DNA from: Gammaproteobacteria bacterium
GTDB taxonomy: Bacteria > Pseudomonadota > Gammaproteobacteria > JABCZS01
Reading direction: 5' to 3'
DNA: 64,000 nt
NCBI GenBank assembly: GCA_013289085.1
Contig: JABDAR010000002.1
Span: 69,943 to 133,942, forward strand
Part shown: positions 1 through 64,000 of the stretch, one piece after another
Numbering within the stretch: position 1 is the stretch's first letter
Layout of the letters: the number at the start of each line of letters is the position of its first letter
Position numbers and translations under genes: made by a program
Notes under the pieces: model-generated
Database searches by the model: none
Seen by the model: only the letters and a program-made list of their open reading frames with translations
Told to the model about the DNA's origin: nothing

Positions 1-117
1 TAATTTTATTTTTGGGAATGTTTGCGGCACATAAAGTCCACCATCCGGTGCAAGACCACTTTGTATAGCTGTTGCAAAATCAATTAAATCATGACCACGG
101 GTGCTTAAATATTTCAT
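1..117 (-). CDS. thrC: threonine synthase, N-terminal fragment (continues past window edge)
   Basis: Reverse-strand translation from the ATG at 117..115 gives MKYLSTRGHDLIDFATAIQSGLAPDGGLYVPQTFPKIKL. This matches the ThrC N-terminal signature (STRG ... GLA.DGGLYVP). The start overlaps the thrB stop (ATGA). It is absent from the ORF track because it is truncated. Confidence 0.8.
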   Translation of the reverse strand, partial: MKYLSTRGHDLIDFATAIQSGLAPDGGLYVPQTFPKIKL

Positions 118-1055
118 AGAACTTGAGCGCCTTGTTTGCTAATTAGCGATACGTACTGATCGCTTGCTAAATTAAAATCTGCAAAAGCCGATTGCATCGC
201 GTTTGCAATATCTATTGCCCTTTCTTGATTAGGCGCAAATGCAAATACACTTGGACCTGAACCTGAAATCGATGCACCTAATGCACCGTTTTCAAGTGCA
301 GCATTTTTAACGGCTGCAAATCCCGGAATTAAACGCGCACGTTTAGGTTCAATAATACAATCATGCAAAGATTCTTGTAATAATATTAAATCTTTAGTAT
401 ATAACGCTGAAATAAATCCCGCTAAATAAGCTGACTGCTTAATATGATCCAGCAATAAAATTTCTTTAGATAATACGGCTCTTGATGCTTTGGTATCTAA
501 ACGCATATGCGGATGGACAATGACCACATAAATATCAGGCACGGGTAATTCTAAAATTCTAATCGGATTAAGCGATTGCGTTAAAGTGATGCCGCCGTAT
601 AAACAAGGAATCACATTATCACTGTGCGCAGTGCCAACGGCAACTTTCTCGCCATGTAATGCATATTTAATTAATTGTGGATTGGTTAAAGGTTTTTCTA
701 AAAATGCATTAACGGCTACTAATGCAGCAACGCTAGATGCAGCTGAACCACCCATACCGCAGCCTAAGGCTAAACCTTTTTTAATGTGAATAGAAAATCC
801 GGTTTCTATATTTAAATCTTGGCAGAAAAAATTCACCACTGCTGAAGCTGTATTTTTGTCAGGATCTAACGGTAACTCATCTGCAGAATCTATTTTATCA
901 ATAATAATTTGATTATCATCTCGGCGCGTGAGCGTAACAATATCACCCACATTTTCAATGGCAAAACCTAGTAAATCAAAACCGACAGCGACGTTAGCAC
1001 AAGTGGCTGGCGCAAAGGCGCTGATTGTTGTTAAATTATTTAATAATGTTGTCAT
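114..1055 (-). CDS. thrB: homoserine kinase
   Basis: 313 aa with a GHMP-kinase glycine/serine loop (GLALGCGMGGSAASSVAAL). It sits between thrA and thrC with overlapping stop/start codons. Confidence 0.85.
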   Translation of the reverse strand: MTTLLNNLTTISAFAPATCANVAVGFDLLGFAIENVGDIVTLTRRDDNQIIIDKIDSADELPLDPDKNTASAVVNFFCQDLNIETGFSIHIKKGLALGCGMGGSAASSVAALVAVNAFLEKPLTNPQLIKYALHGEKVAVGTAHSDNVIPCLYGGITLTQSLNPIRILELPVPDIYVVIVHPHMRLDTKASRAVLSKEILLLDHIKQSAYLAGFISALYTKDLILLQESLHDCIIEPKRARLIPGFAAVKNAALENGALGASISGSGPSVFAFAPNQERAIDIANAMQSAFADFNLASDQYVSLISKQGAQVL

Positions 1056-3457
1056 ATGATCGATACCAATCTTAATACATCCGCAAAAATACCTGCTGCA
1101 GTCACTTCCGCGCCTGCGCCTGGACCTTGAATAATCAAGGGCTGTTTATCATAACGTTTAGTTCTAAAACATAACATATTATCGGCGCCCGATAAACGTG
1201 CAAATGGATGATCTAAAGGATAAGATTTCATTGCCACTCGCACTGTGCCATTTGCTTCAATTGAACCTACATAAACAAATTTTTCGTTGGCTTTGGTTGC
1301 AGCTTCCACACGCGTTTGCATTAAATGGTCAAACTCGGGTAAGCGTGTCATAAATTCATCTACAGAACATTCACGTAACGCTTCAGGAATTAAATTTTCC
1401 ACAGTAACATCAGCAAGTGTTGTAGAAAATCCTAATTCACGCGCGAGCACTACCATTTTACGCGCAACATCCATGCCGGATAAATCATCACGCGGATCAG
1501 GTTCTGTATAGCCTAATGCTTTTGCTTGTTTCACCACACTTGAAAACGGTTGTCCAAGTGATAGCTCATGAAAAATATAGCCTAATGTGCCAGAAACCGT
1601 ACCTTCAATGCTATAAACATCATCGCCCGTTTGAATTAAATCTTGTAAAGTTTTAATAACAGGTAAACCTGCGCATACTGTAGTTTCATATAAAAAATGT
1701 CGGCCTAAATTTTTAGCGTTAGCTTTGAGTTCCTGATAATAGTTAAAATCACCAGAGCCTGCGCGTTTATTCGGCGTAATAATATGTGCACCTTTTTTCA
1801 TCCAATCTAAATAACGTGCTGCAATTTGATCACTCGCCGTACAATCAATAATGACGGCATGCGGAATATCTTCAGCGATAATATAATCTGAAAATTTATC
1901 TAAATCGGTGGGTTCCAGAATGCCATCAGATAAACGCATTTGCTTTGAATTAGCAATGCCACGCACATAAAGATTAATACCATCATTTTCAGCTAAATTT
2001 TTTCGCGTGTGTTCAATTTGTTTTAATAAACTACTGCCGACCAGTCCGCTGCCAATCACGCCTATTGAAATAGCTTTATTGGATAAATAAAATCCACCAT
2101 GCACAGCGCGCATCGCACGATTAATTTCTTGACTCGCAACGACCAAAGAAATATTGCGTTCACTAGATCCTTGTGCAATTGCACGAATATTAACATGGGC
2201 ATTAAATAAACTTTGCGTAAGTTTTGCGAGTATGCCGCGCGTTCCAATCATTCCTTCACCGACTACAGCTAAAATACTGCAATGTTCATCGCAGCTGATA
2301 CGCTCAATAATTTTTTCTTTTATTTCAAATTTTAATTGCTCGTTTAATACATTCAAAGCCTCTTGTGATTGCACTGCAGGAATGGCAAAGCAAATAGAAT
2401 GTTCACTGCTCGCTTGGGTAATTAAAATAATGGAAATATGTTTGGCTTGCAAAATACCAAATAGTTTCGCAGCAAATCCTGAAACACCTATCATGCCTGC
2501 GCCTTCAATATTTATTAACGCAATATTTTCAATACTACTAATGCCGCGGATAGGTAAATTTGATGGCTTGATCGATTGATGTATCATTGTGCCTTTGGCA
2601 TCAACGTTATAGCTGTTGCGAATTAAGATGGGGATTTGATCTTCAATTGCAGGAGCAATTGCTTTTGGATGCAATACACCCGCACCAAAATAGGCAAGCT
2701 CTAAAGCTTCTTCATAAGATAATTCATCTAAAACAAAAGCAGAAGGCACGCGTTTTGGATCAGCGCTGTAAACACCATCAACATCAGTCCAAATAATTAA
2801 TTCTCTTGCATGTACTAATTTTGCAATAATCGCAGCAGAATAATCGCTGCCATTACGTCCTAAAATAGTACGCTTACCATTTTCATCACGCGCGGTAAAA
2901 CCTGGAATCACCATAATGGCATCAGGATTTTCTGTTAAATAAGATTGTAATTGTGTTTCACTTTGAGCCCAATCAATCGCCAAAGTATCTTGATGGATGT
3001 AAGTGTGAATGACATCCAGCGCATCAACAAAAACTGCTTTTTTTGTTTGGGCAAGATAAGCTGTTAATATTTGTGCGGACCACAATTCGCCATAGCTTAA
3101 GACTAAATCACGTATTTGTTCTGAATAAGAGGCAACAACAGCAACTGTAGATAAAATATTTTTTATATTATGAATATCATGAGTTAACAAATCTAGAAGA
3201 TGCGTTTGTGCATCCCCTGTCAGTAAAGTATCAATGACTGTTTTATGGGCATTAAAAATAGGATCGATAATGCTGTCTATAGCTTGTTTATCTTTTGCCG
3301 CGTCTAAAGCAAATTGCAAAGCATTAGTGGTTTTATCCATGGCGGACACCACAACAATAGGATGATCGCCTGTTATTAATGGGGTAATAGCATTCAGTCG
3401 CACTGCGTCCTTAACACTACTACCGCCAAATTTATGAACTATATAGGTAGATGACAT
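1052..3457 (-). CDS. thrA: bifunctional aspartokinase / homoserine dehydrogenase
   Basis: Aspartokinase N-terminus (YIVHKFGGSSV) and homoserine dehydrogenase C-terminus (GPGAGAEVTAAGIFADVLR). The ORF is open to 3490, but the ATG at 3457 (MSSTYIVHKFGG) follows GAGAG by 5 nt and matches ThrA N-termini better. Confidence 0.9.
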   Translation of the reverse strand: MSSTYIVHKFGGSSVKDAVRLNAITPLITGDHPIVVVSAMDKTTNALQFALDAAKDKQAIDSIIDPIFNAHKTVIDTLLTGDAQTHLLDLLTHDIHNIKNILSTVAVVASYSEQIRDLVLSYGELWSAQILTAYLAQTKKAVFVDALDVIHTYIHQDTLAIDWAQSETQLQSYLTENPDAIMVIPGFTARDENGKRTILGRNGSDYSAAIIAKLVHARELIIWTDVDGVYSADPKRVPSAFVLDELSYEEALELAYFGAGVLHPKAIAPAIEDQIPILIRNSYNVDAKGTMIHQSIKPSNLPIRGISSIENIALINIEGAGMIGVSGFAAKLFGILQAKHISIILITQASSEHSICFAIPAVQSQEALNVLNEQLKFEIKEKIIERISCDEHCSILAVVGEGMIGTRGILAKLTQSLFNAHVNIRAIAQGSSERNISLVVASQEINRAMRAVHGGFYLSNKAISIGVIGSGLVGSSLLKQIEHTRKNLAENDGINLYVRGIANSKQMRLSDGILEPTDLDKFSDYIIAEDIPHAVIIDCTASDQIAARYLDWMKKGAHIITPNKRAGSGDFNYYQELKANAKNLGRHFLYETTVCAGLPVIKTLQDLIQTGDDVYSIEGTVSGTLGYIFHELSLGQPFSSVVKQAKALGYTEPDPRDDLSGMDVARKMVVLARELGFSTTLADVTVENLIPEALRECSVDEFMTRLPEFDHLMQTRVEAATKANEKFVYVGSIEANGTVRVAMKSYPLDHPFARLSGADNMLCFRTKRYDKQPLIIQGPGAGAEVTAAGIFADVLRLVSII

Positions 3458-3530
3458 AATAACTCTCATAACTAATAGGCTATCTTGCACAATTATTTAT
3501 GAAAAAGCTAGTTCCGTATTTTTGCAGTAT

Positions 3531-4391
3531 TTAAACTAAAAGCTTTTGCTGTTGTTCTTGTTGATCCCCATTGTTACGATTTTTTGACCATTGCTGGCAT
3601 TTAACATAACCATGCTTGGATATCACTGCAATCATGTTTAACGCACAACAACCACCAAGAATGCCGCCAATAATTGTAGCTGCGAGTATTAATTCGCTAT
3701 AATCTTTTTGTGGGTCGCAAGTATCCTTTACATGACTTTTTAAATCATCTTCAAATTTTTTACATAAAGCATCAGTAATATTTTGCCCAGCTACTTGTGT
3801 GTAAATTTGCACTTTATCAACCCAGCCTGAGCTCAGTCCATAGCCATCCAGTTTGATTTCAAAATCGAATTTACAAAGGTCCACCAACTCTTGTGCGCTA
3901 AAACCATATTCATCTATTAATTTTGGAAAATAATCATCGATCACATCTTTAACACACTTATACATATCAGCACCATTTGGCTCAACGTTGTCAGAATCTG
4001 CGGTTAATTTCCAACACACATCAGCGGCCGCTTGCGCAATATTGTCCAAATTTGTATTCATGTAAGCAAAACATTCAGTCTCTATATCTTTATCTCTAGT
4101 CGGCTCACAATAAGCTGTATTATTGGTTTTTGTCCAATTGGATGCAATATTGGTCAATGATGAATTGACAAGATAAATAGCTTCTTGATATTGATTAACG
4201 GGTAGCGATTTAACTATAGGCAAATTGGATAATAACACGCTGATAGCACTGGCAAATTTAACAACAGGGTTTATTTTAATACCCGATTGAGCATTTGACC
4301 ACGCAGTCGTTTTGGGTCCAGGATTGTTAATAGCACTATAAGGATTATAGTTATGCGTTTTTTTACGATTTTTTGTTTGATTTTTTGGCAT
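3531..4391 (-). CDS. hypothetical Cys-rich protein with a single C-terminal transmembrane helix (tail-anchored topology)
   Basis: 286-aa ORF with a basic N-terminus (MPKNQTKNRKKTH) and no signal peptide. More than 10 Cys are spread through the soluble part. Hydrophobic helix LILAATIIGGILGGCCALNMIAVI lies near the C-terminus, followed by a Q-rich tail. I recognise no family. Confidence 0.6.
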   Translation of the reverse strand: MPKNQTKNRKKTHNYNPYSAINNPGPKTTAWSNAQSGIKINPVVKFASAISVLLSNLPIVKSLPVNQYQEAIYLVNSSLTNIASNWTKTNNTAYCEPTRDKDIETECFAYMNTNLDNIAQAAADVCWKLTADSDNVEPNGADMYKCVKDVIDDYFPKLIDEYGFSAQELVDLCKFDFEIKLDGYGLSSGWVDKVQIYTQVAGQNITDALCKKFEDDLKSHVKDTCDPQKDYSELILAATIIGGILGGCCALNMIAVISKHGYVKCQQWSKNRNNGDQQEQQQKLLV

Positions 4392-4489
4392 GATAATTTC
4401 TCTAAGTGTTGTGAGTGAAATAAATTACACTCACAACTTATCATATGTACAAAAAATAAACAAAATATTTATTATTAATAAAATATTAA

Positions 4490-5743
4490 TTAACGCTTCA
4501 TAGCATCAAAGAAATCTTCGTTCGTCTTCGTCGTTTTCAAGCGTTCAATCAAAAATTCCATCGCAGCAATTTCATCCATCGGATGAAGAATCTTACGCAG
4601 AATCCATAATTTTTGCAGCTCATCAGGTTTTGTTAATAACTCTTCACGACGAGTGCCTGAACGATTAATATTGATTGCTGGATAAACACGTTTTTCAGCG
4701 ATACGACGATCTAAATGCAATTCCATATTACCGGTGCCTTTAAATTCTTCGTAAATCACTTCGTCCATTTTGGAACCGGTGTCTACTAAGCAAGTAGCGA
4801 TAATCGATAAACTGCCGCCTTCTTCAATATTACGTGCCGCACCAAAAAAGCGTTTGGGTCTTTGCAGCGCGTTTGCATCCACACCACCTGTTAATACTTT
4901 TCCTGATGCAGGAATGACAGTGTTATATGCACGGGCTAAACGTGTGATCGAATCTAGTAAAATAATAACATCATGTTTATGTTCAACTAGACGTTTGGCT
5001 TTTTCCATGACCATTTCAGCCACTTGTACGTGACGGGTTGCAGGTTCATCAAATGTACTGGCAATAACTTCTCCACGAACAGATCGCGCCATTTCTGTCA
5101 CTTCTTCTGGACGTTCATCAATTAATAATACAATTAATTTACATTCAGGATAATTTTGCGCAATCGAATGTGCCATATTTTGCAGCATCATTGTTTTACC
5201 AGCTTTCGGTGGTGATACTATCAAACCACGTTGACCTTTACCTATGGGCGCTGCTAAATCTATTACACGGGCTGTCAGATCTTCTGTTGAACCATTGCCT
5301 TGTTCCATACGCATACGATCGCTTGGAAATAAAGGCGTGAGATTTTCAAATAAAATTTTGTCGCGACAATTTTCTGGCGGTTCGTAATTAATTTCATCTA
5401 CTTTCAACAAAGCAAAATAACGCTCACCTTCTTTAGGTGGGCGAATCAAACCAGAAACAGTATCGCCCGTGCGCAAATTAAAGCGTCTAATTTGACTAGG
5501 AGATACATAAATATCATCTGGACCTGCAAGATAAGAACTATCAGCAGAGCGTAAAAAGCCAAAGCCGTCTTGGAGAATTTCCAACACGCCATCACCCGAA
5601 ATATTTTCTTTCTTGGCGTGACTTTTTAAAATATTAAATATAAGGTCTTGTTTACGGGTGCGAGCAAAATTTTCAACGCCTTCTTCCGCAGCAAGCTGCA
5701 TCAGCTCAGCGGCTGGTTTTTTTTTCAGTTCTGTTAAGTTCAT
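4490..5743 (-). CDS. rho: transcription termination factor Rho
   Basis: 417 aa with a Walker A motif (PPKAGKT) and typical Rho N-terminal and RNA-binding regions. It has the conserved trxA-rho arrangement. Confidence 0.95.
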
Positions 5744-5896
5744 AGTTGTATGAGATTTCCTGATAGGATGTTGTTGTTAATGAATAATTGTTTTGGTGGT
5801 TAAACTTTAGATAAAAAAGTGCGGTCAAACATTTATACCCGAAGGTATGAGTGTAAGAGTAACACTTCTTTATCCGAAAATCAATATAGATTTTTA

Positions 5897-6226
5897 CTAA
5901 TCTTTAACATGCGCGTCAATAAATGAGGTGAGTTGCGCCTGGGTCACAGCCCCAACTTGGGTCGCCAACACTTCGCCGCCTTTAAATAACATTAAAGTAG
6001 GAATGCCTCTGACACCGTATTGACTTGGCGTCTGCGTATGATCATCAACATTAATCTTAACCACTTGAATTTTATCAGAATATTGTGCAGCTATGGCCTC
6101 TAATGCCGGTGCAATGGCTTTACAAGGACCGCACCAAGGTGCCCAAAAATCTACTAAAACCGGTATGTCAGCTTCTAAGACCATAGATGTAAAATCATCA
6201 TCGCCTACGGCTTGTATATGTCCCAT
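5897..6226 (-). CDS. trxA: thioredoxin
   Basis: 109 aa with the WCGPCK active site. Confidence 0.95.
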   Translation of the reverse strand: MGHIQAVGDDDFTSMVLEADIPVLVDFWAPWCGPCKAIAPALEAIAAQYSDKIQVVKINVDDHTQTPSQYGVRGIPTLMLFKGGEVLATQVGAVTQAQLTSFIDAHVKD

Positions 6227-6303
6227 CTGTTTTCTCCTTTTTTAAAGTACTAATCATAGCCTGAGTCTTTGCTAAAAATCAATTAGGCCCTACACTTCTT
6301 TTA

Positions 6304-7503
6304 ATGAATATACACGTTTTTTCCAAAACTTTTATGTCTATGGGTGTGATCTTATTGATCATTATCAGCACTGCTGTTGAGACTGATATTTTCCTGCCTA
6401 GCTTTCCTGCATTAAAAGAATATTTTGCTACCACAGAAAGTAAAATCCAATTACTCATCAGCGTTAATTTTATCGGTCTTTGTATAGCTTCATTTTTTTA
6501 TGGACCACTTGCAGATGCTTATGGTCGCAGGCCTGTTTTATTAATCGGTATGTTATTATTTACTTTAAGTAGCATCGCCTGCACTTTGGCGAATAGTTTA
6601 GAAGTGATGTTATTTTGGCGCTTTATACAAGGCTTGGGCGCTAGTGTAACGTTTATTGTGCCAAAAACCATGATTCACGATAAGTATGACCGTGAAGAAG
6701 CGGTTAAAATACTGGGTATTTATGGCAGTATTATCACTTTTGTATTAGCCTTTGCACCCATTATCGGTAATTATTTATATCTCACTTACTCATGGCGTGC
6801 TAATTTTATTTTTATTGCCATATTAGCCACATTTACTTTGTTATCTTCAATCATATTTTTGCGTGAATCACTGCATAAAGAAAAGCGCATTTTGATGCAC
6901 GCACCCACCATCATGAGGAACTATAAAAAATTATTAACTAACCCCACAGCCATGGCCTATTTATATTTATGCTGCGCTATTGTCGGTGCTTATGTGACTT
7001 ATATCACCAATTTATCGTTGATTTTCATTAATCATTTAGGCGTCAGCAAAATTAATTATGGCTACTATCAAGGCGTTATTTTGTTAGTTTTTGCCACCAT
7101 GAGTCTTTTTTCAATTCATATCATCAACCGATTAGGTATGCATTTTACTCGTATTCTGGGCATGAGTATTACTGTCATAGGCGCAATATTATTTTTAGTT
7201 ATTGCCCTATGGTTCCCTAATAGTCCATTATTTATTACCACAAGTATGACCTTATTTACCGGCGGATTAGCGCTTAATTTAGGCATTTTTTCAGGCGATT
7301 ATGTCAATGTCTATCCTGAAATAAAGGGTGTGGCAGCCGCCCTAGGCCGGAGTATAGGACTTATTATCACGTTAATATTTTTAGGTCTTTCTGCATATTT
7401 CTTTGATGGTACTATGCTGCCAATTGCATGGATTACCTTTTTTGCCGGCATATCTTCTTGGGCTGTATTATACTGGTTACATGTTAAAAGGAACTTTTCA
7501 TGA
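6304..7503 (+). CDS. MFS transporter, Bcr/CflA (DHA1) drug-resistance subfamily, copy 1
   Basis: 399 aa with about 12 predicted TM helices. N-terminal motif LPSFPALKEYF...GPLADAYGRRP is typical of Bcr/CflA exporters. It overlaps the next gene by ATGA. Confidence 0.85.
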   Translation: MNIHVFSKTFMSMGVILLIIISTAVETDIFLPSFPALKEYFATTESKIQLLISVNFIGLCIASFFYGPLADAYGRRPVLLIGMLLFTLSSIACTLANSLEVMLFWRFIQGLGASVTFIVPKTMIHDKYDREEAVKILGIYGSIITFVLAFAPIIGNYLYLTYSWRANFIFIAILATFTLLSSIIFLRESLHKEKRILMHAPTIMRNYKKLLTNPTAMAYLYLCCAIVGAYVTYITNLSLIFINHLGVSKINYGYYQGVILLVFATMSLFSIHIINRLGMHFTRILGMSITVIGAILFLVIALWFPNSPLFITTSMTLFTGGLALNLGIFSGDYVNVYPEIKGVAAALGRSIGLIITLIFLGLSAYFFDGTMLPIAWITFFAGISSWAVLYWLHVKRNFS

Positions 7504-8687
7504 GTACACGTATCTTTTCTCAAGCTTTTATGTCCATGGCTGTCGTTATATTGGTCATCATTACTTCCGCAATTGAAACCGATATTTTCCTGCCTAGTTT
7601 CCCTGCACTTAAAGATTATTTTGCGACCAGTGAACAAAAAATTCAAATGTTGATCACGATGAATTTTGTTGGTTTATGCATAGCGTGTTTCTTCTATGGC
7701 CCACTCGCAGATGCATACGGTCGCAGACCCATATTATTAGGGGGTATGTTTTTATTTACTGTCAGTAGCATAGCCTGCACGTTAACCAACAACCTAGATA
7801 CGCTATTATTTTGGCGCTTTATTCAAGGCTTAGGCAGTAGTGTTGCCTTTGTCGTACCTGAGACCATTATTCATGATAACTACAACCGAGAAAAAGCTGC
7901 AAAAATTTTAGGTATTTATGGCAGCATTATCACCTTCGTTATGTCATTTGCACCCATTATTGGCAATTATTTATATTTAACATTTTCCTGGCATGCTAAT
8001 TTTATATTTGTAGCCGTGTTATCCATTATTACTTTTTTAGCAGCATTGATTTTTGTGCGTGAATCACTCCATAAAGAAAAGCGTGTCATTCTGCATCCAC
8101 CTACAATTTTAAGCAGCTACAAAAAAATCCTCACAACACCCAAAGCCATGGCCAATTTATATTTATGTGTAGCCGTATCTGCTGCCTACTTTACATACAT
8201 CGCCAATTTATCCTTAATTTTTATTGATCATTTAAAAGTAGACAAAGAACAATTTGGTTATTATCAAGGATTTATTTTATTAGTTTTTGCAATCATTAGT
8301 TTTTCAGCAGGCAAAATTATCGCTGTCCTAGGATTAAATCGAGCACGCATTTTAGGAACACAAATTACTGTAGCGGGTTCCATATTATTTTTATGCGTAG
8401 CAATATGGGCCGGAGATAGCGCAATACTGATTACATTAGCGATGTCAATATTTACAGGTGGATTAGCTGTCAATTCTGGCATATTTTCTGGGGATTTTAT
8501 CAATATTTATCCTGAAATAAAAGGTATCGCAGCAGCCCTCGGTGCTAGTGTTGGCTTATTAGCGATGTTAGCGCTTATTGCACTATCAGGGATTTTCTTT
8601 AATGGAACGATGATGCCTATTGCTATTATGATATTTTTCTCAGGGATGTCATCGATATTGGTGTTACGTTGGTTGCATACGCATTAA
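7500..8687 (+). CDS. MFS transporter, Bcr/CflA (DHA1) subfamily, copy 2 (tandem paralog)
   Basis: 395 aa, collinear with and highly similar to the upstream gene along its whole length. Its stop TAA (8685..8687) overlaps the NRPS stop (8684..8686) within TTAA. Confidence 0.85.
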   Translation: MSTRIFSQAFMSMAVVILVIITSAIETDIFLPSFPALKDYFATSEQKIQMLITMNFVGLCIACFFYGPLADAYGRRPILLGGMFLFTVSSIACTLTNNLDTLLFWRFIQGLGSSVAFVVPETIIHDNYNREKAAKILGIYGSIITFVMSFAPIIGNYLYLTFSWHANFIFVAVLSIITFLAALIFVRESLHKEKRVILHPPTILSSYKKILTTPKAMANLYLCVAVSAAYFTYIANLSLIFIDHLKVDKEQFGYYQGFILLVFAIISFSAGKIIAVLGLNRARILGTQITVAGSILFLCVAIWAGDSAILITLAMSIFTGGLAVNSGIFSGDFINIYPEIKGIAAALGASVGLLAMLALIALSGIFFNGTMMPIAIMIFFSGMSSILVLRWLHTH

Positions 8688-11600
8688 AAATCAAAGTTTA
8701 TAATTTGCCCAAGTATATTACTGTGATGCGCTTGTTCTAACTGAATCACAGATAGTTGAGTAAGATTAGCGACAGCCTGATCGATATTATTATATTTAAT
8801 ATTATTGATAACATCTTGATCCGCACTCTTAATTGCTTCATAAGCATCATAAGTATCATCCCTTAATAAAGCTTTATATAAAACAATTTTTGTATTATGA
8901 AGCTTACATGAAATTGTCTGTTTATTTAGCATTTCATCGACTTCACTCACAGTCAATATATTGTCTACATATTCTTGACTAAAACCTTGAGCTAATAAAT
9001 GTTTTTTCAAGGCATTATCTTCTTCAGGATCATCAACTGTATAATGGTAGACTGAATCTAATAAATATATTTTAATATTAGTTATTCCTTCCGATTCTAA
9101 AAGAGCGGCCACTTCCAAAGCGATCACTCCACCCAGGGACCAGCCCAAAATATAATAATTATCTTGCTTAGTTTCTTCCATAATGCGTTTTATCGATTGC
9201 AAATAATATTTTGCTAAATCCGTTAATTTATTTATTTTTTTGGTATGATATAAATTATAAGAATCAACTCCAAAACAACTAAATTTATCAGATAATCTTT
9301 CAGCTAAATCATGATAAACTTCACAACCCGCATGACCAGGATGTATCATAAATAAATTTGGTTTCCCGGTGGTATTATTTAACTTCACCGTTGGTTCGTA
9401 TGTTCTTGTTAAAGCCACCTTGTTTTTTAATTGGTTGATGGTTTTGGAAACAAAAAGATCGGATATTTTTAATTGTGAATTGAAACTATGGTTAATTTTA
9501 GATAGTAATTTTATAGATAAAATACTATTACCGCCCAATTTGAAAAAGTCATCGTTTATACCTAGATTTTCTTCTTTCACATCCAATACTTCTGACCAAA
9601 TTTTTACTAATTGCTTTTCAATTTCGCTACGTGGCGCAATATATTTATCTGTACTAGTAAACTCTGTATCAGGCAATGCCCTGCGATCGATTTTACCATT
9701 AATCGTCAAGGGCAATTTATCAATTTTCATGAATATGGCGGGTATCATATATTCAGGTAAATGTTCTGATAAATATTGATTTAAATCATTTTTATCGATC
9801 TCTTGATCAGCAACATAATAACCTACTAAATATTTATTTTCGCCCCCGCATGCTAATACTACTGTTTGCTTAATATTTGGGAAATGAGCTAGCACTGACT
9901 CCACTTCTCCAAGCTCAATTCTAAAACCTCTGATTTTTACCTGAAAATCGCTTCTGCCGATATATTCAATATTGCCATCTGGTAAATAGCGCACTAAATC
10001 ACCAGTTTTATATATCCGTGAATTTTCTTCAAATGGATTATTTATAAATTTTTGTGCGGTTAATTCAGGATTATTGAGATATCCTCTGGCTAAACCAGCA
10101 CCACCTATATATAACTCACCTATAGCTCCAATAGGAACTGGATGTAATTGCGCGTCTAACACATATACTTTGGTATTGGCAATAGGGCAACCGATGTGAA
10201 TAGGCTCATTAGGTTTAAGTAGTGTGGTTGTAGAAACAATGGTCGTCTCAGTAGGCCCGTAACTATTTAAAACTAAAGCTGACGTATCTATTGGATGTAA
10301 ATATTGCTCACCACCCAATATAATCACTTTTATTTTTGATAAAGCATCTTTACTTAAATTTGAAATATAAGATGGAGTTGTATTTAAACAGGTAATTTTA
10401 GCTTTATTGATATAAGAATCTAATAAGTTCATATCTAGTAAAGTTTCTTTATTGACTAAATGCAATGTTGAACCAGATAACAAATTCATAAATATTTGCT
10501 CTACAGCTGCATCAAAAACATAATTTGCGGTAAGTAAAGTTTTTTGATTTTTAAAATTTAAACTGTCATTTTGGAACTTGATTTCATTAACCACACTTTG
10601 ATGTTCGATCATAACACCTTTAGGTTTACCTGTAGTCCCAGAAGTATATATTATATAGGCTAGATTTTTTGAACTTATATTAAGTTCAGGATTGGAAATG
10701 CTTTGCTTTAATAGTAATTTCTCAATAGATTTATCATTTATTGACAATACATTGTTTTTATTTGTAATAGTAGCTTTTGTTTTTATATCCGATAATATAT
10801 ATTTTACTCTATCATCTGGATACTCAGGATCCATTGGAACATATGCGCCTCCAGATTTCAAAACTCCTAATATTGCAATTAACATCTTATCACTTCTATC
10901 CAAACAAAGTGCTACGGGATCATCACCCTTAATTTTATAAGTTTTTCTTAGGTGGTGTGCCAATTGATTGGCTTTATGGTTAAGTTCTTGATAGGTTAAT
11001 TTAACATCTCCATAGACTACAGCTATATTATTAGGGGTTTTTTTGACCTGCTCTTCAAATAATTGATGAATAGTTTTATTTTTAGGATACTTTTTATCAG
11101 TCTCATTCCAGTCGTATATTATTTTCTTATAATACTTAGGTAACAAATAATTTATATTGACGTGTAATTGCTTAGGGTTTTCAATTACTTGTTTGATAAT
11201 TAAATTTATAGTGTCAAGTAAATCTTTTATAGTATTTTTTGAAAATAATTCTCCAGCATATTCAATTTCCAAAATAATTTTCTCTTTATTCTCCATGGCT
11301 GTTAAACATAATGGATAATCTATATCTTCAACAATTGTCTCAAAGTTAACATTTAATCCATTCATTTTAGCATTTTGATCTGGATAATTTTCGAATACTA
11401 ATAAGCTTTCAAATAACCTTTGTCCATCTTTTTGCAATTTTGCTAAGTTCATATTTCCATGGGCGCTCATTTCATTGAGTGAAATTTGAATTGATGATAT
11501 CATTTCAAAGATTGTTTTTGCTTCTTCATGATTGACGATGAGTGGCAACGTATTAATATATAATCCAACAGACTGCTCTATATTATCAATCGGCAGATTA

Positions 11601-14600
11601 CGTCCGGATATTGTTGTACCTACTATAGTTGTTTTACTATTACCATAAATACTTAAAATACTATGCCAGCAGTATTGTAGTATCGCATTTATGGTGAAGC
11701 CATGTGATTTAGCAAATGATTTAATATTTTTATACAAAATTCCCGATATATTTATTTCTTTCTTTTTCCTATCTAAAATATAGGTATAAGTTTTTAAATT
11801 TACTTTGTGTTTTAGTGGTTTTATAAGCCCACCTAAATCGGTATGATCTTCAATTTGGTTTACAGAATCTAGCCAATATGTGGAATCATATGTGTTTTGA
11901 AGATATTTCTGGATCTGTAAATAGCATGTATCTTCAGACTGTGTAATACTCATGTTATTTTTTAAATTTAAATAAGTTTGATGAACATAATCTAATAATA
12001 TAGGCACACTCCATCCATCTAATATAATATGATGATTACTGATGATGCTGGTATACAAAGACAAGGATTGTTTAATTAAATAAATTCTCAATAATCCACC
12101 TTGATCTAATTGGTAATTTTCTTGTCTATCGGCGGCCATTAATTCTCTTATCTTTGTCTCTTGTTCATTCATATTAAAACTTGAAATATCGATGTAATGC
12201 CAGTTAAGTTTTTGACTTTTATCTATCACTTGAACCAGTTCGTCTTCCCAGGAAAATCTAAGTCTTAATCCTGGAAATTTAGCAATTGCATATTCCCAAG
12301 ATTTTTTATATAAATCTGGATTCAATTCATTATGATAGCGATATATCATTTGTATACGATATGCGGTATCTTCTTTCCCTTGATTTATAGCATGATAAAT
12401 AAATCCTTGTTGCAAATTATTTGCTAAGAATATATTACTTACTTCTGTGTTATTTTGAAGTATATCTAAATATTCTGGAGAAATAATATTATCTATATCA
12501 CTGACGGTTAAATAGCTACGCTGTAAATTTACAGTATAATGAATTATCTCCCTTAACCTTTCTAAAAAAATATTGGAAAATTTACTTAAATTGTCTTGAC
12601 TTAACTTGGCACTTATATCAAAAATTAATTTACCATCACTGATATATCCATTTGCTTCGATGATATTTGAATCTTTATTTTCTAATGAAACAGCGATTCC
12701 ACTGGATTCAGAAGTTATATTTTCAAACTGCCCAAGATAATTAAAAACAATACAAGGTAATTTACTATAACCATATAATGCACCAAATCCTATACCTTTA
12801 TTGGGCAATAATCTTAAATGTTCTTTAGTTGCAATAATAGATTTTGATAAGTCTCCATGTGCAGTCAAGCAAATTGGAAACATCGTTGTAAACCAACCTA
12901 CAGTATGATTGATATCAATATCATTCACGATAGCCTCACGACCATGTCCTTCTAAAGTAATATAATTGATAGAGCAACCTGTCAGTTCAACTAAAGATAA
13001 ATTAAAAGCAGTTAATAATAAATCGTTGATTTCGGTGTTAAATGCTATATGGCTATCAGATAATAGTTTACGAGTATAGTTTTTATCTAATTCGATTATA
13101 ATATTTTTATCTACATTTTTATTTTCTATTAAATTTGTAAGATGCTTATTATATTTATTTACTTCTTGAATCATCTGTTTCCAATATTTATTTTCTGCTG
13201 TGTGCTTCTGCGGATACTCATTAACAACATTTATCCATTGGCGATAACTTGTGCCTTTATAACCTAATATCGTCTCAACATTATTTGAAGTCTCCGACTC
13301 TAAGTGAGAATAAATTTCCATCAGATCAGCTGATAATATTCTCCAGCTGACCGAATCGATAATGAGATGATGTGCAGCAATAAATATTCTAGCACTTCCA
13401 TCTTTGTAACCATTTATATAGCCAAAGCTATAAAGTGGTTCATCCCCCATTAACTCAAAATGGCTTTGCCAACCTGTTAATATTACATCTAAATCTTTTG
13501 AATTTTCCAAAGTATTTAAATCTAAAATATGTAATTTTGGTACATTTATTTTTACATTATAAAACTGTACAATTCCTAATTTTTTAGTTTTTTTATAATT
13601 AATTCTCAGTGCATCATGATATTCTACCAATTTAACTAAACTAGATTTCAATAATTCACAATTTAATTCTTTTGTTTTAATTAAAAATGATTGATTCCAA
13701 TGTCCAGGCTTATTGAATTCTCCATGCATAATATGATCAAAAAACCATTTTTGGATAGGTAGGAATTTTAAATCCCCATTCAAAACTCCTTCTTCTCGTA
13801 TTATGTGTGCCTTTTTAGTATTCAATAATTGGGAGGCAATAATATTTTTATACAAATTATCGATGGTTTTATAATTGAAAATATCTTTAATATTAACATG
13901 CAATCCTAAATGTTGTCGTAAACGACTTACTAATTGAATGCTTTTAATACTATCTCCACCCAATTTAAAAAAATCATCATTAATACTTAATTTACCTTCA
14001 TCAATGCTCAATACAGCAGACCAAATTTTCACTAATTTCTTTTCAATCTCTGTATTCGGAGCCACATATGTTTCATCATTTGTGAACTCTGGAATAGGTA
14101 ATGCCTTGCGATCTAATTTTCCATTAATAGTCAGAGGGAACTTATCTAACTGTACTAATGCCGCTGGCATCATATAATTCGGAAAATAATTAGATAAATA
14201 TTTAGTTAATGCATCTTTATCTAGTTGATTTTCTGCGACATAATAACCTACTAAGTATTTGTCTTGTGAACCTTGTACCAATACAACTGTTTGCCGAATA
14301 CCTGAATAATTTAAAATTCTTGTCTCTATTTCTTCTAGTTCTATTCTGAATCCTCTGATTTTTACTTGAAAATCAACTCTGCCTATATATTCTATATTTC
14401 CATCCAGCAAATAACGAACTAGATCTCCTGTTTTATATAATTTAGTGTTTTCTTGAAATGGATTAGGTACAAATTTTTGTGCAGTTAATTCAGGATTATT
14501 TAAGTAACCCCTTGAAATACCAGCACCACCTACATATAGTTCTCCTATGCCTCCTAATGGACTTGGCTTTAAACTGGAATCTAAAATATATGCAGATCGA

Positions 14601-17600
14601 TTATTAATAGGCTTACCAATGGGAACGGAATTTCTAGCTTTCAACGCATTAGCATCTACTTCCATCGTACAACTAAAAGTTGTATTTTCTGTAGGACCAT
14701 AACCATTAATAAAATGTTTTGGCCTATTTTTGGAGTTTACAAGTTCATTAATTATTTTATAATTTAATGCTTCGCCGCCCACCAACAAATATTTGAGAGA
14801 ACGAAACAATTCATTATTTTGGAGATATAATTCGTCAAATAAGGTTTTTGTTAACCATAATATAGAGATAGCATTTGATTCAATTGTTTTCCTAAATAAA
14901 GAAATATCCGCGACCAAACCTAATGTTTCTGAAGGAATATAAAGTTTAGCGCCATTGAGAATTGCTCCCCATATTTCAAATGTAGCTGCATCAAAAACCG
15001 TATCTGCTAATTGTAAAATACAATCAGATTCTGAAATATCCACATATGTTATACCTTTTACAAGAGAAACAACCCCTACATGATTTACCATTACTCCTTT
15101 AGGTTTTCCTGTGGTCCCGGATGTATATATAACGTATGCTAAATTATTGGGTGTGACAATCTTAGATGGATTTAAAGTACTTCTATTCAATAATAATTTT
15201 TCAATCGATTGCCCATCCACGTTGAGTATATTATTTTTATTGGTTATTAATACCTTTGCTTTCATATCTGATAGCATATATTTTATTCTATCAGCAGGGT
15301 AACCAGGATCCATTGGCACGTAAGCAGCCCCAGCTTTAAGCACGCCTAAAATAGCTATAATCATTGTCTCATTTTTATCTAAACACAACGCACATAAATC
15401 ATCTCCTTGAATTTTATATTGATCTCTTAAATAATGAGCAAATTGATTGGCTTTATGATTCAGCTGTTTGTAGGTCAAAGTAGTATCTTGACACACTATT
15501 GCTATATTATTAGGCGTCTTTTTTACCTGATCTTCAAAAATCTGATGAATAGTTTTATTTATTGGAAAGTTTTTAAAAGTATTATTCCAATCTAAAACTA
15601 TTTTATGATAATCCTTAATATCCAAATAATTTAACTGATTTATTTTGATGGTTGAATTCGTATTGAGCTGAGATAATTGTTTTAAGATAAATTTAAAGGT
15701 ATTTATAAATTTTTTAATGGTATTAAGATCATACAAACTGGCCGCATATTCCATCTGAGCATAAAGATTTTCTGTGCTATCGTCAATCATTGTAGTAATA
15801 TCAAATCTAGCAATATTATCCTCTAATTTATACTCCTCCACTCCTGGCAAATAATCATTTCCAAAATTTTGAACTCCAAAAACATTTTGAAAAACTGGAT
15901 TTCTACTTGTATCTTTTTCTAAAGATAATGCAGCAACTAATTTCTCAAAAGGTAAATCTTGATATAATTGTGCCTCTTGGACATTTTTTCCGACCGCTTG
16001 TATATATGAAATGAGATATTCAGTTGGATCAATATTAGATCTTAATACCAAGGTATTAACGAAAAAACCAATTAAATTTTCAATACCAGAATAATGTCTG
16101 TTGGCAACAGGCGTGCCAATAACGATATCATTTTGATTTGAGTAAGATCTTAAAAATAAATAATACCCACTTAACAATACGCTGTATAAGCTTACTTTTA
16201 AATCTTTAGCTAATCTTCGCAGTTGTGATGATGTTCGTTTACCTAGGTTAAATGAAACGCGTCCACCCTTGTAGTCTATAATTTTAGGACGTATTTTATC
16301 TATAGGCATATTTAACAATTCAAAGCCTGTTAATTGGTCTTTCCAATACGCTAACTGTCTAGATAATACTTCTCCTGACAAATATTTTTTTTGCCATATT
16401 GCAAAATCTTTATATTGAATATACAATTCTGGCAAATTTGTATTTGAGCTATAATACTTTGATAATTCTTCTAAAAATATGTCATTCGACCATCCGTCAA
16501 ATGCAATATGATGAATGACTATACTTAAATAGAGTTCTTGCGTTTCTTTTACTTCATAATAAGAAACTTGTATTGGATATTCATTAGATAAATTATAGAC
16601 ATGATTTATATCTTTTGATAACAATTGGTCAAGATCCGATTTTTTCTCTACCTTTATAGTTGTGATCGGTAATTCTTTTTCTTCTAAAGTACATACTTTT
16701 TGATAAGGTTTTCCATCATGATCTAAAATAAGAGTTCTTAAAATCTCATGACGTTCAACAATTTTTAAAATGCTTTTAGTCAGTTTAGTTTTATCAAGTC
16801 CAGATATTTTTAGTATTATAGGGATATTATATGCACCACTTCCCTGTTCATAAGACTCTATAAACCACAATCGTTCTTGGGCAAAAGAAAGCTCTTGTTG
16901 TGCTTCATTTGCAAATACATGTTTTTTTATTACAAAATTTTCAGATTTATTTCCTAATAAAGAAGCTATTCTACTAATGTTTGTATGAGTCAAGATATCC
17001 CGCATACTTAAATTAACCCCTGAACTCTTCAGCTGATTCAAGAGCTTAATTGCTGTAATACTATTTCCTCCCAATCCATAAAAATCATCATTGATACCAA
17101 TTTTGTCTTTATTAATTCCCAAAACTTCTGACCATATTTTTACTAATTTTATTTCAATTTTGGAGCATGGCGCAACATATGTATCTATATGAGAAAATTC
17201 AACTACAGGTAACGCTTTGCGGTCTAACTTGCCATTTATAGTTAATGGCAATTTTTCAAGTTTCATGAAAGCTACGGGAACCATGTATTCTGGTAATGAT
17301 TTGGATAAATATTTTTTTAGTGACTCATTATCTAATTCTTGATCTGATACATAGTAACCTACTAGACACTTATTTTGCTGCTCTTGAACTCCGATTGCCG
17401 CCTGCTTAACACCGGGATAACCTGCAAGTGTTGTTTCTATTTCTCCTAGCTCAACTCTATAACCTCTAATTTTAATTTGTAAATCTACTCTTCCTATAAA
17501 TTCAATATTACCATCCGGTAAATAATAGGCTAAATCACCTGTTTTATACATACGTTCATTGGGCTCAAATGGGTTGGCAATAAACTTTTGTGCAGTTAAC

Positions 17601-18712
17601 TCTGGTTGATTTAAATATCCTCTTGCAAGCCCAATTCCACCTATAAACAATTCACCTTGTTCACCTATAGGTACAGGATTTAAATGTGAATTAAGAATGT
17701 ATATTTTGGTATTAGCAAGTGGACGCCCTATATGAATTAATTGATTAGCTTTTACCGCTGTAATAGTTGAGCCGATGCAAGTCTCAGTCGGTCCATAACA
17801 ATTCAACACTGTGCCAGGTGTATCTAAATGCTTCAGATATTGTTCTCCACCTAAAAAAAGGAGATTAATTTTAGATAGCACTTCTTTACTTAGATTTGAT
17901 ACATAAGATGGAGTAGTATCTAACCAATTAATTTTATTTTTTATAATATAAGATTCTATAAATGGAATATTAAGTAAATATTCTTTAGCAACTATATGTA
18001 GCTGTGAACCCAAAAGTAAACTAATGAAAATATGCTCCACAGACACATCAAATACATACTCTGCAGTCAATAATGATCGTGGATTCTTGAACTTAAAATT
18101 AGATAACTGAAAGGTGATTTCATTAACCAGACTTTTATGCTCAATCATAACCCCTTTGGGAGTGCCGGTTGTGCCTGAAGTGTAAATTACATAAGCAATA
18201 TTGTCAGGATTATTATTTTTGATTGGATTAGTATTTTTATAATCTTTTAATGATTTTTCAGTCTTCTGATCATCTATTGTTAACGATTTATTTTTAGCAA
18301 ATCTTTTCTGATAGATTGCATTTGTAATTAAAACTTTAGCTTTAGTATCAGAAAGCATATAATCAATTCTATCCTGCGGATAACTCGGTGCAATCGGCAC
18401 ATATGCCGCGCCAGATTTAAGCACGCCTAATATTGCAATCAGCATTTTTTCACTTCTATCTAAACAAAGCGCAATCAAATCATCACCTTTAATCTGATAA
18501 GTTTGTCTTAAATAGTGGGCTAATTGATTGGCTTTTTGGTTGAGTTGTTGATAGGTTAATTGAATATTGCCAAAAACTACTGCAATATTATCAGGTGTTT
18601 TTAATACTTGTTCTTCAAATAATTGTTGAATTGTTTTATCTGGAAAGGGAGCTTTGGTTTGATTCCATTCATAAATTATTTTATTAAAATCTTTTGGATT
18701 AAGCGAAGCCAT
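8684..18712 (-). CDS. trimodular non-ribosomal peptide synthetase, A-T-C-A-T-E-C-A-T-TE
   Basis: 3342-aa ORF. It contains three full sets of adenylation core motifs (LTYxxL, YTSGTTGxPKG, NxYGPTE, GELxIGG, YKTGD, KIRGxRIELxE, NGKxDRxAL). It has three carrier motifs (GGNS, GGDS, GGNS), three HHxxxD(G) condensation/epimerization motifs, and a C-terminal GWSLGG thioesterase. Confidence 0.95.
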   Translation of the reverse strand: MASLNPKDFNKIIYEWNQTKAPFPDKTIQQLFEEQVLKTPDNIAVVFGNIQLTYQQLNQKANQLAHYLRQTYQIKGDDLIALCLDRSEKMLIAILGVLKSGAAYVPIAPSYPQDRIDYMLSDTKAKVLITNAIYQKRFAKNKSLTIDDQKTEKSLKDYKNTNPIKNNNPDNIAYVIYTSGTTGTPKGVMIEHKSLVNEITFQLSNFKFKNPRSLLTAEYVFDVSVEHIFISLLLGSQLHIVAKEYLLNIPFIESYIIKNKINWLDTTPSYVSNLSKEVLSKINLLFLGGEQYLKHLDTPGTVLNCYGPTETCIGSTITAVKANQLIHIGRPLANTKIYILNSHLNPVPIGEQGELFIGGIGLARGYLNQPELTAQKFIANPFEPNERMYKTGDLAYYLPDGNIEFIGRVDLQIKIRGYRVELGEIETTLAGYPGVKQAAIGVQEQQNKCLVGYYVSDQELDNESLKKYLSKSLPEYMVPVAFMKLEKLPLTINGKLDRKALPVVEFSHIDTYVAPCSKIEIKLVKIWSEVLGINKDKIGINDDFYGLGGNSITAIKLLNQLKSSGVNLSMRDILTHTNISRIASLLGNKSENFVIKKHVFANEAQQELSFAQERLWFIESYEQGSGAYNIPIILKISGLDKTKLTKSILKIVERHEILRTLILDHDGKPYQKVCTLEEKELPITTIKVEKKSDLDQLLSKDINHVYNLSNEYPIQVSYYEVKETQELYLSIVIHHIAFDGWSNDIFLEELSKYYSSNTNLPELYIQYKDFAIWQKKYLSGEVLSRQLAYWKDQLTGFELLNMPIDKIRPKIIDYKGGRVSFNLGKRTSSQLRRLAKDLKVSLYSVLLSGYYLFLRSYSNQNDIVIGTPVANRHYSGIENLIGFFVNTLVLRSNIDPTEYLISYIQAVGKNVQEAQLYQDLPFEKLVAALSLEKDTSRNPVFQNVFGVQNFGNDYLPGVEEYKLEDNIARFDITTMIDDSTENLYAQMEYAASLYDLNTIKKFINTFKFILKQLSQLNTNSTIKINQLNYLDIKDYHKIVLDWNNTFKNFPINKTIHQIFEDQVKKTPNNIAIVCQDTTLTYKQLNHKANQFAHYLRDQYKIQGDDLCALCLDKNETMIIAILGVLKAGAAYVPMDPGYPADRIKYMLSDMKAKVLITNKNNILNVDGQSIEKLLLNRSTLNPSKIVTPNNLAYVIYTSGTTGKPKGVMVNHVGVVSLVKGITYVDISESDCILQLADTVFDAATFEIWGAILNGAKLYIPSETLGLVADISLFRKTIESNAISILWLTKTLFDELYLQNNELFRSLKYLLVGGEALNYKIINELVNSKNRPKHFINGYGPTENTTFSCTMEVDANALKARNSVPIGKPINNRSAYILDSSLKPSPLGGIGELYVGGAGISRGYLNNPELTAQKFVPNPFQENTKLYKTGDLVRYLLDGNIEYIGRVDFQVKIRGFRIELEEIETRILNYSGIRQTVVLVQGSQDKYLVGYYVAENQLDKDALTKYLSNYFPNYMMPAALVQLDKFPLTINGKLDRKALPIPEFTNDETYVAPNTEIEKKLVKIWSAVLSIDEGKLSINDDFFKLGGDSIKSIQLVSRLRQHLGLHVNIKDIFNYKTIDNLYKNIIASQLLNTKKAHIIREEGVLNGDLKFLPIQKWFFDHIMHGEFNKPGHWNQSFLIKTKELNCELLKSSLVKLVEYHDALRINYKKTKKLGIVQFYNVKINVPKLHILDLNTLENSKDLDVILTGWQSHFELMGDEPLYSFGYINGYKDGSARIFIAAHHLIIDSVSWRILSADLMEIYSHLESETSNNVETILGYKGTSYRQWINVVNEYPQKHTAENKYWKQMIQEVNKYNKHLTNLIENKNVDKNIIIELDKNYTRKLLSDSHIAFNTEINDLLLTAFNLSLVELTGCSINYITLEGHGREAIVNDIDINHTVGWFTTMFPICLTAHGDLSKSIIATKEHLRLLPNKGIGFGALYGYSKLPCIVFNYLGQFENITSESSGIAVSLENKDSNIIEANGYISDGKLIFDISAKLSQDNLSKFSNIFLERLREIIHYTVNLQRSYLTVSDIDNIISPEYLDILQNNTEVSNIFLANNLQQGFIYHAINQGKEDTAYRIQMIYRYHNELNPDLYKKSWEYAIAKFPGLRLRFSWEDELVQVIDKSQKLNWHYIDISSFNMNEQETKIRELMAADRQENYQLDQGGLLRIYLIKQSLSLYTSIISNHHIILDGWSVPILLDYVHQTYLNLKNNMSITQSEDTCYLQIQKYLQNTYDSTYWLDSVNQIEDHTDLGGLIKPLKHKVNLKTYTYILDRKKKEINISGILYKNIKSFAKSHGFTINAILQYCWHSILSIYGNSKTTIVGTTISGRNLPIDNIEQSVGLYINTLPLIVNHEEAKTIFEMISSIQISLNEMSAHGNMNLAKLQKDGQRLFESLLVFENYPDQNAKMNGLNVNFETIVEDIDYPLCLTAMENKEKIILEIEYAGELFSKNTIKDLLDTINLIIKQVIENPKQLHVNINYLLPKYYKKIIYDWNETDKKYPKNKTIHQLFEEQVKKTPNNIAVVYGDVKLTYQELNHKANQLAHHLRKTYKIKGDDPVALCLDRSDKMLIAILGVLKSGGAYVPMDPEYPDDRVKYILSDIKTKATITNKNNVLSINDKSIEKLLLKQSISNPELNISSKNLAYIIYTSGTTGKPKGVMIEHQSVVNEIKFQNDSLNFKNQKTLLTANYVFDAAVEQIFMNLLSGSTLHLVNKETLLDMNLLDSYINKAKITCLNTTPSYISNLSKDALSKIKVIILGGEQYLHPIDTSALVLNSYGPTETTIVSTTTLLKPNEPIHIGCPIANTKVYVLDAQLHPVPIGAIGELYIGGAGLARGYLNNPELTAQKFINNPFEENSRIYKTGDLVRYLPDGNIEYIGRSDFQVKIRGFRIELGEVESVLAHFPNIKQTVVLACGGENKYLVGYYVADQEIDKNDLNQYLSEHLPEYMIPAIFMKIDKLPLTINGKIDRRALPDTEFTSTDKYIAPRSEIEKQLVKIWSEVLDVKEENLGINDDFFKLGGNSILSIKLLSKINHSFNSQLKISDLFVSKTINQLKNKVALTRTYEPTVKLNNTTGKPNLFMIHPGHAGCEVYHDLAERLSDKFSCFGVDSYNLYHTKKINKLTDLAKYYLQSIKRIMEETKQDNYYILGWSLGGVIALEVAALLESEGITNIKIYLLDSVYHYTVDDPEEDNALKKHLLAQGFSQEYVDNILTVSEVDEMLNKQTISCKLHNTKIVLYKALLRDDTYDAYEAIKSADQDVINNIKYNNIDQAVANLTQLSVIQLEQAHHSNILGQIINFDF
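8687..9370 (-). other. NRPS terminal thioesterase domain
   Basis: LFMIHPGHAGCEVY, nucleophile elbow ILGWSLGG (Ser3192), and C-terminal His in QAHHSNIL. Confidence 0.8.
9419..9640 (-). other. NRPS carrier domain 3, Ser3063
   Basis: DDFFKLGGNSILSIKL. Confidence 0.85.
9674..11080 (-). other. NRPS adenylation domain A3 (aa ~2545-3013), paralogous to A1
   Basis: Motifs AYIIYTSGTTGKPKGV, FDAAVEQ, NSYGPTETTIV, GELYIGGAGLARGY and NGKIDRRAL. Specificity residues are D A E N I G S I V K. Confidence 0.85.
11138..12511 (-). other. NRPS condensation domain C2 (DCL-like, follows the E domain)
   Basis: NLQQGFIYH N-terminal motif and SNHHIILDGWS active site (aa 2225-2235). Confidence 0.8.
12518..13795 (-). 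other. NRPS epimerization domain
   Basis: LPIQKWFF, AAHHLIIDSVSWRIL, TLEGHGRE and FNYLGQF are the E-domain core motifs. Confidence 0.85.
13838..14056 (-). other. NRPS carrier domain 2, Ser1588
   Basis: DDFFKLGGDSIKSIQL. The GGDSI variant typically precedes epimerization domains. Confidence 0.85.
14093..15565 (-). other. NRPS adenylation domain A2 (aa ~1050-1540), Val-type pocket
   Basis: Motifs AYVIYTSGTTGKPKGV, FDAATFE, LWLTKTLF, LLVGGEA, NGYGPTENTTF and NGKLDRKAL. The specificity residues D A F W L G G T F K match the canonical Val code as I recall it. Confidence 0.85.
15608..16900 (-). other. NRPS condensation domain C1 (LCL-like)
   Basis: LSFAQERLWFIE N-terminal motif and HHIAFDGWS active site (aa 734-742). 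Confidence 0.8.
16958..17170 (-). other. NRPS carrier (T/PCP) domain 1, Ser551
   Basis: DDFYGLGGNSITAIKL phosphopantetheine attachment motif. Confidence 0.85.
17198..18640 (-). other. NRPS adenylation domain A1 (aa ~25-505)
   Basis: Motifs AYVIYTSGTTGTPKGV, FDVSVEH, NCYGPTETCIG, GELFIGGIGLARGY, YKTGDL, KIRGYRVELGEIE and NGKLDRKAL. Specificity residues read against the GrsA numbering are D V E D F G C I G K. Confidence 0.85.
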
Positions 18713-18713
18713 T

Positions 18714-20030
18714 TCAATCCCTCAACACATGCATCCCCTTCAACACATTAACTGCTTCGTGTAATGGGTAATCAATGAGCTCTTCGCTGTTTTCGTTTTT
18801 ATCTTCATCATTATCCGTTACCACTTGGATTTCATCGATCTCTTGCACATTTGCATTATCTAAATGATTAGTCAAATGGGCTTCTCTTGTTTCTTCATAA
18901 ATGACTTCTTCTTTAATTTTTGTGGCTTTGATGTCTTCTAAAATAACATCGGGAACTATACCTTCTGCTTGGATGGAATGTCCTGCAGGTGTGTAATATA
19001 ACGCTGTGGTTAATTTTACAGCGCCATCATTACCAATGGGTAATACTGTTTGCACAGAACCTTTGCCAAAACTTTTCTCGCCCATAATGACTGCGCGTTT
19101 ATGATCTTGTAATGCGCCGGCTACAATTTCTGATGCGGACGCTGAACCGCCATTGACCAATACTACGATGGGTACGCCTTCTAGTAAATCACGGCCATTG
19201 GCTTTTTCTTTCATTTCACTTTCAGGTGCGCGACCTCTGGTAGATACTATGACTCTGTCATAATCTAATGTTCTGCTGTCTAAAAATACATTGGAAACGG
19301 ATACGGCTGAATCTAAGACACCGCCAGGATTATTACGTAAATCTAGTACTACACCGTATAATTGATTGTTAGAGGCGAGTTTAATTTCTTCAATGGCTTT
19401 TAATACATCTTTTATAGTTTGATCTTGGAAGTGGCTGACCCGCAGATAAGCATAATGAGGTTCTAACATTTCATAGCGAACACTTTCAACTTTAATGATA
19501 TCACGTGTCAGATCTTTGACGATGGGTAATGAAGCACCTTCACGCACGATGGTTAACTTTACCCTTGATCCTTTATCGCCACGCATTAAATCAACAGCTT
19601 CACGTAAGGTTAAACCTTTGACTAAGCTATTATCGATTTTTACAATAGTATCGCCTGCTTCAATACCGGCACGTGCCGCTGGGGTATTATCTATTGGACT
19701 AATGACTTTTACAAAACCATCTACCATCGTCACTTCTAAACCTAGGCCGCCAAATTTTCCGGCAGTACTGGCGCGCAAGTCGTTAAAATCTTCTTTATCT
19801 AAATAAGCAGAATGAGGATCTAGACCTGACAACATGCCGCTAATCGCATAATCAATTAATTCCGCATCGGAAACAGGTTCGACATAATATTGGCGAATTT
19901 CCTCGATAACATAAGTAAATTTTCTGAGCTCTTCTACCGGTAATTGTTCATCGGCTAGCGCTTGTGCCATAAATAAATAGCTCAAAACTATAATAGAGCT
20001 CAACCGTAAAAAATGTTTCGATGCTAGCAT
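18714..20030 (-). CDS. ctpA: S41-family carboxyl-terminal processing protease
   Basis: 438 aa with a signal peptide, a PDZ-like region (AARAGIEAGDTIVKID) and the catalytic motif GGSASASEIVAGALQD. Confidence 0.9.
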   Translation of the reverse strand: MLASKHFLRLSSIIVLSYLFMAQALADEQLPVEELRKFTYVIEEIRQYYVEPVSDAELIDYAISGMLSGLDPHSAYLDKEDFNDLRASTAGKFGGLGLEVTMVDGFVKVISPIDNTPAARAGIEAGDTIVKIDNSLVKGLTLREAVDLMRGDKGSRVKLTIVREGASLPIVKDLTRDIIKVESVRYEMLEPHYAYLRVSHFQDQTIKDVLKAIEEIKLASNNQLYGVVLDLRNNPGGVLDSAVSVSNVFLDSRTLDYDRVIVSTRGRAPESEMKEKANGRDLLEGVPIVVLVNGGSASASEIVAGALQDHKRAVIMGEKSFGKGSVQTVLPIGNDGAVKLTTALYYTPAGHSIQAEGIVPDVILEDIKATKIKEEVIYEETREAHLTNHLDNANVQEIDEIQVVTDNDEDKNENSEELIDYPLHEAVNVLKGMHVLRD

Positions 20031-20039
20031 AAAAAACCC

Positions 20040-21179
20040 CTAAGATTTCGACATGGGCGGCGCAAGCCAAGTCATTGGATTTTGCACCTCGCCATTAAAG
20101 CGTATTTCGAAGTATAACCCAGGATTTGCAACTGGGCCGCTTTTTCCGACCTGAGCTATAGATTCATTGACATCTACCCAATCACCTGCATTCTTATATA
20201 AACTTTGATTATGGGCATATAAGCTCATATAACCATCGCCGTGATCTACAATAGTAATCAAACCAAAACCTCGTAACCAATCTGCATAAACCACGCGCCC
20301 TTTATATATAGAACGCACGTCCTCTCCTTCAGGCGCTGCAATTAATATACCTTGCCAAGTATTATTACCGACATTGCTTTCCCCAAAACGATGCAGCACT
20401 TTGCCTTGCACCGGCCATGAAAGTCGACCTTGATGCGTTTTAATTGGTTTATTAGCATTACCCGTAAAAGTCGAACCACTTTGTTTTTTAAGACTGGCAA
20501 GCACGGCTTCTAGCGCTTGTTTATCGGCTTCTAAACTTTCTAAAGTCTGATTTTTTTCTTTAATATCGGTAAGCAATTCCTCAACTAAAGCACTTTGGGA
20601 TCTTTTTTGTTGAGTAAGTTCAGCATAAACAGCAGCTTGCTCCATTTCTAGCACATTTAATTTTTCTTGTTGTAATAATTGCTGCGCTCGTGTTTGCGCC
20701 AAGCTGTCTGTATCAATTTGAATTTGCGTGGCAATTTGACTGCGTGCCGCATTAAAATAATCAAAATAAACCAATAAACGACCTACAGTATGTGGATCGG
20801 ATTGATTAAGTAATAATTTCAATCCATCGAATTGTCCTAATAAAAAAGCACCGCGAATTTGTTCTCGCAACGCATCTTGTTGCACCTGCAATTCTTTTAG
20901 ACGCACTTCATATTCTACAGTCAGTGCTTCTAATACTTCTTCGGTTTTTGCAAGTTGATTTTGAGTTTTTTTCAAACTTTTAGACGATGTGGAAATTTCT
21001 AAATCTAGTTTTTTTAATTCATCTTGGAGTTTTTGTTGTTGATTTTTATCGGCAACCAATTCTGTAGTTAAATTTTTAATTTTATCAACCACAGTTTGTA
21101 GTTTAGTTTGCGAATCTGCAGAAGAATCTGCAAAGACCGCGCATGAAAAAAATAATATCCCTATAAAAAATAATCTCAT
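20040..21179 (-). CDS. envC: murein hydrolase activator / M23 (LytM) peptidase with coiled-coil N-terminus
   Basis: 379 aa with a signal peptide, a long Q/E/L-rich coiled coil and a C-terminal LytM domain (HGDGYMSLYAHNQSL, GLYFEIR). It has the conserved gpmI-envC position and overlaps the gpmI stop (ATGA). Confidence 0.8.
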   Translation of the reverse strand: MRLFFIGILFFSCAVFADSSADSQTKLQTVVDKIKNLTTELVADKNQQQKLQDELKKLDLEISTSSKSLKKTQNQLAKTEEVLEALTVEYEVRLKELQVQQDALREQIRGAFLLGQFDGLKLLLNQSDPHTVGRLLVYFDYFNAARSQIATQIQIDTDSLAQTRAQQLLQQEKLNVLEMEQAAVYAELTQQKRSQSALVEELLTDIKEKNQTLESLEADKQALEAVLASLKKQSGSTFTGNANKPIKTHQGRLSWPVQGKVLHRFGESNVGNNTWQGILIAAPEGEDVRSIYKGRVVYADWLRGFGLITIVDHGDGYMSLYAHNQSLYKNAGDWVDVNESIAQVGKSGPVANPGLYFEIRFNGEVQNPMTWLAPPMSKS

Positions 21180-22696
21180 TTTAATAACACGCGTCCTGTC
21201 ATTGGCTTTGGAATCGGCAATTCCATTAAAGATAAAATCGTTGGAGCTATATCGGCTAAAATGCCTTTATCATGTAGCACCGTAACGGGATGACCCACAT
21301 AAATAAAAGGCACTAGATCTAACGTATGTGCCGTATGGGCTTGATTGGTTTTCTCATCAAACATTTGCTCAACATTCCCATGATCAGCAGTGATGATACA
21401 TTCACCCCCCACTTGCTTTAAAGCATCAGTAATACGTCCTAAACACGCATCAATAGTCTCTACCGCTTGAATAGCAGCCGATAAATCTCCAGTGTGACCC
21501 ACCATATCTGGATTTGCATAATTCACAATAATACCATCAAATTTTTGCGATATAATTGCATTCACTAAAGCATCGGTCACTTCTATCGCACTCATTTGTG
21601 GTTTTAGATCATACGTTGCGACTTTGGGTGAAGGAATTAAAATACGTTCCTCGCCAGGAAAGGGTGCCTCAGCACCGCCATTAATAAAAAAAGTGACATG
21701 CGCGTATTTTTCAGTTTCTGCCAAACGCAATTGAGTTAAGCCATTTTGGGCCCAAACTTCACCTAAGACTGGAGACAAATTAGCGGGCGCAAATGCAATC
21801 TCACTTTTAATATCACCAGCATATTGTGTCATGGTTACAAAAGAAGATAAAGGAATCATCTCGCGCGCAAATCCTTTAAAATCAGCATCAATAAACGCAT
21901 GGCTTAATTCCCTTGCTCTGTCTGCACGAAAATTAGCAAAAATAATTCCATCTTGCTTTGCAATGCCTTTATAATGTTCATCCACAATAATCGGTTTAAC
22001 AAATTCATCTGTAATTTTCTGTTGATACGCGGTTTCTAATGCATCTAATGCAGAATTGGCGCGAAGTCCTTTTGCATTTGCAATTGCTTCATAAGCGAGT
22101 TGCACCCGATCCCAACGTGAATCTCTATCCATGGCATAATAACGTCCCATAATAGTGGCAATTTCACCTACACCTAATTCTTTTAATTTTTCTTCTAAGG
22201 CGACAATAGAGCTTCGCGCACTTTTAGGCGGAACATCACGACCATCTAAAAAGGCATGTACTTTAATTGATTTAACGCCGGCATTTTTTGCGGCCTCTAA
22301 TAAAGCATATAAATGACGTTCATGGCTGTGTACACCGCCTTCTGATAATAAACCCATAAGATGAAGAGTCTTTTGCTGACTCACCAATTTTTCAAATAGC
22401 TGACTAAATGCAGGATTATGAGCAAATTCACCGTCTCTAATAGCCTTTTCAATTCGGGTAAAATCTTGATACACAATACGACCTGCACCTATATTCATAT
22501 GGCCAACTTCAGAGTTACCCATTTGTCCTGAAGGTAAACCTACATCTTCATTGCTTGCAGATAATAATAAATGTGGATATGTTTGCCAAAGGCGATCCCA
22601 AACGGGCGTTTTGGCACAGGTAATAGCATTGTCTTTCGCGGCCTCACGATGTCCCCAGCCATCCAAAATCAATAATAAAAAAGGCTTTGCGCGCAT
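21176..22696 (-). CDS. gpmI: 2,3-bisphosphoglycerate-independent phosphoglycerate mutase
   Basis: LLLILDGWGH N-terminus and typical iPGM motifs. The ORF is open to 22708, but the ATG at 22696 follows GAGGA by 5 nt. Confidence 0.9.
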   Translation of the reverse strand: MRAKPFLLLILDGWGHREAAKDNAITCAKTPVWDRLWQTYPHLLLSASNEDVGLPSGQMGNSEVGHMNIGAGRIVYQDFTRIEKAIRDGEFAHNPAFSQLFEKLVSQQKTLHLMGLLSEGGVHSHERHLYALLEAAKNAGVKSIKVHAFLDGRDVPPKSARSSIVALEEKLKELGVGEIATIMGRYYAMDRDSRWDRVQLAYEAIANAKGLRANSALDALETAYQQKITDEFVKPIIVDEHYKGIAKQDGIIFANFRADRARELSHAFIDADFKGFAREMIPLSSFVTMTQYAGDIKSEIAFAPANLSPVLGEVWAQNGLTQLRLAETEKYAHVTFFINGGAEAPFPGEERILIPSPKVATYDLKPQMSAIEVTDALVNAIISQKFDGIIVNYANPDMVGHTGDLSAAIQAVETIDACLGRITDALKQVGGECIITADHGNVEQMFDEKTNQAHTAHTLDLVPFIYVGHPVTVLHDKGILADIAPTILSLMELPIPKPMTGRVLLK

Positions 22697-22732
22697 GAAA
22701 ATCCTCATATCTTTTAAAAATAAATGAATTCA

Positions 22733-22847
22733 CCCCCTTTATGAAAGGGGGTCGGCCGTAGGCCGGGGGGATTTTGCAAGCTTTAACGTATATGCAAAAA
22801 TCGCAAAATCCCCCCGCCTTGCAGGCGGCCCCCTTTCATAAAGGGGG
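22733..22847. repeat. 115-bp GC-rich nested inverted-repeat element (MITE/REP-like)
   Basis: Two 45-bp arms (22733..22777 and 22803..22847) lie in inverted orientation around a 25-bp AT-rich spacer. Each arm holds a local hairpin CCCCCTTT-ATG-AAAGGGGG, a second 5-bp hairpin (CGGCC-GTA-GGCCG versus CGCCT-TGC-AGGCG) and GGGGGATTTTGC. Confidence 0.8.
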
Positions 22848-22921
22848 CGATATATTATGTGTTGCCAGTATAAAGTATGATATCATTTTCCTCTACTGAT
22901 ATCGCAAAGAGACCAAAACCC

Positions 22922-23338
22922 ATGCAATTACTTGAATTTATGACCAACCACTGGCCGCTTGTTGCCGCCTTTGTCATTTTACTATTATTACTCATCTTTT
23001 CAGAAATGCGTGCCCGCATGAGTGGCGCCCAAAAAGCAACGCCTCATCAAGCCACATTATTAATTAATAAAGAAGATGCGCAGGTGTTTGATTTGCGTGA
23101 TGAATTAGCTTACAAAAAAGGCCATATCATTAGCGCAAAACACATGCTTCCCGCACAAGTCCGTGCGGATACAAAATTATCTATGGATAAACCCATATTA
23201 CTGGTTTGCCAATCGGGTTATCAATCACCCGCATTAGGCAGAGAATTACGCAAAAAAGGCTTTAAACACGTCTATTATCTCGCAGGCGGTATTGATAATT
23301 GGCTAGGTAGCGGTTTATTACTGACAAAAGGCAAATAA
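22922..23338 (+). CDS. yibN: membrane-anchored rhodanese-domain protein (YibN-like)
   Basis: N-terminal TM helix plus a rhodanese fold with Cys loop (LVCQSGYQS). It has the conserved yibN-grxC-secB-gpsA order. The start at MQLLEFMTNHWPL (22922) is preferred over the ORF-track 22877 by comparison with the E. coli YibN N-terminus as I recall it. Confidence 0.7.
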   Translation: MQLLEFMTNHWPLVAAFVILLLLLIFSEMRARMSGAQKATPHQATLLINKEDAQVFDLRDELAYKKGHIISAKHMLPAQVRADTKLSMDKPILLVCQSGYQSPALGRELRKKGFKHVYYLAGGIDNWLGSGLLLTKGK

Positions 23339-23340
23339 TC

Positions 23341-23595
23341 ATGGCTAAAGTGGAACTTTATTTCGCACCATGGTGTCCATATTGCCGACGTGCGAAACAA
23401 TTATTGGATGAAAAACAAGTCAACTACACATTAATTGATGTCGATGCTAAACCGAGTGAACGTGATAATATGCAACAACGCGGAGCGGGACATACTATTC
23501 CACAAATTTTTATCAATGATAAATCTATTGGCGGCTGCGATGATCTGTATGCGCTGGAAGCCAAGGGCGAACTTGAAAAACTACTCAATACATAA
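23341..23595 (+). CDS. grxC: glutaredoxin 3
   Basis: 84 aa with the CPYC active site and GGCDD motif. Confidence 0.9.
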   Translation: MAKVELYFAPWCPYCRRAKQLLDEKQVNYTLIDVDAKPSERDNMQQRGAGHTIPQIFINDKSIGGCDDLYALEAKGELEKLLNT

Positions 23596-23607
23596 GGAAA
23601 TCATCTC

Positions 23608-24069
23608 ATGAGCGAACAAGCAAAACCTGAATTTTCAATTCAACGTATTTACACTAAAGATATTTCATTTGAATCTCCAAAAACACCAGAACTATTTACT
23701 GAGCAATGGACTCCGGAAGTTAAAATGGAAATTAATACCAATGCCAAAGCGATTAAAGATCCTTTGTATGAAGTCGGTTTAAAAATCACTGTCACTGTCC
23801 AACACAAAGACAATGTCGCTTTTTTAATTGAAGTGATGCAAGCCGGTTTATTTACCTTAAAAGATTTTGACAAAGCCCAACTTCACCAAATGCTGGGCAG
23901 TTTTTGTCCCAATATTTTATATCCCTATGCACGCGAAGTGATTTCAAGCCTCGCCGCACACGGTGGCTTTCCCGCCTTATATTTATCGCCCATTAATTTT
24001 GATGCACTGTACGCGCAACAAGTAAAAAAGCTTAAAGAAGCCAGTGATCAAAAAGAAATTATTGTTTAA
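23608..24069 (+). CDS. secB: protein-export chaperone SecB
   Basis: 153 aa. FSIQRIYTKDISFE N-terminal motif and conserved gene order. Confidence 0.9.
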   Translation: MSEQAKPEFSIQRIYTKDISFESPKTPELFTEQWTPEVKMEINTNAKAIKDPLYEVGLKITVTVQHKDNVAFLIEVMQAGLFTLKDFDKAQLHQMLGSFCPNILYPYAREVISSLAAHGGFPALYLSPINFDALYAQQVKKLKEASDQKEIIV

Positions 24070-24071
24070 TC

Positions 24072-25049
24072 ATGACAAGCAAAAGCACATCTCCCATTGC
24101 AGTATTAGGCGCAGGTTCCTGGGGATGTGCTTTAGCATTGGTGCTCGCAGATAATGGTATTCCCGTACATTTGTGGGGCCAAACCATTCGCATTGATAAA
24201 TATTTACCTGATGTTAAATTACCCGCTTTAATTACCATTCATGAAAATATGCAGGACGCTTTAAAAAATTGCTCAGCTATTTTAATTGTGGTACCGAGTC
24301 ACGCCTTTATCGATGTCATCAAAAAAATAATAGTTTATGATGCGAAACATTTACCCATCGCTTGGGGTACAAAAGGTTTAACGGAAAATTGCGAATTGTT
24401 ATCGGTGGCTGCAAAAAAATTATTGGGTAATCAGGCAAAATTGTGCGTATTATCGGGTCCCTCTTTTGCAAGTGAAGTCGCCCAAAAACAACCGACCGCC
24501 ATTACTGCTGCAAGTGAAGATGATTCTGCCCTTTTTTGGCAAACAGAATTACATACTGATTATTTTCGCATTTACACCAGTCATGACATGATAGGCGCAC
24601 AATTAGGTGGTGCTTGTAAAAATGTCCTGGCCATTGCTGTAGGTATTGCTGATGGTCTAGGTTTTGGCGCTAATACTCGGGCAGCATTAATGACCCGCGG
24701 TTTTGCAGAAATTTTACGTTTAGGAAATGCCATGGGCGCACAAGCATCTACATTGATGGGACTATCTGGCATTGGCGATTTAATTTTAACCTGCAGCGAA
24801 AATCAGTCTCGTAATCGCAGATTTGGTGTAGCGATTGGCAAAGGCCAAAATATCAGTGAAATTAAACAAACCATAGGCCAAGTGGTCGAAGGCGAAAAAA
24901 CCACACAATTAGTCTATCAATTAGCACAACGCTTAAACATCAGTATGCCCATTACCGAGCAAATTTACCAAATTCTTTATCACGGTCAAGATGCCAAACT
25001 TGCGGTTAAAACCTTGCTTGAGCGGGCACCGGCCATAGAGCATTTCTAG
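24072..25049 (+). CDS. gpsA: NAD(P)H-dependent glycerol-3-phosphate dehydrogenase
   Basis: 325 aa with GAGSWG dinucleotide fold and GLKNVLAIA-like GACKNVLAIAVG motif. Confidence 0.9.
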   Translation: MTSKSTSPIAVLGAGSWGCALALVLADNGIPVHLWGQTIRIDKYLPDVKLPALITIHENMQDALKNCSAILIVVPSHAFIDVIKKIIVYDAKHLPIAWGTKGLTENCELLSVAAKKLLGNQAKLCVLSGPSFASEVAQKQPTAITAASEDDSALFWQTELHTDYFRIYTSHDMIGAQLGGACKNVLAIAVGIADGLGFGANTRAALMTRGFAEILRLGNAMGAQASTLMGLSGIGDLILTCSENQSRNRRFGVAIGKGQNISEIKQTIGQVVEGEKTTQLVYQLAQRLNISMPITEQIYQILYHGQDAKLAVKTLLERAPAIEHF

Positions 25050-25111
25050 CTTAATGTTTTTTTAAGAAAACAAACTTATAATATGTGAAAACATATTAAA
25101 GGTGAAGAATA

Positions 25112-25771
25112 ATGCTATCCCAGAAACTACAAGATTTTATTGATAAAATAGAGAAAAATGGCAATCAGTTTACTCATGATGACGTCAGTGAATTAATGGC
25201 ATTTTTTCCCAGCAACGTTCCTGAAGATAATGAATTTGTTTTAAAAAATTTGAACGCATTAACCTGTAGTTTCCCTGAAGTTATCTATAATTTTATGTGT
25301 AATAATACAAATACTCTCTTAAGCCCAGACTATTTTAATGAAAACACCCTTGATTTTATACTGAACGCTATACAAGTTTTTAGTCTATGTGCCATTACAA
25401 ATGAAAATAAAAAATTTAGAGATAAATATGATTATATGTTGCATTATTTAGGAGAGAATTTAGCAGATAAAATCGTCGTCTTTCCAGCAAATTATTTTGC
25501 AAAGACCCTGGAAACTTGTCATGAAATTTTAAAAACCCCACTATTAAGCAAAGCATTTACTACCAGTTTTTTAGGAATAATTAATCATCGTCGTCCTGAT
25601 TTAACAACATCTACACTGACATCAAACATTAACTCCAACACTGCTGTCGTTTCGAAATTAAAAACAAGATCTTACCAACTGATCGATTTTTCATCATGTC
25701 CACCTTTGAGCACAAATCAAAATACGGCACCCAATAAATATCCGAAAATGCGAAAGACGCAAATCACATGA
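25112..25771 (+). CDS. hypothetical protein (orphan; S/T/N-rich C-terminal tail)
   Basis: 219-aa ORF preceded by AAAGGTGAAG, with a perfect TATAAT at 25077..25082. It has no TM helix or signal peptide. The spot-counted region is AT-rich. I recognise no family. Confidence 0.55.
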   Translation: MLSQKLQDFIDKIEKNGNQFTHDDVSELMAFFPSNVPEDNEFVLKNLNALTCSFPEVIYNFMCNNTNTLLSPDYFNENTLDFILNAIQVFSLCAITNENKKFRDKYDYMLHYLGENLADKIVVFPANYFAKTLETCHEILKTPLLSKAFTTSFLGIINHRRPDLTTSTLTSNINSNTAVVSKLKTRSYQLIDFSSCPPLSTNQNTAPNKYPKMRKTQIT

Positions 25772-26238
25772 GCAAACCCATTGAAATGTTTGTAAAATTT
25801 TTGAATGAGCGTAAAGATGATATCCCAACGCTTGATGCTTGCATAAAAAATCTAGAAAAAGCCCAGCAATTTAAAAATGTCTTGGTTCACATGATGAGTT
25901 CACGAAACCCTGATGATGCTGCATTAGCATTTAAAATAATTAAAATGGCTTTTATTTATGCCAAAACAAGACCACCCTTAATGAAAGACTTAATCGATGC
26001 ATTAATTTTCGCTATCCCCACCCAGAATGAACATGTTTTACAATTTATCGCGACCATGAGCCGGCATTTTATTTTTGAGGGTAAGTACCAGGGTTTACAA
26101 GATAGATTTAATCATTTTTTAGTACAAATTAATCACTACGATAGTTCACTACTGCCTTCATGGACATCTACATCATCTAATGAACAAAAAAATCTATCTA
26201 CCCAAACTTCTGCTGGCGCCAAGCCTCATATAATATAA
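25768..26238 (+). CDS. hypothetical protein (orphan; S/T-rich C-terminal tail)
   Basis: 156-aa ORF whose start overlaps the upstream stop (ATGA). Its 3' end overlaps the trmL 3' end by 41 nt. I recognise no family. Confidence 0.5.
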   Translation: MSKPIEMFVKFLNERKDDIPTLDACIKNLEKAQQFKNVLVHMMSSRNPDDAALAFKIIKMAFIYAKTRPPLMKDLIDALIFAIPTQNEHVLQFIATMSRHFIFEGKYQGLQDRFNHFLVQINHYDSSLLPSWTSTSSNEQKNLSTQTSAGAKPHII

Positions 26239-26641
26239 CAGCAGCAGCATTGGATAGATTGAGACTACGGGAATGTGGCAGCATGGGAATTCTAATTTTT
26301 TTATTTTCAGCAAATGTATTTAAGATTTCTGATGGTAGACCTCTTGTTTCTGGGCCGAATAAAAATGCATCATCTTGTAGATATTGATGATCAGTATAAT
26401 TTGTTTTGGCTTTAGTCGTCACTGCATAAACATTTTTATTTTCAAAAAATAATAAATCATCATGTTGGGTTACGCTGGCCCATTCTTGGTAATCTAGGCC
26501 TGCGCGGCGTAGTTGTTTATCTTCTAAAGTAAAACCTAAGGGTTTAATGAGATGTAAATGACAGCCGGTATTGGCGCATAAACGGATGATATTGCCGGTA
26601 TTTGGGGGGATTTCGGGTTGGTACAGAATTATATGGAACAT
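26198..26641 (-). CDS. trmL: tRNA (cytidine/uridine-34-2'-O)-methyltransferase, SpoU family
   Basis: 147 aa. YQPEIPPNTGNIIRLC and the C-terminal SLNLSNAAAVILYE knot motif are typical of TrmL. Confidence 0.85.
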   Translation of the reverse strand: MFHIILYQPEIPPNTGNIIRLCANTGCHLHLIKPLGFTLEDKQLRRAGLDYQEWASVTQHDDLLFFENKNVYAVTTKAKTNYTDHQYLQDDAFLFGPETRGLPSEILNTFAENKKIRIPMLPHSRSLNLSNAAAVILYEAWRQQKFG

Positions 26642-26642
26642 T

Positions 26643-26657
26643 CAAAATCCCCCCGCC
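26643..26657. repeat. 15-nt fragment identical to part of the 22733..22847 element
   Basis: CAAAATCCCCCCGCC at 26643..26657 is identical to 22804..22818. It lies in the 25-nt glnA-trmL spacer and supplies the G-rich Shine-Dalgarno of trmL. Confidence 0.6.
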
Positions 26658-26666
26658 GGCGTATTT

Positions 26667-28073
26667 TTACAAACTGTAGTACATGTCGAATTCAATCGGA
26701 TGTGGTGCCATGCGGAATCTGTCCACTTCAATCATTTTGAGTTCGATATAAGCGTCAATTAAATCATCACTAAATACATTGCCTGCTTTTAAGAAAGCAC
26801 GATCTTTATGAAGTTCTTCTAGCGCTTGTTCTAATGAAGAACAAACAGTAGGAATACGCAGTGCTTCTTCTTTGGGTAATGCATATAAATTTTGATCATT
26901 AGCTTCCCCTGGATGAATTTTATTTTGGATCCCATCAAGACCTGCCATCAACATTGCAGCAAATCCAAAATAAGGATTGCTGGCACAATCTGGAAAACGT
27001 ACTTCAATACGACGTGCTTTTTCAGAATTGGTATAAGGCACACGAATAGAAGCCGAACGATTATGTGCTGAATATGCAAGCATTACCGGTGCTTCGTAAC
27101 CGGGTACTAAACGTTTATAACTATTAGTAGTGGCATTGGTAAAAGCATTAATCGCACGCGCGTGTTTCATAATCCCGCCAATATAAAACAGAGCCATTTC
27201 TGATAAGTGCGCATAGGCATTACCCGCAAATAAATTTTTACCATTTTTAGCCAGTGATTGATGCACGTGCATACCACTACCGTTATCACCCAATAATGGT
27301 TTCGGCATAAAAGTTGCGGTTTTACCGTAAGCATGGGCGACATTATGAATCACATATTTAAACATTAACATTTCATCGGCTTTATGCGTTAATGTTCTAC
27401 ACGCTGTAGTAATTTCATTTTGGTTAGCCGTTGCCACTTCATGGTGATGATTTTCTACAATCATGCCCATTTTTTCTAAAATTAAACACATGGCACTGCG
27501 CAAATCATGTGAGGAATCAACCGGTGGCACAGGGAAATATCCACCTTTTACACCAGGACGATGGCCAGTATTGCCTTCTTCATAAGTTTTATCTGAGTTC
27601 CAAGCACCTTCGTCTGAATCTACTCGATAAGAACAACCATTAATATTGATTGAAGATTTCACATCATCAAAAATAAAAAATTCAGGTTCTGGACCAAAAT
27701 AACAAGTATCCGCTAAGCCGGTTGAAGTTAAGTATTCTTCTGCACGTTGGGCTGTAGACCGTGGGCAACGGCTGTAAGGTTGTAAATTGTCAGGATCAAC
27801 CACATTACAACGTAATATCATTGTCGGTTCTTCAGTAAATGGATCCATAACCGCAGTAGACTCATCAATCGTCAGCATCATGTCGGAATGATTAATTTCC
27901 CGCCAGCCAGCGATACTCGAGCCATCAAACATTTTTCCGCCCTTAATAAAATCTTCATCCACGATTTTGGCAGATACGGCCGTATGATGTTCTTTACCCA
28001 CACTATCCACAAAACGGAAATCTACAAAGGATACTTGGTGTTCTTTAATCATTTTCATTGCTGGTGAAGACAT
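26667..28073 (-). CDS. glnA: glutamine synthetase type I
   Basis: 468 aa with GS-I motifs, including the adenylylation-loop NLYALPKEE. Confidence 0.95.
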
Positions 28074-28134
28074 GGGGGAAACTCCTATGCTATATGTTTA
28101 ACTAGAATTGTGGCAGTCGAACCTAAAAAAGTTC

Positions 28135-28163
28135 ATACTACACAACTGCCTCGATACCGTCAA
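28135..28163 (-). promoter_or_regulatory. candidate sigma-70 promoter for glnA
   Basis: The minus strand reads TTGACG (28163..28158), a 17-nt spacer, then TAGTAT (28140..28135), about 60 nt upstream of the glnA ATG. Confidence 0.4.
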
Positions 28164-28182
28164 TTAAGGCGAACAACAAAAT

Positions 28183-29352
28183 ATGATTTTCTATATTATT
28201 TTATTATCTGGTCTTGGCACCTTGGGTTATTTTGGTGCGGATATGTACTTACCGAGCCTACCTAGCCTTGAAACTTACTTTTCAAGCAGCAAAGCTGCCG
28301 TTGGGCTGTCATTTAGTATTTATCTGTTTGGGATTACGATTGGACAGCTTCTATATGGCACATTATCCGATCATTTTGGGCGTAAGATGACTTTAATTTT
28401 TGGTTTAAGTTTATTTGTCATCGCCAGTATTGCCTGTATTTACAGTACCCATATTGTCACTTTTATTATATGGCGATTCATACAAGCCCTCGGTGCGTGC
28501 GCCAGCATGGTGATTTGGCAAGCCATGGTGATTGATAAATTTGATACTGACAAAACCCATCAAATTTTTGCCATAGTGTTTCCCATGCTTGCATTATCAC
28601 CTGCACTTGCGCCGACCATCGGCGGCGTTATTATTACTTTATCATCTTGGCAAATGATTTTTATCACGCTGGGATTAATCGGTTTAATTTTATTTTTCTG
28701 CGTTATATTTTTTATCAAGGAAACCATCAAGAAGACATCGCAAACTAAGGGTAATTTTCACTGGCAAGATATTAAAATCAAATACCTCACTTTATTACGC
28801 TCACCCATTTATATGGGTTATGTCTGTACTTTGGGTTTAACGTCGGGTGCATATTTTTGTTACCTCACCGCATCGCCGTTTATTTTAAAACAAATGGGTT
28901 ATAACGCGATGTATATCGGTTTATCTTATATTCCCCAAACGATAGCATTTATGATAGGCGGATTTATCAGTAAAAAAGTGGTCGATTATTTCGGTCTTAA
29001 AATAATGACTTATTGCTTATATGCCTTCGTATTGTTTGCAGCCATTTTATTTTGCGCAACGGTTATCTTCCCTTTACATCATGCGCTACAAATTATTATA
29101 CCGTTTAGTGTAATGGCCTTATTAAATGGTATTTTATATCCCCGCGGCATGAGCTTAGCGCTCAATTATTTACCAGCACTCGCCGGCACCGCCGCAGGTC
29201 TTGCCGGCAGTGTGCAAGCATTTATTGCATTTGTGAGTACGAGTATACTTGCTTCACTTTTATTTATGGGTGTTGTCAGTATGTCAGTGATAATTGTGTT
29301 GATGGCCATAGGCGGATTATTATTTTTTAAATTTTCTCAAACAGTGAAATAA
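28183..29352 (+). CDS. MFS transporter, Bcr/CflA subfamily (third paralog in window)
   Basis: 389 aa with 12 TM helices and LPSLPSLETYF...GTLSDHFGRK, the same family signature as 6304..8687. Confidence 0.8.
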   Translation: MIFYIILLSGLGTLGYFGADMYLPSLPSLETYFSSSKAAVGLSFSIYLFGITIGQLLYGTLSDHFGRKMTLIFGLSLFVIASIACIYSTHIVTFIIWRFIQALGACASMVIWQAMVIDKFDTDKTHQIFAIVFPMLALSPALAPTIGGVIITLSSWQMIFITLGLIGLILFFCVIFFIKETIKKTSQTKGNFHWQDIKIKYLTLLRSPIYMGYVCTLGLTSGAYFCYLTASPFILKQMGYNAMYIGLSYIPQTIAFMIGGFISKKVVDYFGLKIMTYCLYAFVLFAAILFCATVIFPLHHALQIIIPFSVMALLNGILYPRGMSLALNYLPALAGTAAGLAGSVQAFIAFVSTSILASLLFMGVVSMSVIIVLMAIGGLLFFKFSQTVK

Positions 29353-30529
29353 TTTCCTGCCAAGGGAGCGCTGTGATTTTCTCATGAATAGCATACGCAT
29401 GTGGTGTTCTGCAAATAATATAAGCATGTGGTGCATTCGGATAGTCTTCAAGAAATTTGATGAGATGTTTAGCATCATGTAGATTTGGATTTTCTGACCA
29501 TTTGACTTCTATCGGTATATATATTTGTTCATTCTCTAAAACGAAATCTACTTCAGGACCACTGGCATCTTTCCAATAATGTACTTTTGCATGCGGTTTA
29601 TCCATGTGCACGTAACGAATTAACTCTAAGCCTACAAATTGTTCAAATAAATCGCCCAATGTTTTAAGCGAAAGTGTAGGGCCTTCATTAGCACAAGCTC
29701 TTCGCACACCTAAATCAAAAAATAAATATTTGGGTGCTTTAATTAAGCGACGCTTTGATTTTGTTTTAATAATGGGATCGATACGAAAGGTAATTAAGCA
29801 ATCTTCTAAAATTTGATAATAATCAGCAATAGTTGATTGGGCAACACCTATAAATTGGGATAATTTACTTGCATTAATCACACTGCCTGATTCACTCGCT
29901 GCCAACTCCAAAAAGCGTGCAAAACCACCTATATTTCTAACCAACGCTTCTGCGCGCACTTCTTCTTCTAAATAAATGGAAGTATAAGCATAGAGATCAT
30001 CATTTTTATTTTGACTACCCTTTGTCATTATTACATTAGGTAACGATCCATAAATCAATATATCATCCAGATCGGTATTATTTTTACATTCTTGCCATGA
30101 TAAAGAATCCATATAAATAATCACTACGCGTCCTGGTAGTAAATTTATTTGTGCACCATGTTTTAATTTACGCGCACTTGAACCTGTTAAAATAAATTGT
30201 GCTTTATCAGCATCAATTAACAACTGGATCAAATCCATTAATTGAGGGATTTTTTGAATTTCATCAATAAAAATAAGCGGTTTTTTACCCGTCTTTTCAA
30301 TGACCAGATCTAACTCTTTAGCAAGCAGCAAAGGATCCTTCTCATAACGCACGCGCACCCGTGGATCTAGCAATGAAAAGTAAGCATCTACTGAAATTTT
30401 TTGCTTAATCAGTGTGGTTTTACCCGTTTGGCGTGGTCCTAAAAAAAGTATGCTTTTGCCACGCGCTAAAGCGGCCTCAATGCGCGGTAATATTTTTCTG
30501 TTTATATAGTCCATAGGCTTAATTATCAT
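29327..30529 (-). CDS. AAA+ ATPase with C-terminal DUF4143-like region
   Basis: 400 aa with Walker A GPRQTGKTT and Walker B LIFIDEIQ. The C-terminal part (WKDASGPEVDFVLE...IPIEVKWS) resembles the restriction-endonuclease-like DUF4143 architecture as I recall it. An alternative start is at 30514 (MDYINRK). Confidence 0.7.
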   Translation of the reverse strand: MIIKPMDYINRKILPRIEAALARGKSILFLGPRQTGKTTLIKQKISVDAYFSLLDPRVRVRYEKDPLLLAKELDLVIEKTGKKPLIFIDEIQKIPQLMDLIQLLIDADKAQFILTGSSARKLKHGAQINLLPGRVVIIYMDSLSWQECKNNTDLDDILIYGSLPNVIMTKGSQNKNDDLYAYTSIYLEEEVRAEALVRNIGGFARFLELAASESGSVINASKLSQFIGVAQSTIADYYQILEDCLITFRIDPIIKTKSKRRLIKAPKYLFFDLGVRRACANEGPTLSLKTLGDLFEQFVGLELIRYVHMDKPHAKVHYWKDASGPEVDFVLENEQIYIPIEVKWSENPNLHDAKHLIKFLEDYPNAPHAYIICRTPHAYAIHEKITALPWQEIISLFEKI

Positions 30530-30620
30530 TGAATATTAAGCCTAAGTCAAATATATTCTATATTACAGAATAATGCTTTATATTACATAGGCTTAAAGAC
30601 TGAAGTGACCTACACAGCAC

Positions 30621-31859
30621 TCAAATTAAATCATGCTGCAATAACATATTTGCAATAGCGATCACACGTGCTTCTCGCACAGCTTCTTTGATTTCTTCAC
30701 CTGATAAATGTGTCAGGCCTAAATCATGGGCGCGGACGTTTTTGGCGGCTTCGAAAAGTGTTATTAAAAATTCGCTTCTGTCAGGTTTGTGTTCATAACC
30801 TGGTCTGCCGCGGATGTCGGCTAAACAAGCAAGTCTAAATTGTTGCAGGCGCTCGGGGCGGCGGAATAGATCTAAATATTCAAATAAATTTAAAATATCT
30901 TCAGGATCTTTTCTGTCTTGTTCAATAATTTTGTATGCCAAACCATGATGGCGTGTAACTAATACGGCTAAATCGCGATAGATTCGTGGAATGCGTAAGC
31001 GATCACAGATTTGTTCGACTAATGGTGCGCCATTTTCTTCGTGCATGGGATGTTTGGGTAAATATTCTTCTGGAGTGATGCCTTTACCCACATCATGCAT
31101 AGAGGCTGCAAATCTTGTCACTGGATCTGTTGTTAATAATGCTGCTTGCTTTAATACCAAAAGGGTATGTATGCCTGTGTCAATTTCAGGATGGGTTTCT
31201 TTAGACTGCGGCGTGCCGAATAAGCGGTCTAATTCTGGGACTAATATTTTTAAAGCGCCGCACTCATGCAATACTTGAATAAATATTTCCGGATCTTTTT
31301 CTGTTAATGCGCGTTGCCATTCTTGCCAAACACGCTCTGCGACTAAGGCATTGACTTCACCGTTAGTGACCATGGTTTTCATTAAGTCCATCGTTTCAGA
31401 CGCAATGGTAAAATTTAAATAATGAAAGCGTGCAGCAAATCTTGCTAATCGTAATATGCGCACAGGATCTTCTACAAATGCAGGCGATACATGGCGTAAA
31501 ATTCTTTGATTTAAATCCTCTTGACCATGATAGGGGTCAATAATATTGCCCGCCTCATCTTCTGCCATAGCATTAATGGTTAAATCCCGACGTGCTAAAT
31601 CTTGTTCTAATGTGACATCAGGCGCGGCATGAAAAGTAAATCCTGTATAACCTGCGCTTGTTTTACGTTCTGTGCGTGCAAGCGCATATTCAGCTTTAGT
31701 TTTAGGATGTAAAAAAACAGGAAAATCTTTACCTACAGGTTTAAAATGTTGTGCTAACATTGCTTCAGGCGTACTACCGACCACCACATAATCACGTTCT
31801 GTTACATCAAGACCCAATAATTCGTCACGTACTGCGCCGCCTACTAAATAAATTTTCAC
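30621..31859 (-). CDS. cca: multifunctional CCA-adding enzyme (tRNA nucleotidyltransferase with HD domain)
   Basis: 412 aa with [25 protein letters not shown] and HD-domain motifs (HDVGK). Confidence 0.9.
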
Positions 31860-31867
31860 GATGAGAA

Positions 31868-32779
31868 TTACCTTATATACGTGGGCGCTATACTCTCAAG
31901 CGAAGTCGGTGTGATTTTGAACACTTCAGGAAATACAGCATCGCAGACACTTGGCAAACGGGTACTTAAATAATTATCACGTGAAAAAGGTTTGCCCGGT
32001 AAAAACTCCATCACCGTGGCCATTATTTTAGATAGGCTTGGAGTAAGACCAATAATTTTACAATGGGATTGCTTCAAATGCGCCACATAAGTCACTAATT
32101 GTTTCAACGTATAGACCTTGGGTCCACATAAATTATAACGCCCACCGTAGGTTTTTGCATTATCAATTGAGCTTATCATCGCAGTCACTACATCACCCAC
32201 ATAAACAGGGGCATATAATGAATCTGATGCGGGCAATAATAATAATCCGGGTGCTATATCCAGTAAATGTGCAAAACGATTTAGAAAAGAATCATTGGGG
32301 CCAAAAATAACTGATGGCCGAAAACTAGTAACATAAATATTATTCATCGCATGTTTATGCGCATAACTTTCAGCTTCACCTTTAGTGCGTAAATAATGAC
32401 TACTGCCTTTGGTCGAATCCGCATTGAGCGCGCTCATATGTAATAACCGTGGAACTTGATTATGCATACACGCTTGAATTACTTTTTGCGCAACCATTAC
32501 ATGTGCTTTGCGAAACCCTGAACCATTATGCAAACCTTCTTCATTTAAAATACCAATCAAATTAATCACAACATCCGCGTTTTTACACGCAGCGTTTAAT
32601 TCGCTTTGTTGATAGACATCTACTTTTTTGATAAATAGCGTCGGCAAAACCGTCATGGCTTTGAATTTTTCTGGATTGCGGCTTAATACCCTAACGGTGT
32701 ATCCTTGTTTGACCAAGGATCTACATAAATGCTGGCCGACAAAACCTGTTCCACCTAATATCACAATAGTTTTCATCAT
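31868..32779 (-). CDS. NAD(P)-binding atypical SDR (NDUFA9/complex-I 39-kDa-like epimerase/dehydratase family)
   Basis: Rossmann motif [12 protein letters not shown]. The start at [10 protein letters not shown] (32779) is preferred. The ORF-track extension to 32836 would overlap comF by 50 nt. Confidence 0.7.
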
Positions 32780-32786
32780 ATATCCA

Positions 32787-33449
32787 TTATAGATGCAATG
32801 TGCGGGCAATACAGTACACATCGACATTCGCGACATTCGCAGTGCGTAATAATTGACTTAATTCACGCACAGTATTCCCAGTAGTAAACACATCGTCAAG
32901 CAAAGCCACTCTAGAATAAGCTATAGGCCGTGTCAATTCAAAAGCGTGGCGAATATTTTTAACGCGTAAACGTGCTGGCAAACTCGCTTGTGCCTGGGTT
33001 GCTTTACTGCGCATAACGCTAGAAAAATCCACGGGTACTTGCAAGCTGCGCCCAATTATTTTTGCCAATTCCAAAGCTTGATTATAGCCACGTTCTCGCA
33101 AACGCTGTGCATGCAAAGGTACTGGAATAATCACCTCAGGTAATTCAATTTTCTGCGTATGCCAGTATTGAATAAACAATTCTGCCAACAAACTTAAATT
33201 GGCCAGTCGCGCGGAAAATTTACCCCCTAGAATCAGCTGATCAACAGGTGATAGATAATCTAAGGCTACCCAAAGCTTATCGCATCCTGATGACGATGAT
33301 TGATCTTCTATCCAGGGTAATTGTGACAAACAATCAGTGCAAATCCGGCCAAATTGCGGCAAGGATTGATGACATAACAAGCAGATCGGTTTTGGGCAAA
33401 TATTGAACAATTGTTTATAATTTAGCCTGCATAAATTTGACATACTCAC
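32787..33449 (-). CDS. comF: ComF-family phosphoribosyltransferase-domain protein
   Basis: N-terminal Cys-rich zinc-finger-like region (CLLC...CTDC) and PRTase motif LLDDVFTTGNT. The start is GTG at 33449 or ATG at 33443. Confidence 0.7.
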   Translation of the reverse strand: MSMSNLCRLNYKQLFNICPKPICLLCHQSLPQFGRICTDCLSQLPWIEDQSSSSGCDKLWVALDYLSPVDQLILGGKFSARLANLSLLAELFIQYWHTQKIELPEVIIPVPLHAQRLRERGYNQALELAKIIGRSLQVPVDFSSVMRSKATQAQASLPARLRVKNIRHAFELTRPIAYSRVALLDDVFTTGNTVRELSQLLRTANVANVDVYCIARTLHL

Positions 33450-33465
33450 TAAAACCTCTTAGACT
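33437..33465 (+). promoter_or_regulatory. candidate sigma-70 promoter for the bio operon
   Basis: TTGACA (33437..33442), a 17-nt spacer, then TAGACT (33460..33465), 30 nt upstream of the bioB ATG. It overlaps the divergent comF start. Confidence 0.45.
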
Positions 33466-33494
33466 GCCGAGCACACGGCTTAGGAAAAAACTGT

Positions 33495-34463
33495 ATGAAC
33501 ACTGCAACTTTGTGGACAATTGAAAGTCTCGAATCTTTATACCATCAACCTTTTAGCACTTTACTTTTTCAAGCACAACAAGTGCATCAAACTCAATTTC
33601 CCAATCATGATATTCAACTTTCAACACTGCTCAGTATTAAAACCGGTCGCTGTTCAGAAGATTGTAAATATTGTAGCCAGAGTGGCCATTATAAAACTGC
33701 TGTAGAAAAACAAACATTACTTGATAACGATACCGTAATTAAACGCGCGCAACAAGCCCGCGACAATGGCTCCCATCGCTTTTGCATGGGTGGTGCATGG
33801 AAATCTCCTCCAGATAAAGATTTTCCGAAAGTTTTAGACATGGTGCGTAGTGTTAAAGACTTAGGCCTTGAAACGTGTTTGACTGCCGGCATGCTGACAG
33901 AAGCACAAGCACAACAATTAAAAGAAGCGGGTCTTGATTATTACAATCATAATCTAGATACTTCACGCGAATATTATCCAGAAATTATCAGCACTCATAC
34001 TTATGATGACCGTCTAGATACTTTGAGAAAAGTGCAACAAGCAGGCATGAAAGTATGTTGTGGTGGCATTTTGAATTTAGGTGAAAGTGTCACAGATCGC
34101 TTAAAATTATTATTAGAATTAGCCAATTTAGATCCTTATCCTGAAAGCGTACCGATTAATAAATTAGTACCCATTCCCGGCACGCCGCTTGCCAATAATA
34201 AAAGTATAGATCCCTTTGATTTTGTCCGTACCATTGCCGTTGCCCGCATTATTATGCCGCGCGCGCGTATACGTCTTTCTGCAGGACGCAATGATATGAG
34301 TGATGAATTACAAGCCCTATGTTTTTTAGCCGGCGCTAATTCTATATTTTATGGTGAGACTTTATTGACAACGCCATTACCCGAACAAGATAAAGATCAA
34401 TTATTATTAAAACGTTTAGGCTTTAAAACATCTATGGCCAAGGAAACTGAAGATGTCGCCTGA
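33495..34463 (+). CDS. bioB: biotin synthase
   Basis: Radical-SAM [10 protein letters not shown] motif, 322 aa, first gene of bioBFHCD. Confidence 0.95.
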
Positions 34464-35532
34464 TCTGCTGTTGCAGTTACAACAGCGTTTACAGCAGCAC
34501 GATAAACTTGCCTTAACACGCAAACGTCGATTACATACAACACATAATGCACTAAATTTTACTTCAAATAATTATTTGGCACCAAAATCTTTGGATTCAT
34601 CAGGTTCCCCCGTAACTTATTACACATCCGCACATCAAGCTTTAGAACAAAGACTTGAATCGTGGCTTAATTATCCACGCGCACTTATTTTTACTTCAGG
34701 TTATCTTGCAGTCTTAGGCGCAATTACTGCATTGATTGGACCCGATGATTTTGTTGCTGTTGATAAACAATGTCATGCCAGTGTATTTGATGCACTTCAA
34801 TTAAGCAAAGCTACTTGGCAGCGGTATGCAGATGATGATCATGAACGCTTAGAATCCATATTACAAAAGAATAAAAAACCATTGCGTTTTATTATTACCA
34901 GCAGTGTATTTAGCATGCAAGGCCATTTGGCTGATTTAAATCATTTAATGCACACAGCAAAAAAATATAACGCCACTTTAATCATTGATGATGTGCATGG
35001 CACCGGTATTTTAGGACCCAAAGGTCAAGGCGCCGTTGCTCACTGGAATTTAACGCATGAAACTCCACTCATCATTGGATCCCTAACAAAAGGGTTGGGC
35101 ACACTGGGTGCTTTTGTAGCAGGCAATGAAGTCATGATGGAAGCGATTTTGCAATTTGCGCGCCCTTATATGTTCAGTACCACTTTGCCTAGTCATTTAG
35201 CAACAGCCAGTATAAAAGCGATTGATCTTGCCGAACAAGCAACTGATGCCCGCGCACACTTAAAGCAATTAATTAATTACTTCCAAAAACGTGCACGAGA
35301 ATTAGAACTGAATATTTTACCTTCCAGCACACCCATTCAAGCGATAGTATTTTCAGATATCAATTATTTACTGCAAACAACACAAGACTTATCAGAAAAA
35401 AATATTATGGTGAGCGCCATAAGGCCGCCAACTGTGCCAAAAGAAAGTCCACGCCTGCGTATTACTTTAACTGCAGCGCATCAATTTGCTGATATTGATC
35501 GTTTATTACTGGAATTAACATCTTATGAATAA
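34453..35532 (+). CDS. bioF: 8-amino-7-oxononanoate synthase (divergent)
   Basis: PLP-lysine motif [21 protein letters not shown] and C-terminal RITLTAAH. It sits in the bio operon. The N-terminal region is shorter than E. coli BioF (see findings). Confidence 0.8.
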
Positions 35533-36256
35533 AAAAAATATTCATCTGGTCTTTATTCACGGATTTATTTTTAATAAAACCATTTGGAAACCTTTGGCGG
35601 AAAAATTAGCGCAGGACTATACCGTGCATCTCGTTAATTTACCCGGCTATAGTGAGCATGCTAATATTAAAGCGAATTCTTTATCAGAGGTTGCGCAGGG
35701 TGTATTCTCACAAATAAATGCTAAAGAAAATTTTATTTGGATTGGTTTTTCGCTAGGTGGCATGATTGCAAAATACCTTGCAAAAACCTATTCTCTACAA
35801 ACTTTGGGCATTATTACGCTTGCGTCTAATCCAAAATTTATTAAAAGTGATGACTGGACTTGTGGGGTTAATTATGGCGCATTTCATATGCTAAAGAGTT
35901 TATTTATCCGACAACCCAATAAGGCCTTAATGAGATTTTTACTTTTACAAGGTCACGAGATTGATAATAAACATGCTGAATCATTAACTCAGGAAGTTAT
36001 CCTGCGTGATCTAGATTTGCTGGAGCATGATGATTTACGCTCACTGATGTGTGAGCTCATGGGGCCACAACTGAATATTTTTGCGCAAAATGACCGACTG
36101 GTACCCATTAGTATTATTGAAAAATTAAATCACTTGTCACCCTATGCGCAAAATGTCACAATTAAAGATGCAGAACATGCACTATTATTATCTCATACAC
36201 AAGAATGCTTAACCGTTATTGAGAATTTTATAAATGAATCCATTATTACTCAATAA
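35525..36256 (+). CDS. bioH: alpha/beta hydrolase, pimeloyl-ACP methyl ester esterase candidate
   Basis: LVFIHGF oxyanion region and nucleophile elbow GFSLGG. Its position between bioF and bioC matches the Pseudomonas-type bioBFHCD operon. Confidence 0.65.
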   Translation: MNKKNIHLVFIHGFIFNKTIWKPLAEKLAQDYTVHLVNLPGYSEHANIKANSLSEVAQGVFSQINAKENFIWIGFSLGGMIAKYLAKTYSLQTLGIITLASNPKFIKSDDWTCGVNYGAFHMLKSLFIRQPNKALMRFLLLQGHEIDNKHAESLTQEVILRDLDLLEHDDLRSLMCELMGPQLNIFAQNDRLVPISIIEKLNHLSPYAQNVTIKDAEHALLLSHTQECLTVIENFINESIITQ

Positions 36257-37106
36257 AGAAAAACAGAAAATTGCTGATGGCTTTAATCGGGCCGCAGACA
36301 CTTACGATGAACATGCAATTTTACAAAAAGAAGTTCATCGTCGCTTGCTCGAAAATTTAACTTTTATAAAAATGAAACCCCAAATCATTTTAGATGTGGG
36401 TTGTAGTACAGGGTATGGAACGCGGATGTTGCAAAAACAATACCGCGGCGTAGATATTATTGGTGTGGATTTGGCCATGAACATGCTTAAAATTGCCCAT
36501 GATAAAAAGGGTTGGTTTTCAAGGCAACATTATATCTGTGCAGATGCACAAGCTCTCCCCTTCCAAGATGCTTCCGTCGATTTAATATTTTCAAATTTAA
36601 CCCTGCAGTGGTGTCCCGATTTATTAATGACCTTCTATGAATTTTTTCGAGTGTTAAAACCAGGTGGTGCATTATTTTTTTCAAGCTTAGGACCTGACAC
36701 CTTAAAAGAATTGCGCGCGAGCTGGCAAAGCGTTGATCAATACGCGCATGTCAACACATTTAAAGACATGCATGATATTGGTGATTTATTAATTAATGCA
36801 CGTTTTGTTGACCCTATTATTGATCGCCAAGATTTAACATTAACCTATAAAGACATCAAAACCCTATTAAAGGATTTAAAATATACAGGCGCGCATACAG
36901 TGCTTGGCAAACAACAAAAGTCTTTGATGGCTAAACAGAAACTACAACGCATGTATCAAGCGTATGAACAATTTCGTAATCCGCAAGGTTTATATCCGGC
37001 TACTTATGAAGTCATTTATGGGCACGCCATTAAACCTTGTTTTAATCCGATTAAATTTAAAACCTCACGCGATCCGATTTATATTCCTGTCGGAGCGATT
37101 ACATGA
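36234..37106 (+). CDS. bioC: malonyl-ACP O-methyltransferase
   Basis: SAM-binding motif ILDVGCSTGYG and N-terminal FNRAADTYDEHAILQ, typical of BioC. Confidence 0.8.
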   Translation: MNPLLLNKEKQKIADGFNRAADTYDEHAILQKEVHRRLLENLTFIKMKPQIILDVGCSTGYGTRMLQKQYRGVDIIGVDLAMNMLKIAHDKKGWFSRQHYICADAQALPFQDASVDLIFSNLTLQWCPDLLMTFYEFFRVLKPGGALFFSSLGPDTLKELRASWQSVDQYAHVNTFKDMHDIGDLLINARFVDPIIDRQDLTLTYKDIKTLLKDLKYTGAHTVLGKQQKSLMAKQKLQRMYQAYEQFRNPQGLYPATYEVIYGHAIKPCFNPIKFKTSRDPIYIPVGAIT

Positions 37107-37747
37107 AAAAGTTTTTCATTACTGGCACAGATACAGATGTGGGAAAAACATTTATTACCCGCTTATTATTAGCAAAAGTAAAAAATATGCATCAAACCGC
37201 TTTAGCGATTAAACCTATATCTGCGGGTTCTGATGATGCTATATTTTTACAGCAAGAAAATAGCATCATGTTACCCTATGAAACCATTAATCCTGTTTAT
37301 TTAAATGAACCCTTAAGCCCGCATATTGCAGCCTCCCGTGAACAAAAAAAATTAAACGCTGCAACTATTTATTCAGCATGTCTTGACGCTTTGCAGCATG
37401 CTGTTGACTATTTATTTGTTGAAGGTGCTGGCGGCTTCCTAGTTCCAATTAATGATCATGAAACAATGGCTGACTTGGCCATACAATTTAATATGCCTGT
37501 GATTCTTGTGGTCAATATGCGTTTAGGCTGTATCAATCATGCTTTATTAACAGTTGAAAATATTTTAAGTAAACAACTACCTTTAGCCGGTTTTATTGCC
37601 AATCAAACCCAAGAAAAAACTCAAGATGCTTTTGCTGAAAATATTGCAACATTACAACAACGCATTCCCGCACCCTTGTTAGGTGTCGTGCCTTATTCTA
37701 TAAATAAAGAATTCTGCCCATTAACTGATTTGATTACTCTACCCTAA
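37103..37747 (+). CDS. bioD: dethiobiotin synthetase
   Basis: P-loop FITGTDTDVGKT and EGAGG motif. Last gene of the operon. Confidence 0.85.
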   Translation: MKKFFITGTDTDVGKTFITRLLLAKVKNMHQTALAIKPISAGSDDAIFLQQENSIMLPYETINPVYLNEPLSPHIAASREQKKLNAATIYSACLDALQHAVDYLFVEGAGGFLVPINDHETMADLAIQFNMPVILVVNMRLGCINHALLTVENILSKQLPLAGFIANQTQEKTQDAFAENIATLQQRIPAPLLGVVPYSINKEFCPLTDLITLP

Positions 37748-37756
37748 GGTGTACTT

Positions 37757-38263
37757 ATGAAAAATATTTTTATTGTAATAACGGGTTTATTACTAACCGC
37801 GTGTCAGGCACAAACTGAACATCACAGCATTGAAGTGCCTATGTCTATGACAACTGACCAAGGCAGCACAGAAATGGTTGGAACCATTACCATTAGTGAA
37901 ACGCCTTATGGTTTATTGTTTAGCCCAGATTTAAAAAATTTATCCGCTGGTTTGCATGGTTTTCATATCCATGAAAATGCAAATTGCACGCCTTTAGAAG
38001 CTGCCGGTGGACATTTTGATCCCAAACATACAGGTGAGCATCAAGGTCCCTATGGCACGGGACACTTAGGCGATTTACCTGCGCTTTATGTTGATGATAA
38101 AGGCACAGCACAAACCCCAGTGTTAGCCCCTCGCATCAAAACATTAAGTGAAATTAACCATACCGCATTAATGATACATGTAGGTGGAGATAATTATAGT
38201 GATCACCCTCATCCTTTAGGTGGCGGCGGAGCGCGTATGGTGTGTGGTGTGATTAATATGTAA
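37757..38263 (+). CDS. sodC: Cu,Zn superoxide dismutase, lipoprotein-type signal
   Basis: [17 protein letters not shown] and [12 protein letters not shown] motifs, with lipobox LLTAC. Confidence 0.9.
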
Positions 38264-38271
38264 ACTCCTAA

Positions 38272-38305
38272 TAGCTATGGGCGTTTTCTTACAAGCCCAT
38301 AGCTA
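38272..38305 (+). terminator. hairpin downstream of sodC (non-canonical terminator candidate)
   Basis: TAGCTATGGGC (38272..38282) pairs with GCCCATAGCTA (38295..38305) across a 12-nt loop. No U-tract follows. Confidence 0.4.
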
Positions 38306-38484
38306 AAATCTGATCCTTGACCTGTCACCTAAAATTCACATTTTTATAAAAATAATTTATTATTTTTCAAACACTTGTGTGACATATAACCATCTCACCT
38401 GCTCAAAGTGGGGGGCTTTTTTCTTGTTACATTTTAATATAATCTTAAGCAATTACTGGTCTAATCATCTTAGGAACCTAAGAA

Positions 38485-38733
38485 ATGGCTTACAAAAGGA
38501 TACTTAAAATGATACTCACTATGAACAAGAGCAAAAGCATGAAGCAACTCGCAGCCATTAGCTTTACAGTCTTAAAAGGCTTAACTCTAATTGCAGCTTT
38601 TTTATGTCTAGTTGACATTACAACTGCCCCCATTGGCGGTATTATTTTTTTTAGTGCTATTTTTACTGTGGGATTAGCCGGATTTGGTTCCGCAATATTA
38701 GTATTTCATTTGCTCGCAAAAGTTTCACGATAA
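38485..38733 (+). CDS. small hypothetical membrane protein (two predicted TM helices)
   Basis: 82-aa ORF with two hydrophobic stretches. Its 3' end overlaps the pyrE 3' end by 28 nt. The ribosome-binding site is weak. Confidence 0.35.
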   Translation: MAYKRILKMILTMNKSKSMKQLAAISFTVLKGLTLIAAFLCLVDITTAPIGGIIFFSAIFTVGLAGFGSAILVFHLLAKVSR

Positions 38734-39356
38734 GCGATAAGGCGGGCAAGAAAATGAGGATCAAGCTGATCTGCAGCCTGCATATATTCAATTAAATTTT
38801 CTAAATTAATGATACTAATAACCGGTATTTGATATTGCTGAGCAATCTCTTGTACAGCCGATAATTCACCCGCACCTTTTTCTTGCCTATCTAAAGCAAC
38901 GACTATACCCGCAACTATTGCACCCGCTTGTTGTACTAGGCCAATAGCTTCTCGCACTGCCGTCCCTGCAGTCATTACATCGTCAATAATTAACACCCGA
39001 CCGTTAAGCTTCGCACCCACAATCGTGCCACCTTCACCGTGATCTTTGGCTTCTTTACGATTAAAACTAAAGGGAATATCTTTTTTTAGAAGTTGCTGAA
39101 ACGCAATCGCAGTACTACTCACTAAAGGAATGCCCTTATAAGCAGGACCATATAATTGGTCAAATTCTAGATGAGCATTTTTAATAGCCTCAACATAGAA
39201 TTCGCCTATGCGCTGCAGCATCGCGCCGCTATTAAAAAATAATCCCATATTAAAAAAATATGGACTTTGACGACCTGATTTTAAGGTAAAATCGCCAAAT
39301 TGTAATACTTCGCGCCCTCTGGCAAAATCAATAAATGTCTTTTGGTAGGCTTGCAT
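38706..39356 (-). CDS. pyrE: orotate phosphoribosyltransferase
   Basis: 216 aa with PRTase motif VLIIDDVMTAGTA. Confidence 0.9.
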   Translation of the reverse strand: MQAYQKTFIDFARGREVLQFGDFTLKSGRQSPYFFNMGLFFNSGAMLQRIGEFYVEAIKNAHLEFDQLYGPAYKGIPLVSSTAIAFQQLLKKDIPFSFNRKEAKDHGEGGTIVGAKLNGRVLIIDDVMTAGTAVREAIGLVQQAGAIVAGIVVALDRQEKGAGELSAVQEIAQQYQIPVISIINLENLIEYMQAADQLDPHFLARLIAYRETFASK

Positions 39357-39409
39357 AGTCTTTTCCTATAAAATGCCATTACTATACTACTCAAATTTAA
39401 GGAATTCAA

Positions 39410-40180
39410 ATGCGTATTATTACCCTTAATATCAATGGCATTCGCAGCGGTGCCAAAAAAGGTTTTTTTGAATGGCTGGCCCAGCAAAATGCCGATGTGG
39501 TTTGCTTGCAAGAAACTAAAGCGCAAATAACCGATCTCATTGACCCGATTTTCTTTCCTGAAGGTTATCATGCATTTTTTTGTGATGCGCAAAAGAAAGG
39601 TTATAGTGGCGTAGCCATATATTGCAAACAAAAGCCTCAAAAAATCCATACGAAAATTGGTTTTGATATTATCGACAATGAAGGTCGATATGTGCAAGTT
39701 GATTTTGAAAATTTTAGCGTTACGTCTTTGTATTTACCTTCCGGTTCAAGTGGTGATGAACGTCAAGGTATAAAATATCAAGTACTCGATTTTTATTTGC
39801 AACATTTAAAAAATATTGCGGCTGATAAAAAAAGTCATATCATTTGTGGCGATGTTAATATTGCCCATAAAAATGTGGACATAAAAAATTGGAAAGGCAA
39901 TCAAAAAAATTCTGGGTTTTTACCCGAAGAACGTGCTTGGCTTGATACGGTATTTAATGAAGTGGGTTTTGTGGATGCATTTCGAGTAGTGAACCAAGAA
40001 GCAGAACAATACACTTGGTGGTCTAATCGCGGTCAAGCTTATGCCAAAAATGTGGGATGGCGAATTGATTATCAAGTCATTACGCCGTGTTTACGCGATA
40101 AAATCAAACAAGTGAGTATTTATAAAGATCAAAAATTTTCAGATCACGCGCCGCTGATTATCGATTATATTTCACTTTAA
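39410..40180 (+). CDS. xthA: exodeoxyribonuclease III
   Basis: 256 aa with MRIITLNINGIR, LQETK and SDHAP motifs. Confidence 0.9.
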   Translation: MRIITLNINGIRSGAKKGFFEWLAQQNADVVCLQETKAQITDLIDPIFFPEGYHAFFCDAQKKGYSGVAIYCKQKPQKIHTKIGFDIIDNEGRYVQVDFENFSVTSLYLPSGSSGDERQGIKYQVLDFYLQHLKNIAADKKSHIICGDVNIAHKNVDIKNWKGNQKNSGFLPEERAWLDTVFNEVGFVDAFRVVNQEAEQYTWWSNRGQAYAKNVGWRIDYQVITPCLRDKIKQVSIYKDQKFSDHAPLIIDYISL

Positions 40181-43100
40181 AAAATAAACTATATAATACT
40201 GGCACTACACCTAATGTTAAAATCGTCGCAACTGATATACCAAAAATAATCGCAATGGCCATTGAGCGCCACATTAAACCACCACCAATCCAAAGCGGTA
40301 TCATGCCCGCAACTGTAGTTGCACTGGTTAACAAAATGGGTCGCAAACGTTGTTGCGCAGCTTCAATGATCGCCTGCGCGGCGGGCAGGGCGTTTTCTTC
40401 TATTTCAATCCGAATTCTATCTAGCAATACGATCGCATTATTAATAATAATACCCGCAAGTGAAATCACACCTAATAATGTCATAAAATCAAAAGGCGCT
40501 CTTGTGATTAACAAACCTATTACCACACCAATAATAGATAACGGAATAGTACATAAAATAATTAATGGTTGGGTAATCGAATTAAACTGGGCAATCAAAA
40601 TAAATACAATTAATAAGCCAGCAATCGGTAATTTTGCCATAATCGCAGCTTGTGATTTTACTGCTGTTTCTTCTTCACCACCAAATTCCCAAGAAAATCC
40701 AAACGGCCATGTTTTAGCTGCAGCGATCATAAATGGGCGAATTTCTGCGGTAATTTCTTTTGCAGTCACACCCGGCTCTATTAATGCTTCAACAGTCACT
40801 GTACGCAAGCGATTGCGTCTTTCAATATTGCCAGGCTGCCAAAGTAATTCTGGTGTTGCCACTTGTGTTAAAGGCACAGATTGTCCAGTGGCTTGCGAGT
40901 ACACATTAATACCTGCAATATCATTGCTAATTAAACCTGGCTGTGTTGAACGAATCATAATGGGAATGAGTTCATCACCTTCACGATAGTCACTCGCTTC
41001 GATTCCCGTTAAATAAGCTTGCATGGAAATAGCAATATCTTCATGTGTGACACCCGCTAATTGTGCTCTTGCTTCATCAATATTTAAAACGATTTTTTTG
41101 CTACGCGCACCCCAATCGTCTGTCACTAATTTTGTTCCTGGAATAGTTGCAATATGAGCTTTTACGCTTGAGGCAATGGCAAATAATTCATCCGTATCAC
41201 GCCCTGAAATTCTAACAGCAACAGGTGGCCATGCGTCAGGACCATAAGTCAATGGTCGCAACGTAGGGGCAACATCCGGATAATGCTGAATAATAAATTT
41301 TTCAATTGCCGGCATTAAAACATTCACATTATTTTTTAAAGTCTCACCATTAATGACCATAATCGCATAAGCAAGATTGGGAGGTTCTGGTGCATACGGC
41401 AAGACAAATTTTGGTCCACCATCGCCAATATAAGTGACAAAATCAACAACACCTGTTTGTTCTGCAATAAATTGCTCCATACCATCTACAACTTCCATCG
41501 TGCGCTCAATCGGCGCACCTTGTGGCAATTTTAATTCCACCGTAAAAGTCGGCCGCTCATTGGATGGGAAAAATATACTGGGAATAAAACGAAAACTAAA
41601 TATGGCTAAAAAGAAAACTGCGCCCATTACTAACATTGTTTTCCAAGGACGTTGTAACACGAATAATAAACAGTCACGATATTTTCGATAAAACTTAGAA
41701 TTAAAATTTTCTTCCGATTGTTCAACACGCATAAAGTTAACACACAGTAAGGGTATTAATGTAAGCGCAATAATCCATGATACTAATAAAGTCACCGTGA
41801 TCACTTTAAAAAGACTCGCCACATTTTCACTCGTAGGTGATTCTGCCAAAATAATGGGTAAGAAAGCCGCGATCGTTGTCAGTGATGATGTTAATAATGG
41901 CACACGTAATTCTTTTCCTGCAGCAATTGCAGCATCTTTTGCAGACTTTCCTTGCCGCATTTGCACCATGACTGATTCTGCCATCACAATCGCATTATCC
42001 ACCAAAATACCTAAAGCAATAATGAGCGACGCAAGCGATACTTGCTCAAGCCATACGCCCCATAAGGACATGATGTAAAACGTTATCAACATCGTAGTGG
42101 GAATTAAGGTAGCCACAATTAACCCGGTGCGAAATCCAAGGGCTATTAGCATCACAAGTGCTACAATAAAAATCGCTTGATACAAATTGCTTAGAAAATT
42201 ATTAATTTTGTCGTTCACAATATCCGGCGCAAACATGAATTGCTCAATATTGATACCTATAGGATAGGTTTTAAGTGCGCGCTGTATGACGGTTTCAACT
42301 TCTTTACCCAGTTCAACAATATTCCCGCCACTACGCAAGGAAATGGCTAATGCAAGTGATGGCGTTCCATTCGCATGCATGATTTCTTTGGGCGGATCTA
42401 CATACATGCGTTTAATGGTCACAATATCTTCTAGACGTACGACTTGTGATGAGTCTGGTAATTGCACCACACTGCGACCAATGTCATCTACTGATTCAAA
42501 ATTACCTGTGGGTTCAATCACAATTTTTTCATATTGAGTGCGAATATCCCCGCCAGGTAAAATAATATTGCGCTCTTGCAACATTTTGATGATCATTTTT
42601 GGCGAAATTTTCATTTCTGCTAAACGGGCATTATCATATTCCAATACTACCCATTCATCTTGCGCACCGACAATATCTACTTTTGCCACCTGATCGGCAA
42701 GTAATAATTCATTTTGTATTTGTTTGGCAATTTCTTTTAATTGATGATACGTAAAGCCATCGCCAGTTAATGTATAAATTGTGCCAAACACATCACCGAA
42801 TTCATCATTCACAAAAGGACCAATGACGCCTTCTGGTAAGTCACGTTTTGCATCCTCTACTTTGCGACGTACGTTATCCCAAATAGGACGCATGTTTTTA
42901 TATTGATCTTTTATCGTGACATAGATCACTGATAAACCATCGCGCGAAGTGCTTTTTACAAAATCAACTTCTGGAATTTGTTGAATGGATTTTTCTAATT
43001 TATCAGTCACTAATAATTCAATACGATCAGGACTTGCCCCAGGAAAAAAAGTTTGCACCATGGCCACACGTACGATATAACCAGGATCTTCACTGCGTGG

Positions 43101-43196
43101 CATGGATAAATAAGCGGAAATACCAGCAAATAATAAGACTAAAAGTAGAGTAAAGGTAATGCGATCTTTTTCTATGGCAAAGCGTGTAATATCCAA
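40158..43196 (-). CDS. RND efflux transporter permease (AcrB/HAE family)
   Basis: 1012 aa with 12 TM helices and two large periplasmic loops, showing typical RND N-terminus and repeats. Confidence 0.9.
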   Translation of the reverse strand: MDITRFAIEKDRITFTLLLVLLFAGISAYLSMPRSEDPGYIVRVAMVQTFFPGASPDRIELLVTDKLEKSIQQIPEVDFVKSTSRDGLSVIYVTIKDQYKNMRPIWDNVRRKVEDAKRDLPEGVIGPFVNDEFGDVFGTIYTLTGDGFTYHQLKEIAKQIQNELLLADQVAKVDIVGAQDEWVVLEYDNARLAEMKISPKMIIKMLQERNIILPGGDIRTQYEKIVIEPTGNFESVDDIGRSVVQLPDSSQVVRLEDIVTIKRMYVDPPKEIMHANGTPSLALAISLRSGGNIVELGKEVETVIQRALKTYPIGINIEQFMFAPDIVNDKINNFLSNLYQAIFIVALVMLIALGFRTGLIVATLIPTTMLITFYIMSLWGVWLEQVSLASLIIALGILVDNAIVMAESVMVQMRQGKSAKDAAIAAGKELRVPLLTSSLTTIAAFLPIILAESPTSENVASLFKVITVTLLVSWIIALTLIPLLCVNFMRVEQSEENFNSKFYRKYRDCLLFVLQRPWKTMLVMGAVFFLAIFSFRFIPSIFFPSNERPTFTVELKLPQGAPIERTMEVVDGMEQFIAEQTGVVDFVTYIGDGGPKFVLPYAPEPPNLAYAIMVINGETLKNNVNVLMPAIEKFIIQHYPDVAPTLRPLTYGPDAWPPVAVRISGRDTDELFAIASSVKAHIATIPGTKLVTDDWGARSKKIVLNIDEARAQLAGVTHEDIAISMQAYLTGIEASDYREGDELIPIMIRSTQPGLISNDIAGINVYSQATGQSVPLTQVATPELLWQPGNIERRNRLRTVTVEALIEPGVTAKEITAEIRPFMIAAAKTWPFGFSWEFGGEEETAVKSQAAIMAKLPIAGLLIVFILIAQFNSITQPLIILCTIPLSIIGVVIGLLITRAPFDFMTLLGVISLAGIIINNAIVLLDRIRIEIEENALPAAQAIIEAAQQRLRPILLTSATTVAGMIPLWIGGGLMWRSMAIAIIFGISVATILTLGVVPVLYSLFFKVKYNR

Positions 43197-43200
43197 ACCA

Positions 43201-44307
43201 TTACTCCTTCAATAACGTTACCATTTCCTGATCCGTTAATTGTTTCACGCCTGCGGTGGCAACATATTCACCGGGTGTTAAACCTTGAGTAATCACCAAG
43301 CCCACACGTGTTAAATCACCCACCAAAACATTGCGACGTGTTGCACGCCAAAACCCCGGATGTTTCTCATCTTGTACCAGCACAAAAACAAAGGTGCCGT
43401 CTTTATCTTCACCTACAGCAACCGGTGGCACAATAATATGATGTGCATCTGGATTTTGTTCAACTTTAAAATTAAATTCAACATCAGCGGCCATACCTGA
43501 ACGTAATGTTGTTTGCCCACAATTTTCAGAAAGTTCTACCCGAACAGGATAAGTGGCTGTGCGGACTCCTGTTGCCACACCGACCTCTTTCACGACACCT
43601 GAGAATATTTGATCTTTAAATGCTTGCACACGCACATTGACAATATCTTTAGATTTAATTTGATTAATAATAGTTTCAGATACTGAAACCGTCACTTGTG
43701 GACAATTACCACAATTGACTTCAACTACAGGTTGACCTTGTCCAATATTTTCATTGGTTTCAAAAAAAACTGCAGCAATGTGACATTGATCAGGAGATTT
43801 AATTTCTGTGTAACTCAGTTGCAATCGCGCGCCTTCTAATTGCGCTTGTGCAGATTCTACTTGGGCTTTGCGTGATTCAGAAGTCGCGCGCGCAGCATCT
43901 AAATCATTTTTTGAAGCATTGCGATTTTCATATAAACTTTTTTTACGTTCATAATCTGCTTGTCCATTACGGTATTGTGCTTCTGCTAAATCCAGTGCGG
44001 CTTGTGCTTGTTGCACGGCAATTTGATAATCACGATTATCAAGACTTGCTAATAATTGGCCCTTTTCCACCTCATCGCCCACATTCACAGGTCTTTCTGC
44101 CAATGTACCTGCGACTTTAAAACTTAAAATCGCTTCATATCCCGCTTCTACTTTTCCTGAAAAAGTCCGAAATTGTTCAGTGGCAGCACTCTGTACAACT
44201 GTATATTGCACGGGACGGGCATTGATTTCTTCCTCGTGGGAACTGGAACAGCTACCTAATAATAAGATGGCTATGCCTATTGGCAAAATGTATAATAATG
44301 GCTTCAT
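43201..44307 (-). CDS. RND efflux periplasmic adaptor (membrane fusion) lipoprotein
   Basis: 368 aa with lipobox LLGSC, a coiled-coil hairpin and beta-barrel regions. It lies directly upstream of the RND pump. No outer-membrane factor gene is in the window. Confidence 0.8.
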   Translation of the reverse strand: MKPLLYILPIGIAILLLGSCSSSHEEEINARPVQYTVVQSAATEQFRTFSGKVEAGYEAILSFKVAGTLAERPVNVGDEVEKGQLLASLDNRDYQIAVQQAQAALDLAEAQYRNGQADYERKKSLYENRNASKNDLDAARATSESRKAQVESAQAQLEGARLQLSYTEIKSPDQCHIAAVFFETNENIGQGQPVVEVNCGNCPQVTVSVSETIINQIKSKDIVNVRVQAFKDQIFSGVVKEVGVATGVRTATYPVRVELSENCGQTTLRSGMAADVEFNFKVEQNPDAHHIIVPPVAVGEDKDGTFVFVLVQDEKHPGFWRATRRNVLVGDLTRVGLVITQGLTPGEYVATAGVKQLTDQEMVTLLKE

Positions 44308-44364
44308 GTTTAAGAGGTGCCCATCTAGCGCTATGGTTGAGATTGTTATAGTATAACAAACATT

Positions 44365-44469
44365 ATGTATAAAATTATGAGTATTATCCTATCTTGCTTA
44401 TTATGTGCCTGCGGCCAATCAGGCCCCCTTTATCTACCCAATGAGCAACACGAGGAAGAAAGTGAATGA
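44365..44469 (+). CDS. lptM: small lipoprotein LptM (YifL family)
   Basis: 34-aa ORF missing from the ORF track: MYKIMSIILSCLLCACGQSGPLYLPNEQHEEESE. Lipobox plus the C-G-x-x-GPLY-x-P signature seen in E. coli YifL. Its stop overlaps the lysA start (ATGA), and the lptM-lysA-dapF order is conserved. Confidence 0.7.
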   Translation: MYKIMSIILSCLLCACGQSGPLYLPNEQHEEESE

Positions 44470-45713
44470 AGTCTAGTTTTCATTACCGCGATCGCCAATT
44501 ATATGTAGAAAATGTGCCACTCGCCCATATTGCGCAACAATGGGGTACGCCCACTTATGTGTATTCATTATCAGCATTGCTTGATAATTATCAAGCATTT
44601 ACGCATGCACTACAAAACCAACCCCATTTGATATGTTATGCCGTTAAGGCCAATAGCAATATTGCCTTGCTTAATTGTTTGGCAAAACAAGGTTCGGGGT
44701 TTGATATTGTATCTTTAGGCGAATTGCATCGCGTCCTTGCCGCAGGTGGCGATGTGCGGAAAATTGTATTCTCAGGTGTGGGTAAAGGTGAACTTGATAT
44801 TCGTAATGCGTTAGATATCGGTATTGCTTGCTTTAATGTGGAATCTGCGCCAGAGCTTGATAAAATTCAAGCCATTGCTAAACGCTTAAATAAACCCGCT
44901 TCGATTTCTATTCGTGTTAATCCAGATGTGGATGCCAAAACTCATCCGTATATTTCTACAGGGTTAAAAATTCATAAATTTGGCGTCGATATTGATAATG
45001 CGATCAAAATGTATCAACATGCGCAATCTTTATCACATATTAAAATCCATGGCATTGATTGCCATATTGGCTCGCAAATTACTGCGATTGAGCCTTTTTT
45101 ACAAGCGCTCGATCAAGTCTTAGATTTAATTGATCAATTAAAAAAATCCGGCATTGACATTGCGCATTTAAATTTAGGTGGCGGCTTAGGTGTGCGTTAT
45201 CAGGATGAAATACCGCCAGATATCAGTACTTATTGTGCGGCCATCGTGCAACAATTAAAAGGGCGCGATATCAAACTCATTTTAGAACCAGGACGCGCGC
45301 TCGTTGCCAATACCGGCATTTTACTCACTCATGTTGAATATATTAAACAAGGTTTTGAAAAAAAATTCGCGATAGTCGATGCCGCAATGAATGATTTAAT
45401 CAGACCTAGTTTATATGATGCCTGGCATCACTTATTACCCGTGATTGAACATCAAGATATCGATGAAGATATCTATGATGTAGTAGGACCTGTGTGTGAA
45501 ACCGGTGATTTCATTGCCAAACAACGCGCACTTAAAATTAAAGATCAAGATTTAATTGCTATCATGAGTGCTGGCGCTTATGGTTTTAGCATGAGTTCAA
45601 ATTACAACAGTAGACCTCGCGCTGCTGAAATCGCTGTCAAAGGCGACAGTGCGCGCGTTGTCCGTGACCGAGAAACTTATAGCGATTTATTTAAACATGA
45701 ACATTTACTTTAA
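44466..45713 (+). CDS. lysA: diaminopimelate decarboxylase
   Basis: 415 aa with PLP-lysine motif CYAVKAN and the EPGR and CETGD motifs. Confidence 0.9.
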   Translation: MKSSFHYRDRQLYVENVPLAHIAQQWGTPTYVYSLSALLDNYQAFTHALQNQPHLICYAVKANSNIALLNCLAKQGSGFDIVSLGELHRVLAAGGDVRKIVFSGVGKGELDIRNALDIGIACFNVESAPELDKIQAIAKRLNKPASISIRVNPDVDAKTHPYISTGLKIHKFGVDIDNAIKMYQHAQSLSHIKIHGIDCHIGSQITAIEPFLQALDQVLDLIDQLKKSGIDIAHLNLGGGLGVRYQDEIPPDISTYCAAIVQQLKGRDIKLILEPGRALVANTGILLTHVEYIKQGFEKKFAIVDAAMNDLIRPSLYDAWHHLLPVIEHQDIDEDIYDVVGPVCETGDFIAKQRALKIKDQDLIAIMSAGAYGFSMSSNYNSRPRAAEIAVKGDSARVVRDRETYSDLFKHEHLL

Positions 45714-46479
45714 TAAAATGCAAGCCTTAGGCAATGATTTTGTCGTGATTGAAACCATCACCCAAACATTTAAGGCAACGCCAGAACGAATCAAAAAATT
45801 AGCCGATAGACATTATGGCATTGGCTGCGATCAAGTTTTAATTATCGGAATGTCAGATAATCCGCAAGCTGATTTTGAATACACGATTTATAATAATGAC
45901 GGCAGCAGCGCTAAACAATGTGGTAATGGCGCGCGGTGTGTCGGTTTATTTATTAAAGAAGAGGGTTTATCAAGCAAAAATAAAATCACGCTTGCAACAG
46001 CTGATCATTTAACCCATGTGGATATGAGTCATGCTGAAAATATTAGCGTTGAAATCGGTGTGCCTGTTTTTGATCAGGAAAAAAGTAAACAATTAAATAT
46101 GGGCGTATTATCTATCGGTAATCCCCACTTGATTATACAAGTCCCTAATATTGCACAAGCAGATGTTGCTAATATTGGCATAGGTTATAATCAGCAAAAT
46201 CCATTATTTCCAGAAGGCGTGAATGTCAGTTTTTACGAAATTATTTCTAAAGAACATGTAAAGTTACGCGTTTTTGAACGCGGCGTTGGTGAAACCCTCG
46301 CATGTGGATCAGCTGCAAGCGCAACTATGGCTTATTTACGCCATTTAAATTTAATTAATGATACAGTGAAGATTAATTTACCCGGTGGTGAATTAACCGT
46401 CAGCTGGGCAGGCGGTGAAAAACCAGTGATTTTGAAAGGCAATGCTGAAAATGTTTTTACAGGAGTTTATACATTATGA
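45697..46479 (+). CDS. dapF: diaminopimelate epimerase
   Basis: N-terminus MNIYFNKMQALGNDFVVIE (E. coli: MQFSKMHGLGNDF) and catalytic Cys motifs NNDGSSAKQCGNG and GETLACGS. The ORF-track start at 45649 lies inside lysA. Confidence 0.9.
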   Translation: MNIYFNKMQALGNDFVVIETITQTFKATPERIKKLADRHYGIGCDQVLIIGMSDNPQADFEYTIYNNDGSSAKQCGNGARCVGLFIKEEGLSSKNKITLATADHLTHVDMSHAENISVEIGVPVFDQEKSKQLNMGVLSIGNPHLIIQVPNIAQADVANIGIGYNQQNPLFPEGVNVSFYEIISKEHVKLRVFERGVGETLACGSAASATMAYLRHLNLINDTVKINLPGGELTVSWAGGEKPVILKGNAENVFTGVYTL

Positions 46480-46826
46480 AAAATATCATGCCCTACATAC
46501 GCCCATTAGGCGTTATTGCTATTTTTATTGCTGTATTTACCTGGGGACTGGAGTTAGCACACTTTGTGCCTACATGTCCTTATTGCCAGGTGCAACGCAC
46601 AATTATTGGAGTACTCGGTATTTTAATGGTCTTGCCTAATATTCGCTACGCCACATTATTATTGACTGTGGTTTTAGGTTTATTCGGCACCAACGTATCT
46701 AGTGATCAAATTTTCATGATGGTACGTGAACATAACTTTATGAATATGATTATGTTGCTAGCAGTCTGTGCGTCATTTATTATTGCAGGACAAATGATCA
46801 TGCTGGTGAAAAGAGAATCGATATGA
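46476..46826 (+). CDS. small 4-TM membrane protein with CPYC-x-x-QR motif (minimal DsbB-like)
   Basis: 116 aa. The motif PTCPYCQVQR after the first TM helix resembles the DsbB family first-loop C-x-x-C-x-x-QR. There is no second Cys pair in the later loop. It overlaps both neighbours by ATGA. Confidence 0.5.
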   Translation: MKNIMPYIRPLGVIAIFIAVFTWGLELAHFVPTCPYCQVQRTIIGVLGILMVLPNIRYATLLLTVVLGLFGTNVSSDQIFMMVREHNFMNMIMLLAVCASFIIAGQMIMLVKRESI

Positions 46827-48127
46827 AAGATCGTTTTGGATTATCTGTATCAACAACCCAACATGCGGTTATCGATGCGCTTGATCATTTTTCAACACAG
46901 TTATTATTAAATGGTCAAACTGCTGGAAAAATATTAGATGCAGTTAACGCGCATCCTGATAGTTTATTATTGAATTGCCACAGCGGAATAATATTTTTAT
47001 ATTCGCACGATGATGTAGATTCGGCCAAAACATTACCTTATTTAAAAGCTGCTGAAGCATTACTCAATGTAAGCAATAATCGCGAAAAATTACATTATCA
47101 GGCTGCGTGTGCTTGGTATGCAAAAGATTACGACACTGCCATTGTCGCTTATAAAAAAATTACTGAGCAGTGGCCGCGTGATTGTGTTGCAGCTAAATTT
47201 GCCGAATGGATATTTTATTGCGCAGGTCAATCGTTTTATGCAGATCGCTTCTTGCATATCACCGCACCTATGTATCTTCATAATAAAAACGAACCTGGTT
47301 TTTTAGCCACACATTCATTTGCACTGGAATTAACGCAGCAGTATGATCAATCTTTAGCTATCGCTTACGATGCTTTAGCCATTGAGCCCATCACACCTTG
47401 GGCGCATCACACTGTTGGGCATGCACTCATGGCAAAAAGCGAAATTAATCACGGCATTGATCTTTTTGAAAAATATAAACCTAGTTGGGGGGGAATTCTA
47501 CCTCCGCTCGCTGGCCATCTGACTTGGCATTTAACTTTATTTTATTTAGCTAATCTTGAAGAGAAAAAGATATTATCGCAATTCTCACCAGGCGTATGGG
47601 GCAATACCCCAGAATTATCACTGGAACAAATCGATGCCATTTCATTACTCTGGCGCATGGAAATGGCTGATATGCCGCATGATGATTTATTAAAACAAGT
47701 GACAAAAAAATTAGGGCCACATGTTTATCAACAATATATTGGCTTTGATAATGCACATTATATTTATGCCCTCTCACGTACCGGCAATACCGAATCGGCG
47801 CAAAAAATTATCAGTGATGCCACCCATTATGCACACACATTGCAGCCGTCTTATCAGAATATATGGTTAAATATTTGTATACCGTTGTTCAAAGGTATTC
47901 ATGCTTATGCCTTAGGACATTATCAGGAAGCTAGTACACATTTAAATCCTATTTTACCTATAGTTGCATGCGTTGGCGGCAGTGATGCTCAAGTCGAAGT
48001 ATTTTATCAAACTGCTGTTATCAGTTTATTACGTGCGGGAAAAAAAGATAAAGCACAAGCATTGATCAATCAATATTTACCGTATTTTATTCCTACGAAG
48101 TTAGGCGAGCTTTGGAGTCAAAGCTAA
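46823..48127 (+). CDS. TTC38-family tetratricopeptide-repeat protein
   Basis: 434 aa. PWAHHTVGHAL, HLTWHLTLFYL and GGSDAQVEVFYQ align with the TTC38 motifs I recall (AWSVHTVAHI, HNYWHWALY, GGSNAQRDVFNQ). Confidence 0.65.
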   Translation: MKDRFGLSVSTTQHAVIDALDHFSTQLLLNGQTAGKILDAVNAHPDSLLLNCHSGIIFLYSHDDVDSAKTLPYLKAAEALLNVSNNREKLHYQAACAWYAKDYDTAIVAYKKITEQWPRDCVAAKFAEWIFYCAGQSFYADRFLHITAPMYLHNKNEPGFLATHSFALELTQQYDQSLAIAYDALAIEPITPWAHHTVGHALMAKSEINHGIDLFEKYKPSWGGILPPLAGHLTWHLTLFYLANLEEKKILSQFSPGVWGNTPELSLEQIDAISLLWRMEMADMPHDDLLKQVTKKLGPHVYQQYIGFDNAHYIYALSRTGNTESAQKIISDATHYAHTLQPSYQNIWLNICIPLFKGIHAYALGHYQEASTHLNPILPIVACVGGSDAQVEVFYQTAVISLLRAGKKDKAQALINQYLPYFIPTKLGELWSQS

Positions 48128-48181
48128 GCTTTCATGCTATCATCAAACCATATCTAATTTAAATCAACTTTGGAGTTCAAA

Positions 48182-48613
48182 ATGGTAATCAGAAAAGCAA
48201 GCGCGCAATGGAATGGGACTTTAAAAGAAGGTACTGGAAAACTTGAAGTAGGGAATGCAAGATGGTCTGCACCTTATTCATTTGAAACTCGATTTGGCGC
48301 TGGTGAACAGGGCACTAATCCTGAAGAATTAATTGCTGCGGCTCACGCCAGTTGTTATTCTATGGCACTTGCGGCCACGCTGGAAAAATCTGGCTTTGTT
48401 GCTGAAGCTGTTAATACAACAGCAAATGTACGTTTAGATACTGTAGAGGGCGGTTTTGCGATTACTGAAATTTCGCTTGATGTGACAGCAAAAGTACCTG
48501 GTATTGATGATACCCAATTTGCAACGATAGCCAATGAAGTCAAAAGCAATTGTCCGGTTTCTAAAGCACTTGCCAGCGTTAAAATTAATTTGACGGCACG
48601 TTTGGCATCATGA
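48182..48613 (+). CDS. osmC: OsmC-family peroxiredoxin
   Basis: 143 aa with GTNPEELIAAAHASCYSMAL and NCPVSKAL motifs. The ATG at 48182 follows GGAG by 6 nt. The ORF-track start at 48170 is a TTG. Confidence 0.85.
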   Translation: MVIRKASAQWNGTLKEGTGKLEVGNARWSAPYSFETRFGAGEQGTNPEELIAAAHASCYSMALAATLEKSGFVAEAVNTTANVRLDTVEGGFAITEISLDVTAKVPGIDDTQFATIANEVKSNCPVSKALASVKINLTARLAS

Positions 48614-48897
48614 TTGAAGAAATCTCTGTCGCAACTTTGCAGAAAAAATTGCAAGCCGGTGAAGACATTTTTTTATTAGATGTCAGAGAGCCTCATGAAT
48701 TCGCTGCATTTAATATCAAAGGCCATTTGATTCCCTTAGCCGAATTACTGCAGCGATTAAATGAAATTCCAAAAAATAAACCTATAGTTACGATCTGCCG
48801 CTCCGGTAAACGCAGTGATATTGCTGGGCAAATGCTAAAAGCACATGGATTTAATGATGTGAAAAATTTAGCCGGCGGCTTATTGGCTTGGCAATAA
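48610..48897 (+). CDS. single-domain rhodanese (sulfurtransferase)
   Basis: 95 aa with active-site loop CRSGKRS. The start overlaps the osmC stop (ATGA). Confidence 0.7.
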   Translation: MIEEISVATLQKKLQAGEDIFLLDVREPHEFAAFNIKGHLIPLAELLQRLNEIPKNKPIVTICRSGKRSDIAGQMLKAHGFNDVKNLAGGLLAWQ

Positions 48898-48907
48898 GAT
48901 AAGCATA

Positions 48908-49594
48908 ATGGACACTATTATTTTTATCCCAGGCCATGGATGCACACCGCGTGTTTTTGAGGCACAAATACAAGAATTATCTGCGCATTATGAATGTGTC
49001 TGCATAGACTTACGCAACTATAAAACCATTAAAGAAATCATTGATCATGTTTTAAACAACACGCCTTCACAATTTTACATTTTAGGATTTTCATTAGGTG
49101 CAGCAATTGCATTAGACATCAGTCAACAAGCGCCTCATCGCATTAAAGGACACATACATATCTCGTTACCCTATGAAGGTCCATCCACCACCTTAATAAA
49201 CGAATTAACGCAAATTGAAAAAGATTTACCCTCGATGGAAATGGATGAATTTATCAAGCTTGCCTATCAAAAATATTTTCCACATAAAGAACCCAGCGAT
49301 CCACTTTATGCAATATTATCGCAAATGCTTTTAGAAACAGGGAAAATTCATTACATCGAACAAGCCCATATGTTATCAAAACCTTGGCATTTGATTGCAA
49401 GTGCACATCAACACCATCCAGTATTAATTCTAAGTGGCGCACTCGATAAACGCGCTAAACCTGAATATCACGAAAAGATGGCTGCACAATTAAAAACCTC
49501 AACACTCCATGTGTTACCCAATGCAGGGCATTTTCTAACCCTAGAGCAACCCGCATTATCAACGCAGATTATTCAAGAATGGTTAAATTCTTAA
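48908..49594 (+). CDS. alpha/beta-fold hydrolase
   Basis: 228 aa with IFIPGHG, nucleophile elbow GFSLGA and C-terminal NAGHF. Confidence 0.6.
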   Translation: MDTIIFIPGHGCTPRVFEAQIQELSAHYECVCIDLRNYKTIKEIIDHVLNNTPSQFYILGFSLGAAIALDISQQAPHRIKGHIHISLPYEGPSTTLINELTQIEKDLPSMEMDEFIKLAYQKYFPHKEPSDPLYAILSQMLLETGKIHYIEQAHMLSKPWHLIASAHQHHPVLILSGALDKRAKPEYHEKMAAQLKTSTLHVLPNAGHFLTLEQPALSTQIIQEWLNS

Positions 49595-49624
49595 GCTGAA
49601 TACCTATATTTTTAGTTAATTAAC

Positions 49625-49658
49625 AAAAGGGGGGGGGGCAATTTGCCACCCCCCTTTG
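49625..49658. terminator. bidirectional Rho-independent terminator between the hydrolase gene and rpoH, containing a G10 tract
   Basis: AAAA-GGGGGGGGGGCA-ATT-TGCCACCCCCC-TTTG. This is a GC stem flanked by an A-run and a T-run, so a U-tract follows the hairpin on both strands. Confidence 0.65.
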
Positions 49659-49672
49659 TAACCACTTCTTCG

Positions 49673-49700
49673 CGTCATCCCCGCCTACGCGGGAATGACG
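49673..49700. repeat. GC-rich 12-bp-stem hairpin (REP-like)
   Basis: CGTCATCCCCGC-CTAC-GCGGGAATGACG with one mismatch. It shares the ATCCCC..GCCT core with the 22733..22847 element. Confidence 0.55.
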
Positions 49701-49724
49701 GTATGCTTTAGAACAAAAATTATT

Positions 49725-50549
49725 TTAAACATAACATTGACGTAACAGTTCAAAACCCATCACTTCAATCTGTCTTACGCGTTCCGCAGAAATATTATAT
49801 TTTTGTGCTAAATCATGTAATGACATTTTTTCTTCTGATAAATATCGGGATAAAATAATGTCGCGGGTGCGTTCGGGTAATTTTGACAGGGCTTGTTGTA
49901 ATTGGTTTGTAGTTGCGGTTTGTTCAACATGTTCAATATAAAGTTGTTCGGGATTTTGATAGACCATGCCTGCATCAGCGGGCGTTGGTAATGTATAACG
50001 AGATTCATGGCCTTCTTCTGGCGTGATATCTAAAAAAACATCTTGCGCTTGTAGGCGCAGTTCCATTTCTTTGACCTCGTTTGGTTTTACTTTTAATTCT
50101 GTGGCTATTGTTTTTATTTCACTGCTGGTTAAACTGGTAAAACCTTTTTTCAGGCGACGTAAATTAAAAAATAATTTGCGTTGCGCTTTGGTGGTGGCGA
50201 TGCGTACTAAGCGCCAATTGCGCAGCACAAAATTGTGGATTTCTGATTTGATCCAATGGATTGCAAATGTGGCCAGCCTCACCCCCAAATTGGGATCAAA
50301 GCGTTTGACCGCTTTCATTAGTCCAATATTGCCTTCCTGGATTAAATCATCTTGCGGCAAACCATAGCCTTTGTAATTACGGGCAATGCGCACTACGAAA
50401 CGTAAATGGGATAAAACTAATTGTTTGGCCGCATTTAAATCTTGCTCATAAAACCAACGATGCGCTAAAGCGCGTTCATCAGATTCACTGAGCATGGGGA
50501 TTTGTAAAGCTTGTGCTTGAAAATCAATGAGTTGTAGTTCTTTTAGCAT
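49725..50549 (-). CDS. rpoH: RNA polymerase sigma-32 (heat-shock sigma factor)
   Basis: RpoH box TKAQRKLFFNLR, region 2 DLIQEGNIGLMKAVKRFDP and region 4 SAERVRQIE. The ATG at 50549 follows GAGGG by 8 nt. The ORF is open to 50564. Confidence 0.9.
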   Translation of the reverse strand: MLKELQLIDFQAQALQIPMLSESDERALAHRWFYEQDLNAAKQLVLSHLRFVVRIARNYKGYGLPQDDLIQEGNIGLMKAVKRFDPNLGVRLATFAIHWIKSEIHNFVLRNWRLVRIATTKAQRKLFFNLRRLKKGFTSLTSSEIKTIATELKVKPNEVKEMELRLQAQDVFLDITPEEGHESRYTLPTPADAGMVYQNPEQLYIEHVEQTATTNQLQQALSKLPERTRDIILSRYLSEEKMSLHDLAQKYNISAERVRQIEVMGFELLRQCYV

Positions 50550-50585
50550 TGCGTATACCCTCATAAATGACTGAGTATTTTATTT

Positions 50586-50610
50586 TAGCACTCTCATGCC
50601 TAGAGTGCTA
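50586..50610. promoter_or_regulatory. perfect 9-bp inverted repeat in the rpoH/mrcA divergent region
   Basis: TAGCACTCT-N7-AGAGTGCTA, 37 nt upstream of the preferred rpoH start. Confidence 0.35.
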
Positions 50611-50649
50611 GAGCCTATACAAGATTTATAGACATGTTATTATTACAAG

Positions 50650-52920
50650 ATGTTTAACTTTATAAAAATCCTATTTACTGCCGCCGTATTATTTGCGTTG
50701 ACATTGACCTTTGGGGCCATTTATTTAAATGCCTCATTGCCTAATGTTGAAGAGCTAACTGAAGCTAAATTACAGATTCCTTTGAGCGTTTATACCAAAG
50801 ACGGTAAATTAATTAGTCAATTTGGCGAATATCGGCGTAGTCCGGTTAAATTAGCCGATGTGCCACAAGGATTAATAGATGCAGTTTTGGCAACTGAAGA
50901 TCATCGTTTTTACCAACATACGGGTGTTGATTTTATTGGCTTGATGCGGGCTGCACATCATTTATTAGTAGTCGGCGGTCGCGGTCAAGGCGGTAGTACT
51001 ATTACCATGCAAGTTGCGCGTAATTTTTATTTATCACCTGAAAAAACCTTTATTCGTAAATTTAACGAGATTTTACTCGCCCTTAAAATTGAGCGTGAAT
51101 TTACTAAAGATCAAATTCTGGAATTGTATTTAAATAAAATTTATTTGGGTAGCCGCGCTTATGGCGTGGTTGCTGCTGCACAAGTGTATTACGGCAAAAC
51201 TTTAGACCAGCTTACCTTACCTGAAATGGCGATGATTGCAGGTCTTCCACAAGCGCCTTCTCGTTTAAATCCGATTAACAATCCAACTGGCGCTAAAGTA
51301 AGACGCACGCACGTATTAAATAAAATGTATGAATATGGTTATATCGATAAAGCGGCTTATGATGCGGCCGTTAATGCACCTATGACTGAAACTTATCACG
51401 GGCCTAAAGTTGAAGTTGATGCCCCTTATGTCGCCGAAATAATCAGACAAATATTATATAAACAATTAGGCGATAAAATTTATATCGAAGGTCTTAAAGC
51501 TTACACCACTATAGAAAGCCAAGAACAATTAGCAGCAAACAATTCACTGGAAAATGGTTTACTCAATTATGACAAACGTCACGGATATCGTGGACCTATT
51601 GGATTAAATGGTGATTTAACTCTACTCAAAGAAGCATCAAATGTAGGCCCATTAAAACCTGCATTAGTGACCAAAGTAACTGCTGATTCAGCAACCGCCA
51701 TACTTGCAGATGAAGAAACCATTACTATTAATTGGAATGGTTTATCCTGGGCACGCAAAGATTTAGGCCAGGGACGCGTGGGCGCCTATCCAAAAGTGGC
51801 CACAGATATTTTGAAAAAAGACGCGCTTATTTATGTATTAAAAAATAAGGCTGATGGCACCTATCGTTTAGCACAAATTCCAGAAGTACAAGGCGCTATT
51901 GTGGCAATGGATCCTAAAACTGGGGCAATCACTGCCTTAGCCGGTGGCTTTGATTTTTTTGAAAATAATTTTAATGCTGCAACGCAAGCAAAACGTCAAC
52001 CGGGTTCTAGTTTTAAACCTTTTATTTATGCTGCAGCACTCGATAATGGTTTTAAAACTACCAGCATGATTAATGATGCACCCCTTGTGATTGCTGATAC
52101 TCCCACCACTTTATGGCGACCACAAAATGATGATGAAAAATTTTTTGGTCCCACCAGTTTACGTATGGGTTTAGTGTTATCCGTAAATTTAGTATCTATT
52201 AGATTATTAGATGCGATAGGGATTGATACGCTCGTTGAATATGCATCGCGTTTTGGTTTTGATCCTAAAACCATGCCACGCGGTTTGTCGCTGGCTTTAG
52301 GCACATTGGATACTACACCGCTTGAAATGACTACTGCATACAGTGTATTTGCAAATGGCGGTTACAAAGTGACTGCGCATGTTTTTGATTATTTGAGCGA
52401 TGAAAAGGGCAATATTTTAATGAAAAATGAAGTGGCAGAACCTAAACCGGTGATTTCACCTGAAACTGCTTATATCATGACCGATATATTAAAAGACGTG
52501 ATACAACGTGGTACAGGACGCGGGGCATTACAAATAGGTCGAGGCGATCTCTCCGGAAAAACAGGATCAACTAATGATCATCGTGATGCCTGGTTTGTGG
52601 GTTATAATGCGGATCGTGTTGCCAGTGTATGGTTTGGTTTTTCACGCAATCGTACTTTAGGTAAAGGCGAATACGGCGCGCAAACCGCATTGCCTGTCTG
52701 GGTAGATTTTATGCGGGAAGCATTGCGGGATAAACCAGAAAGTGTGTTAGCACAACCCAAAGATGTAGTATTTGTACGCATCAATCGTAAAACTGGCAAT
52801 TTAACTTCCGGTAATGATCCCGATGCTGTATTTGAAATATTTACTGCAGATACAGCGCCGAATGAAACGAAAACCAATACTTCGAAAGAAAAATGGGTAA
52901 ACCCAGCTAATTTATTTTAA
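50650..52920 (+). CDS. mrcA: penicillin-binding protein 1A (bifunctional glycosyltransferase/transpeptidase)
   Basis: 756 aa with GT51 motifs EDHRFYQHTGVD and RKFNEILLALKIE, and transpeptidase motifs SSFKPF and KTGST. Confidence 0.9.
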   Translation: MFNFIKILFTAAVLFALTLTFGAIYLNASLPNVEELTEAKLQIPLSVYTKDGKLISQFGEYRRSPVKLADVPQGLIDAVLATEDHRFYQHTGVDFIGLMRAAHHLLVVGGRGQGGSTITMQVARNFYLSPEKTFIRKFNEILLALKIEREFTKDQILELYLNKIYLGSRAYGVVAAAQVYYGKTLDQLTLPEMAMIAGLPQAPSRLNPINNPTGAKVRRTHVLNKMYEYGYIDKAAYDAAVNAPMTETYHGPKVEVDAPYVAEIIRQILYKQLGDKIYIEGLKAYTTIESQEQLAANNSLENGLLNYDKRHGYRGPIGLNGDLTLLKEASNVGPLKPALVTKVTADSATAILADEETITINWNGLSWARKDLGQGRVGAYPKVATDILKKDALIYVLKNKADGTYRLAQIPEVQGAIVAMDPKTGAITALAGGFDFFENNFNAATQAKRQPGSSFKPFIYAAALDNGFKTTSMINDAPLVIADTPTTLWRPQNDDEKFFGPTSLRMGLVLSVNLVSIRLLDAIGIDTLVEYASRFGFDPKTMPRGLSLALGTLDTTPLEMTTAYSVFANGGYKVTAHVFDYLSDEKGNILMKNEVAEPKPVISPETAYIMTDILKDVIQRGTGRGALQIGRGDLSGKTGSTNDHRDAWFVGYNADRVASVWFGFSRNRTLGKGEYGAQTALPVWVDFMREALRDKPESVLAQPKDVVFVRINRKTGNLTSGNDPDAVFEIFTADTAPNETKTNTSKEKWVNPANLF

Positions 52921-52935
52921 ACAAGGATACTTGCC

Positions 52936-53652
52936 ATGGAACCGGCCCTGATGTTTGATATTATTATTTCTTTATCTACATTAATTATGCTGGAAATTAT
53001 TCTGGGCGTAGATAATCTGGTATTTATATCCATATTAAGTTCCCGCTTACCTGAAAAGCAACAAAAAATAGCACGACGCATAGGTTTATTGTTGGCTATG
53101 ATTACGCGTTTATTATTACTAGCTTCTGCAGTTTGGCTCGCACAACTCACACAACCATTATTTTTTATTTTTGATCATCCTGTTTCTTTTCGCGATCTCT
53201 TTTTATTTTCAGGCGGTTTATTTTTAGTGATAAAAGGTTTATGGGAAATTCATCAAGAAATCGATAAAGCCGGCCGCGCTGCCATCGCTTTAAAATATTC
53301 AACATTTCCACTCGTCATCTCACAGATTGTGTTATTCGACATGGTATTTTCACTCGATAGTATTTTAACAGCAGTGAGTTTAACCAATAATTTCACCATT
53401 ATGGCCATAGCCATTATTATTGCAGTGCTTGTCATGCTACTCGCCAGTGAACATTTACATTATTTTATTCAAAAATATCCCACCATCAAAATGCTGGCCT
53501 TGACGTTCTTATTATTAATTGGTGCGGTATTAATCGCAGATGGCATGTCAATACACATACCGAGAGGTTATGTCTATTTTGCACTGTTCTTCTCGTTAAC
53601 AGTTGAACTATTGAATAATTATATGCGTTACAAACGTGGGTCAAAAGGCTGA
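52936..53652 (+). CDS. TerC-family integral membrane protein
   Basis: 238 aa with LEIILGVDNLVFISIL and a second DSILTAV repeat typical of TerC/YegH-type proteins. Confidence 0.8.
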   Translation: MEPALMFDIIISLSTLIMLEIILGVDNLVFISILSSRLPEKQQKIARRIGLLLAMITRLLLLASAVWLAQLTQPLFFIFDHPVSFRDLFLFSGGLFLVIKGLWEIHQEIDKAGRAAIALKYSTFPLVISQIVLFDMVFSLDSILTAVSLTNNFTIMAIAIIIAVLVMLLASEHLHYFIQKYPTIKMLALTFLLLIGAVLIADGMSIHIPRGYVYFALFFSLTVELLNNYMRYKRGSKG

Positions 53653-53661
53653 GGAGATAAA

Positions 53662-55938
53662 TTATTCCTCAACCTTTTCCACATAACCACAATTCTTCTG
53701 CGGGCAGACTTTTTCTGTGCCGCGTTTTTGGGTGGTTTTTTGGGTGAGCATTAAGAAGCCGCATTTAGGGCAGGGTTCATCTAGAGGGAGATCCCAGACT
53801 GCGTACGAACATTTAGGGTATAAAGAACAAGAATAGAAAATTTTGCCGCGTTTGGATTTGCGTTTTAGCATAGTGCCTTTGGAGCAATCTGGACATTGGA
53901 CACCACTGTCTTCTGGCTTTTCTAAGGGTTCAATGTGTTTACATTTTGGATAATTACTACAACCAATAAATTTGCCATATTTACCCACACGAATCTGTAA
54001 ATCACTTCCGCATTCTGGGCATTTACGATCTGCAACAATTTCAGCTTGAGGCTGTGCACTATCATCACCCATATTACGCGTGTAATCACATTCTGGATAA
54101 GCGGTACACCCAATAAAACGACCGTGTTTGCCTAAACGTATACTTAAATCTTTACCACATTTAGGACATTTTTCATCTAATTTTTCTTGAGTAACATCAC
54201 TGCGCTGAACCGTTTCTTCCGTGGTATGAATCAATTTAATAAAGGGTTGCCAAAAATTTTCCAAAACCGGTAACCACTGTGTTTCACCGCGTGCAACCGC
54301 ATCTAATTGATCTTCAAGATTTGCAGTAAAGGTATAATCGACATAATCAGTAAAATATTGCGTAAGAAATTTATTGACCACACGTCCGACATCTGTGGGC
54401 TGAAAACGCTTTTTATCTAAAGTCGCATACTCACGTTGTTGCAGCGTTTGAATAATGCTGGCATAAGTGGATGGCCGACCAATACCAAATTCTTCTAATG
54501 ATTTAATGAGGCTCGCTTCAGTAAAAGGTGGTGGCGGTTCAGTAAAATGTTGTTTGCCCTCAATGCCTAATAAAGTAATTGATTCACCCTCATTCATTTC
54601 GGGTAATAAACGACCTTCATCATCATTTTTCTTTTCATCGTCGATGCCCTCTTGATAAACCGCAATAAAACCAGGGTCTGCAATAGTAGAACCATTCGCG
54701 CGGAATATATGTTTGCCGCAGGCGAGATCAATTGCAACTGCATTAATAGTGGCATGAATCATTTGACAAGCTACAGTTCTTTGCCAAATCAAGCGATATA
54801 ATTTAAATTGTTCATCGCTTAAAAATGATTTGATGTCTTCAGGCACATGATTCACAGAGGTAGGACGAATGGCCTCGTGTGCTTCTTGTGCATTTTTCGA
54901 TTTGGTTTTATAAATTTTAATTTCATCAGGGACATTATGTTTGCCGTATTTTTGTGCAATAAATGCGCGAATTTCTTCAATCGCTTCATTAGCCAAATTC
55001 ACAGAATCGGTACGCATATAACTGATCAAACCGACGACGCCATCACCAACATCAATACCTTCATAAAGTTGTTGTGCCACACGCATGGTTCTTTGCGCAG
55101 CAAAACCCAATTTACGCGCCGCTTCTTGTTGCAAAGTTGAGGTAATAAAAGGTGGCGCAGGATGACGCTTACGTTGTTTTTTCTCAACAGATTTTACGGT
55201 TAAAACACCATTTGCTTCGTTTAATAAAGTATCTTTGGCATTAAATGCATCTTTTTCATTATTGATAGTAAATTGCTTGAGTTTTTCACTATTAAGCTCT
55301 ATTAATTTTGCAGGAAAATGTTGGCTTTCTTTTTCGCAATTGGCTTCAATGGTCCAATATTCTTGTGGGATAAATTTATCAATTTCTTCTTGACGTTCAA
55401 CAATCAAACGCAATGCTGGACTTTGCACACGTCCTGCTGATAAACCGCGACGAATTTTTTTCCACAGTAACGGTGAGAGTTTAAAACCCACTAAAAAATC
55501 TAAAGCGCGTCTTGCTTGTTGGGCATGAATTAAATCTATGGATAATTCACGTGGCTCTTCCATCGCATGTAAAATAGCTTTTTTGGTGATCTCATGAAAC
55601 GCAACGCGATAAACGGGTTTATCACCCAGAACTTTGCGCTCAATTGCTAATTCTTTTAAATGCCACGAAATGGCTTCGCCTTCGCGATCAGGATCCGTTG
55701 CAAGATAAAGTGCATCGGCTTGTTTCAATGCTTTAATAAATGTATCAATGTGTTTATTATTTTTTTCAACTATTTGGTACTTCATGGCAAATTGGTGGTC
55801 GGGATCAACCGCACCTTCTTTGGGTACTAAATCACGGACATGGCCATAGGAGGCAATGACTTCATAATCTTTGCCAAGATATTTTTTCAGCGTACGTGCT
55901 TTTGCGGGTGATTCAACAACAACTAAATTTTTTGCCAT
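53662..55938 (-). CDS. topA: DNA topoisomerase I
   Basis: 758 aa with a Toprim N-terminus (LVVVESPAKA), active-site region SYMRTDS and C-terminal C4 zinc fingers. Confidence 0.95.
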   Translation of the reverse strand: MAKNLVVVESPAKARTLKKYLGKDYEVIASYGHVRDLVPKEGAVDPDHQFAMKYQIVEKNNKHIDTFIKALKQADALYLATDPDREGEAISWHLKELAIERKVLGDKPVYRVAFHEITKKAILHAMEEPRELSIDLIHAQQARRALDFLVGFKLSPLLWKKIRRGLSAGRVQSPALRLIVERQEEIDKFIPQEYWTIEANCEKESQHFPAKLIELNSEKLKQFTINNEKDAFNAKDTLLNEANGVLTVKSVEKKQRKRHPAPPFITSTLQQEAARKLGFAAQRTMRVAQQLYEGIDVGDGVVGLISYMRTDSVNLANEAIEEIRAFIAQKYGKHNVPDEIKIYKTKSKNAQEAHEAIRPTSVNHVPEDIKSFLSDEQFKLYRLIWQRTVACQMIHATINAVAIDLACGKHIFRANGSTIADPGFIAVYQEGIDDEKKNDDEGRLLPEMNEGESITLLGIEGKQHFTEPPPPFTEASLIKSLEEFGIGRPSTYASIIQTLQQREYATLDKKRFQPTDVGRVVNKFLTQYFTDYVDYTFTANLEDQLDAVARGETQWLPVLENFWQPFIKLIHTTEETVQRSDVTQEKLDEKCPKCGKDLSIRLGKHGRFIGCTAYPECDYTRNMGDDSAQPQAEIVADRKCPECGSDLQIRVGKYGKFIGCSNYPKCKHIEPLEKPEDSGVQCPDCSKGTMLKRKSKRGKIFYSCSLYPKCSYAVWDLPLDEPCPKCGFLMLTQKTTQKRGTEKVCPQKNCGYVEKVEE

Positions 55939-55947
55939 TATTATGCT

Positions 55948-56427
55948 CTAATTGATTTCTAACTTTGCTTTTGTATCTTCCTGCAATAATAAATAATCCA
56001 AAAGCCTTGTGATAGTTGCATCATCTAAATGATCCGATAACGCAATAATGCTCAGCCATTTGAGTTGTTCAATATCCATTTGTGCAATATCAAGCTGCAA
56101 CATTTGGTTAATAATGATCTCACGGGTCGTCATTGTCAATACACCGGCTTGTTCTAACTTGAGTAACAGGCTTCTGCAAGTCGTAGATAAAACCGCTGTT
56201 TCTTGTGGCGTATAAATACGTACCGCAAGCGAACTCGGCTCATTCACCTCTTCCATATACTCATCATCTTGTGATTCATGAAACCAGGCATAAGCATCTT
56301 CTATCATTTCTTGGTTAAAACCCATTTTTTCTAATTTCTCAAGGGTATAAGCATCAAAAGGCAGAGGTTCTGCTTGATCAAAATCTGCAAAAAAATCGAT
56401 TAACATATCAAGCACATTGGGTTTCAT
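55948..56427 (-). CDS. smg: Smg (DUF494) protein
   Basis: 159 aa with RIYTPQE and LKWLSI motifs. It has the conserved dprA-smg-topA order. Confidence 0.75.
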   Translation of the reverse strand: MKPNVLDMLIDFFADFDQAEPLPFDAYTLEKLEKMGFNQEMIEDAYAWFHESQDDEYMEEVNEPSSLAVRIYTPQETAVLSTTCRSLLLKLEQAGVLTMTTREIIINQMLQLDIAQMDIEQLKWLSIIALSDHLDDATITRLLDYLLLQEDTKAKLEIN

Positions 56428-57499
56428 AAATTGCTCCTGCTTGAATAAGTCCTTGGACTTCTAATTGTGTGATAATGACGGTTAATTCTTGAGCGCTTAA
56501 TTTTGATTGTTCTACTAGATAATCAAAGGGTAACGCTTGATTGACTAAATTCAATACCTGCTGCTCTACTATAGATAATGTAGATAATTCAGGTGTAGGC
56601 ATGACTCTTTGGGTAAAACCAGAAAACTCTTCAGTGATATCCGTCACATTTTCCACTAATTTTGCTCCCTGACGAATCAGCGCATGACAGCCGCGCGCTA
56701 ATGGATTATGTATGGCACCAGGAACAGCAAAAACTTCCCTGTTCTGTTCAATAGCATAGCGCGCTGTGATTAAGGATCCACTTTTAAGAGCAGCTTCCAT
56801 AACCAATACCCCTAAACTTAAACCACTGATAATACGATTACGTCTTGGAAAATTTTCGGCCCTGGGTGGCGTGTTCACTGGAAACTCACTCACTAATAAA
56901 CCATTTTCACTGATTTGTCTTGCTAATTTATCATGACGTCTTGGATAAATTTGATTTAAACCCGTACCTAATACCGCAATAGTTGCGCCGTGTGCGGCAA
57001 GGGCGGCTTGATGTGCTTTGGCATCTATTCCTAAAGCGAGGCCACTGGTAATCACAAAACCAGCTTCTGATAATTGTGTAGTCAATACTTGAGTATTCAT
57101 TAAACCACTGGCGCTGGGATTACGACTACCCACAATAGCAATTTGCGCATTATTTAATAAATCTTGGCGCCCAAAAGTATATAAAAGCAATGGATTTGCA
57201 GAGATCTCCTTCAATCGTCTTGGATATTCAGCATCTAATAAAGTCAAAATACCACGTTCAGGAGATTGATTTAACCAAGCCAAGTCTTGTTCAGCGAGTG
57301 CATAATCCGGTTTTAAAATATTTAAAGCTAAACTTTCAGACAAGCCCAGCTGTCTTAAAGTATTGAGATCACTGCCTAAAATTTCATCAAATGAATTGAA
57401 ATGCTTGAATAAACGGGCAAGGCGCTTGCTTCCCATTTGCGGGATATGGCAAATCGCGAGATAATGTTTTAAATCAGTTTCTGCTAGGTAATGGAACAT
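56408..57499 (-). CDS. dprA: DNA-processing protein DprA (Smf)
   Basis: 363 aa with a Rossmann-like core (IAIVGSRNPS, GLALGIDAKAHQAAL, VMEAALKSGSLITA). Confidence 0.85.
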   Translation of the reverse strand: MFHYLAETDLKHYLAICHIPQMGSKRLARLFKHFNSFDEILGSDLNTLRQLGLSESLALNILKPDYALAEQDLAWLNQSPERGILTLLDAEYPRRLKEISANPLLLYTFGRQDLLNNAQIAIVGSRNPSASGLMNTQVLTTQLSEAGFVITSGLALGIDAKAHQAALAAHGATIAVLGTGLNQIYPRRHDKLARQISENGLLVSEFPVNTPPRAENFPRRNRIISGLSLGVLVMEAALKSGSLITARYAIEQNREVFAVPGAIHNPLARGCHALIRQGAKLVENVTDITEEFSGFTQRVMPTPELSTLSIVEQQVLNLVNQALPFDYLVEQSKLSAQELTVIITQLEVQGLIQAGAIYETQCA

Positions 57500-57564
57500 C
57501 GGTGTATGCTACCTAAGCTTTGGGGTATTTGTCATTACTTTTTTCTAAAATGGGGTAGTTTTCT

Positions 57565-58503
57565 ATGTTAAACATCATTTTTGCCGGCACCCCAGAAGTA
57601 TCTGAACAAATATTATCACATCTGCTTAAGTCTAAATGCGCCGTCAGCCACGTTTTTACCCAACCAGATAGACCGGCAGGTCGTGGCAGACATTTAACAG
57701 CAAGCCCAGTAAAAACTTTGGGCATCGAACATGGCCTTCCAATATTTCAGCCGCAAACCCTAAACACCCCCGAACAAGTACAACTTCTTAAAAACTTAGC
57801 CCCAGATTTATTAATTGTCGTAGCTTACGGTTTAATACTACCGCCCGAAATTTTAGCCATCCCAAAATATGGTTGTATTAATATCCATTTTTCTTTATTA
57901 CCGAGATGGCGCGGCGCCTCCCCCGTACAGCAAGCGATATTAGCAGGCGATAAAAAAACTGGCATTTCCATTATTCAAATGAAAAAAGGTTTAGATACGG
58001 GACCCATTTTATTTAGCGCGGAATGCGACATACACCCACATGACACCAGTGAAAATTTATTTAATCGTCTTATTCCCATTGCCCAAAATTTATTATTAAC
58101 GACTTTAGATAAAATTGAGAAACAAAACATTCATCCTAAACGCCAAGATCCAAAGCAAAAAACTTATGCACACTTAATAGAAAAACATCAAGCCCAAATT
58201 GATTGGCAACAAAGCGCTGCAAAAATAGATCGCTTAATTCGCGCCTATTACCCATCCCCCATAGCCTACACCCATTGCTGCGATCTAACGCTACGCATTT
58301 TTAAAGCACATATTATTGATAATAAAACCGAGCAAACCCCAGGTTTAATATTAAACGCAAACCGCGAAGGTTTAGATATAGCGACCGGAAAGGGAATATT
58401 AAGAATCACAGAACTACAATTACCCGGAAAACGCCGCATGTCCACGGCAGATCTACTCAACGCACACCACCCACAATTACAAGCGGGCAATCAATTCGTT
58501 TAA
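57565..58503 (+). CDS. fmt: methionyl-tRNA formyltransferase
   Basis: 312 aa with IIFAGTPE, INIHFSLLPRWRGASP and the C-terminal OB-like domain. Confidence 0.9.
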   Translation: MLNIIFAGTPEVSEQILSHLLKSKCAVSHVFTQPDRPAGRGRHLTASPVKTLGIEHGLPIFQPQTLNTPEQVQLLKNLAPDLLIVVAYGLILPPEILAIPKYGCINIHFSLLPRWRGASPVQQAILAGDKKTGISIIQMKKGLDTGPILFSAECDIHPHDTSENLFNRLIPIAQNLLLTTLDKIEKQNIHPKRQDPKQKTYAHLIEKHQAQIDWQQSAAKIDRLIRAYYPSPIAYTHCCDLTLRIFKAHIIDNKTEQTPGLILNANREGLDIATGKGILRITELQLPGKRRMSTADLLNAHHPQLQAGNQFV

Positions 58504-58522
58504 CTGTTATAATCTAGCCATT

Positions 58523-59896
58523 ATGAAAATTATTATCTTAGGCGCGGGCCGGGTTGGGCGTACGCTGGCTGAACAATTATTGCTTGAACACAATGAAATT
58601 ACATTGGTGGATAGCAGCGCTAATCAATTGGCTTATATTACTGAAAAATTTGATTTATGTACCATAGTGGGTAATGCGGCGTCTCCTGAAGTATTAGAAA
58701 AAGCCGGCGCTCAAGATGCAGATATGCTGATTGCTGTTACCGGCAGTGATGAAGTCAATATGCTCGCCTGTGAAATCTCTCATCAATTATTTAAAACGCC
58801 GCGCAAAATTGCCAGAATTCGTAACAGTGAATATCTTCGCTATCCACAATTATTTAGTGCCAAAGGCATTCCCGTGGATATTTTAATTAATCCTGAGAAT
58901 TTAGTGATCAATTATGTGACCCGCTTGGTGGAATATCCGAGTGCGTTACAAGTATTAGATTTTGCTCAAGGAAAAATTGAACTGGTGATGGTGAAAGCAA
59001 AAGAGCATGCGCCTTTAATCGGACAACCTTTAAAAAATCTCGGCATCCATATGCCTTCCGTTGAAACAAAAATTGTCGCCATTACGCGTCAAAGCAATAC
59101 CATTACTCCAGAACCAGATACGATTATTGAAGTAGATGATGAAGTATTTTTTATTGCCGATAAAAATAATGTCCGTGAAGTGATCAGTGAACTACGTGGT
59201 AGCATCACCCCTTCTCGCAATATTATGATTGCAGGCGGTGGTAATACTGGTCTTGGTTTAGCGCAAGCCTTAGAACATCGCTACCATGTTAAAATCATTA
59301 GTCGTGATAAACATCGCTGTCGCAAACTTGCTGAATCCTTGCAAAATACTATTGTATTACACGGTAACGCGGTTGATGAAACTTTATTATTTGATGAAAA
59401 CATTGGTAATGTCGACGTATTTTGTGCAATGACAGACGATGATGAAATTAATATTATGTCTGCAACCTTGGCCAAACGTTTAGGCGCCCGTAAAGTCATG
59501 GCCCTTATCAATCGGCAAGCTTACATTAATTTAATCAAAAACAGCACTATCGATATTGTGATTTCCTCACATTTAGCGACTATGAATAATGTCTTAAGTC
59601 ATCTGCGTCGAGGTGATGTTGTACAAGCACATACATTAAATAATAATGCCGCTGAAGCATTGGAAGCCATTGCTCATGGTAATCCTGAAAACTCTAAAAT
59701 TGTAGGACGTACCATTGAGCAAATTCAATTGCCGCATGGTGCTTCTATTGGCGCAATTGTACGTGCCGGTATGGTGATTATTGCAAAACCGCAAACCATG
59801 ATCATGCCAGAAGACCATATTATTTTATTTGTACCGGATAAGCGCGATATTCCAGTGATTGAGCATTTATTCCAAGTCGGCCTGACATTTTTTTAA
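58523..59896 (+). CDS. trkA: Trk potassium uptake system NAD-binding subunit
   Basis: 457 aa with two RCK-N/RCK-C repeats (IIILGAGRVG, IMIAGGGNTG). Confidence 0.9.
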   Translation: MKIIILGAGRVGRTLAEQLLLEHNEITLVDSSANQLAYITEKFDLCTIVGNAASPEVLEKAGAQDADMLIAVTGSDEVNMLACEISHQLFKTPRKIARIRNSEYLRYPQLFSAKGIPVDILINPENLVINYVTRLVEYPSALQVLDFAQGKIELVMVKAKEHAPLIGQPLKNLGIHMPSVETKIVAITRQSNTITPEPDTIIEVDDEVFFIADKNNVREVISELRGSITPSRNIMIAGGGNTGLGLAQALEHRYHVKIISRDKHRCRKLAESLQNTIVLHGNAVDETLLFDENIGNVDVFCAMTDDDEINIMSATLAKRLGARKVMALINRQAYINLIKNSTIDIVISSHLATMNNVLSHLRRGDVVQAHTLNNNAAEALEAIAHGNPENSKIVGRTIEQIQLPHGASIGAIVRAGMVIIAKPQTMIMPEDHIILFVPDKRDIPVIEHLFQVGLTFF

Positions 59897-59908
59897 TGGT
59901 GATTTAAT

Positions 59909-61360
59909 ATGATTCAAATTGCCGTCAGTCTACGCATTTTAGGTGTTATCTTAATTGTGTTTAGTCTCACGCATCTACCTGCAATTGCTATTGCCTTATG
60001 GCATCATGAAACAGAAATCACAACTTTCCTATCCGCCGCAATGGTCACTTTTACTGCAGGATTACTACTCTGGTACATTTATCGTAATGCCACCCAAGAA
60101 CTGCGCACACGTGATGGATTTTTTATTGTCGTGTTGATTTGGACAGTCATTGGCATTTTCGGCGCTATCCCTTTTATTTTTTCACCCACATTATCAGCTT
60201 CGATTATTGATGCTGTATTTGAATCCATATCGGGTCTTACAACTACAGGCGCAACAGTATTTGTGGGCTTAGATAGCATGCCGAGATCAATTTTATATTA
60301 TCGCCAACAATTACATTTTTTAGGCGGCATGGGTATTATCGTATTAGCGGTGGCTATTTTACCTTTACTCGGGATCGGGGGTATGCAATTATTTCGCTCT
60401 GAAATTTCATCATTTTCTAAAGATACAAAACTAACACCACAAGTTACCCAAACTGCAAAAATGTTATGGCTTGTTTATATTGGTCTTAATCTAGCTTGTA
60501 TTATTGCTTATTGGATAGGCGGTATGAGTTTATTTGATGCCGTGTGTTTTGCATTTGCAACCATCTCAACCGGTGGCTTTGCGCCCTATGATGATAGCTT
60601 TATTTTCCCACAAATTTCATTACATTTAATCGCTGTAGTATTTATGATTTTAGGTGCGCTTAATTTTTCCCTACATTTTCTAGCCTTCAGACATGGGAAA
60701 TTTTTAAATTATTTCAAAGACGCTGAAGTGAAAATGTTTTTCTTGATTCAATTGGTGGTATTTTTAGCCTGCGTCATTATTATTTTTCATCATACAACAG
60801 TGCTAGACCCTGTTTATTCAGTAGTGGAAGTTTTATTTCAAGTGATTTCCATCAGTACCACTACTGGTTTTACCGTCACCACATTTCATTTATGGCCGAC
60901 ATTTTTACCATTTTTATTATTATTTGCGGCGCTTATTGGGGGCTGTTCCGGCTCGACCGCAGGCGGTATTAGAGTTGTACGTATGCTCTTGATTTTAAAA
61001 CAAGGGTGGCGGGAAATGACTCGCTTAGTGCATCCTAAAGGTTATTTTTTATTAAAGTTAAATCAAAAAGTAGTTTCATCACGCGTCAGTGATGCGGTAT
61101 GGGGATTTGTCGGCATTTATTTTTGTGTATTTTTAATCTTAATGTTTTTACTCATGGGTTTTGGTTTAGATTTTATCAGCGCATTTAGTGGTTTGGTCGG
61201 TGCTATCACAACCTTAGGTCCAGGCTTAGGTAAAGTCGCATTGAATTATGCCGACATCAGCCATGGCGCTAAAATCACTTTGACTTTTGCGATGTTGTTA
61301 GGTCGCTTAGAATTATTTGCTATCTTAGTTTTACTCACCCCCGCTTTTTGGAGACAATAA
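59909..61360 (+). CDS. trkH: Trk potassium uptake system membrane subunit
   Basis: 483 aa polytopic protein with selectivity-filter-like SGLTTTG, TGGF, TTTGF and GPGLG segments. Confidence 0.85.
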   Translation: MIQIAVSLRILGVILIVFSLTHLPAIAIALWHHETEITTFLSAAMVTFTAGLLLWYIYRNATQELRTRDGFFIVVLIWTVIGIFGAIPFIFSPTLSASIIDAVFESISGLTTTGATVFVGLDSMPRSILYYRQQLHFLGGMGIIVLAVAILPLLGIGGMQLFRSEISSFSKDTKLTPQVTQTAKMLWLVYIGLNLACIIAYWIGGMSLFDAVCFAFATISTGGFAPYDDSFIFPQISLHLIAVVFMILGALNFSLHFLAFRHGKFLNYFKDAEVKMFFLIQLVVFLACVIIIFHHTTVLDPVYSVVEVLFQVISISTTTGFTVTTFHLWPTFLPFLLLFAALIGGCSGSTAGGIRVVRMLLILKQGWREMTRLVHPKGYFLLKLNQKVVSSRVSDAVWGFVGIYFCVFLILMFLLMGFGLDFISAFSGLVGAITTLGPGLGKVALNYADISHGAKITLTFAMLLGRLELFAILVLLTPAFWRQ

Positions 61361-62871
61361 TGGTCACTAAACGTTTAATTCAATTACTCATCGCTTTAGT
61401 GATAATCATCGTACTCTGCGTAATAGGATTGACGTTATTTGTAGATCCAAATCGTTATAAAGATCTAATTGCTACAAAAATAGAAGAAAAAATACATCGC
61501 CCTGTTGCCATTAATGGTGATATTCATTGGAGTTTTTGGCCAGGAGTGGGCTTAAGCTTAGAAAAGGTACACATTAGCGAACCCCATAGCACAGCTACGT
61601 TTGCAGATATAGAAACAATTAAACTGTCTGCTCGTCTTATACCCTTACTCAGCAAACAAATCGAAATTAAAAATCTTGCCGTTGAAAATACGAAAGTTTA
61701 TTTACCTAAAAAAATCAATTTAAATATTATTAGCCTAGATACAGAACTTTATATAAATATGCCGAGCAAAAGCTATGAAGCACAAGAAGGATCTGTCAAA
61801 ATGACAGTAGAGGGTTTGGATGGATTTTCACAAGCACAACTTGTTAAATTAACCTTTGATAAATTATTATTTGATTTAAATACGGGACATCTGACTGCAG
61901 ACAATTTAAAAGCACAATTAGGTCACTCTAAAATAGTGGGGAATTTAACTGTTACTACCCTTCATCCTTTTAAAGCGCAAGGTGATGTTACGATTGACAC
62001 CATAACGGTATCGGGTATGACATTTACGCAAACCCAAATACATATCGATGCCAATAATAACATTATCCGCTTTGCGCCTCTGAAAACCCAATTACCTTCC
62101 GGTTCGCTGCAAAGCACCATCATATTAAATATGCAACAATCAACACCTCGCTGGGATATAGATGCCACACTCAATAATATGCTATTGAATAGTGCTAAAT
62201 TCACTGGCCATGTAAATGGACATACAAAAGTCAATGCCAGCGGCTTTGACAGGAATACCTTTTTACAAACACTTAATGGCAACGCCAATTTTAATATTAC
62301 CGATGGTACTTTAAACAATATCGATTTAGGATATTGGCTTTCTGTAGGAGAAAGCATGTTAATATCAGCCAAAAATATCACCACCTTGGCAATCGATACC
62401 GCACAAGCAGCTGTGGGTAAAAACAATACGAATCATACTACTTTCAAAGAAATGTCTGGAAGTTTTAATATTCAACAAGGTATTGCGCATAATAATGATT
62501 TAAAAGTTTCAAGCGACACCATTTTTGCCAATGGCAAAGGCATCATTGATTTACCCAAACAACAAGTCAATTATACGGTAAATGTAGGCCGCCAAGGTAG
62601 TAACTCGCAAATTCCTCTTAAAGTCACGGGTGATTTAAAAAGTCCAAATGTTGGTATTGACCGTGCAGGTATTCAAAAATTATTATTACAAGGTGTAAAA
62701 AATGGCTTGGCCGATACCATGACGGGTGGTGTGATACCTGCTATTGGGGCAGGAGAAGCGATTGTTAATTCTGTTACGGGTAATCACAGCAATAATAATA
62801 ATACGAATACCAACACTCAATCCAGCCCTGAACAAACTGTTAAAGATACAATAAAAGGTTTATTTAATTAA
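61360..62871 (+). CDS. asmA: AsmA-family outer-membrane biogenesis protein
   Basis: N-terminal anchor followed by FVDPNRYKDLI...INGDIHWSFWP, typical of AsmA. The ATG at 61360 follows GGAG by 6 nt. The ORF-track start at 61348 is a TTG. Confidence 0.7.
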   Translation: MVTKRLIQLLIALVIIIVLCVIGLTLFVDPNRYKDLIATKIEEKIHRPVAINGDIHWSFWPGVGLSLEKVHISEPHSTATFADIETIKLSARLIPLLSKQIEIKNLAVENTKVYLPKKINLNIISLDTELYINMPSKSYEAQEGSVKMTVEGLDGFSQAQLVKLTFDKLLFDLNTGHLTADNLKAQLGHSKIVGNLTVTTLHPFKAQGDVTIDTITVSGMTFTQTQIHIDANNNIIRFAPLKTQLPSGSLQSTIILNMQQSTPRWDIDATLNNMLLNSAKFTGHVNGHTKVNASGFDRNTFLQTLNGNANFNITDGTLNNIDLGYWLSVGESMLISAKNITTLAIDTAQAAVGKNNTNHTTFKEMSGSFNIQQGIAHNNDLKVSSDTIFANGKGIIDLPKQQVNYTVNVGRQGSNSQIPLKVTGDLKSPNVGIDRAGIQKLLLQGVKNGLADTMTGGVIPAIGAGEAIVNSVTGNHSNNNNTNTNTQSSPEQTVKDTIKGLFN

Positions 62872-63881
62872 TGTCGTCAATGCTCAGTAAAAAACTGATC
62901 CCCTGGCAACAACAACATGGGCGCAATGATTTACCTTGGCAAAATAATCCAACACCGTATCGCGTGTGGATTTCTGAAATCATGTTGCAACAAACCCAAG
63001 TAGAAACTGTAAAAGCTTATTATGTACGCTTTATGCATCGCTTCCCTACACTGAAAGATTTAGCCAAAGCCAGTGAAGATGAAGTTTTACAATTATGGAC
63101 CGGTTTAGGTTATTACGCACGTGCACGCAATTTACATCGCGCAGCAAAAATAATTGTGAATGATTATCAAGGACAATTTCCAGATGATTTATCTGAGATA
63201 ATAAAATTACCCGGCATTGGTCGCTCCACCGCGGGTGCTATTTTATCTTTTGCAATGAATCAATCAGCGGTGATTTTAGATGGCAATGTTAAACGGGTAT
63301 TAACGCGCGCCTTTGCAATGAATATTTGGCCAGGAGATTCTAAAGTACAAGACACACTTTGGGCGCTTGCTACAAAACACACACCCAAGAAAGATACCGG
63401 TATTTACAATCAGGCGTTAATGGATTTAGGCGCGATGATTTGTACGCGTAGAGCGCCGCAATGTCCTTTGTGTCCTTTACGCAAAAATTGTTTAGCATAT
63501 GCGCAAAAAATACAAGAACATATTCCACATCCAAAGCCGAAAAAAGCTATGCCTGAAAAATATGGTTTTATGCTGGTGTTATATAACAAAAAAGAAAATG
63601 CTATTTTATTAGGAAAACGTCCATCAAATGGAATTTGGGGTGGTTTATGGTGTTTCCCGGAGTGTCCAATTGATTTGCGTCATAAAAAAAATTTCTTAGA
63701 ACAAATCCATCATACGTTTACTCATTATCGTTTTCATATTCAATTGGTAAAAATATTAACGCAAAGTTTCCGTATTCCGAAAACGCTTCAAGCAGCTGAA
63801 TATCAATGGTACAAACTCGATCATTCCGCGCCAATTGCTTTGGCCGCGCCAGTGAAAAGTCTTATTAATTTTTCTTGTTAG
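62871..63881 (+). CDS. mutY: A/G-specific adenine DNA glycosylase
   Basis: 336 aa with a helix-hairpin-helix (LPGIGRSTAGAI), the 4Fe-4S cluster loop CTRRAPQCPLCPLRKNC and a NUDIX-like C-terminus. Confidence 0.9.
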   Translation: MSSMLSKKLIPWQQQHGRNDLPWQNNPTPYRVWISEIMLQQTQVETVKAYYVRFMHRFPTLKDLAKASEDEVLQLWTGLGYYARARNLHRAAKIIVNDYQGQFPDDLSEIIKLPGIGRSTAGAILSFAMNQSAVILDGNVKRVLTRAFAMNIWPGDSKVQDTLWALATKHTPKKDTGIYNQALMDLGAMICTRRAPQCPLCPLRKNCLAYAQKIQEHIPHPKPKKAMPEKYGFMLVLYNKKENAILLGKRPSNGIWGGLWCFPECPIDLRHKKNFLEQIHHTFTHYRFHIQLVKILTQSFRIPKTLQAAEYQWYKLDHSAPIALAAPVKSLINFSC

Positions 63882-64000
63882 ATTTACAAATGGGTCTATC
63901 GTCTTCTCGTGTATAATCACCAGCAGCCAAATGACCCATAGCAAGTGGATCATCCAAATTAGGATTTGTATAGAAAAATTGAATCCTGCTATAGTAATCC
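63865..64000 (-). CDS. C-terminal fragment of an unidentified protein (enters from window edge)
   Basis: The reverse frame is open from the window edge: ...DYYSRIQFFYTNPNLDDPLAMGHLAAGDYTREDDRPICKSNKKN, with the stop at 63865..63867. It overlaps the mutY 3' end by 17 nt. I cannot assign a function. Confidence 0.3.
   Translation of the reverse strand, partial: DYYSRIQFFYTNPNLDDPLAMGHLAAGDYTREDDRPICKSNKKN

Follow-up and report, generated by a model that had tools for sequence, protein, structure and literature searches.

A 12.4-kb stretch at positions 6284-18713 of the 64-kb window (i.e. the whole stretch of DNA that was analysed) is most probably a lineage-specific insertion that carries an NRPS gene and two tandem MFS pumps, and that has been inherited vertically since the common ancestor of the window organism and its sister species. 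A probability of about 0.7 is given to this explanation as a whole, including the mechanism. Direct results are the insertion with its boundaries and age, the purifying selection, the order of the domains and their intact motifs, whereas the substrates apart from Val, the way of release, the role in export and the co-transcription are inferred. The cassette would have entered exactly at the junction between the ctpA stop codon and the trxA promoter, in the common ancestor of two uncultured Legionellales-affiliated gammaproteobacteria (the CtpA of the window organism is ~50-57% identical to that of any cultured genus retrieved), and would since have been passed on vertically under purifying selection.

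Boundaries and age of the insertion

The insert is flanked on one side by rho (4490-5743) and trxA (5897-6226), and on the other by ctpA (18714-20030), an M23/envC-like gene (20040-21179) and gpmI (21176-22708), all called as ORFs on the minus strand; beyond gpmI follows a divergent rhodanese(yibN)-secB-gpsA block. Between these flanks, ORF calls and Pfam place MFS1 (6304-7503) and MFS2 (7500-8687, MFS_1) on the plus strand and the NRPS gene (8684-18712, 3342 aa) on the minus strand, in agreement with the layout originally proposed. MFS2 and the NRPS gene are convergent, with stop codons that overlap in TTAA. The order ctpA-NRPS-MFS-MFS-trxA is identical in an independent Logan assembly (SRR8422472, 88-kb contig), which rules out an assembly chimera as the source of the arrangement.

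The outgroup sample consists of two MAGs (L003 and L004), which are successive outgroups to the window organism and its sister, and in both of them ctpA is followed by a spacer of 55-75 nt, trxA and rho, without NRPS or MFS genes. The junction alignment and the tree define the empty site precisely. The ancestral ctpA-trxA spacer, which aligns to both empty sites, has been kept 5' of trxA (6227..6282, minus strand), and contains TTGATT, 18 nt, TATGAT and then AGGAG. The end of the insert on the trxA side, as placed by the junction alignment, is at 6284..6303; with only 20 nt between this junction and the ATG of MFS1, the MFS promoter must draw on the ancestral spacer sequence. At the other end (18710..18730, minus strand; ...TTGAGGGAT TGA A ATG) a single nt separates the ctpA stop codon from the ATG of the NRPS, and the final ctpA codons hold a Shine-Dalgarno-like GAGGGA. 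The site of insertion is thus located precisely between a stop codon and the -35 box of the next gene, with the inserted NRPS gene borrowing the last codons of its upstream neighbour as ribosome-binding site.

In the sister MAG (SPRUCE_566) the NRPS also starts directly after ctpA, with TAG T ATG at the equivalent junction (contig L002, on which just codons 1-431 of that gene are present), and the trxA-side junction matches that of the window (L091). A neighbour-joining tree of GpmI+EnvC+CtpA has the topology (((window,L002) 99%, L003) 88%, L004), the percentages being bootstrap support, and makes one gain more parsimonious than two losses. Among the genomes compared, only the sister species carries an NRPS at the ctpA/trxA locus, and there its composition is equally non-host-like, which is not the picture of an ancient core gene with host-like composition; the adjacency of ctpA and trxA itself is limited to a small clade of the window organism and its relatives. 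The original prediction of an insert within a conserved set of housekeeping genes is therefore borne out, since the two nearest outgroups have ctpA directly followed by trxA-rho and the tree favours a single gain. Its proposal that the NRPS alone was acquired has to be revised, because both MFS genes are missing from the empty sites as well, so that the insert spans 6284-18713.

Nor does any implication of a recent acquisition hold. The dS between window and sister is 0.985 for the NRPS A1 domain and likewise 0.985 for ctpA (0.84 for envC and 1.25 for gpmI), and an NRPS dS of ~1 that equals that of ctpA means that the insertion event is old. Purifying selection is evident from a dN/dS of 0.20 for NRPS A1 (versus the sister) and of 0.085 for the T-TE region (versus a relative at locus L083).

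How the block moved is not accounted for by anything found, be it a mobility gene, tRNA, inverted repeat or att site. A tRNA scan of the window and a search for Rfam families in it gave no hits, a domain scan of the window ORFs gave no integrase or IS domains, no long flanking repeat or IS was found around the insert within the window, and inverted repeat and terminator scans returned nothing that marks the ends of an island. The expected absence of integrase, tRNA and IS element was thus confirmed, whereas that of a flanking direct repeat was not: a 5-bp repeat (TCAAT on the plus strand, ATTGA on the minus strand) is present at 6279..6283, within the trxA -35 hexamer TTGATT, and at 18714..18718, where it includes the ctpA stop codon TGA. 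This repeat, the only mobility signature (integrase or transposase, tRNA target, flanking repeats) to be seen, has a chance of ~0.1% per alignment position and could instead reflect microhomology. The locus is a clean case of a biosynthetic cassette that became fixed without any mobility genes.

Base composition and origin of the two parts

With the 48 other ORFs of the window as baseline, the NRPS gene has a GC content of 0.301 versus a mean of 0.386 (sd 0.023, i.e. 38.6 ± 2.3%), a GC3 of 0.211 versus 0.301 (sd 0.034) and a GC at four-fold sites of 0.250 versus 0.417 (sd 0.058, minimum 0.288). The mean GC of 60-nt lines is 0.302 in the NRPS and 0.386 elsewhere (Mann-Whitney p = 3e-34), windows within the NRPS have a GC-corrected tetranucleotide deviation of 0.32, roughly double the background (0.12-0.19 elsewhere), and FYMINK amino acids make up a fraction of 0.36 (background 0.27). 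The compositional deviation originally noted from four 60-nt lines, the counts of which were exact on recount (23.3, 35.0, 11.7 and 25.0%), is therefore real, and the shift is significant. The native composition ascribed to the transporters also stands: MFS1 and MFS2 have host-like GC (0.358 and 0.366) and GC3 (0.345 and 0.323), so that the deviating composition of a genomic island is found for the NRPS and for neither MFS gene. These distinct compositions leave room for two separate insertion events. In both window and sister the GC3 of the NRPS is ~0.20, i.e. it has not shifted toward host values despite a dS of ~1, contrary to what simple amelioration would lead one to expect. Evidently, a strong anomaly in GC can last through a synonymous divergence of ~1, which makes composition unsafe as evidence of recency.

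Statements on the closest NRPS homologues are based on fragment queries and on loci L085, L097 and L100; the homologues from the fragment searches are all ~1,575 aa or shorter, and the window's own NRPS is absent among them. Fragment homologues with 42-48% identity occur in Ca. Megaera, Ca. Bandiella, Caedimonadaceae, Amoebophilus, Francisella, Legionella (best match 42%) and Chryseobacterium, and the nearest relatives of the TE region outside the lineage (~44% identical) in Neisseriaceae, Ca. Bandiella, Ca. Megaera and Chryseobacterium. A scan of JGI metagenomes with the T-TE region gave nothing closer than 44%, and tblastn against PLSDB gave no close plasmid-borne relative, only generic NRPS matches of 34-37% in Bacillus and Photobacterium. 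Relatives of the NRPS are located on ~29%-GC contigs (L098, L099), and at L100 as a low-GC island within a 43%-GC contig. The NRPS backbone was probably drawn from a lower-GC gene pool common to host-associated bacteria.

MFS1 and MFS2 are tandem paralogues (66% identical, 4-nt overlap). Their best-scoring family is TIGR00710 (Bcr/CflA), at 188.9 and 193.8 bits, below the cut-off of 200.9, while a third MFS of the window (28183-29352) scores 278; judged by these profiles, they class as DHA1/Bcr-CflA-like proteins outside strict TIGR00710 membership. The third MFS, which is native and PunC-like, was rejected as their source, its identity being only 27%. Homologues with 64-66% identity are present in Legionellales MAGs as single copies at a housekeeping site (maeB-DUF308-MFS...dsbC-rpsP), further paralogues are situated among Ank, SidE and TPR genes, and in the MFS tree the NRPS-linked copies are sister to the clade of the maeB-dsbC site. 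By sequence, MFS1 and MFS2 are members of a family of paralogues that is native to this lineage of Legionellales.

Pairs of this kind also occur elsewhere. At L085 an MFS gene (70% identical) and an NRPS gene (54% identical) converge and overlap by 4 nt, as in the window, and their GC contents contrast in the same way (0.39 versus 0.31). At L083 the two genes are convergent too, with an 18-nt gap; here the end of the NRPS is 92% identical to that of the window and the neighbouring MFS just 69%, which implies that the pairing of NRPS and MFS has been reshuffled at least once. L083 was considered as the part of the locus that is missing in the sister MAG, against which its dS argues (0.46 versus 0.985); the two contigs do not overlap. 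The MFS genes were probably paired with an NRPS before the present insertion.

This earlier pairing bears on whether the two parts arrived together. The MFS genes could have come first, as a duplicated and transposed copy of the lineage's own transporter, and the low-GC NRPS later, between MFS and ctpA, in which case the pumps would not be dedicated exporters and would possibly be tied to the handling of polyamines (homospermidine). Such an order of events would agree with the host-like composition of the MFS genes as opposed to that of the NRPS, with the nativeness of their family and with the break in divergence at the NRPS/MFS boundary in L083. It would also agree with the hss gene (homospermidine synthase) that the sister MAG has between two MFS genes, from which the pumps may transport polyamines instead of exporting the peptide. 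No genome was seen, however, that has the MFS genes without the NRPS at the ctpA-trxA site, and the convergent pairs of L085 (with its deeply diverged NRPS and 4-nt overlap) and L083 (18-nt gap) argue that the pairing is older than this insertion. An origin in two steps is therefore considered unlikely.

Even less likely is an ancestral block, of which L003 and L004 would have lost their copies by deletion between the 5-bp repeats, while relaxed selection and AT pressure on a large, weakly expressed gene would have lowered the GC of the NRPS. The repeats could indeed mediate exact excision, the steady GC3 would be expected, and with the ctpA-trxA adjacency confined to so small a clade no deeper outgroup polarises the character. 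Two independent precise deletions would nevertheless be required on the inferred tree. Moreover, the four-fold-site GC of the NRPS (0.25) is below that of intergenic DNA (0.354) and of every other gene, i.e. below the neutral host equilibrium, its FYMINK fraction exceeds both the background and that of a 41%-identical homologue on a 43%-GC contig (0.255), and homologous NRPSs are found in other genomic contexts. That the NRPS is merely the decaying, non-functional remnant of an old transfer, without a product, seems highly improbable. The window contains no visible PPTase, MbtH, regulator or own promoter for the gene, the Ca. Megaera relatives are IS-disrupted fragments, and the close copy at L083 appears to be split into two ORFs; yet an open frame of 10,029 nt is very unlikely to be kept in 30%-GC DNA without selection, the same ORF is present in two independent assemblies, dN/dS is 0.085-0.20 and every catalytic motif is intact. 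The single insertion of NRPS and MFS genes together, followed by vertical inheritance, remains the preferred explanation.

The synthetase and its predicted product

The protein is a type I modular NRPS with the domain order A-T-C-A-T-E-C-A-T-TE (three modules on one polypeptide), in which Pfam recognises three AMP-binding (E ~1e-77 each), three Condensation-type, three PP-binding and one Thioesterase domain (1.3e-18). All domain coordinates are on the minus strand. It starts with the adenylation domain A1 (aa 32-495; 17228..18619; code DVEDFGCIGK, via alignment to GrsA) and the carrier T1 (aa 522-586; 16955..17149; LGGNSI, by Pfam and motif). Condensation domain C1 (aa 604-1031; 15620..16903) carries the motifs SFAQERLW and HHIAFDG, and is taken to be of the LCL subtype on published motif knowledge. 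It is followed by A2 (aa 1059-1540; 14093..15538; code DAFWLGGTFK), T2 (aa 1559-1622; 13847..14038), with the LGGDSI form of the carrier motif that is typical upstream of E domains, and the epimerisation domain E (aa 1651-2072; 12497..13762; HHLIIDS), to which PIQKWF, EGHGRE and FNYLGQ are confined. C2 (aa 2096-2531; 11120..12427; HHIILDG) is assigned to the DCL type because of its position after E and its N-terminal NLQQGFIYH, and is followed by A3 (aa 2552-3007; 9692..11059; code DAENIGSIVK; 63% identical to A1), T3 (aa 3034-3096; 9425..9613; LGGNSI) and the thioesterase TE (aa 3119-3342; 8687..9358), with its GxSxG motif (GWSLGG) at aa 3190. Catalytic motifs are intact across all ten domains: the adenylation core motifs A3 (TSGTTGxPKG), A5 (YGPTE), A7 (YxTGD), A8 and A10 (NGKxDR) each occur three times, the phosphopantetheine-attachment serine (LGGxS) is found in LGGNSI at aa 547, LGGDSI at aa 1584 and LGGNSI at aa 3059, and all three C/E domains have an HHxxxD(G) site.

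The A2 code is identical to one listed as Val for MlcM (PMC9113097), and by this exact match A2 is predicted to take Val. Codes of the form DVEDIG..K are tied to Arg, and some variants also to Lys or Tyr, in ApnA A1 (PMC5311044), from which A1 might be Arg/Lys-like and A3 might likewise take a basic residue; both codes agree with characterised Arg/Lys codes at just 6-7 of 10 positions, and full-text literature searches gave no exact match to either.

The carriers T1-T3 would be primed in trans by an Sfp-type PPTase encoded elsewhere. As originally noted, the window holds no mobility, PPTase, MbtH or separate tailoring gene: PPTase and MbtH domains are absent from all window ORFs of at least 90 aa, and a six-frame motif search of the 64 kb for both had no match. 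In Legionella a PPTase in trans is the norm, with one Sfp-type PPTase in the genome, away from the NRPS clusters (PMC5126622). A1 would then load a basic (Arg/Lys-like) amino acid, which C1 would couple to the Val on A2; E would convert the Val to the D form, the DCL-type C2 would add a second basic residue from A3, and TE would free a tripeptide (basic)-D-Val-(basic), putatively exported by MFS1 and MFS2. With its start 1 nt after the ctpA stop, the NRPS is probably co-transcribed and translationally coupled with gpmI-envC-ctpA, implying co-expression with this operon, while the MFS pair would be transcribed divergently from trxA.

It is a doubtful extension that the product is an undescribed dicationic D-Val tripeptide (or an oligomer made by an iterative TE), produced constitutively and serving the association with a protist host, and that AT-richness is actively maintained. 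If so, constitutive expression would result from the coupling to an envelope-maintenance operon, the peptide would act in defence, competition or host manipulation, and the lasting AT-richness would reflect active maintenance, e.g. xenogeneic silencing, rather than incomplete amelioration. An uncultured Legionellales lineage would then have a characterised NRPS product with a role.

Relation to known systems

The cluster, an orphan, belongs to a well-known kind of gene cluster and is not a new kind of system. In Legionella no BGC class is more prevalent than NRPS clusters (Tobias et al. 2016, PMC5126622), and the orphan clusters, from the same host order, are likewise type I modular without a clustered PPTase, their products being unknown and their patchy distribution attributed to HGT. 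An NRPS that stands alone, with no PPTase close by, is ordinary among Legionella relatives and not unusual for this type of genome as had been supposed; the window NRPS differs in belonging to an uncultured lineage, and the passages of the survey drawn on here note no cluster with the order A-T-C-A-T-E-C-A-T-TE. The expectation of an undescribed small-molecule system thus holds only in the sense in which it does for most orphan NRPSs, and in no stronger one. What the locus adds is an orphan NRPS, intact and kept by selection, from a little-sampled lineage of uncultured Legionellales; the simplicity of its predicted product makes it tractable for heterologous expression. The current understanding of NRPS systems is unchanged by it.

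ACV synthetase, i.e. delta-(L-alpha-aminoadipyl)-L-cysteinyl-D-valine synthetase, is a single polypeptide of ~3,300-3,800 aa with three modules, which starts with an A domain (no starter C), has one E, ends with a TE and yields a tripeptide that contains D-Val; its order is A-T-C-A-T-C-A-T-E-TE, with E and Val in module 3. The window NRPS shares the lone polypeptide, the A start, the three modules, the single E, the TE end and, by prediction, the D-Val tripeptide. Unlike in ACV synthetase, however, E and Val belong to module 2, ahead of a C domain of the DCL type, and the codes of A1 and A3 indicate basic residues rather than Aad or Cys. Membership of that family was rejected on domain order and A-domain codes.

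ApnA A1 of anabaenopeptin synthetase (PDB 4D4G), which activates Arg, Tyr and Lys with the codes DVEDIGAIEK and DVESIGAIAK (PMC5311044), has D-V/A-E-D/S/N-x-G-x-I-x-K in common with A1 and A3 of the window. Of the A domains with a solved structure, it is one of those matched by the window's A1 (E 1.5e-115), but this likeness is generic for A domains, since LgrA, McyA and TycA match as well or better.

The NRPSs that endosymbionts of protists and arthropods carry (Ca. Megaira/Megaera, Ca. Bandiella) have uncharacterised products, and defence has been suggested as their role (PMC10132079). They resemble that of the window in being low-GC genes of intracellular bacteria, and give the best named T-TE matches (43-44%); the Ca. 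Megaera copy examined, unlike the window gene, is an IS-flanked fragment that says nothing on cassette structure, and no pairing with MFS was seen in these endosymbionts.

Classical genomic islands share with the block a deviant GC and oligonucleotide usage, the absence from relatives at a precise site and an accessory cargo. The block differs from them in having no integrase, tRNA target, IS or long repeats within the window, and in being old (dS ~1) yet unameliorated, with a 1-nt stop-start link into a housekeeping operon.

An insertion between ctpA and trxA

The gene content and coordinates of the original prediction agree with the ORF and Pfam analysis, in which rho (4490-5743, minus strand), trxA (5897-6226, minus), the tandem transporter genes MFS1 (6304-7503, plus) and MFS2 (7500-8687, plus), the NRPS gene (8684-18712, minus; 3,342 aa), ctpA (18714-20030, minus), an M23/EnvC-like peptidase gene (20040-21179, minus) and gpmI (21176-22708, minus) follow one another, with a rhodanese/yibN-secB-gpsA block beyond gpmI. 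The identical arrangement in an independent Logan assembly rules out a chimera of binning or assembly at the NRPS locus.

In two outgroup MAG loci (L003 and L004), ctpA is followed by 55-75 nt and then by trxA and rho, with neither NRPS nor MFS genes, and the spacer contains a recognisable promoter (TTGATT-18 nt-TATGAT) and AGGAG. The same spacer is retained in the window at 6227-6282, and from the empty sites together with this spacer it follows that the insert spans 6284-18713 (12,430 bp). A 5-bp direct repeat (TCAAT on the plus strand) flanks it at 6279-6283 and 18714-18718; the ctpA stop codon lies in one copy, and the other belongs to the trxA -35 box. The predicted insertion into a housekeeping neighbourhood is thus borne out by the empty sites; acquisition of the NRPS by itself is not, because both MFS genes are missing from these sites as well. 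Among the marks of a genomic island, a deviating composition and an empty site were found, and mobility signatures were absent.

In the sister MAG SPRUCE_566, the NRPS starts immediately after ctpA with an equally low GC (L002), and the trxA-side junction lies at the identical nucleotide (L091). The GpmI+EnvC+CtpA tree reads (((window,L002) 99%, L003) 88%, L004) and favours a single gain over two precise losses. In no deeper outgroup was ctpA found adjoining trxA.

Age, composition and origin of the NRPS gene

Relative to the 48 other ORFs of the window, the NRPS gene is low in GC (0.301 vs 0.386 ± 0.023), GC3 (0.211 vs 0.301 ± 0.034) and four-fold-site GC (0.250 vs 0.417 ± 0.058, minimum 0.288), while its 60-nt lines differ in GC from those of the remaining window (p = 3e-34) and the GC-corrected tetranucleotide deviation is doubled across it. 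The foreign composition originally proposed therefore holds on all of these measures, and the four 60-nt counts behind it were exact on recount. In composition, both MFS genes resemble the host (GC 0.36, GC3 0.32-0.35).

Over the first 428 aligned codons between the window and L002, the NRPS has a dS of 0.985 and a dN/dS of 0.20, the dS of the flanks being 0.985 (ctpA), 0.84 (envC) and 1.25 (gpmI). As its dS is like that of the flanks and its dN/dS is 0.20, the NRPS has co-diverged with them since the common ancestor under purifying selection; in the T-TE region, compared with a metagenomic fragment (L083), dN/dS is 0.085. The composition anomaly is real, but uninformative on recency, and the implied recent acquisition is contradicted by an NRPS dS equal to that of ctpA.

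A GC3 of ~0.20 is seen in both the window (8684-18712) and L002 (6453-7745), in lineages dS ~1 apart. For the A1 region the values are 0.200 and 0.206, both under the intergenic GC of 0.354, as is the NRPS four-fold-site GC of 0.25 in the window. This persistence goes unexplained under simple amelioration toward the host's composition. There may have been a far more AT-rich donor with parallel amelioration in both lineages, or some factor may keep the gene AT-rich.

Outside the lineage, no retrievable sequence is more than 42-48% identical to the NRPS fragments, the matches comprising only proteins of <= ~1,575 aa (the query's own 3,342-aa protein not among them). Named matches are from Ca. 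Megaera, Ca. Bandiella, Caedimonadaceae, Amoebophilus, Rickettsiales, Francisella, Legionella and Chryseobacterium. Related NRPSs occur on two contigs of ~29% GC (L098, L099), as a low-GC island on a contig of 43% GC (L100), and as a colinear, 41% identical homologue of ordinary composition on another contig of 43% GC (L097). The best named T-TE relative is a 456-aa NRPS remnant in Ca. Megaera polyxenophila (CP104166.1, 908-929 kb), surrounded by DDE transposases, three tandem phage-type integrases and one serine recombinase, i.e. a degraded copy inside a mobile-element graveyard.

The transporter genes and the history of the cassette

MFS1 and MFS2 are tandem paralogues (66% identical) that score slightly under the Bcr/CflA cut-off. 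Since Legionellales MAGs carry single homologues (64-66% identical) at a conserved housekeeping site (maeB-DUF308-MFS...dsbC-rpsP), and the NRPS-adjacent copies are sister to the maeB-DUF308 clade in the tree, the pumps are native to the lineage. In another locus (L085), an MFS gene (70% identical) converges on an NRPS that is 54% identical to that of the window, colinear with it and larger; the 4-nt stop-codon overlap is the same, and the GC contrast (0.39 vs 0.31 in L085) is alike, so that the pairing is older than the window insertion.

The cassette has not been static. L083 (581-1645) is 92% identical to window 8684-9750 in the T-TE region (dS 0.46), whereas its neighbouring MFS (1663-2598) is only 69% identical to 7500-8687 (dS about 1.6), and this sharp step suggests recombination at the convergent NRPS/MFS junction. 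In SPRUCE_566 (L091), a homospermidine synthase gene (hss; 4911-6329, minus; best PDB match 2PH5, E = 1e-154) lies between the two MFS genes, convergent with the trxA-side MFS and followed by the start of the second (6465-6539, plus). The window MFS genes overlap by 4 nt (7500-7503) with no hss between them, and hss is absent throughout the 64 kb.

A third MFS gene (28183-29352, plus) is a true Bcr/CflA member (TIGR00710, 278 bits; nearest PunC), and ORFs of like length occupy the corresponding position in L003 and L004. As a source of MFS1 and MFS2 it was rejected (identity only 27%).

Predicted product, expression and host lineage

Pfam on protein pieces and motif searches give the order A1 (aa 32-495), T1 (522-586; LGGNSI), C1 (604-1031; SFAQERLW, HHIAFDG), A2 (1059-1540), T2 (1559-1622; LGGDSI), E (1651-2072; PIQKWF, HHLIIDS, EGHGRE, FNYLGQ), C2 (2096-2531; HHIILDG), A3 (2552-3007), T3 (3034-3096; LGGNSI) and TE (3119-3342; GWSLGG), i.e. 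a canonical type I NRPS accompanied by exporter genes. ACV synthetase is similar in overall shape, but membership was rejected on that family's domain order and codes.

Specificity codes were obtained by aligning the A domains to a GrsA-PheA reference fragment, which yields the canonical Phe code DAWTIAAICK. They read DVEDFGCIGK (A1), DAFWLGGTFK (A2) and DAENIGSIVK (A3); A1 and A3 are 63% identical, and the SPRUCE_566 A1 code is DMEDIGSII-. The A2 code is identical to a tabulated Val code (PMC9113097), and in ApnA A1 the codes DVEDIG..K and DVESIG..K correspond to Arg, with some variants Lys or Tyr (PMC5311044). A cationic side chain is in keeping with the acidic residues found at 239 and 278. 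The modelled product is (Arg/Lys-like)-D-Val-(Arg/Lys-like), in which Val alone is firmly assigned. The codes of the colinear L085 modules differ (Val, Ser and one without assigned substrate), so that related NRPSs make different peptides.

The NRPS ATG lies 1 nt past the ctpA stop, with GAGGGA within the final ctpA codons, and the L002 junction is equivalent (TAG-T-ATG). This spacing leaves the NRPS no space for a promoter of its own outside ctpA. No terminator-like sites were found at either NRPS end. With just 20 nt of insert ahead of the MFS1 ATG, the promoter of this gene must use ancestral spacer/trxA sequence. Domain and motif searches of the 64-kb window found neither a PPTase or MbtH gene nor a stand-alone tailoring gene, in line with the original prediction, and no regulator either. 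An NRPS without a clustered PPTase is normal in Legionella, where every cluster relies on one Sfp-type PPTase encoded elsewhere in the genome and no BGC type is commoner than the NRPS (PMC5126622), so that a lone NRPS can hardly be called unusual in such genomes.

A CtpA scan (one genome per GTDB species) gave only three close relatives, all MAGs (88, 84 and 80% identity), one labelled Legionellales; all remaining matches were ~50-57% identical, mainly Methylococcales. Contigs with MFS paralogues also carry SidE-PDE, ankyrin, TPR and AvrB-like genes, in keeping with a Legionella-like, host-associated lifestyle. That a constitutively expressed dicationic D-Val tripeptide plays a role in host association is a speculative and rather unlikely proposal (probability roughly 0.15).

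The gpsA/SpoU interval is a second variable spot of the same syntenic block. Between gpsA and the SpoU methylase gene, the window has ORFs of 219 and 156 aa (25112-26238, plus; low in GC, at 0.315 and 0.344) without a Pfam family, L003 one 238-aa ORF (only 27% match to the 219-aa ORF) and L004 a 543-aa ORF with no detectable match, L002 likewise being without a match. Between thrA and rho, a 286-aa ORF (3531-4391, minus), also without a Pfam family and with no detectable homologue in L002, L003, L004 or L091, is Asn/Gln-rich with a hydrophobic C-terminal stretch and may encode a lineage-specific secreted or effector-like protein. At 33495-37747 (plus), bioB-bioF-bioH-bioC-bioD make up a complete biotin operon, after which comes a gene for a periplasmic Cu/Zn superoxide dismutase; ordinary as this is, it shows that metabolism has not been strongly reduced in this genome.

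Follow-up and report, generated by a model that had tools for sequence, protein, structure and literature searches.

The synthetases for tyrocidine, gramicidin S and bacitracin, together with PvdL of the pyoverdine pathway, are canonical linear type I nonribosomal peptide synthetases (NRPSs) of the L-D-L kind. Here, modules are built in the A-T-C manner, a carrier domain with a GGDSI motif is followed by an epimerisation (E) domain and then by a condensation domain of the DCL type, and a type I thioesterase (TE) stands at the end. A second point of reference is ACV synthetase, a single protein of ~3,300-3,800 amino acids that begins with an adenylation (A) domain, has no starter condensation (C) domain, makes a D-Val tripeptide, and ends in a TE. 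Its substrates are Aad, Cys and Val, and its E domain lies in the last module, which gives the order LLD.

A third point of reference is taxonomic. Orphan NRPS clusters whose products are unknown have been described in Legionella (Tobias et al. 2016, PMC5126622; Johnston et al. 2016, PMC5640695). As far as the available portions of these papers go, such clusters, diverse as they are, rely on one Sfp-type PPTase whose gene lies at another place in the genome (PMC5126622). The product predictions in the same portion of PMC5126622 concern only monomodular NRPSs and one NRPS/PKS hybrid, and no mention of a tripeptide, or of Lys, Arg or Val, was found there.

The locus described here has something in common with each of these. 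It lies in a window of 64,000 nucleotides (the whole stretch of DNA that was analysed) from a Legionellales-like host; its genes, like the orphan clusters, would be Legionellales genes. With the canonical synthetases it shares modular A-T-C construction, the triad of GGDSI-type carrier, E and DCL domains, and the terminal type I TE; indeed, its E, C1 and C3 domains find their best structural-sequence matches among those enzymes. Unlike them, it packs three modules into one protein, within a minimal cluster that has no tailoring genes, and no characterised homologue comes close to it (identity of 49% or less). With ACV synthetase it shares the single protein, the A domain at the beginning, the TE at the end, and a predicted tripeptide containing D-Val. 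Unlike ACV synthetase, it holds its E domain in module 2, with a DCL domain following (hence L-D-L), and the residues flanking the Val are predicted to be basic. The gene and its domains are as follows.

8684-18712, minus strand: NRPS gene, 10,029 nt encoding 3342 amino acids, A1-T1-C1(LCL)-A2-T2-E-C3(DCL)-A3-T3-TE (ORF list, translation, Pfam)
17198-18640, minus strand: A1 adenylation domain, about aa 25-505, code DVEDFGCIGK, predicted for Arg or another basic residue (alignment and code comparison)
16928-17155, minus strand: T1 carrier, LGGNSI at aa 547-552 (Pfam, motif)
15620-16903, minus strand: C1 condensation domain, LCL type, HHIAFDG at aa 734-740 (Pfam, PDB similarity, motif)
14087-15538, minus strand: A2 adenylation domain, about aa 1059-1542, code DAFWLGGTFK, for Val (alignment and code tables)
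13847-14038, minus strand: T2 carrier, with the E-partner motif LGGDSI at aa 1584-1589 (Pfam, motif)
12488-13795, minus strand: E epimerisation domain, about aa 1640-2075, with HHLIIDS, EGHGRE and FNYLGQF (PDB similarity, TIGR01720, motifs)
11093-12460, minus strand: C3 condensation domain, DCL type, HHIILDG at aa 2227-2233 (PDB similarity, motif)
9662-11056, minus strand: A3 adenylation domain, about aa 2553-3017, code DAENIGSIVK, predicted for Lys, with Arg possible (alignment and codes)
9413-9625, minus strand: T3 carrier, LGGNSI at aa 3059-3064 (Pfam, motif)
8687-9358, minus strand: TE thioesterase, GWSLGG with its serine at 3192 read from the sequence (Pfam, motif)

Pfam recovers three AMP-binding, three Condensation, three PP-binding and one Thioesterase match in this protein. 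Their positions, and those of the motifs, agree with the domain order A-T-C(LCL)-A-T-E-C(DCL)-A-T-TE that had been claimed in a first-pass annotation. An A domain comes first in the protein, and the earliest Condensation match starts only at aa 604; therefore, there is no starter C domain, as that annotation had also held. The A-core motifs LTYxxLN, YTSGTTGxPKG, YKTGD, GRxDxQxKIRGxRxEL and NGKxDR each occur three times, and the model TIGR01733 matches with 1251 bits. The carrier serines stand in LGGNSI twice and, before the E domain, in LGGDSI; the catalytic histidines stand in HHIAFDG (C1), HHLIIDS (E) and HHIILDG (C3). All of the catalytic motifs are intact, within a reading frame that runs for 10 kb without interruption. 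Judged by these features, the gene is intact and probably encodes a functional linear type I NRPS.

The substrates are, of course, a matter of the A domains. Their codes were read from a MAFFT alignment of A1, A2 and A3 to a fragment of GrsA that is 100% identical to residues 183-526 of PDB 1AMU and that has D235 at the expected place. The alignment returns the codes listed above, reproducing exactly the three that had been proposed before. A1 and A3 are 64.7% identical to each other, and 47.6% and 51.2% identical to A2, which bears out the claim that the first two are paralogous and stand apart from the third. Whole-domain similarity to PDB entries was rejected as a guide to substrate: domains for Phe, Val and Arg/Tyr all score ~390-410 bits, without discrimination. 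A search of the searchable literature for the exact codes, and for their prefixes of 6-8 letters, found none.

A2 presents the simplest case. Its code matches the published Val code of MlcM (PMC9113097) at ten of ten positions, with no code-level difference between the two domains, and that of PhnE (DVFWLGGTFK) at nine; FenC (DVFWIGGTFK) is a further Val domain of this kind. The earlier assignment of A2 to Val is thus the published one for this code.

For A1 and A3, comparison was made with 140 published codes taken from the available parts of a 2025 compilation (PMC12283262, supplement) and of a study of the anabaenopeptin synthetase ApnA (PMC5311044). Arg, Lys, Orn, Pro, Glu, Gln, Asp, Asn, Thr and Ser are the substrates represented. 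The comparison further took in the tables for Trp, Dab, Dap and His, some of the one for Val and the beginning of the one for Ala. Among the 140, the ten codes nearest to A1 are all for Arg (identity of 7/10 at most), and the ten nearest to A3 are all for Arg or Lys. Dab was ruled out for both domains, the Dab codes in these tables being unlike either. Thus, within the tables compared, A1 keeps the basic substrate first claimed for it, and neither a non-basic substrate for A1 or A3 nor a substrate other than Val for A2 emerged.

Which basic residue each domain takes is a finer question. For Arg, the consensus in the literature reads D-[A/V]-E-D-[I/V/L]-G-A-[V/I]-[T/D]-K; A1 agrees with it at seven of ten positions and deviates at 299, 322 and 331, where F299, C322 and G331 are unusual. 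Among the Arg and Lys domains in the tables compared, ApnA A1 (DVEDIGAIEK, an Arg code; PMC5311044), FJ695_03625 (DAEDVGVIGK), AvCA_25570 (DAENIGAITK), BacB-M1 (DAESIGSVCK, whose DAESIGSV is a Lys code) and CphC (DAEDIGTIIK) match the A1/A3 group at 7-8 of ten positions. Shared with A1 and A3 are the Glu at 239, the Asp or Asn at 278 and the Gly at 301. The combination of F299, C322 and G331 in A1, and that of S322 and V331 in A3, occurs in none of the Arg and Lys codes that were compared.

A position-specific model was built from the codes for Arg, Lys, Orn and Dab; it is crude, rests on a subset of the tables, and separates Arg from Lys correctly in 45 of 52 leave-one-out trials. It scores A1 at -14.9 for Arg and -19.4 for Lys, and A3 at -12.0 for Lys and -15.7 for Arg. 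The deciding positions are 322 and 331, where the Lys codes in these tables have Thr or Ser and usually an aliphatic residue, and the Arg codes have Ala and a polar residue. At code identities of only 70-80% for A1 and A3, Arg is the favoured substrate of A1. Lys is favoured for A3, if not securely. This applies also to the earlier view that A3 is Lys-like: its ten nearest codes in the set are all for Arg or Lys and the model prefers Lys, but its single nearest code, DAENIGAITK (8/10), is an Arg code.

This leaves room for the same assembly line to use other basic residues, with Lys, Orn or homoarginine at position 1, Arg at position 3, or both (Lys-D-Val-Lys, Arg-D-Val-Arg and Lys-D-Val-Arg are examples). 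Such a product is possible, if not the one to be expected. Beside its 8/10 match to an Arg code, A3 matches four Lys codes in the set at 7/10. ApnA variants with codes of the DVEDIGG type take both Arg and Lys (PMC5311044), the code DVESIGGVTK is reported to serve homoarginine as well, and the orthologue of A1 in a related genome (SPRUCE_566, below) has the Lys-like code DMEDIGSII(K), which is 8/10 identical to DAEDIGTIIK. Conversely, the S322 and V331 of A3 are found in Lys codes and in 0 of the 31 Arg codes compared, and the small C322 and G331 of A1 fit the Arg set of these tables better. A pattern in which a basic residue, D-Val and a second basic residue follow one another is well supported, while Arg-D-Val-Lys as the exact sequence is only a best guess.

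The middle of this pattern depends on the condensation and epimerisation domains. The region from aa 1640 to 2080 might, in principle, have been a plain C domain. Against the PDB, however, its best matches are all epimerisation domains (PvdL, TycB, BacC, GrsA 5isw and TycA 2xhg, with E values of 1e-50 to 1e-43), and ten of ten matches are E domains or chains that contain them. The E-associated NCBIfam model TIGR01720 matches here and nowhere else in the protein, with 57.7 bits (E 1.2e-15), which is below its curated threshold of 74.2. The motifs PIQKWF, EINDLLL, EGHGRE, TVGWFT, PNKGIGFG and FNYLGQF are all of the E type. The domain is flanked by the GGDSI-type carrier on one side and the DCL-type C3 on the other.

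One feature of the E domain might be thought inactivating. Its histidine motif, HHLIIDS, ends in Ser where HHxxxDG ends in Gly. In 107 E-type homologues with EGHGR, this last position is occupied by Gly 54 times, by Ala 26 times, by Thr 16 times, by Ser 9 times and by Val twice; inactivation by this replacement was therefore ruled out.

By the established logic of their pathways, the C domains of McyB, BacC, PvdL, TycB1 and SrfA-C are of the DCL type. C3 resembles these D-donor domains best: McyB at 2.7e-51, the E-C didomain of BacC at 2e-45, and PvdL, TycB1 and SrfA-C between 1e-34 and 1e-31. The LCL domain of TycC6 comes far behind, at 2e-13. For C1 the order is reversed, with the LCL domains of Txo1 (7e-63) and TycC6 (1.6e-61) ahead of DCL domains at 1e-28 to 1e-18. 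These comparisons support the assignment of C1, E and C3 as LCL, E and DCL, as first read from motifs. Because the best matches of the E domain, the DCL type of C3 and the Val code of A2 agree, and LGGDSI agrees with them, D-Val at position 2, which had been expected from the outset, is well supported as a prediction and is its strongest part.

The assembly would then proceed as follows. Module 1, an A-T pair with neither a C nor an F domain, would load a basic residue of L configuration, Arg being the likeliest, and leave its alpha-amine free. The LCL domain would couple this residue to L-Val on module 2, where the E domain would epimerise the Val of the dipeptide bound to T2. The DCL domain would hand the dipeptide, now ending in D-Val, to a second basic residue, most likely Lys, on module 3, and the C-terminal TE would free the product. 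The simplest product would be the linear, dicationic L-Arg-D-Val-L-Lys, with a calculated [M+H]+ of 402.282 (374.276 for Lys-D-Val-Lys).

Linear release would, of course, be the choice of the TE. The domain matches PF00975 with 62.5 bits and has the GWSLGG motif. We take the partners of Ser3192 in its triad to be Asp3219 and His3329/3330, by analogy with the spacing in SrfTE. Its similarity to solved TEs in the PDB is remote (E ~1e-6), and it diverges from hydrolysing and cyclising ones alike. It may therefore be asked whether it cyclises its substrate (as an epsilon-lactam of the C-terminal Lys, or a head-to-side-chain lactam) or oligomerises it (as a cyclo-dimeric hexapeptide in the manner of gramicidin S). 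A terminal residue with a side-chain amine would adjoin the TE, TE domains that close a ring on a terminal N-hydroxy-Orn are in the literature, and so are iterative TEs. Iterative use is rare in that literature, however, and no sequence feature of this TE points specifically to iteration or to lactam formation. Cyclisation or oligomerisation is accordingly rather unlikely, and hydrolysis to the linear tripeptide is the preferred reading.

A free N-terminus is likewise what the domain order would predict. Enzymes encoded elsewhere might acylate or otherwise tailor the peptide and block its N-terminus, since the 64-kb window shows only a part of the genome. This seems most improbable: the protein has no starter C, F or acyl-ligase domain, and the island in which it lies contains only the NRPS and two MFS genes. 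That island and its surroundings comprise the following.

6285-18713, no strand assigned: inserted island of ~12.4 kb, made up of the NRPS gene and both MFS genes and bounded by the ctpA stop and, at the other end, by the conserved trx promoter (comparison with a Legionellales MAG, GC content)
6304-7503, plus strand: MFS1, a tandem paralogue of MFS2 (66% identity), in the island
7500-8687, plus strand: MFS2, an efflux transporter of the Bcr/CflA type, in the island and convergent with the NRPS
18714-22708, minus strand: host operon gpmI-envC-ctpA, directly upstream of the NRPS

The two adjoining Bcr/CflA-type pumps probably export the peptide. Their genes overlap by 4 nt (ATGA) and are translationally coupled; the stop of MFS2 overlaps the opposite-strand stop of the NRPS gene, again by 4 nt (TTAA at 8684-8687), and no terminator lies between these convergent genes.

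At its other end, the NRPS gene begins 1 nt after the ctpA stop, with a GAGGGA Shine-Dalgarno sequence inside the end of ctpA, and no terminator-like site was found between the two. Therefore, the gpmI-envC-ctpA operon is the likely source of transcription, and the NRPS would probably be expressed by read-through from it. A scan for promoters and terminators was uninformative, finding 79 promoter-like sites where 92 were expected. A search of the 64-kb window for PPTase and MbtH motifs gave neither; this is no problem, since Legionella has its one Sfp-type PPTase at a distance. The window has no Rfam match.

Beyond the far end of this operon, between gpmI and a rhodanese gene (22730-22850), lies a GC-rich composite palindrome of ~115 nt. 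It consists of two copies of the hairpin CCCCCTTT-NNN-AAAGGGGG, with an inner GGCCG/CGGCC hairpin pair on either side; the hairpin motif occurs twice in the window, where chance would predict 0 occurrences. The palindrome could be an element of the REP or MITE kind, or a bidirectional terminator or regulator.

The island is recognised by composition and by comparison. Its GC content is 0.30 (0.301), against 0.385 in the flanks, and its GC3 is 0.21, against 0.26-0.35. Neither repeats nor inverted repeats were found to flank its ends. A scan of genome contigs returned only two relatives, and a scan of metagenome contigs returned none; the Rho of the window shares a 90% cluster with proteins from "Legionellales bacterium" MAGs. 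A Legionellales MAG (GCA_041660525.1) has the order rhodanese-gpmI-envC-ctpA-trx-rho-thrABC, with trx directly after ctpA. In the window, 19 nt past the start codon of MFS1, the sequence returns to the conserved trx promoter region. These two facts together mean that the NRPS and both MFS genes are an insertion of ~12.4 kb; they would have come jointly, as a low-GC island, to a place right behind ctpA. Elsewhere in the same neighbourhood, between rho and thrA, the window has an ORF of 286 amino acids (3531-4391, minus strand) with no Pfam match, which is a singleton at 90% clustering; the MAG has at the same position an ORF of 184 amino acids, also with no Pfam match.

A peat-bog MAG, SPRUCE_566, presents the other state, in which ctpA and the NRPS gene join exactly as in the window. 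The flanking proteins of the two genomes share 78-88% identity, and the N-termini of their NRPSs share 71%. Between the two NRPS genes, dN/dS is 0.20 and dS is 0.97, equal to that of the flanks. This indicates that the gene has been inherited vertically, together with its flanks, under purifying selection. The genome of the window is slightly nearer to SPRUCE_566 than to the MAG that lacks the island, and a single gain is the simplest reading of the distribution.

These comparisons also bear on the question of whether the gene is a horizontally acquired relic, decaying or silent, that makes no product. Its composition is foreign, no PPTase or MbtH gene is near, and some of its relatives (below) are damaged: one has an in-frame stop in A3, and the TE relatives in Ca. 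Megaera are remnants truncated by IS elements. A relic, however, would hardly hold an uninterrupted frame of this length with every catalytic motif in place, nor a dN/dS of 0.20 against an orthologue at dS ~1, nor a ribosome-binding site directly before its start codon with a housekeeping operon 1 nt upstream. That the gene is a relic is very unlikely. A functional three-module NRPS, delivering a tripeptide of a basic residue, D-Val and a basic residue, with release by the TE, export by the MFS pair and origin in an island, is as a whole the probable reading.

Within this small family, A domains appear to change. Over the stretch that can be compared (6447-7745 of the SPRUCE_566 contig, 17420-18712 of the window), A1 is 71% identical overall, and its code differs from DVEDFGCIGK at four of the nine readable positions. 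Identity falls to 53-60% over aa 281-360. Read from the codes, A1 may have undergone a shift in specificity from Lys to Arg between the sister lineages.

A second example is found at the other end of the gene. A contig of 2598 bp from JGI 3300038619 aligns to positions 7755-10137 of the window. It retains T3-TE (85-100% amino acid identity), the convergent MFS gene and the junction between TE and MFS. Its last A domain, in the part upstream of NRPS aa ~2850, either shows no more than 45% identity or cannot be aligned, and code positions 322, 330 and 331 are A, V and F, where A3 of the window has S, I and V. This suggests that recombination has replaced the specificity-conferring core of A3. 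The contig's one in-frame stop falls where the window has the Q of YYVADQE.

Outside these related contigs, the best identity is 49% or less for A1-T1, 47% or less for E, and 54% or less for TE, except for one metagenome fragment that is 93% identical to the TE. The nearest TE and E relatives, at 40-47% identity, are found in protist-associated or low-GC bacteria: Ca. Megaera, a plasmid of Ca. Bandiella, Rickettsiales MAGs, Francisella and Chryseobacterium. A few are in eukaryote assemblies (the rotifer Rotaria, the nematodes Plectus and Acrobeloides, and the fungus Modicella), and flavobacteria too have relatives of moderate similarity. Whether Ca. Megaera and an ENA metagenome have the same cluster around their TE relatives was considered and rejected, the loci being IS-truncated (as the Megaera copy is) or NRPS loci of a different organisation.

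The NRPS described here is another example of a well-known kind of enzyme, and the prediction of its product is a standard in-silico prediction for an orphan cluster. It leaves the current understanding of NRPS enzymology unchanged and brings no new mechanism. Its interest lies instead with the organism. The Legionellales are known for their protein effectors, and their small-molecule chemistry has barely been explored. Here, an island of three genes with a fairly confident product prediction offers a compact and easily tested case from an uncultured source; a gene of ~10 kb and expected masses of 402.28 or 374.28 are within reach of synthesis and heterologous expression. The replacement of an A-domain core in a near relative would be a small natural case of NRPS diversification. 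A wider view may be offered as speculation, and in its entirety it is unlikely. An uncultured, probably protist-associated member of the Legionellales would have acquired a minimal NRPS-exporter island and wired it to gpmI-envC-ctpA; it would make constitutively a dicationic L-D-L tripeptide, a new class of small molecule for the order, which would act on hosts or competitors and which relatives would diversify by swapping the cores of their A domains.

Follow-up and report, generated by a model that had tools for sequence, protein, structure and literature searches.

The divergent genes gpmI and yibN are separated, in the 64,000-nt stretch of DNA that was analysed here (the window), by a spacer that holds a GC-rich palindromic element (Table 1). 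The window belongs to G000, the 1.33-Mb assembly of an uncultured Legionellales MAG (37 contigs, 38% GC, 73% complete). Two inverted arms of 45 nt each (22733-22777 and 22803-22847) agree at 39 of 45 positions after reverse complementing, and GC content is 64% in the arms, 28% in the spacer between them and about 40% in the flanks. Both arms share the outer 19 nt (CCCCCTTTATGAAAGGGGG), which pair with themselves over a stem of 8 bp (9 bp if a flanking A-T or G-C pair is counted), as well as the inner GGGGGATTTTGC. The middle 13 to 14 nt are unlike between arms (CGGCC-GTA-GGCCG versus CGCCT-GCA-AGGCG) and form a 5-bp hairpin in each. The coordinates, identities and GC contrast that the first-pass annotation gave for the arms, spacer and hairpins were all reproduced.

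On the gpmI side, the element lies upstream of the start codon by 36 nt if this is the ATG at 22696, whose ribosome-binding site (RBS) is GAGGA, or by 24 nt if it is the alternative ATG at 22708. On the other side, ATG 22922 rather than 22877 is the likely start of yibN, since homologues align only from residue 15-16, and the stretch between the two would be a conserved leader. The control block and leader at 22856-22921 contain two GATATC palindromes 19 nt apart (ATGATATCAT ... CTGATATCG), which are retained in the congeners G001 and G005 and, across the part compared, in G003; the pair could be an operator.

Table 1. Coordinates, in the window, of the gpmI-yibN region, the element between the two genes, and a second sequence of the same family.
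Feature	Position	Strand	Description
gpmI	21176..22696	-	2,3-bisphosphoglycerate-independent phosphoglycerate mutase; start 36 nt from element
AT-rich stretch	22711..22732	.	CTTTTAAAAATAAATGAATTCA; missing from empty sites too; part of inserted segment or diverged flank
Whole element	22733..22847	.	115 bp, gpmI/yibN intergenic; tail-to-tail doublet of two triplex-motif units plus spacer
Left unit, hairpin A	22732..22752	+	Pyrimidine arm CCCCCTTT 22733-22740, loop ATG, purine arm AAAGGGGG 22744-22751, closing pair A22732-T22752
Left unit, hairpin B (linker)	22753..22765	+	CGGCC-GTA-GGCCG
Left unit, module C	22766..22777	+	GGGGGATT 22766-22773, candidate reverse-Hoogsteen third strand, antiparallel to AAAGGGGG; then tail TTGC
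Spacer	22778..22802	+	AAGCTTTAACGTATATGCAAAAATC; AT-rich, asymmetric, 25 nt; occupies the place of the DUF559 gene in full cassettes
Right unit	22803..22848	-	Module C 22807-22814, hairpin B (CGCCT-GCA-AGGCG) 22815-22827, hairpin A 22828-22848
Conserved control block and yibN leader	22856..22921	+	GTGTTGCCAGTATAAAGTATGATATCATTTTCCTCTACTGATATC...; common to G001, G003 and G005, where it directly abuts the gpmI RBS
yibN	22922..23338	+	Rhodanese-like; likely true start
Relic of the same family	26602..26660	.	GGGGGGATTT, 28-nt spacer, AAAATCCCCCC; doublet inner core without hairpins A and B

Both strands of the element fold with a stability far beyond that of shuffled sequences, whether treated as RNA (-82.7 and -84.6 kcal/mol; z = -10.7 and -11.2) or as DNA (-45 and -47.5 kcal/mol; z = -8.9 and -10.4). 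An Rfam scan of the region at permissive thresholds gave no family at gathering score, the output being sub-threshold microRNA-hairpin noise of at most 26 bits against cut-offs of 60 to 107.

The modules of the element recur throughout the genome. G000 contains 36 A hairpins, and 27 of these are parts of full A-B-C units, at 26 loci; the core CCCCCTTT-ATG-AAAGGGGG has 28 perfect copies genome-wide. In unit orientation, module A reads (G/A/C)CCCCCTTT-ATG-AAAGGGGG(C/T/G), module B is a GC hairpin of the form CCG-NNN-loop-NNN-CGG with about 17 inner stems across the 27 units and pairing retained in all, and module C is GGGGGATTTT. The arrangements comprise 8 singletons, 5 complete tail-to-tail doublets plus 1 truncated, 4 head-to-head pairs and several A-only hairpins. 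All tail-to-tail doublets, including the truncated one, have a homologous asymmetric spacer (GCAAGCTTTAA...AAAGATCGC), which makes the doublet itself a copied unit. Nearly all copies are intergenic, most of them 4 to 30 nt past a stop codon, and the gpmI-site copy is the only full doublet in G000 between divergent genes.

Variation among the copies follows the pairing. When the 27 units are aligned on the two-hairpin structure, 96% of cells pair, and two-sided changes occupy 33 cells compared with 8.3 +/- 2.2 in shuffles (0/500), while all slid controls collapse. These changes sit in the three inner pairs of hairpin B (CG/GC/UA), with modules A and C nearly invariant; the closing pair of hairpin A also covaries among copies (G-C in 19, A-T in 4, C-G in 2). 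The compensatory changes first noticed between the two arms at gpmI therefore hold across the family. The first-pass annotation had offered selection for structure and a family of related modules as alternatives; the covariation and the 27 full units show that both are right. Template-switch "quasipalindrome correction" without selection could also produce such compensatory changes. In all 5 complete tail-to-tail doublets of G000, the B hairpins are unlike between arms. Perfect long palindromes are probably unstable or selected against, and unlike linkers may persist for that reason.

Several individual copies deserve separate mention. The relic in the window overlaps the predicted start of a 147-aa minus-strand ORF and is probably a decayed copy. 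Elsewhere in G000, a head-to-head doublet (C4:89722-89815) lies in frame inside a 737-aa rlmKL-like ORF, where it adds about 31 residues (KSPRRSGGPLSEGGEIPPFMKGGLPEGQGGIF) to the stretch that joins the two methyltransferase halves, and a single unit (C5:31845-31886) is read in frame as QNPPALRATPFLKGV within a ctaA-like (heme A synthase) ORF. At C4:65458-65627, an 84-nt spacer lies between two outward-facing units whose B hairpins are identical; the spacer contains the direct repeat GGTGAACTTC.C.C.TATTTATCGATAAA twice, and the build is unlike that of the other doublets. Contig C11 starts exactly at an A hairpin (C11:2-20), which suggests that the assembly breaks at repeats, so that repeat-flanked cassettes could be missing from the bin.

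Comparison with relatives shows the element at gpmI to be an insertion. The divergent gpmI/yibN pair is kept throughout the bacterial family in the relatives compared, and in the congeners G001, G003 and G005 the spacer between the two genes is only 30 to 84 nt long and lacks the element, with synteny and control block retained. A conserved block (GTGTTGCCAGTATAAAGTATGATATCATTTTCCTCTAC...) abuts the gpmI RBS in these three genomes, and precisely at this junction G000 has an additional segment of about 140 nt (22711-22851). Together with the 27 units in the genome, the three empty sites uphold the earlier proposal of a MITE/REP-type insertion. No target-site duplication was seen, either flanking the family copies or against the empty sites of G001, G003 and G005, and the flanks of the repeats are TCG...CGA-type inverted extensions rather than direct repeats. 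G002 has its own doublet subtype at the same gpmI-yibN position. In G004, the spacer (L096) is 283 nt long and contains an unrelated palindrome, CCAATAAAGAATTTGGGGGGATATTTTATGC...GCATAAAATATCCCCCCAAATCCTTTATTGG. Three lineages (G000, G002 and G004) thus have different palindromic inserts between gpmI and yibN, and the spacer is either an insertion hotspot or the site of one old insertion that has been reshaped.

The empty sites also bear on how the element is transcribed. Neither a sigma-70 promoter scan nor inspection of the spacer by eye found a convincing promoter for gpmI or yibN. As only about 10 to 25 nt separate the conserved block from the gpmI start codon in the empty sites, there is no room for a promoter between them, and the ancestral gpmI promoter would have been in or beyond the conserved block. 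The G000 element would then be transcribed with gpmI and, judging from sequence, it almost certainly lies inside the gpmI 5' leader. We infer that it is a passenger there, and that any effect on gpmI or yibN expression is a by-product.

Beyond its two hairpins, each unit contains a mirror repeat. GGGGGATT of module C mirrors the purine arm AAAGGGGG of hairpin A, and an antiparallel reading gives G.G-C five times, then A.A-T, T.A-T and T.A-T (8/8 triads). A scan for perfect 8-triad class II motifs found 23 in G000, all of this family. Where the stem varies, the tail varies with it (C6T3/G6ATT, C4T4/G4ATTT, C5T2/G5TT, and G5TTT in G008). Folded as single-stranded DNA with Watson-Crick pairs, a unit stacks hairpin A on hairpin B and leaves the tail unpaired at the foot of A, the point from which the third strand of a triplex has to begin. 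This layout fits the grammar of a class II purine-motif intrastrand triplex, which is the candidate fold here. Class II TM sequences, as described by Hoyne & Maher and Holder et al. 2015 (PMC4666352), consist of a pyrimidine arm, a loop, a purine arm, a second loop and a G/T-rich mirror segment. On the basis of this shared arrangement of motifs, we regard the element as a member of the BoxC/PIT/TM kind, though not as TMECO itself, and its hairpin linker as a new variant of these known repeats. Published triplex searches limited the second loop to 0-10 nt (Hoyne 2000) or 1-6 nt (ITxF), and because the hairpin linker measures 13-17 nt, they would miss families of this build.

Relatives help to place the hairpin linker. 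In a cross-genome count of A hairpins, the genus ranged from 260 in G002 through 31 in G000, 23 in G004 and 2 in G005 to 0 in both G001 and G003; in other genera there were 41 in G009, 16 in G008, 15 in G026 and 11 in G012. The second loop is plain in some of these genomes (TTA in G012, GTT in G026, TA or CA in G002), and such units with an ordinary short second loop indicate that hairpin B stands in for a loop. G002 has more than 100 units, which occur in doublets at the sampled loci, and most sampled doublets pair one short-linker arm with one hairpin-linker arm. All 5 doublets of E. coli K-12 combine one TTA arm with one CCG arm.

Some 30 years after BoxC/PIT/TM repeats became known (the BoxC/PIT repeats reportedly from the work of Bachellier in the 1990s and of Hoyne & Maher in 2000), we know of neither a function nor a mobilising enzyme for them. 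Triplex folding in vitro has, to our knowledge, been demonstrated for the E. coli TM sequence only and never with a 13-17-nt hairpin as second loop. According to Holder et al. 2015 (PMC4666352), no transposase, integrase or mobility genes have ever been found near these repeats.

Across relatives, units of this kind bracket genes for DUF559 proteins (PF04480), which have a Vsr-like fold and whose nearest solved structure, 3hrl, is an "endonuclease-like protein." The DUF559 genes of G004, G008 and G009 (two copies) are bracketed by the repeat type of the gpmI element, with tails toward the gene; the polarity of these cassettes is that of the gpmI-site doublet, and the gene replaces the 25-nt spacer. 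The DUF559 genes of G000, G002 and G010 are bracketed by other triplex-motif types, CCCTCTCCC or CCTTCTCCC, the G002 type with a hairpin linker. We extended the comparison to 300 genomes of the class, 71 of which have DUF559, and obtained 32 loci with full flanks from 29 genomes. A unit lay within 150 nt upstream at 21 of these loci, downstream at 23 and on both sides at 16, its tail always toward the gene. The 80 control loci (531 kb) gave 0.011 hits per kb, so that units are enriched about 600-fold, with fixed polarity, at both ends of DUF559 genes. DUF559 genes were the only genes found between such repeat ends. Near DUF559 genes, strongly asymmetric purine tracts of at least 7 sequence types obey the mirror rule, and none of them the parallel rule. 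The same mirror-versus-parallel control, run over all purine tracts near these genes with one mismatch allowed, did not discriminate overall, because most tracts are nearly mirror-symmetric and only strongly asymmetric ones are informative; the mirror relation also counts as a single evolutionary observation per family.

Repeat type and nuclease phylogeny go together. A3G5-type repeats go with four DUF559 proteins that group in a single clade (SH-aLRT 98; 0/500 shuffles as low). The G002 protein is joined (SH-aLRT 97) by a protein of a different bacterial family, and the repeats at that protein's gene are of the G002 type, again with a hairpin linker. Over the whole DUF559 tree, repeat type changes 14 times versus 18.1, with 0/200 shuffles as low. 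We consider the association of DUF559 with the repeats well supported; that DUF559 mobilises them is our interpretation of it, since the nuclease could also be a passenger or could prefer repeats as landing sites. A literature search found no paper linking DUF559 to these repeats.

The pairing of repeat and nuclease is incomplete in several genomes. A tblastn search of the 73%-complete G000 assembly for a remnant of the cognate (clade-1) DUF559 gene found none, the only hit being the BoxC-linked gene on contig C3. In G002, with 260 copies, only a DUF559 of the other clade was found and not one of the matching clade; G012 and G026 have units and no strong DUF559 match, and G010 has DUF559 and lacks the repeat type of the gpmI element. 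Short genes flanked by high-copy repeats readily drop out of metagenome bins, so a missing cognate gene is weak evidence; yet the repeat family may have been orphaned in G000.

Two DUF559 loci have further peculiarities. In E. coli K-12 (L180 5205-5420), where a TM unit lies downstream of the DUF559 gene ycjD, a partial second copy of the gene's 3' end (GGAGACGGTGCTGGAGAATATTC...) appears some 60 nt further on, ahead of the TMECO unit; a rearranged DUF559 cassette may have left this trace. In the G009:C1 cassette (L119 1330-1400 and 1915-1985), the flanks beyond the triplex units form an inverted repeat of about 65 nt, which would fit a cassette inserted at the middle of a second palindrome, or else cassette ends that extend far beyond the unit.

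Other accounts of the element have to be weighed against this background. A dedicated cis-regulator (an RNA leader structure, attenuator or operator for the gpmI operon, for yibN-grxC-secB-gpsA or for both), the RNA-level form of which is one option in the first-pass annotation, would suit a highly stable fold on both strands, located between the control block and the gpmI RBS, a position that makes its transcription within the gpmI leader almost certain. On each strand, a T-rich stretch also comes after the outer hairpin, which is flagged as terminator-like (5 T in 8). We nevertheless regard it as very improbable: three congeners keep the synteny and the control block without the element, the same modules lie at about 26 loci beside unrelated genes and in either orientation, and no Rfam family matches. 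The conserved third-strand segment, moreover, makes sense in DNA only, as purine-motif triplexes do not form in RNA (PMC4666352). A function at the RNA level could instead belong to the family as a whole, with hairpins at 3' ends serving in transcript stabilisation or termination, a role suggested for E. coli REP, and with the gpmI copy as a misplaced member that acts as an insulator. The many copies 4-30 nt past a stop codon, between tandem or convergent genes, point that way, as do a few A-only hairpins with T runs such as G000:C5:74952, but post-stop placement may only mark sites where insertions are tolerated. Either end of the unit faces the upstream stop with no orientation bias, most units lack a T run, and two copies lie in frame inside genes. 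For PIT elements, PMC4666352 cites a lack of promoter and terminator activity in E. coli and, from Hoyne and Maher, the lack of an in vivo phenotype. An RNA-level role of this sort seems improbable to us, less so than the regulator.

The choice among mobile-element readings turns on the enzyme. A classical REPIN or BIME, that is, a REP doublet mobilised by a RAYT (an IS200/IS605-type Y1 transposase), would likewise have the doublet as replicated unit, mosaics of singletons with head-to-head and tail-to-tail pairs, and no target-site duplication, and Y1 transposases do occur in the bacterial family. Y1_Tnp (PF01797) has no match in the 73%-complete G000 assembly, however, and across 14 relatives the presence of Y1 does not track the repeats: a strong Y1 gene accompanies 0 copies in G001 and G007, whereas G002 has 260 copies and only a 24.8-bit match. 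On these grounds we rejected a RAYT as mobiliser, and as the bracketed genes encode DUF559 rather than a RAYT, we give the classical REPIN/BIME almost no credence. A G-quadruplex formed by the G runs was also considered; it leaves the mirroring of the purine arm by the tail unexplained. A more serious competitor holds that neither the triplex grammar nor the DUF559 link is functional, and that the element is nothing more than a selfish hairpin repeat whose tail is G-rich and whose spread depends on some unknown enzyme or on recombination, with DUF559 genes as targets or passenger neighbours. Families orphaned of a cognate nuclease in G000, G002, G012 and G026 would be expected from this, and the mirror control is silent for near-symmetric purine tracts. 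It remains unlikely in our judgment, given the mirror rule in asymmetric tracts, the enrichment of units with fixed polarity at both ends of DUF559 genes, and the clustering of repeat type on the nuclease tree.

The explanation that we prefer, and hold with fair confidence, is that the element belongs to a dispersed repeat family of the BoxC/PIT/TM kind and represents a tail-to-tail doublet that lacks a gene, inserted in the gpmI-yibN spacer in the G000 lineage. As a single strand, each 45-nt arm would double back on itself two times, giving a class II purine-motif triple helix of five G.G-C, one A.A-T and two T.A-T triads. Linker hairpin B would do nothing more than return the chain to the foot of hairpin A, which would leave its sequence free to vary as long as it pairs and could account for the compensatory changes. 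Doublets would be non-autonomous derivatives, spread or maintained in trans by the cognate DUF559 nuclease, which would recognise the folded single strand. Their relation to DUF559 would then be analogous to that of REPINs to RAYTs, with the element at gpmI as a gene-less, REPIN-like member. A broader generalisation is tempting, and we offer it tentatively, as something less likely than not. It supposes that fold rather than sequence is conserved, the third strand being delivered by any stable turn; that the folded strand is the site of a clade-matched DUF559 protein; that BoxC/PIT/TM repeats and their doublets are the non-autonomous partners of these proteins, in parallel with REPIN-RAYT; and that A3G5-type and GAGAG-type systems coexist in one Legionellales family.

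Because the second loop can be a freely varying hairpin, "fold" becomes separable from "sequence" in these repeats. Clean filled and empty sites are available among congeners, and one bacterial family contains two DUF559 clades, each between its own repeat type. Taken together, these three facts make a direct biochemical test easy to design. For annotation, the element should not be read as a regulator of gpmI or yibN, while its insertion places a very stable predicted hairpin in the leader of a central glycolytic gene.

Each of the better-known families of small repeats resembles the element in part. Like MITEs such as Correia/NEMIS and ERIC, it is in the range of about 100-150 bp, has long terminal inverted repeats, lies near promoters or gene ends and has empty sites in relatives; unlike them, it shows no target-site duplication, and its arms also occur as free-standing single units. 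With Rickettsia palindromic elements (RPE) the family shares copies in frame inside genes, two in this case (the rlmKL inter-domain linker and ctaA), but it is unrelated to them in sequence and build, and its copies are mostly intergenic. The likeness to REPIN/REP-RAYT systems of Pseudomonas and E. coli, and to BIMEs, goes further: short palindromic units occur singly or as inverted doublets, the doublet replicates, a single-copy enzyme gene is bracketed by repeats (here in relatives), enzyme clade and repeat type go together, and the target is not duplicated. The bracketed enzyme differs, being a PD-(D/E)XK Vsr-fold DUF559 protein rather than a Y1 (HUH) transposase, G000 lacks a RAYT, and the unit has a mirror-repeat tail that REP lacks. 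The closest kin are the BoxC/PIT/TM repeats. In place of the TMECO consensus (CCCTCNCCC N3-6 GGGNGAGGG N3 GGGNGAGGG), the unit here has C5T3 / A3G5 / G5ATT, and where those repeats have a second loop of 3 nt, this one has a hypervariable GC hairpin of 13-17 nt in what is a candidate triplex only. In other respects the two agree: a homopyrimidine-homopurine stem of at least 8 across a short loop is followed by an antiparallel mirror segment; G/C-rich units lie in a lower-GC genome, mostly between genes and free of strand bias; singletons occur alongside inverted doublets whose arms differ in the second loop; copy number varies wildly among close relatives, with transposases absent nearby; and a DUF559 gene, which in E. 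coli is ycjD, adjoins a copy.
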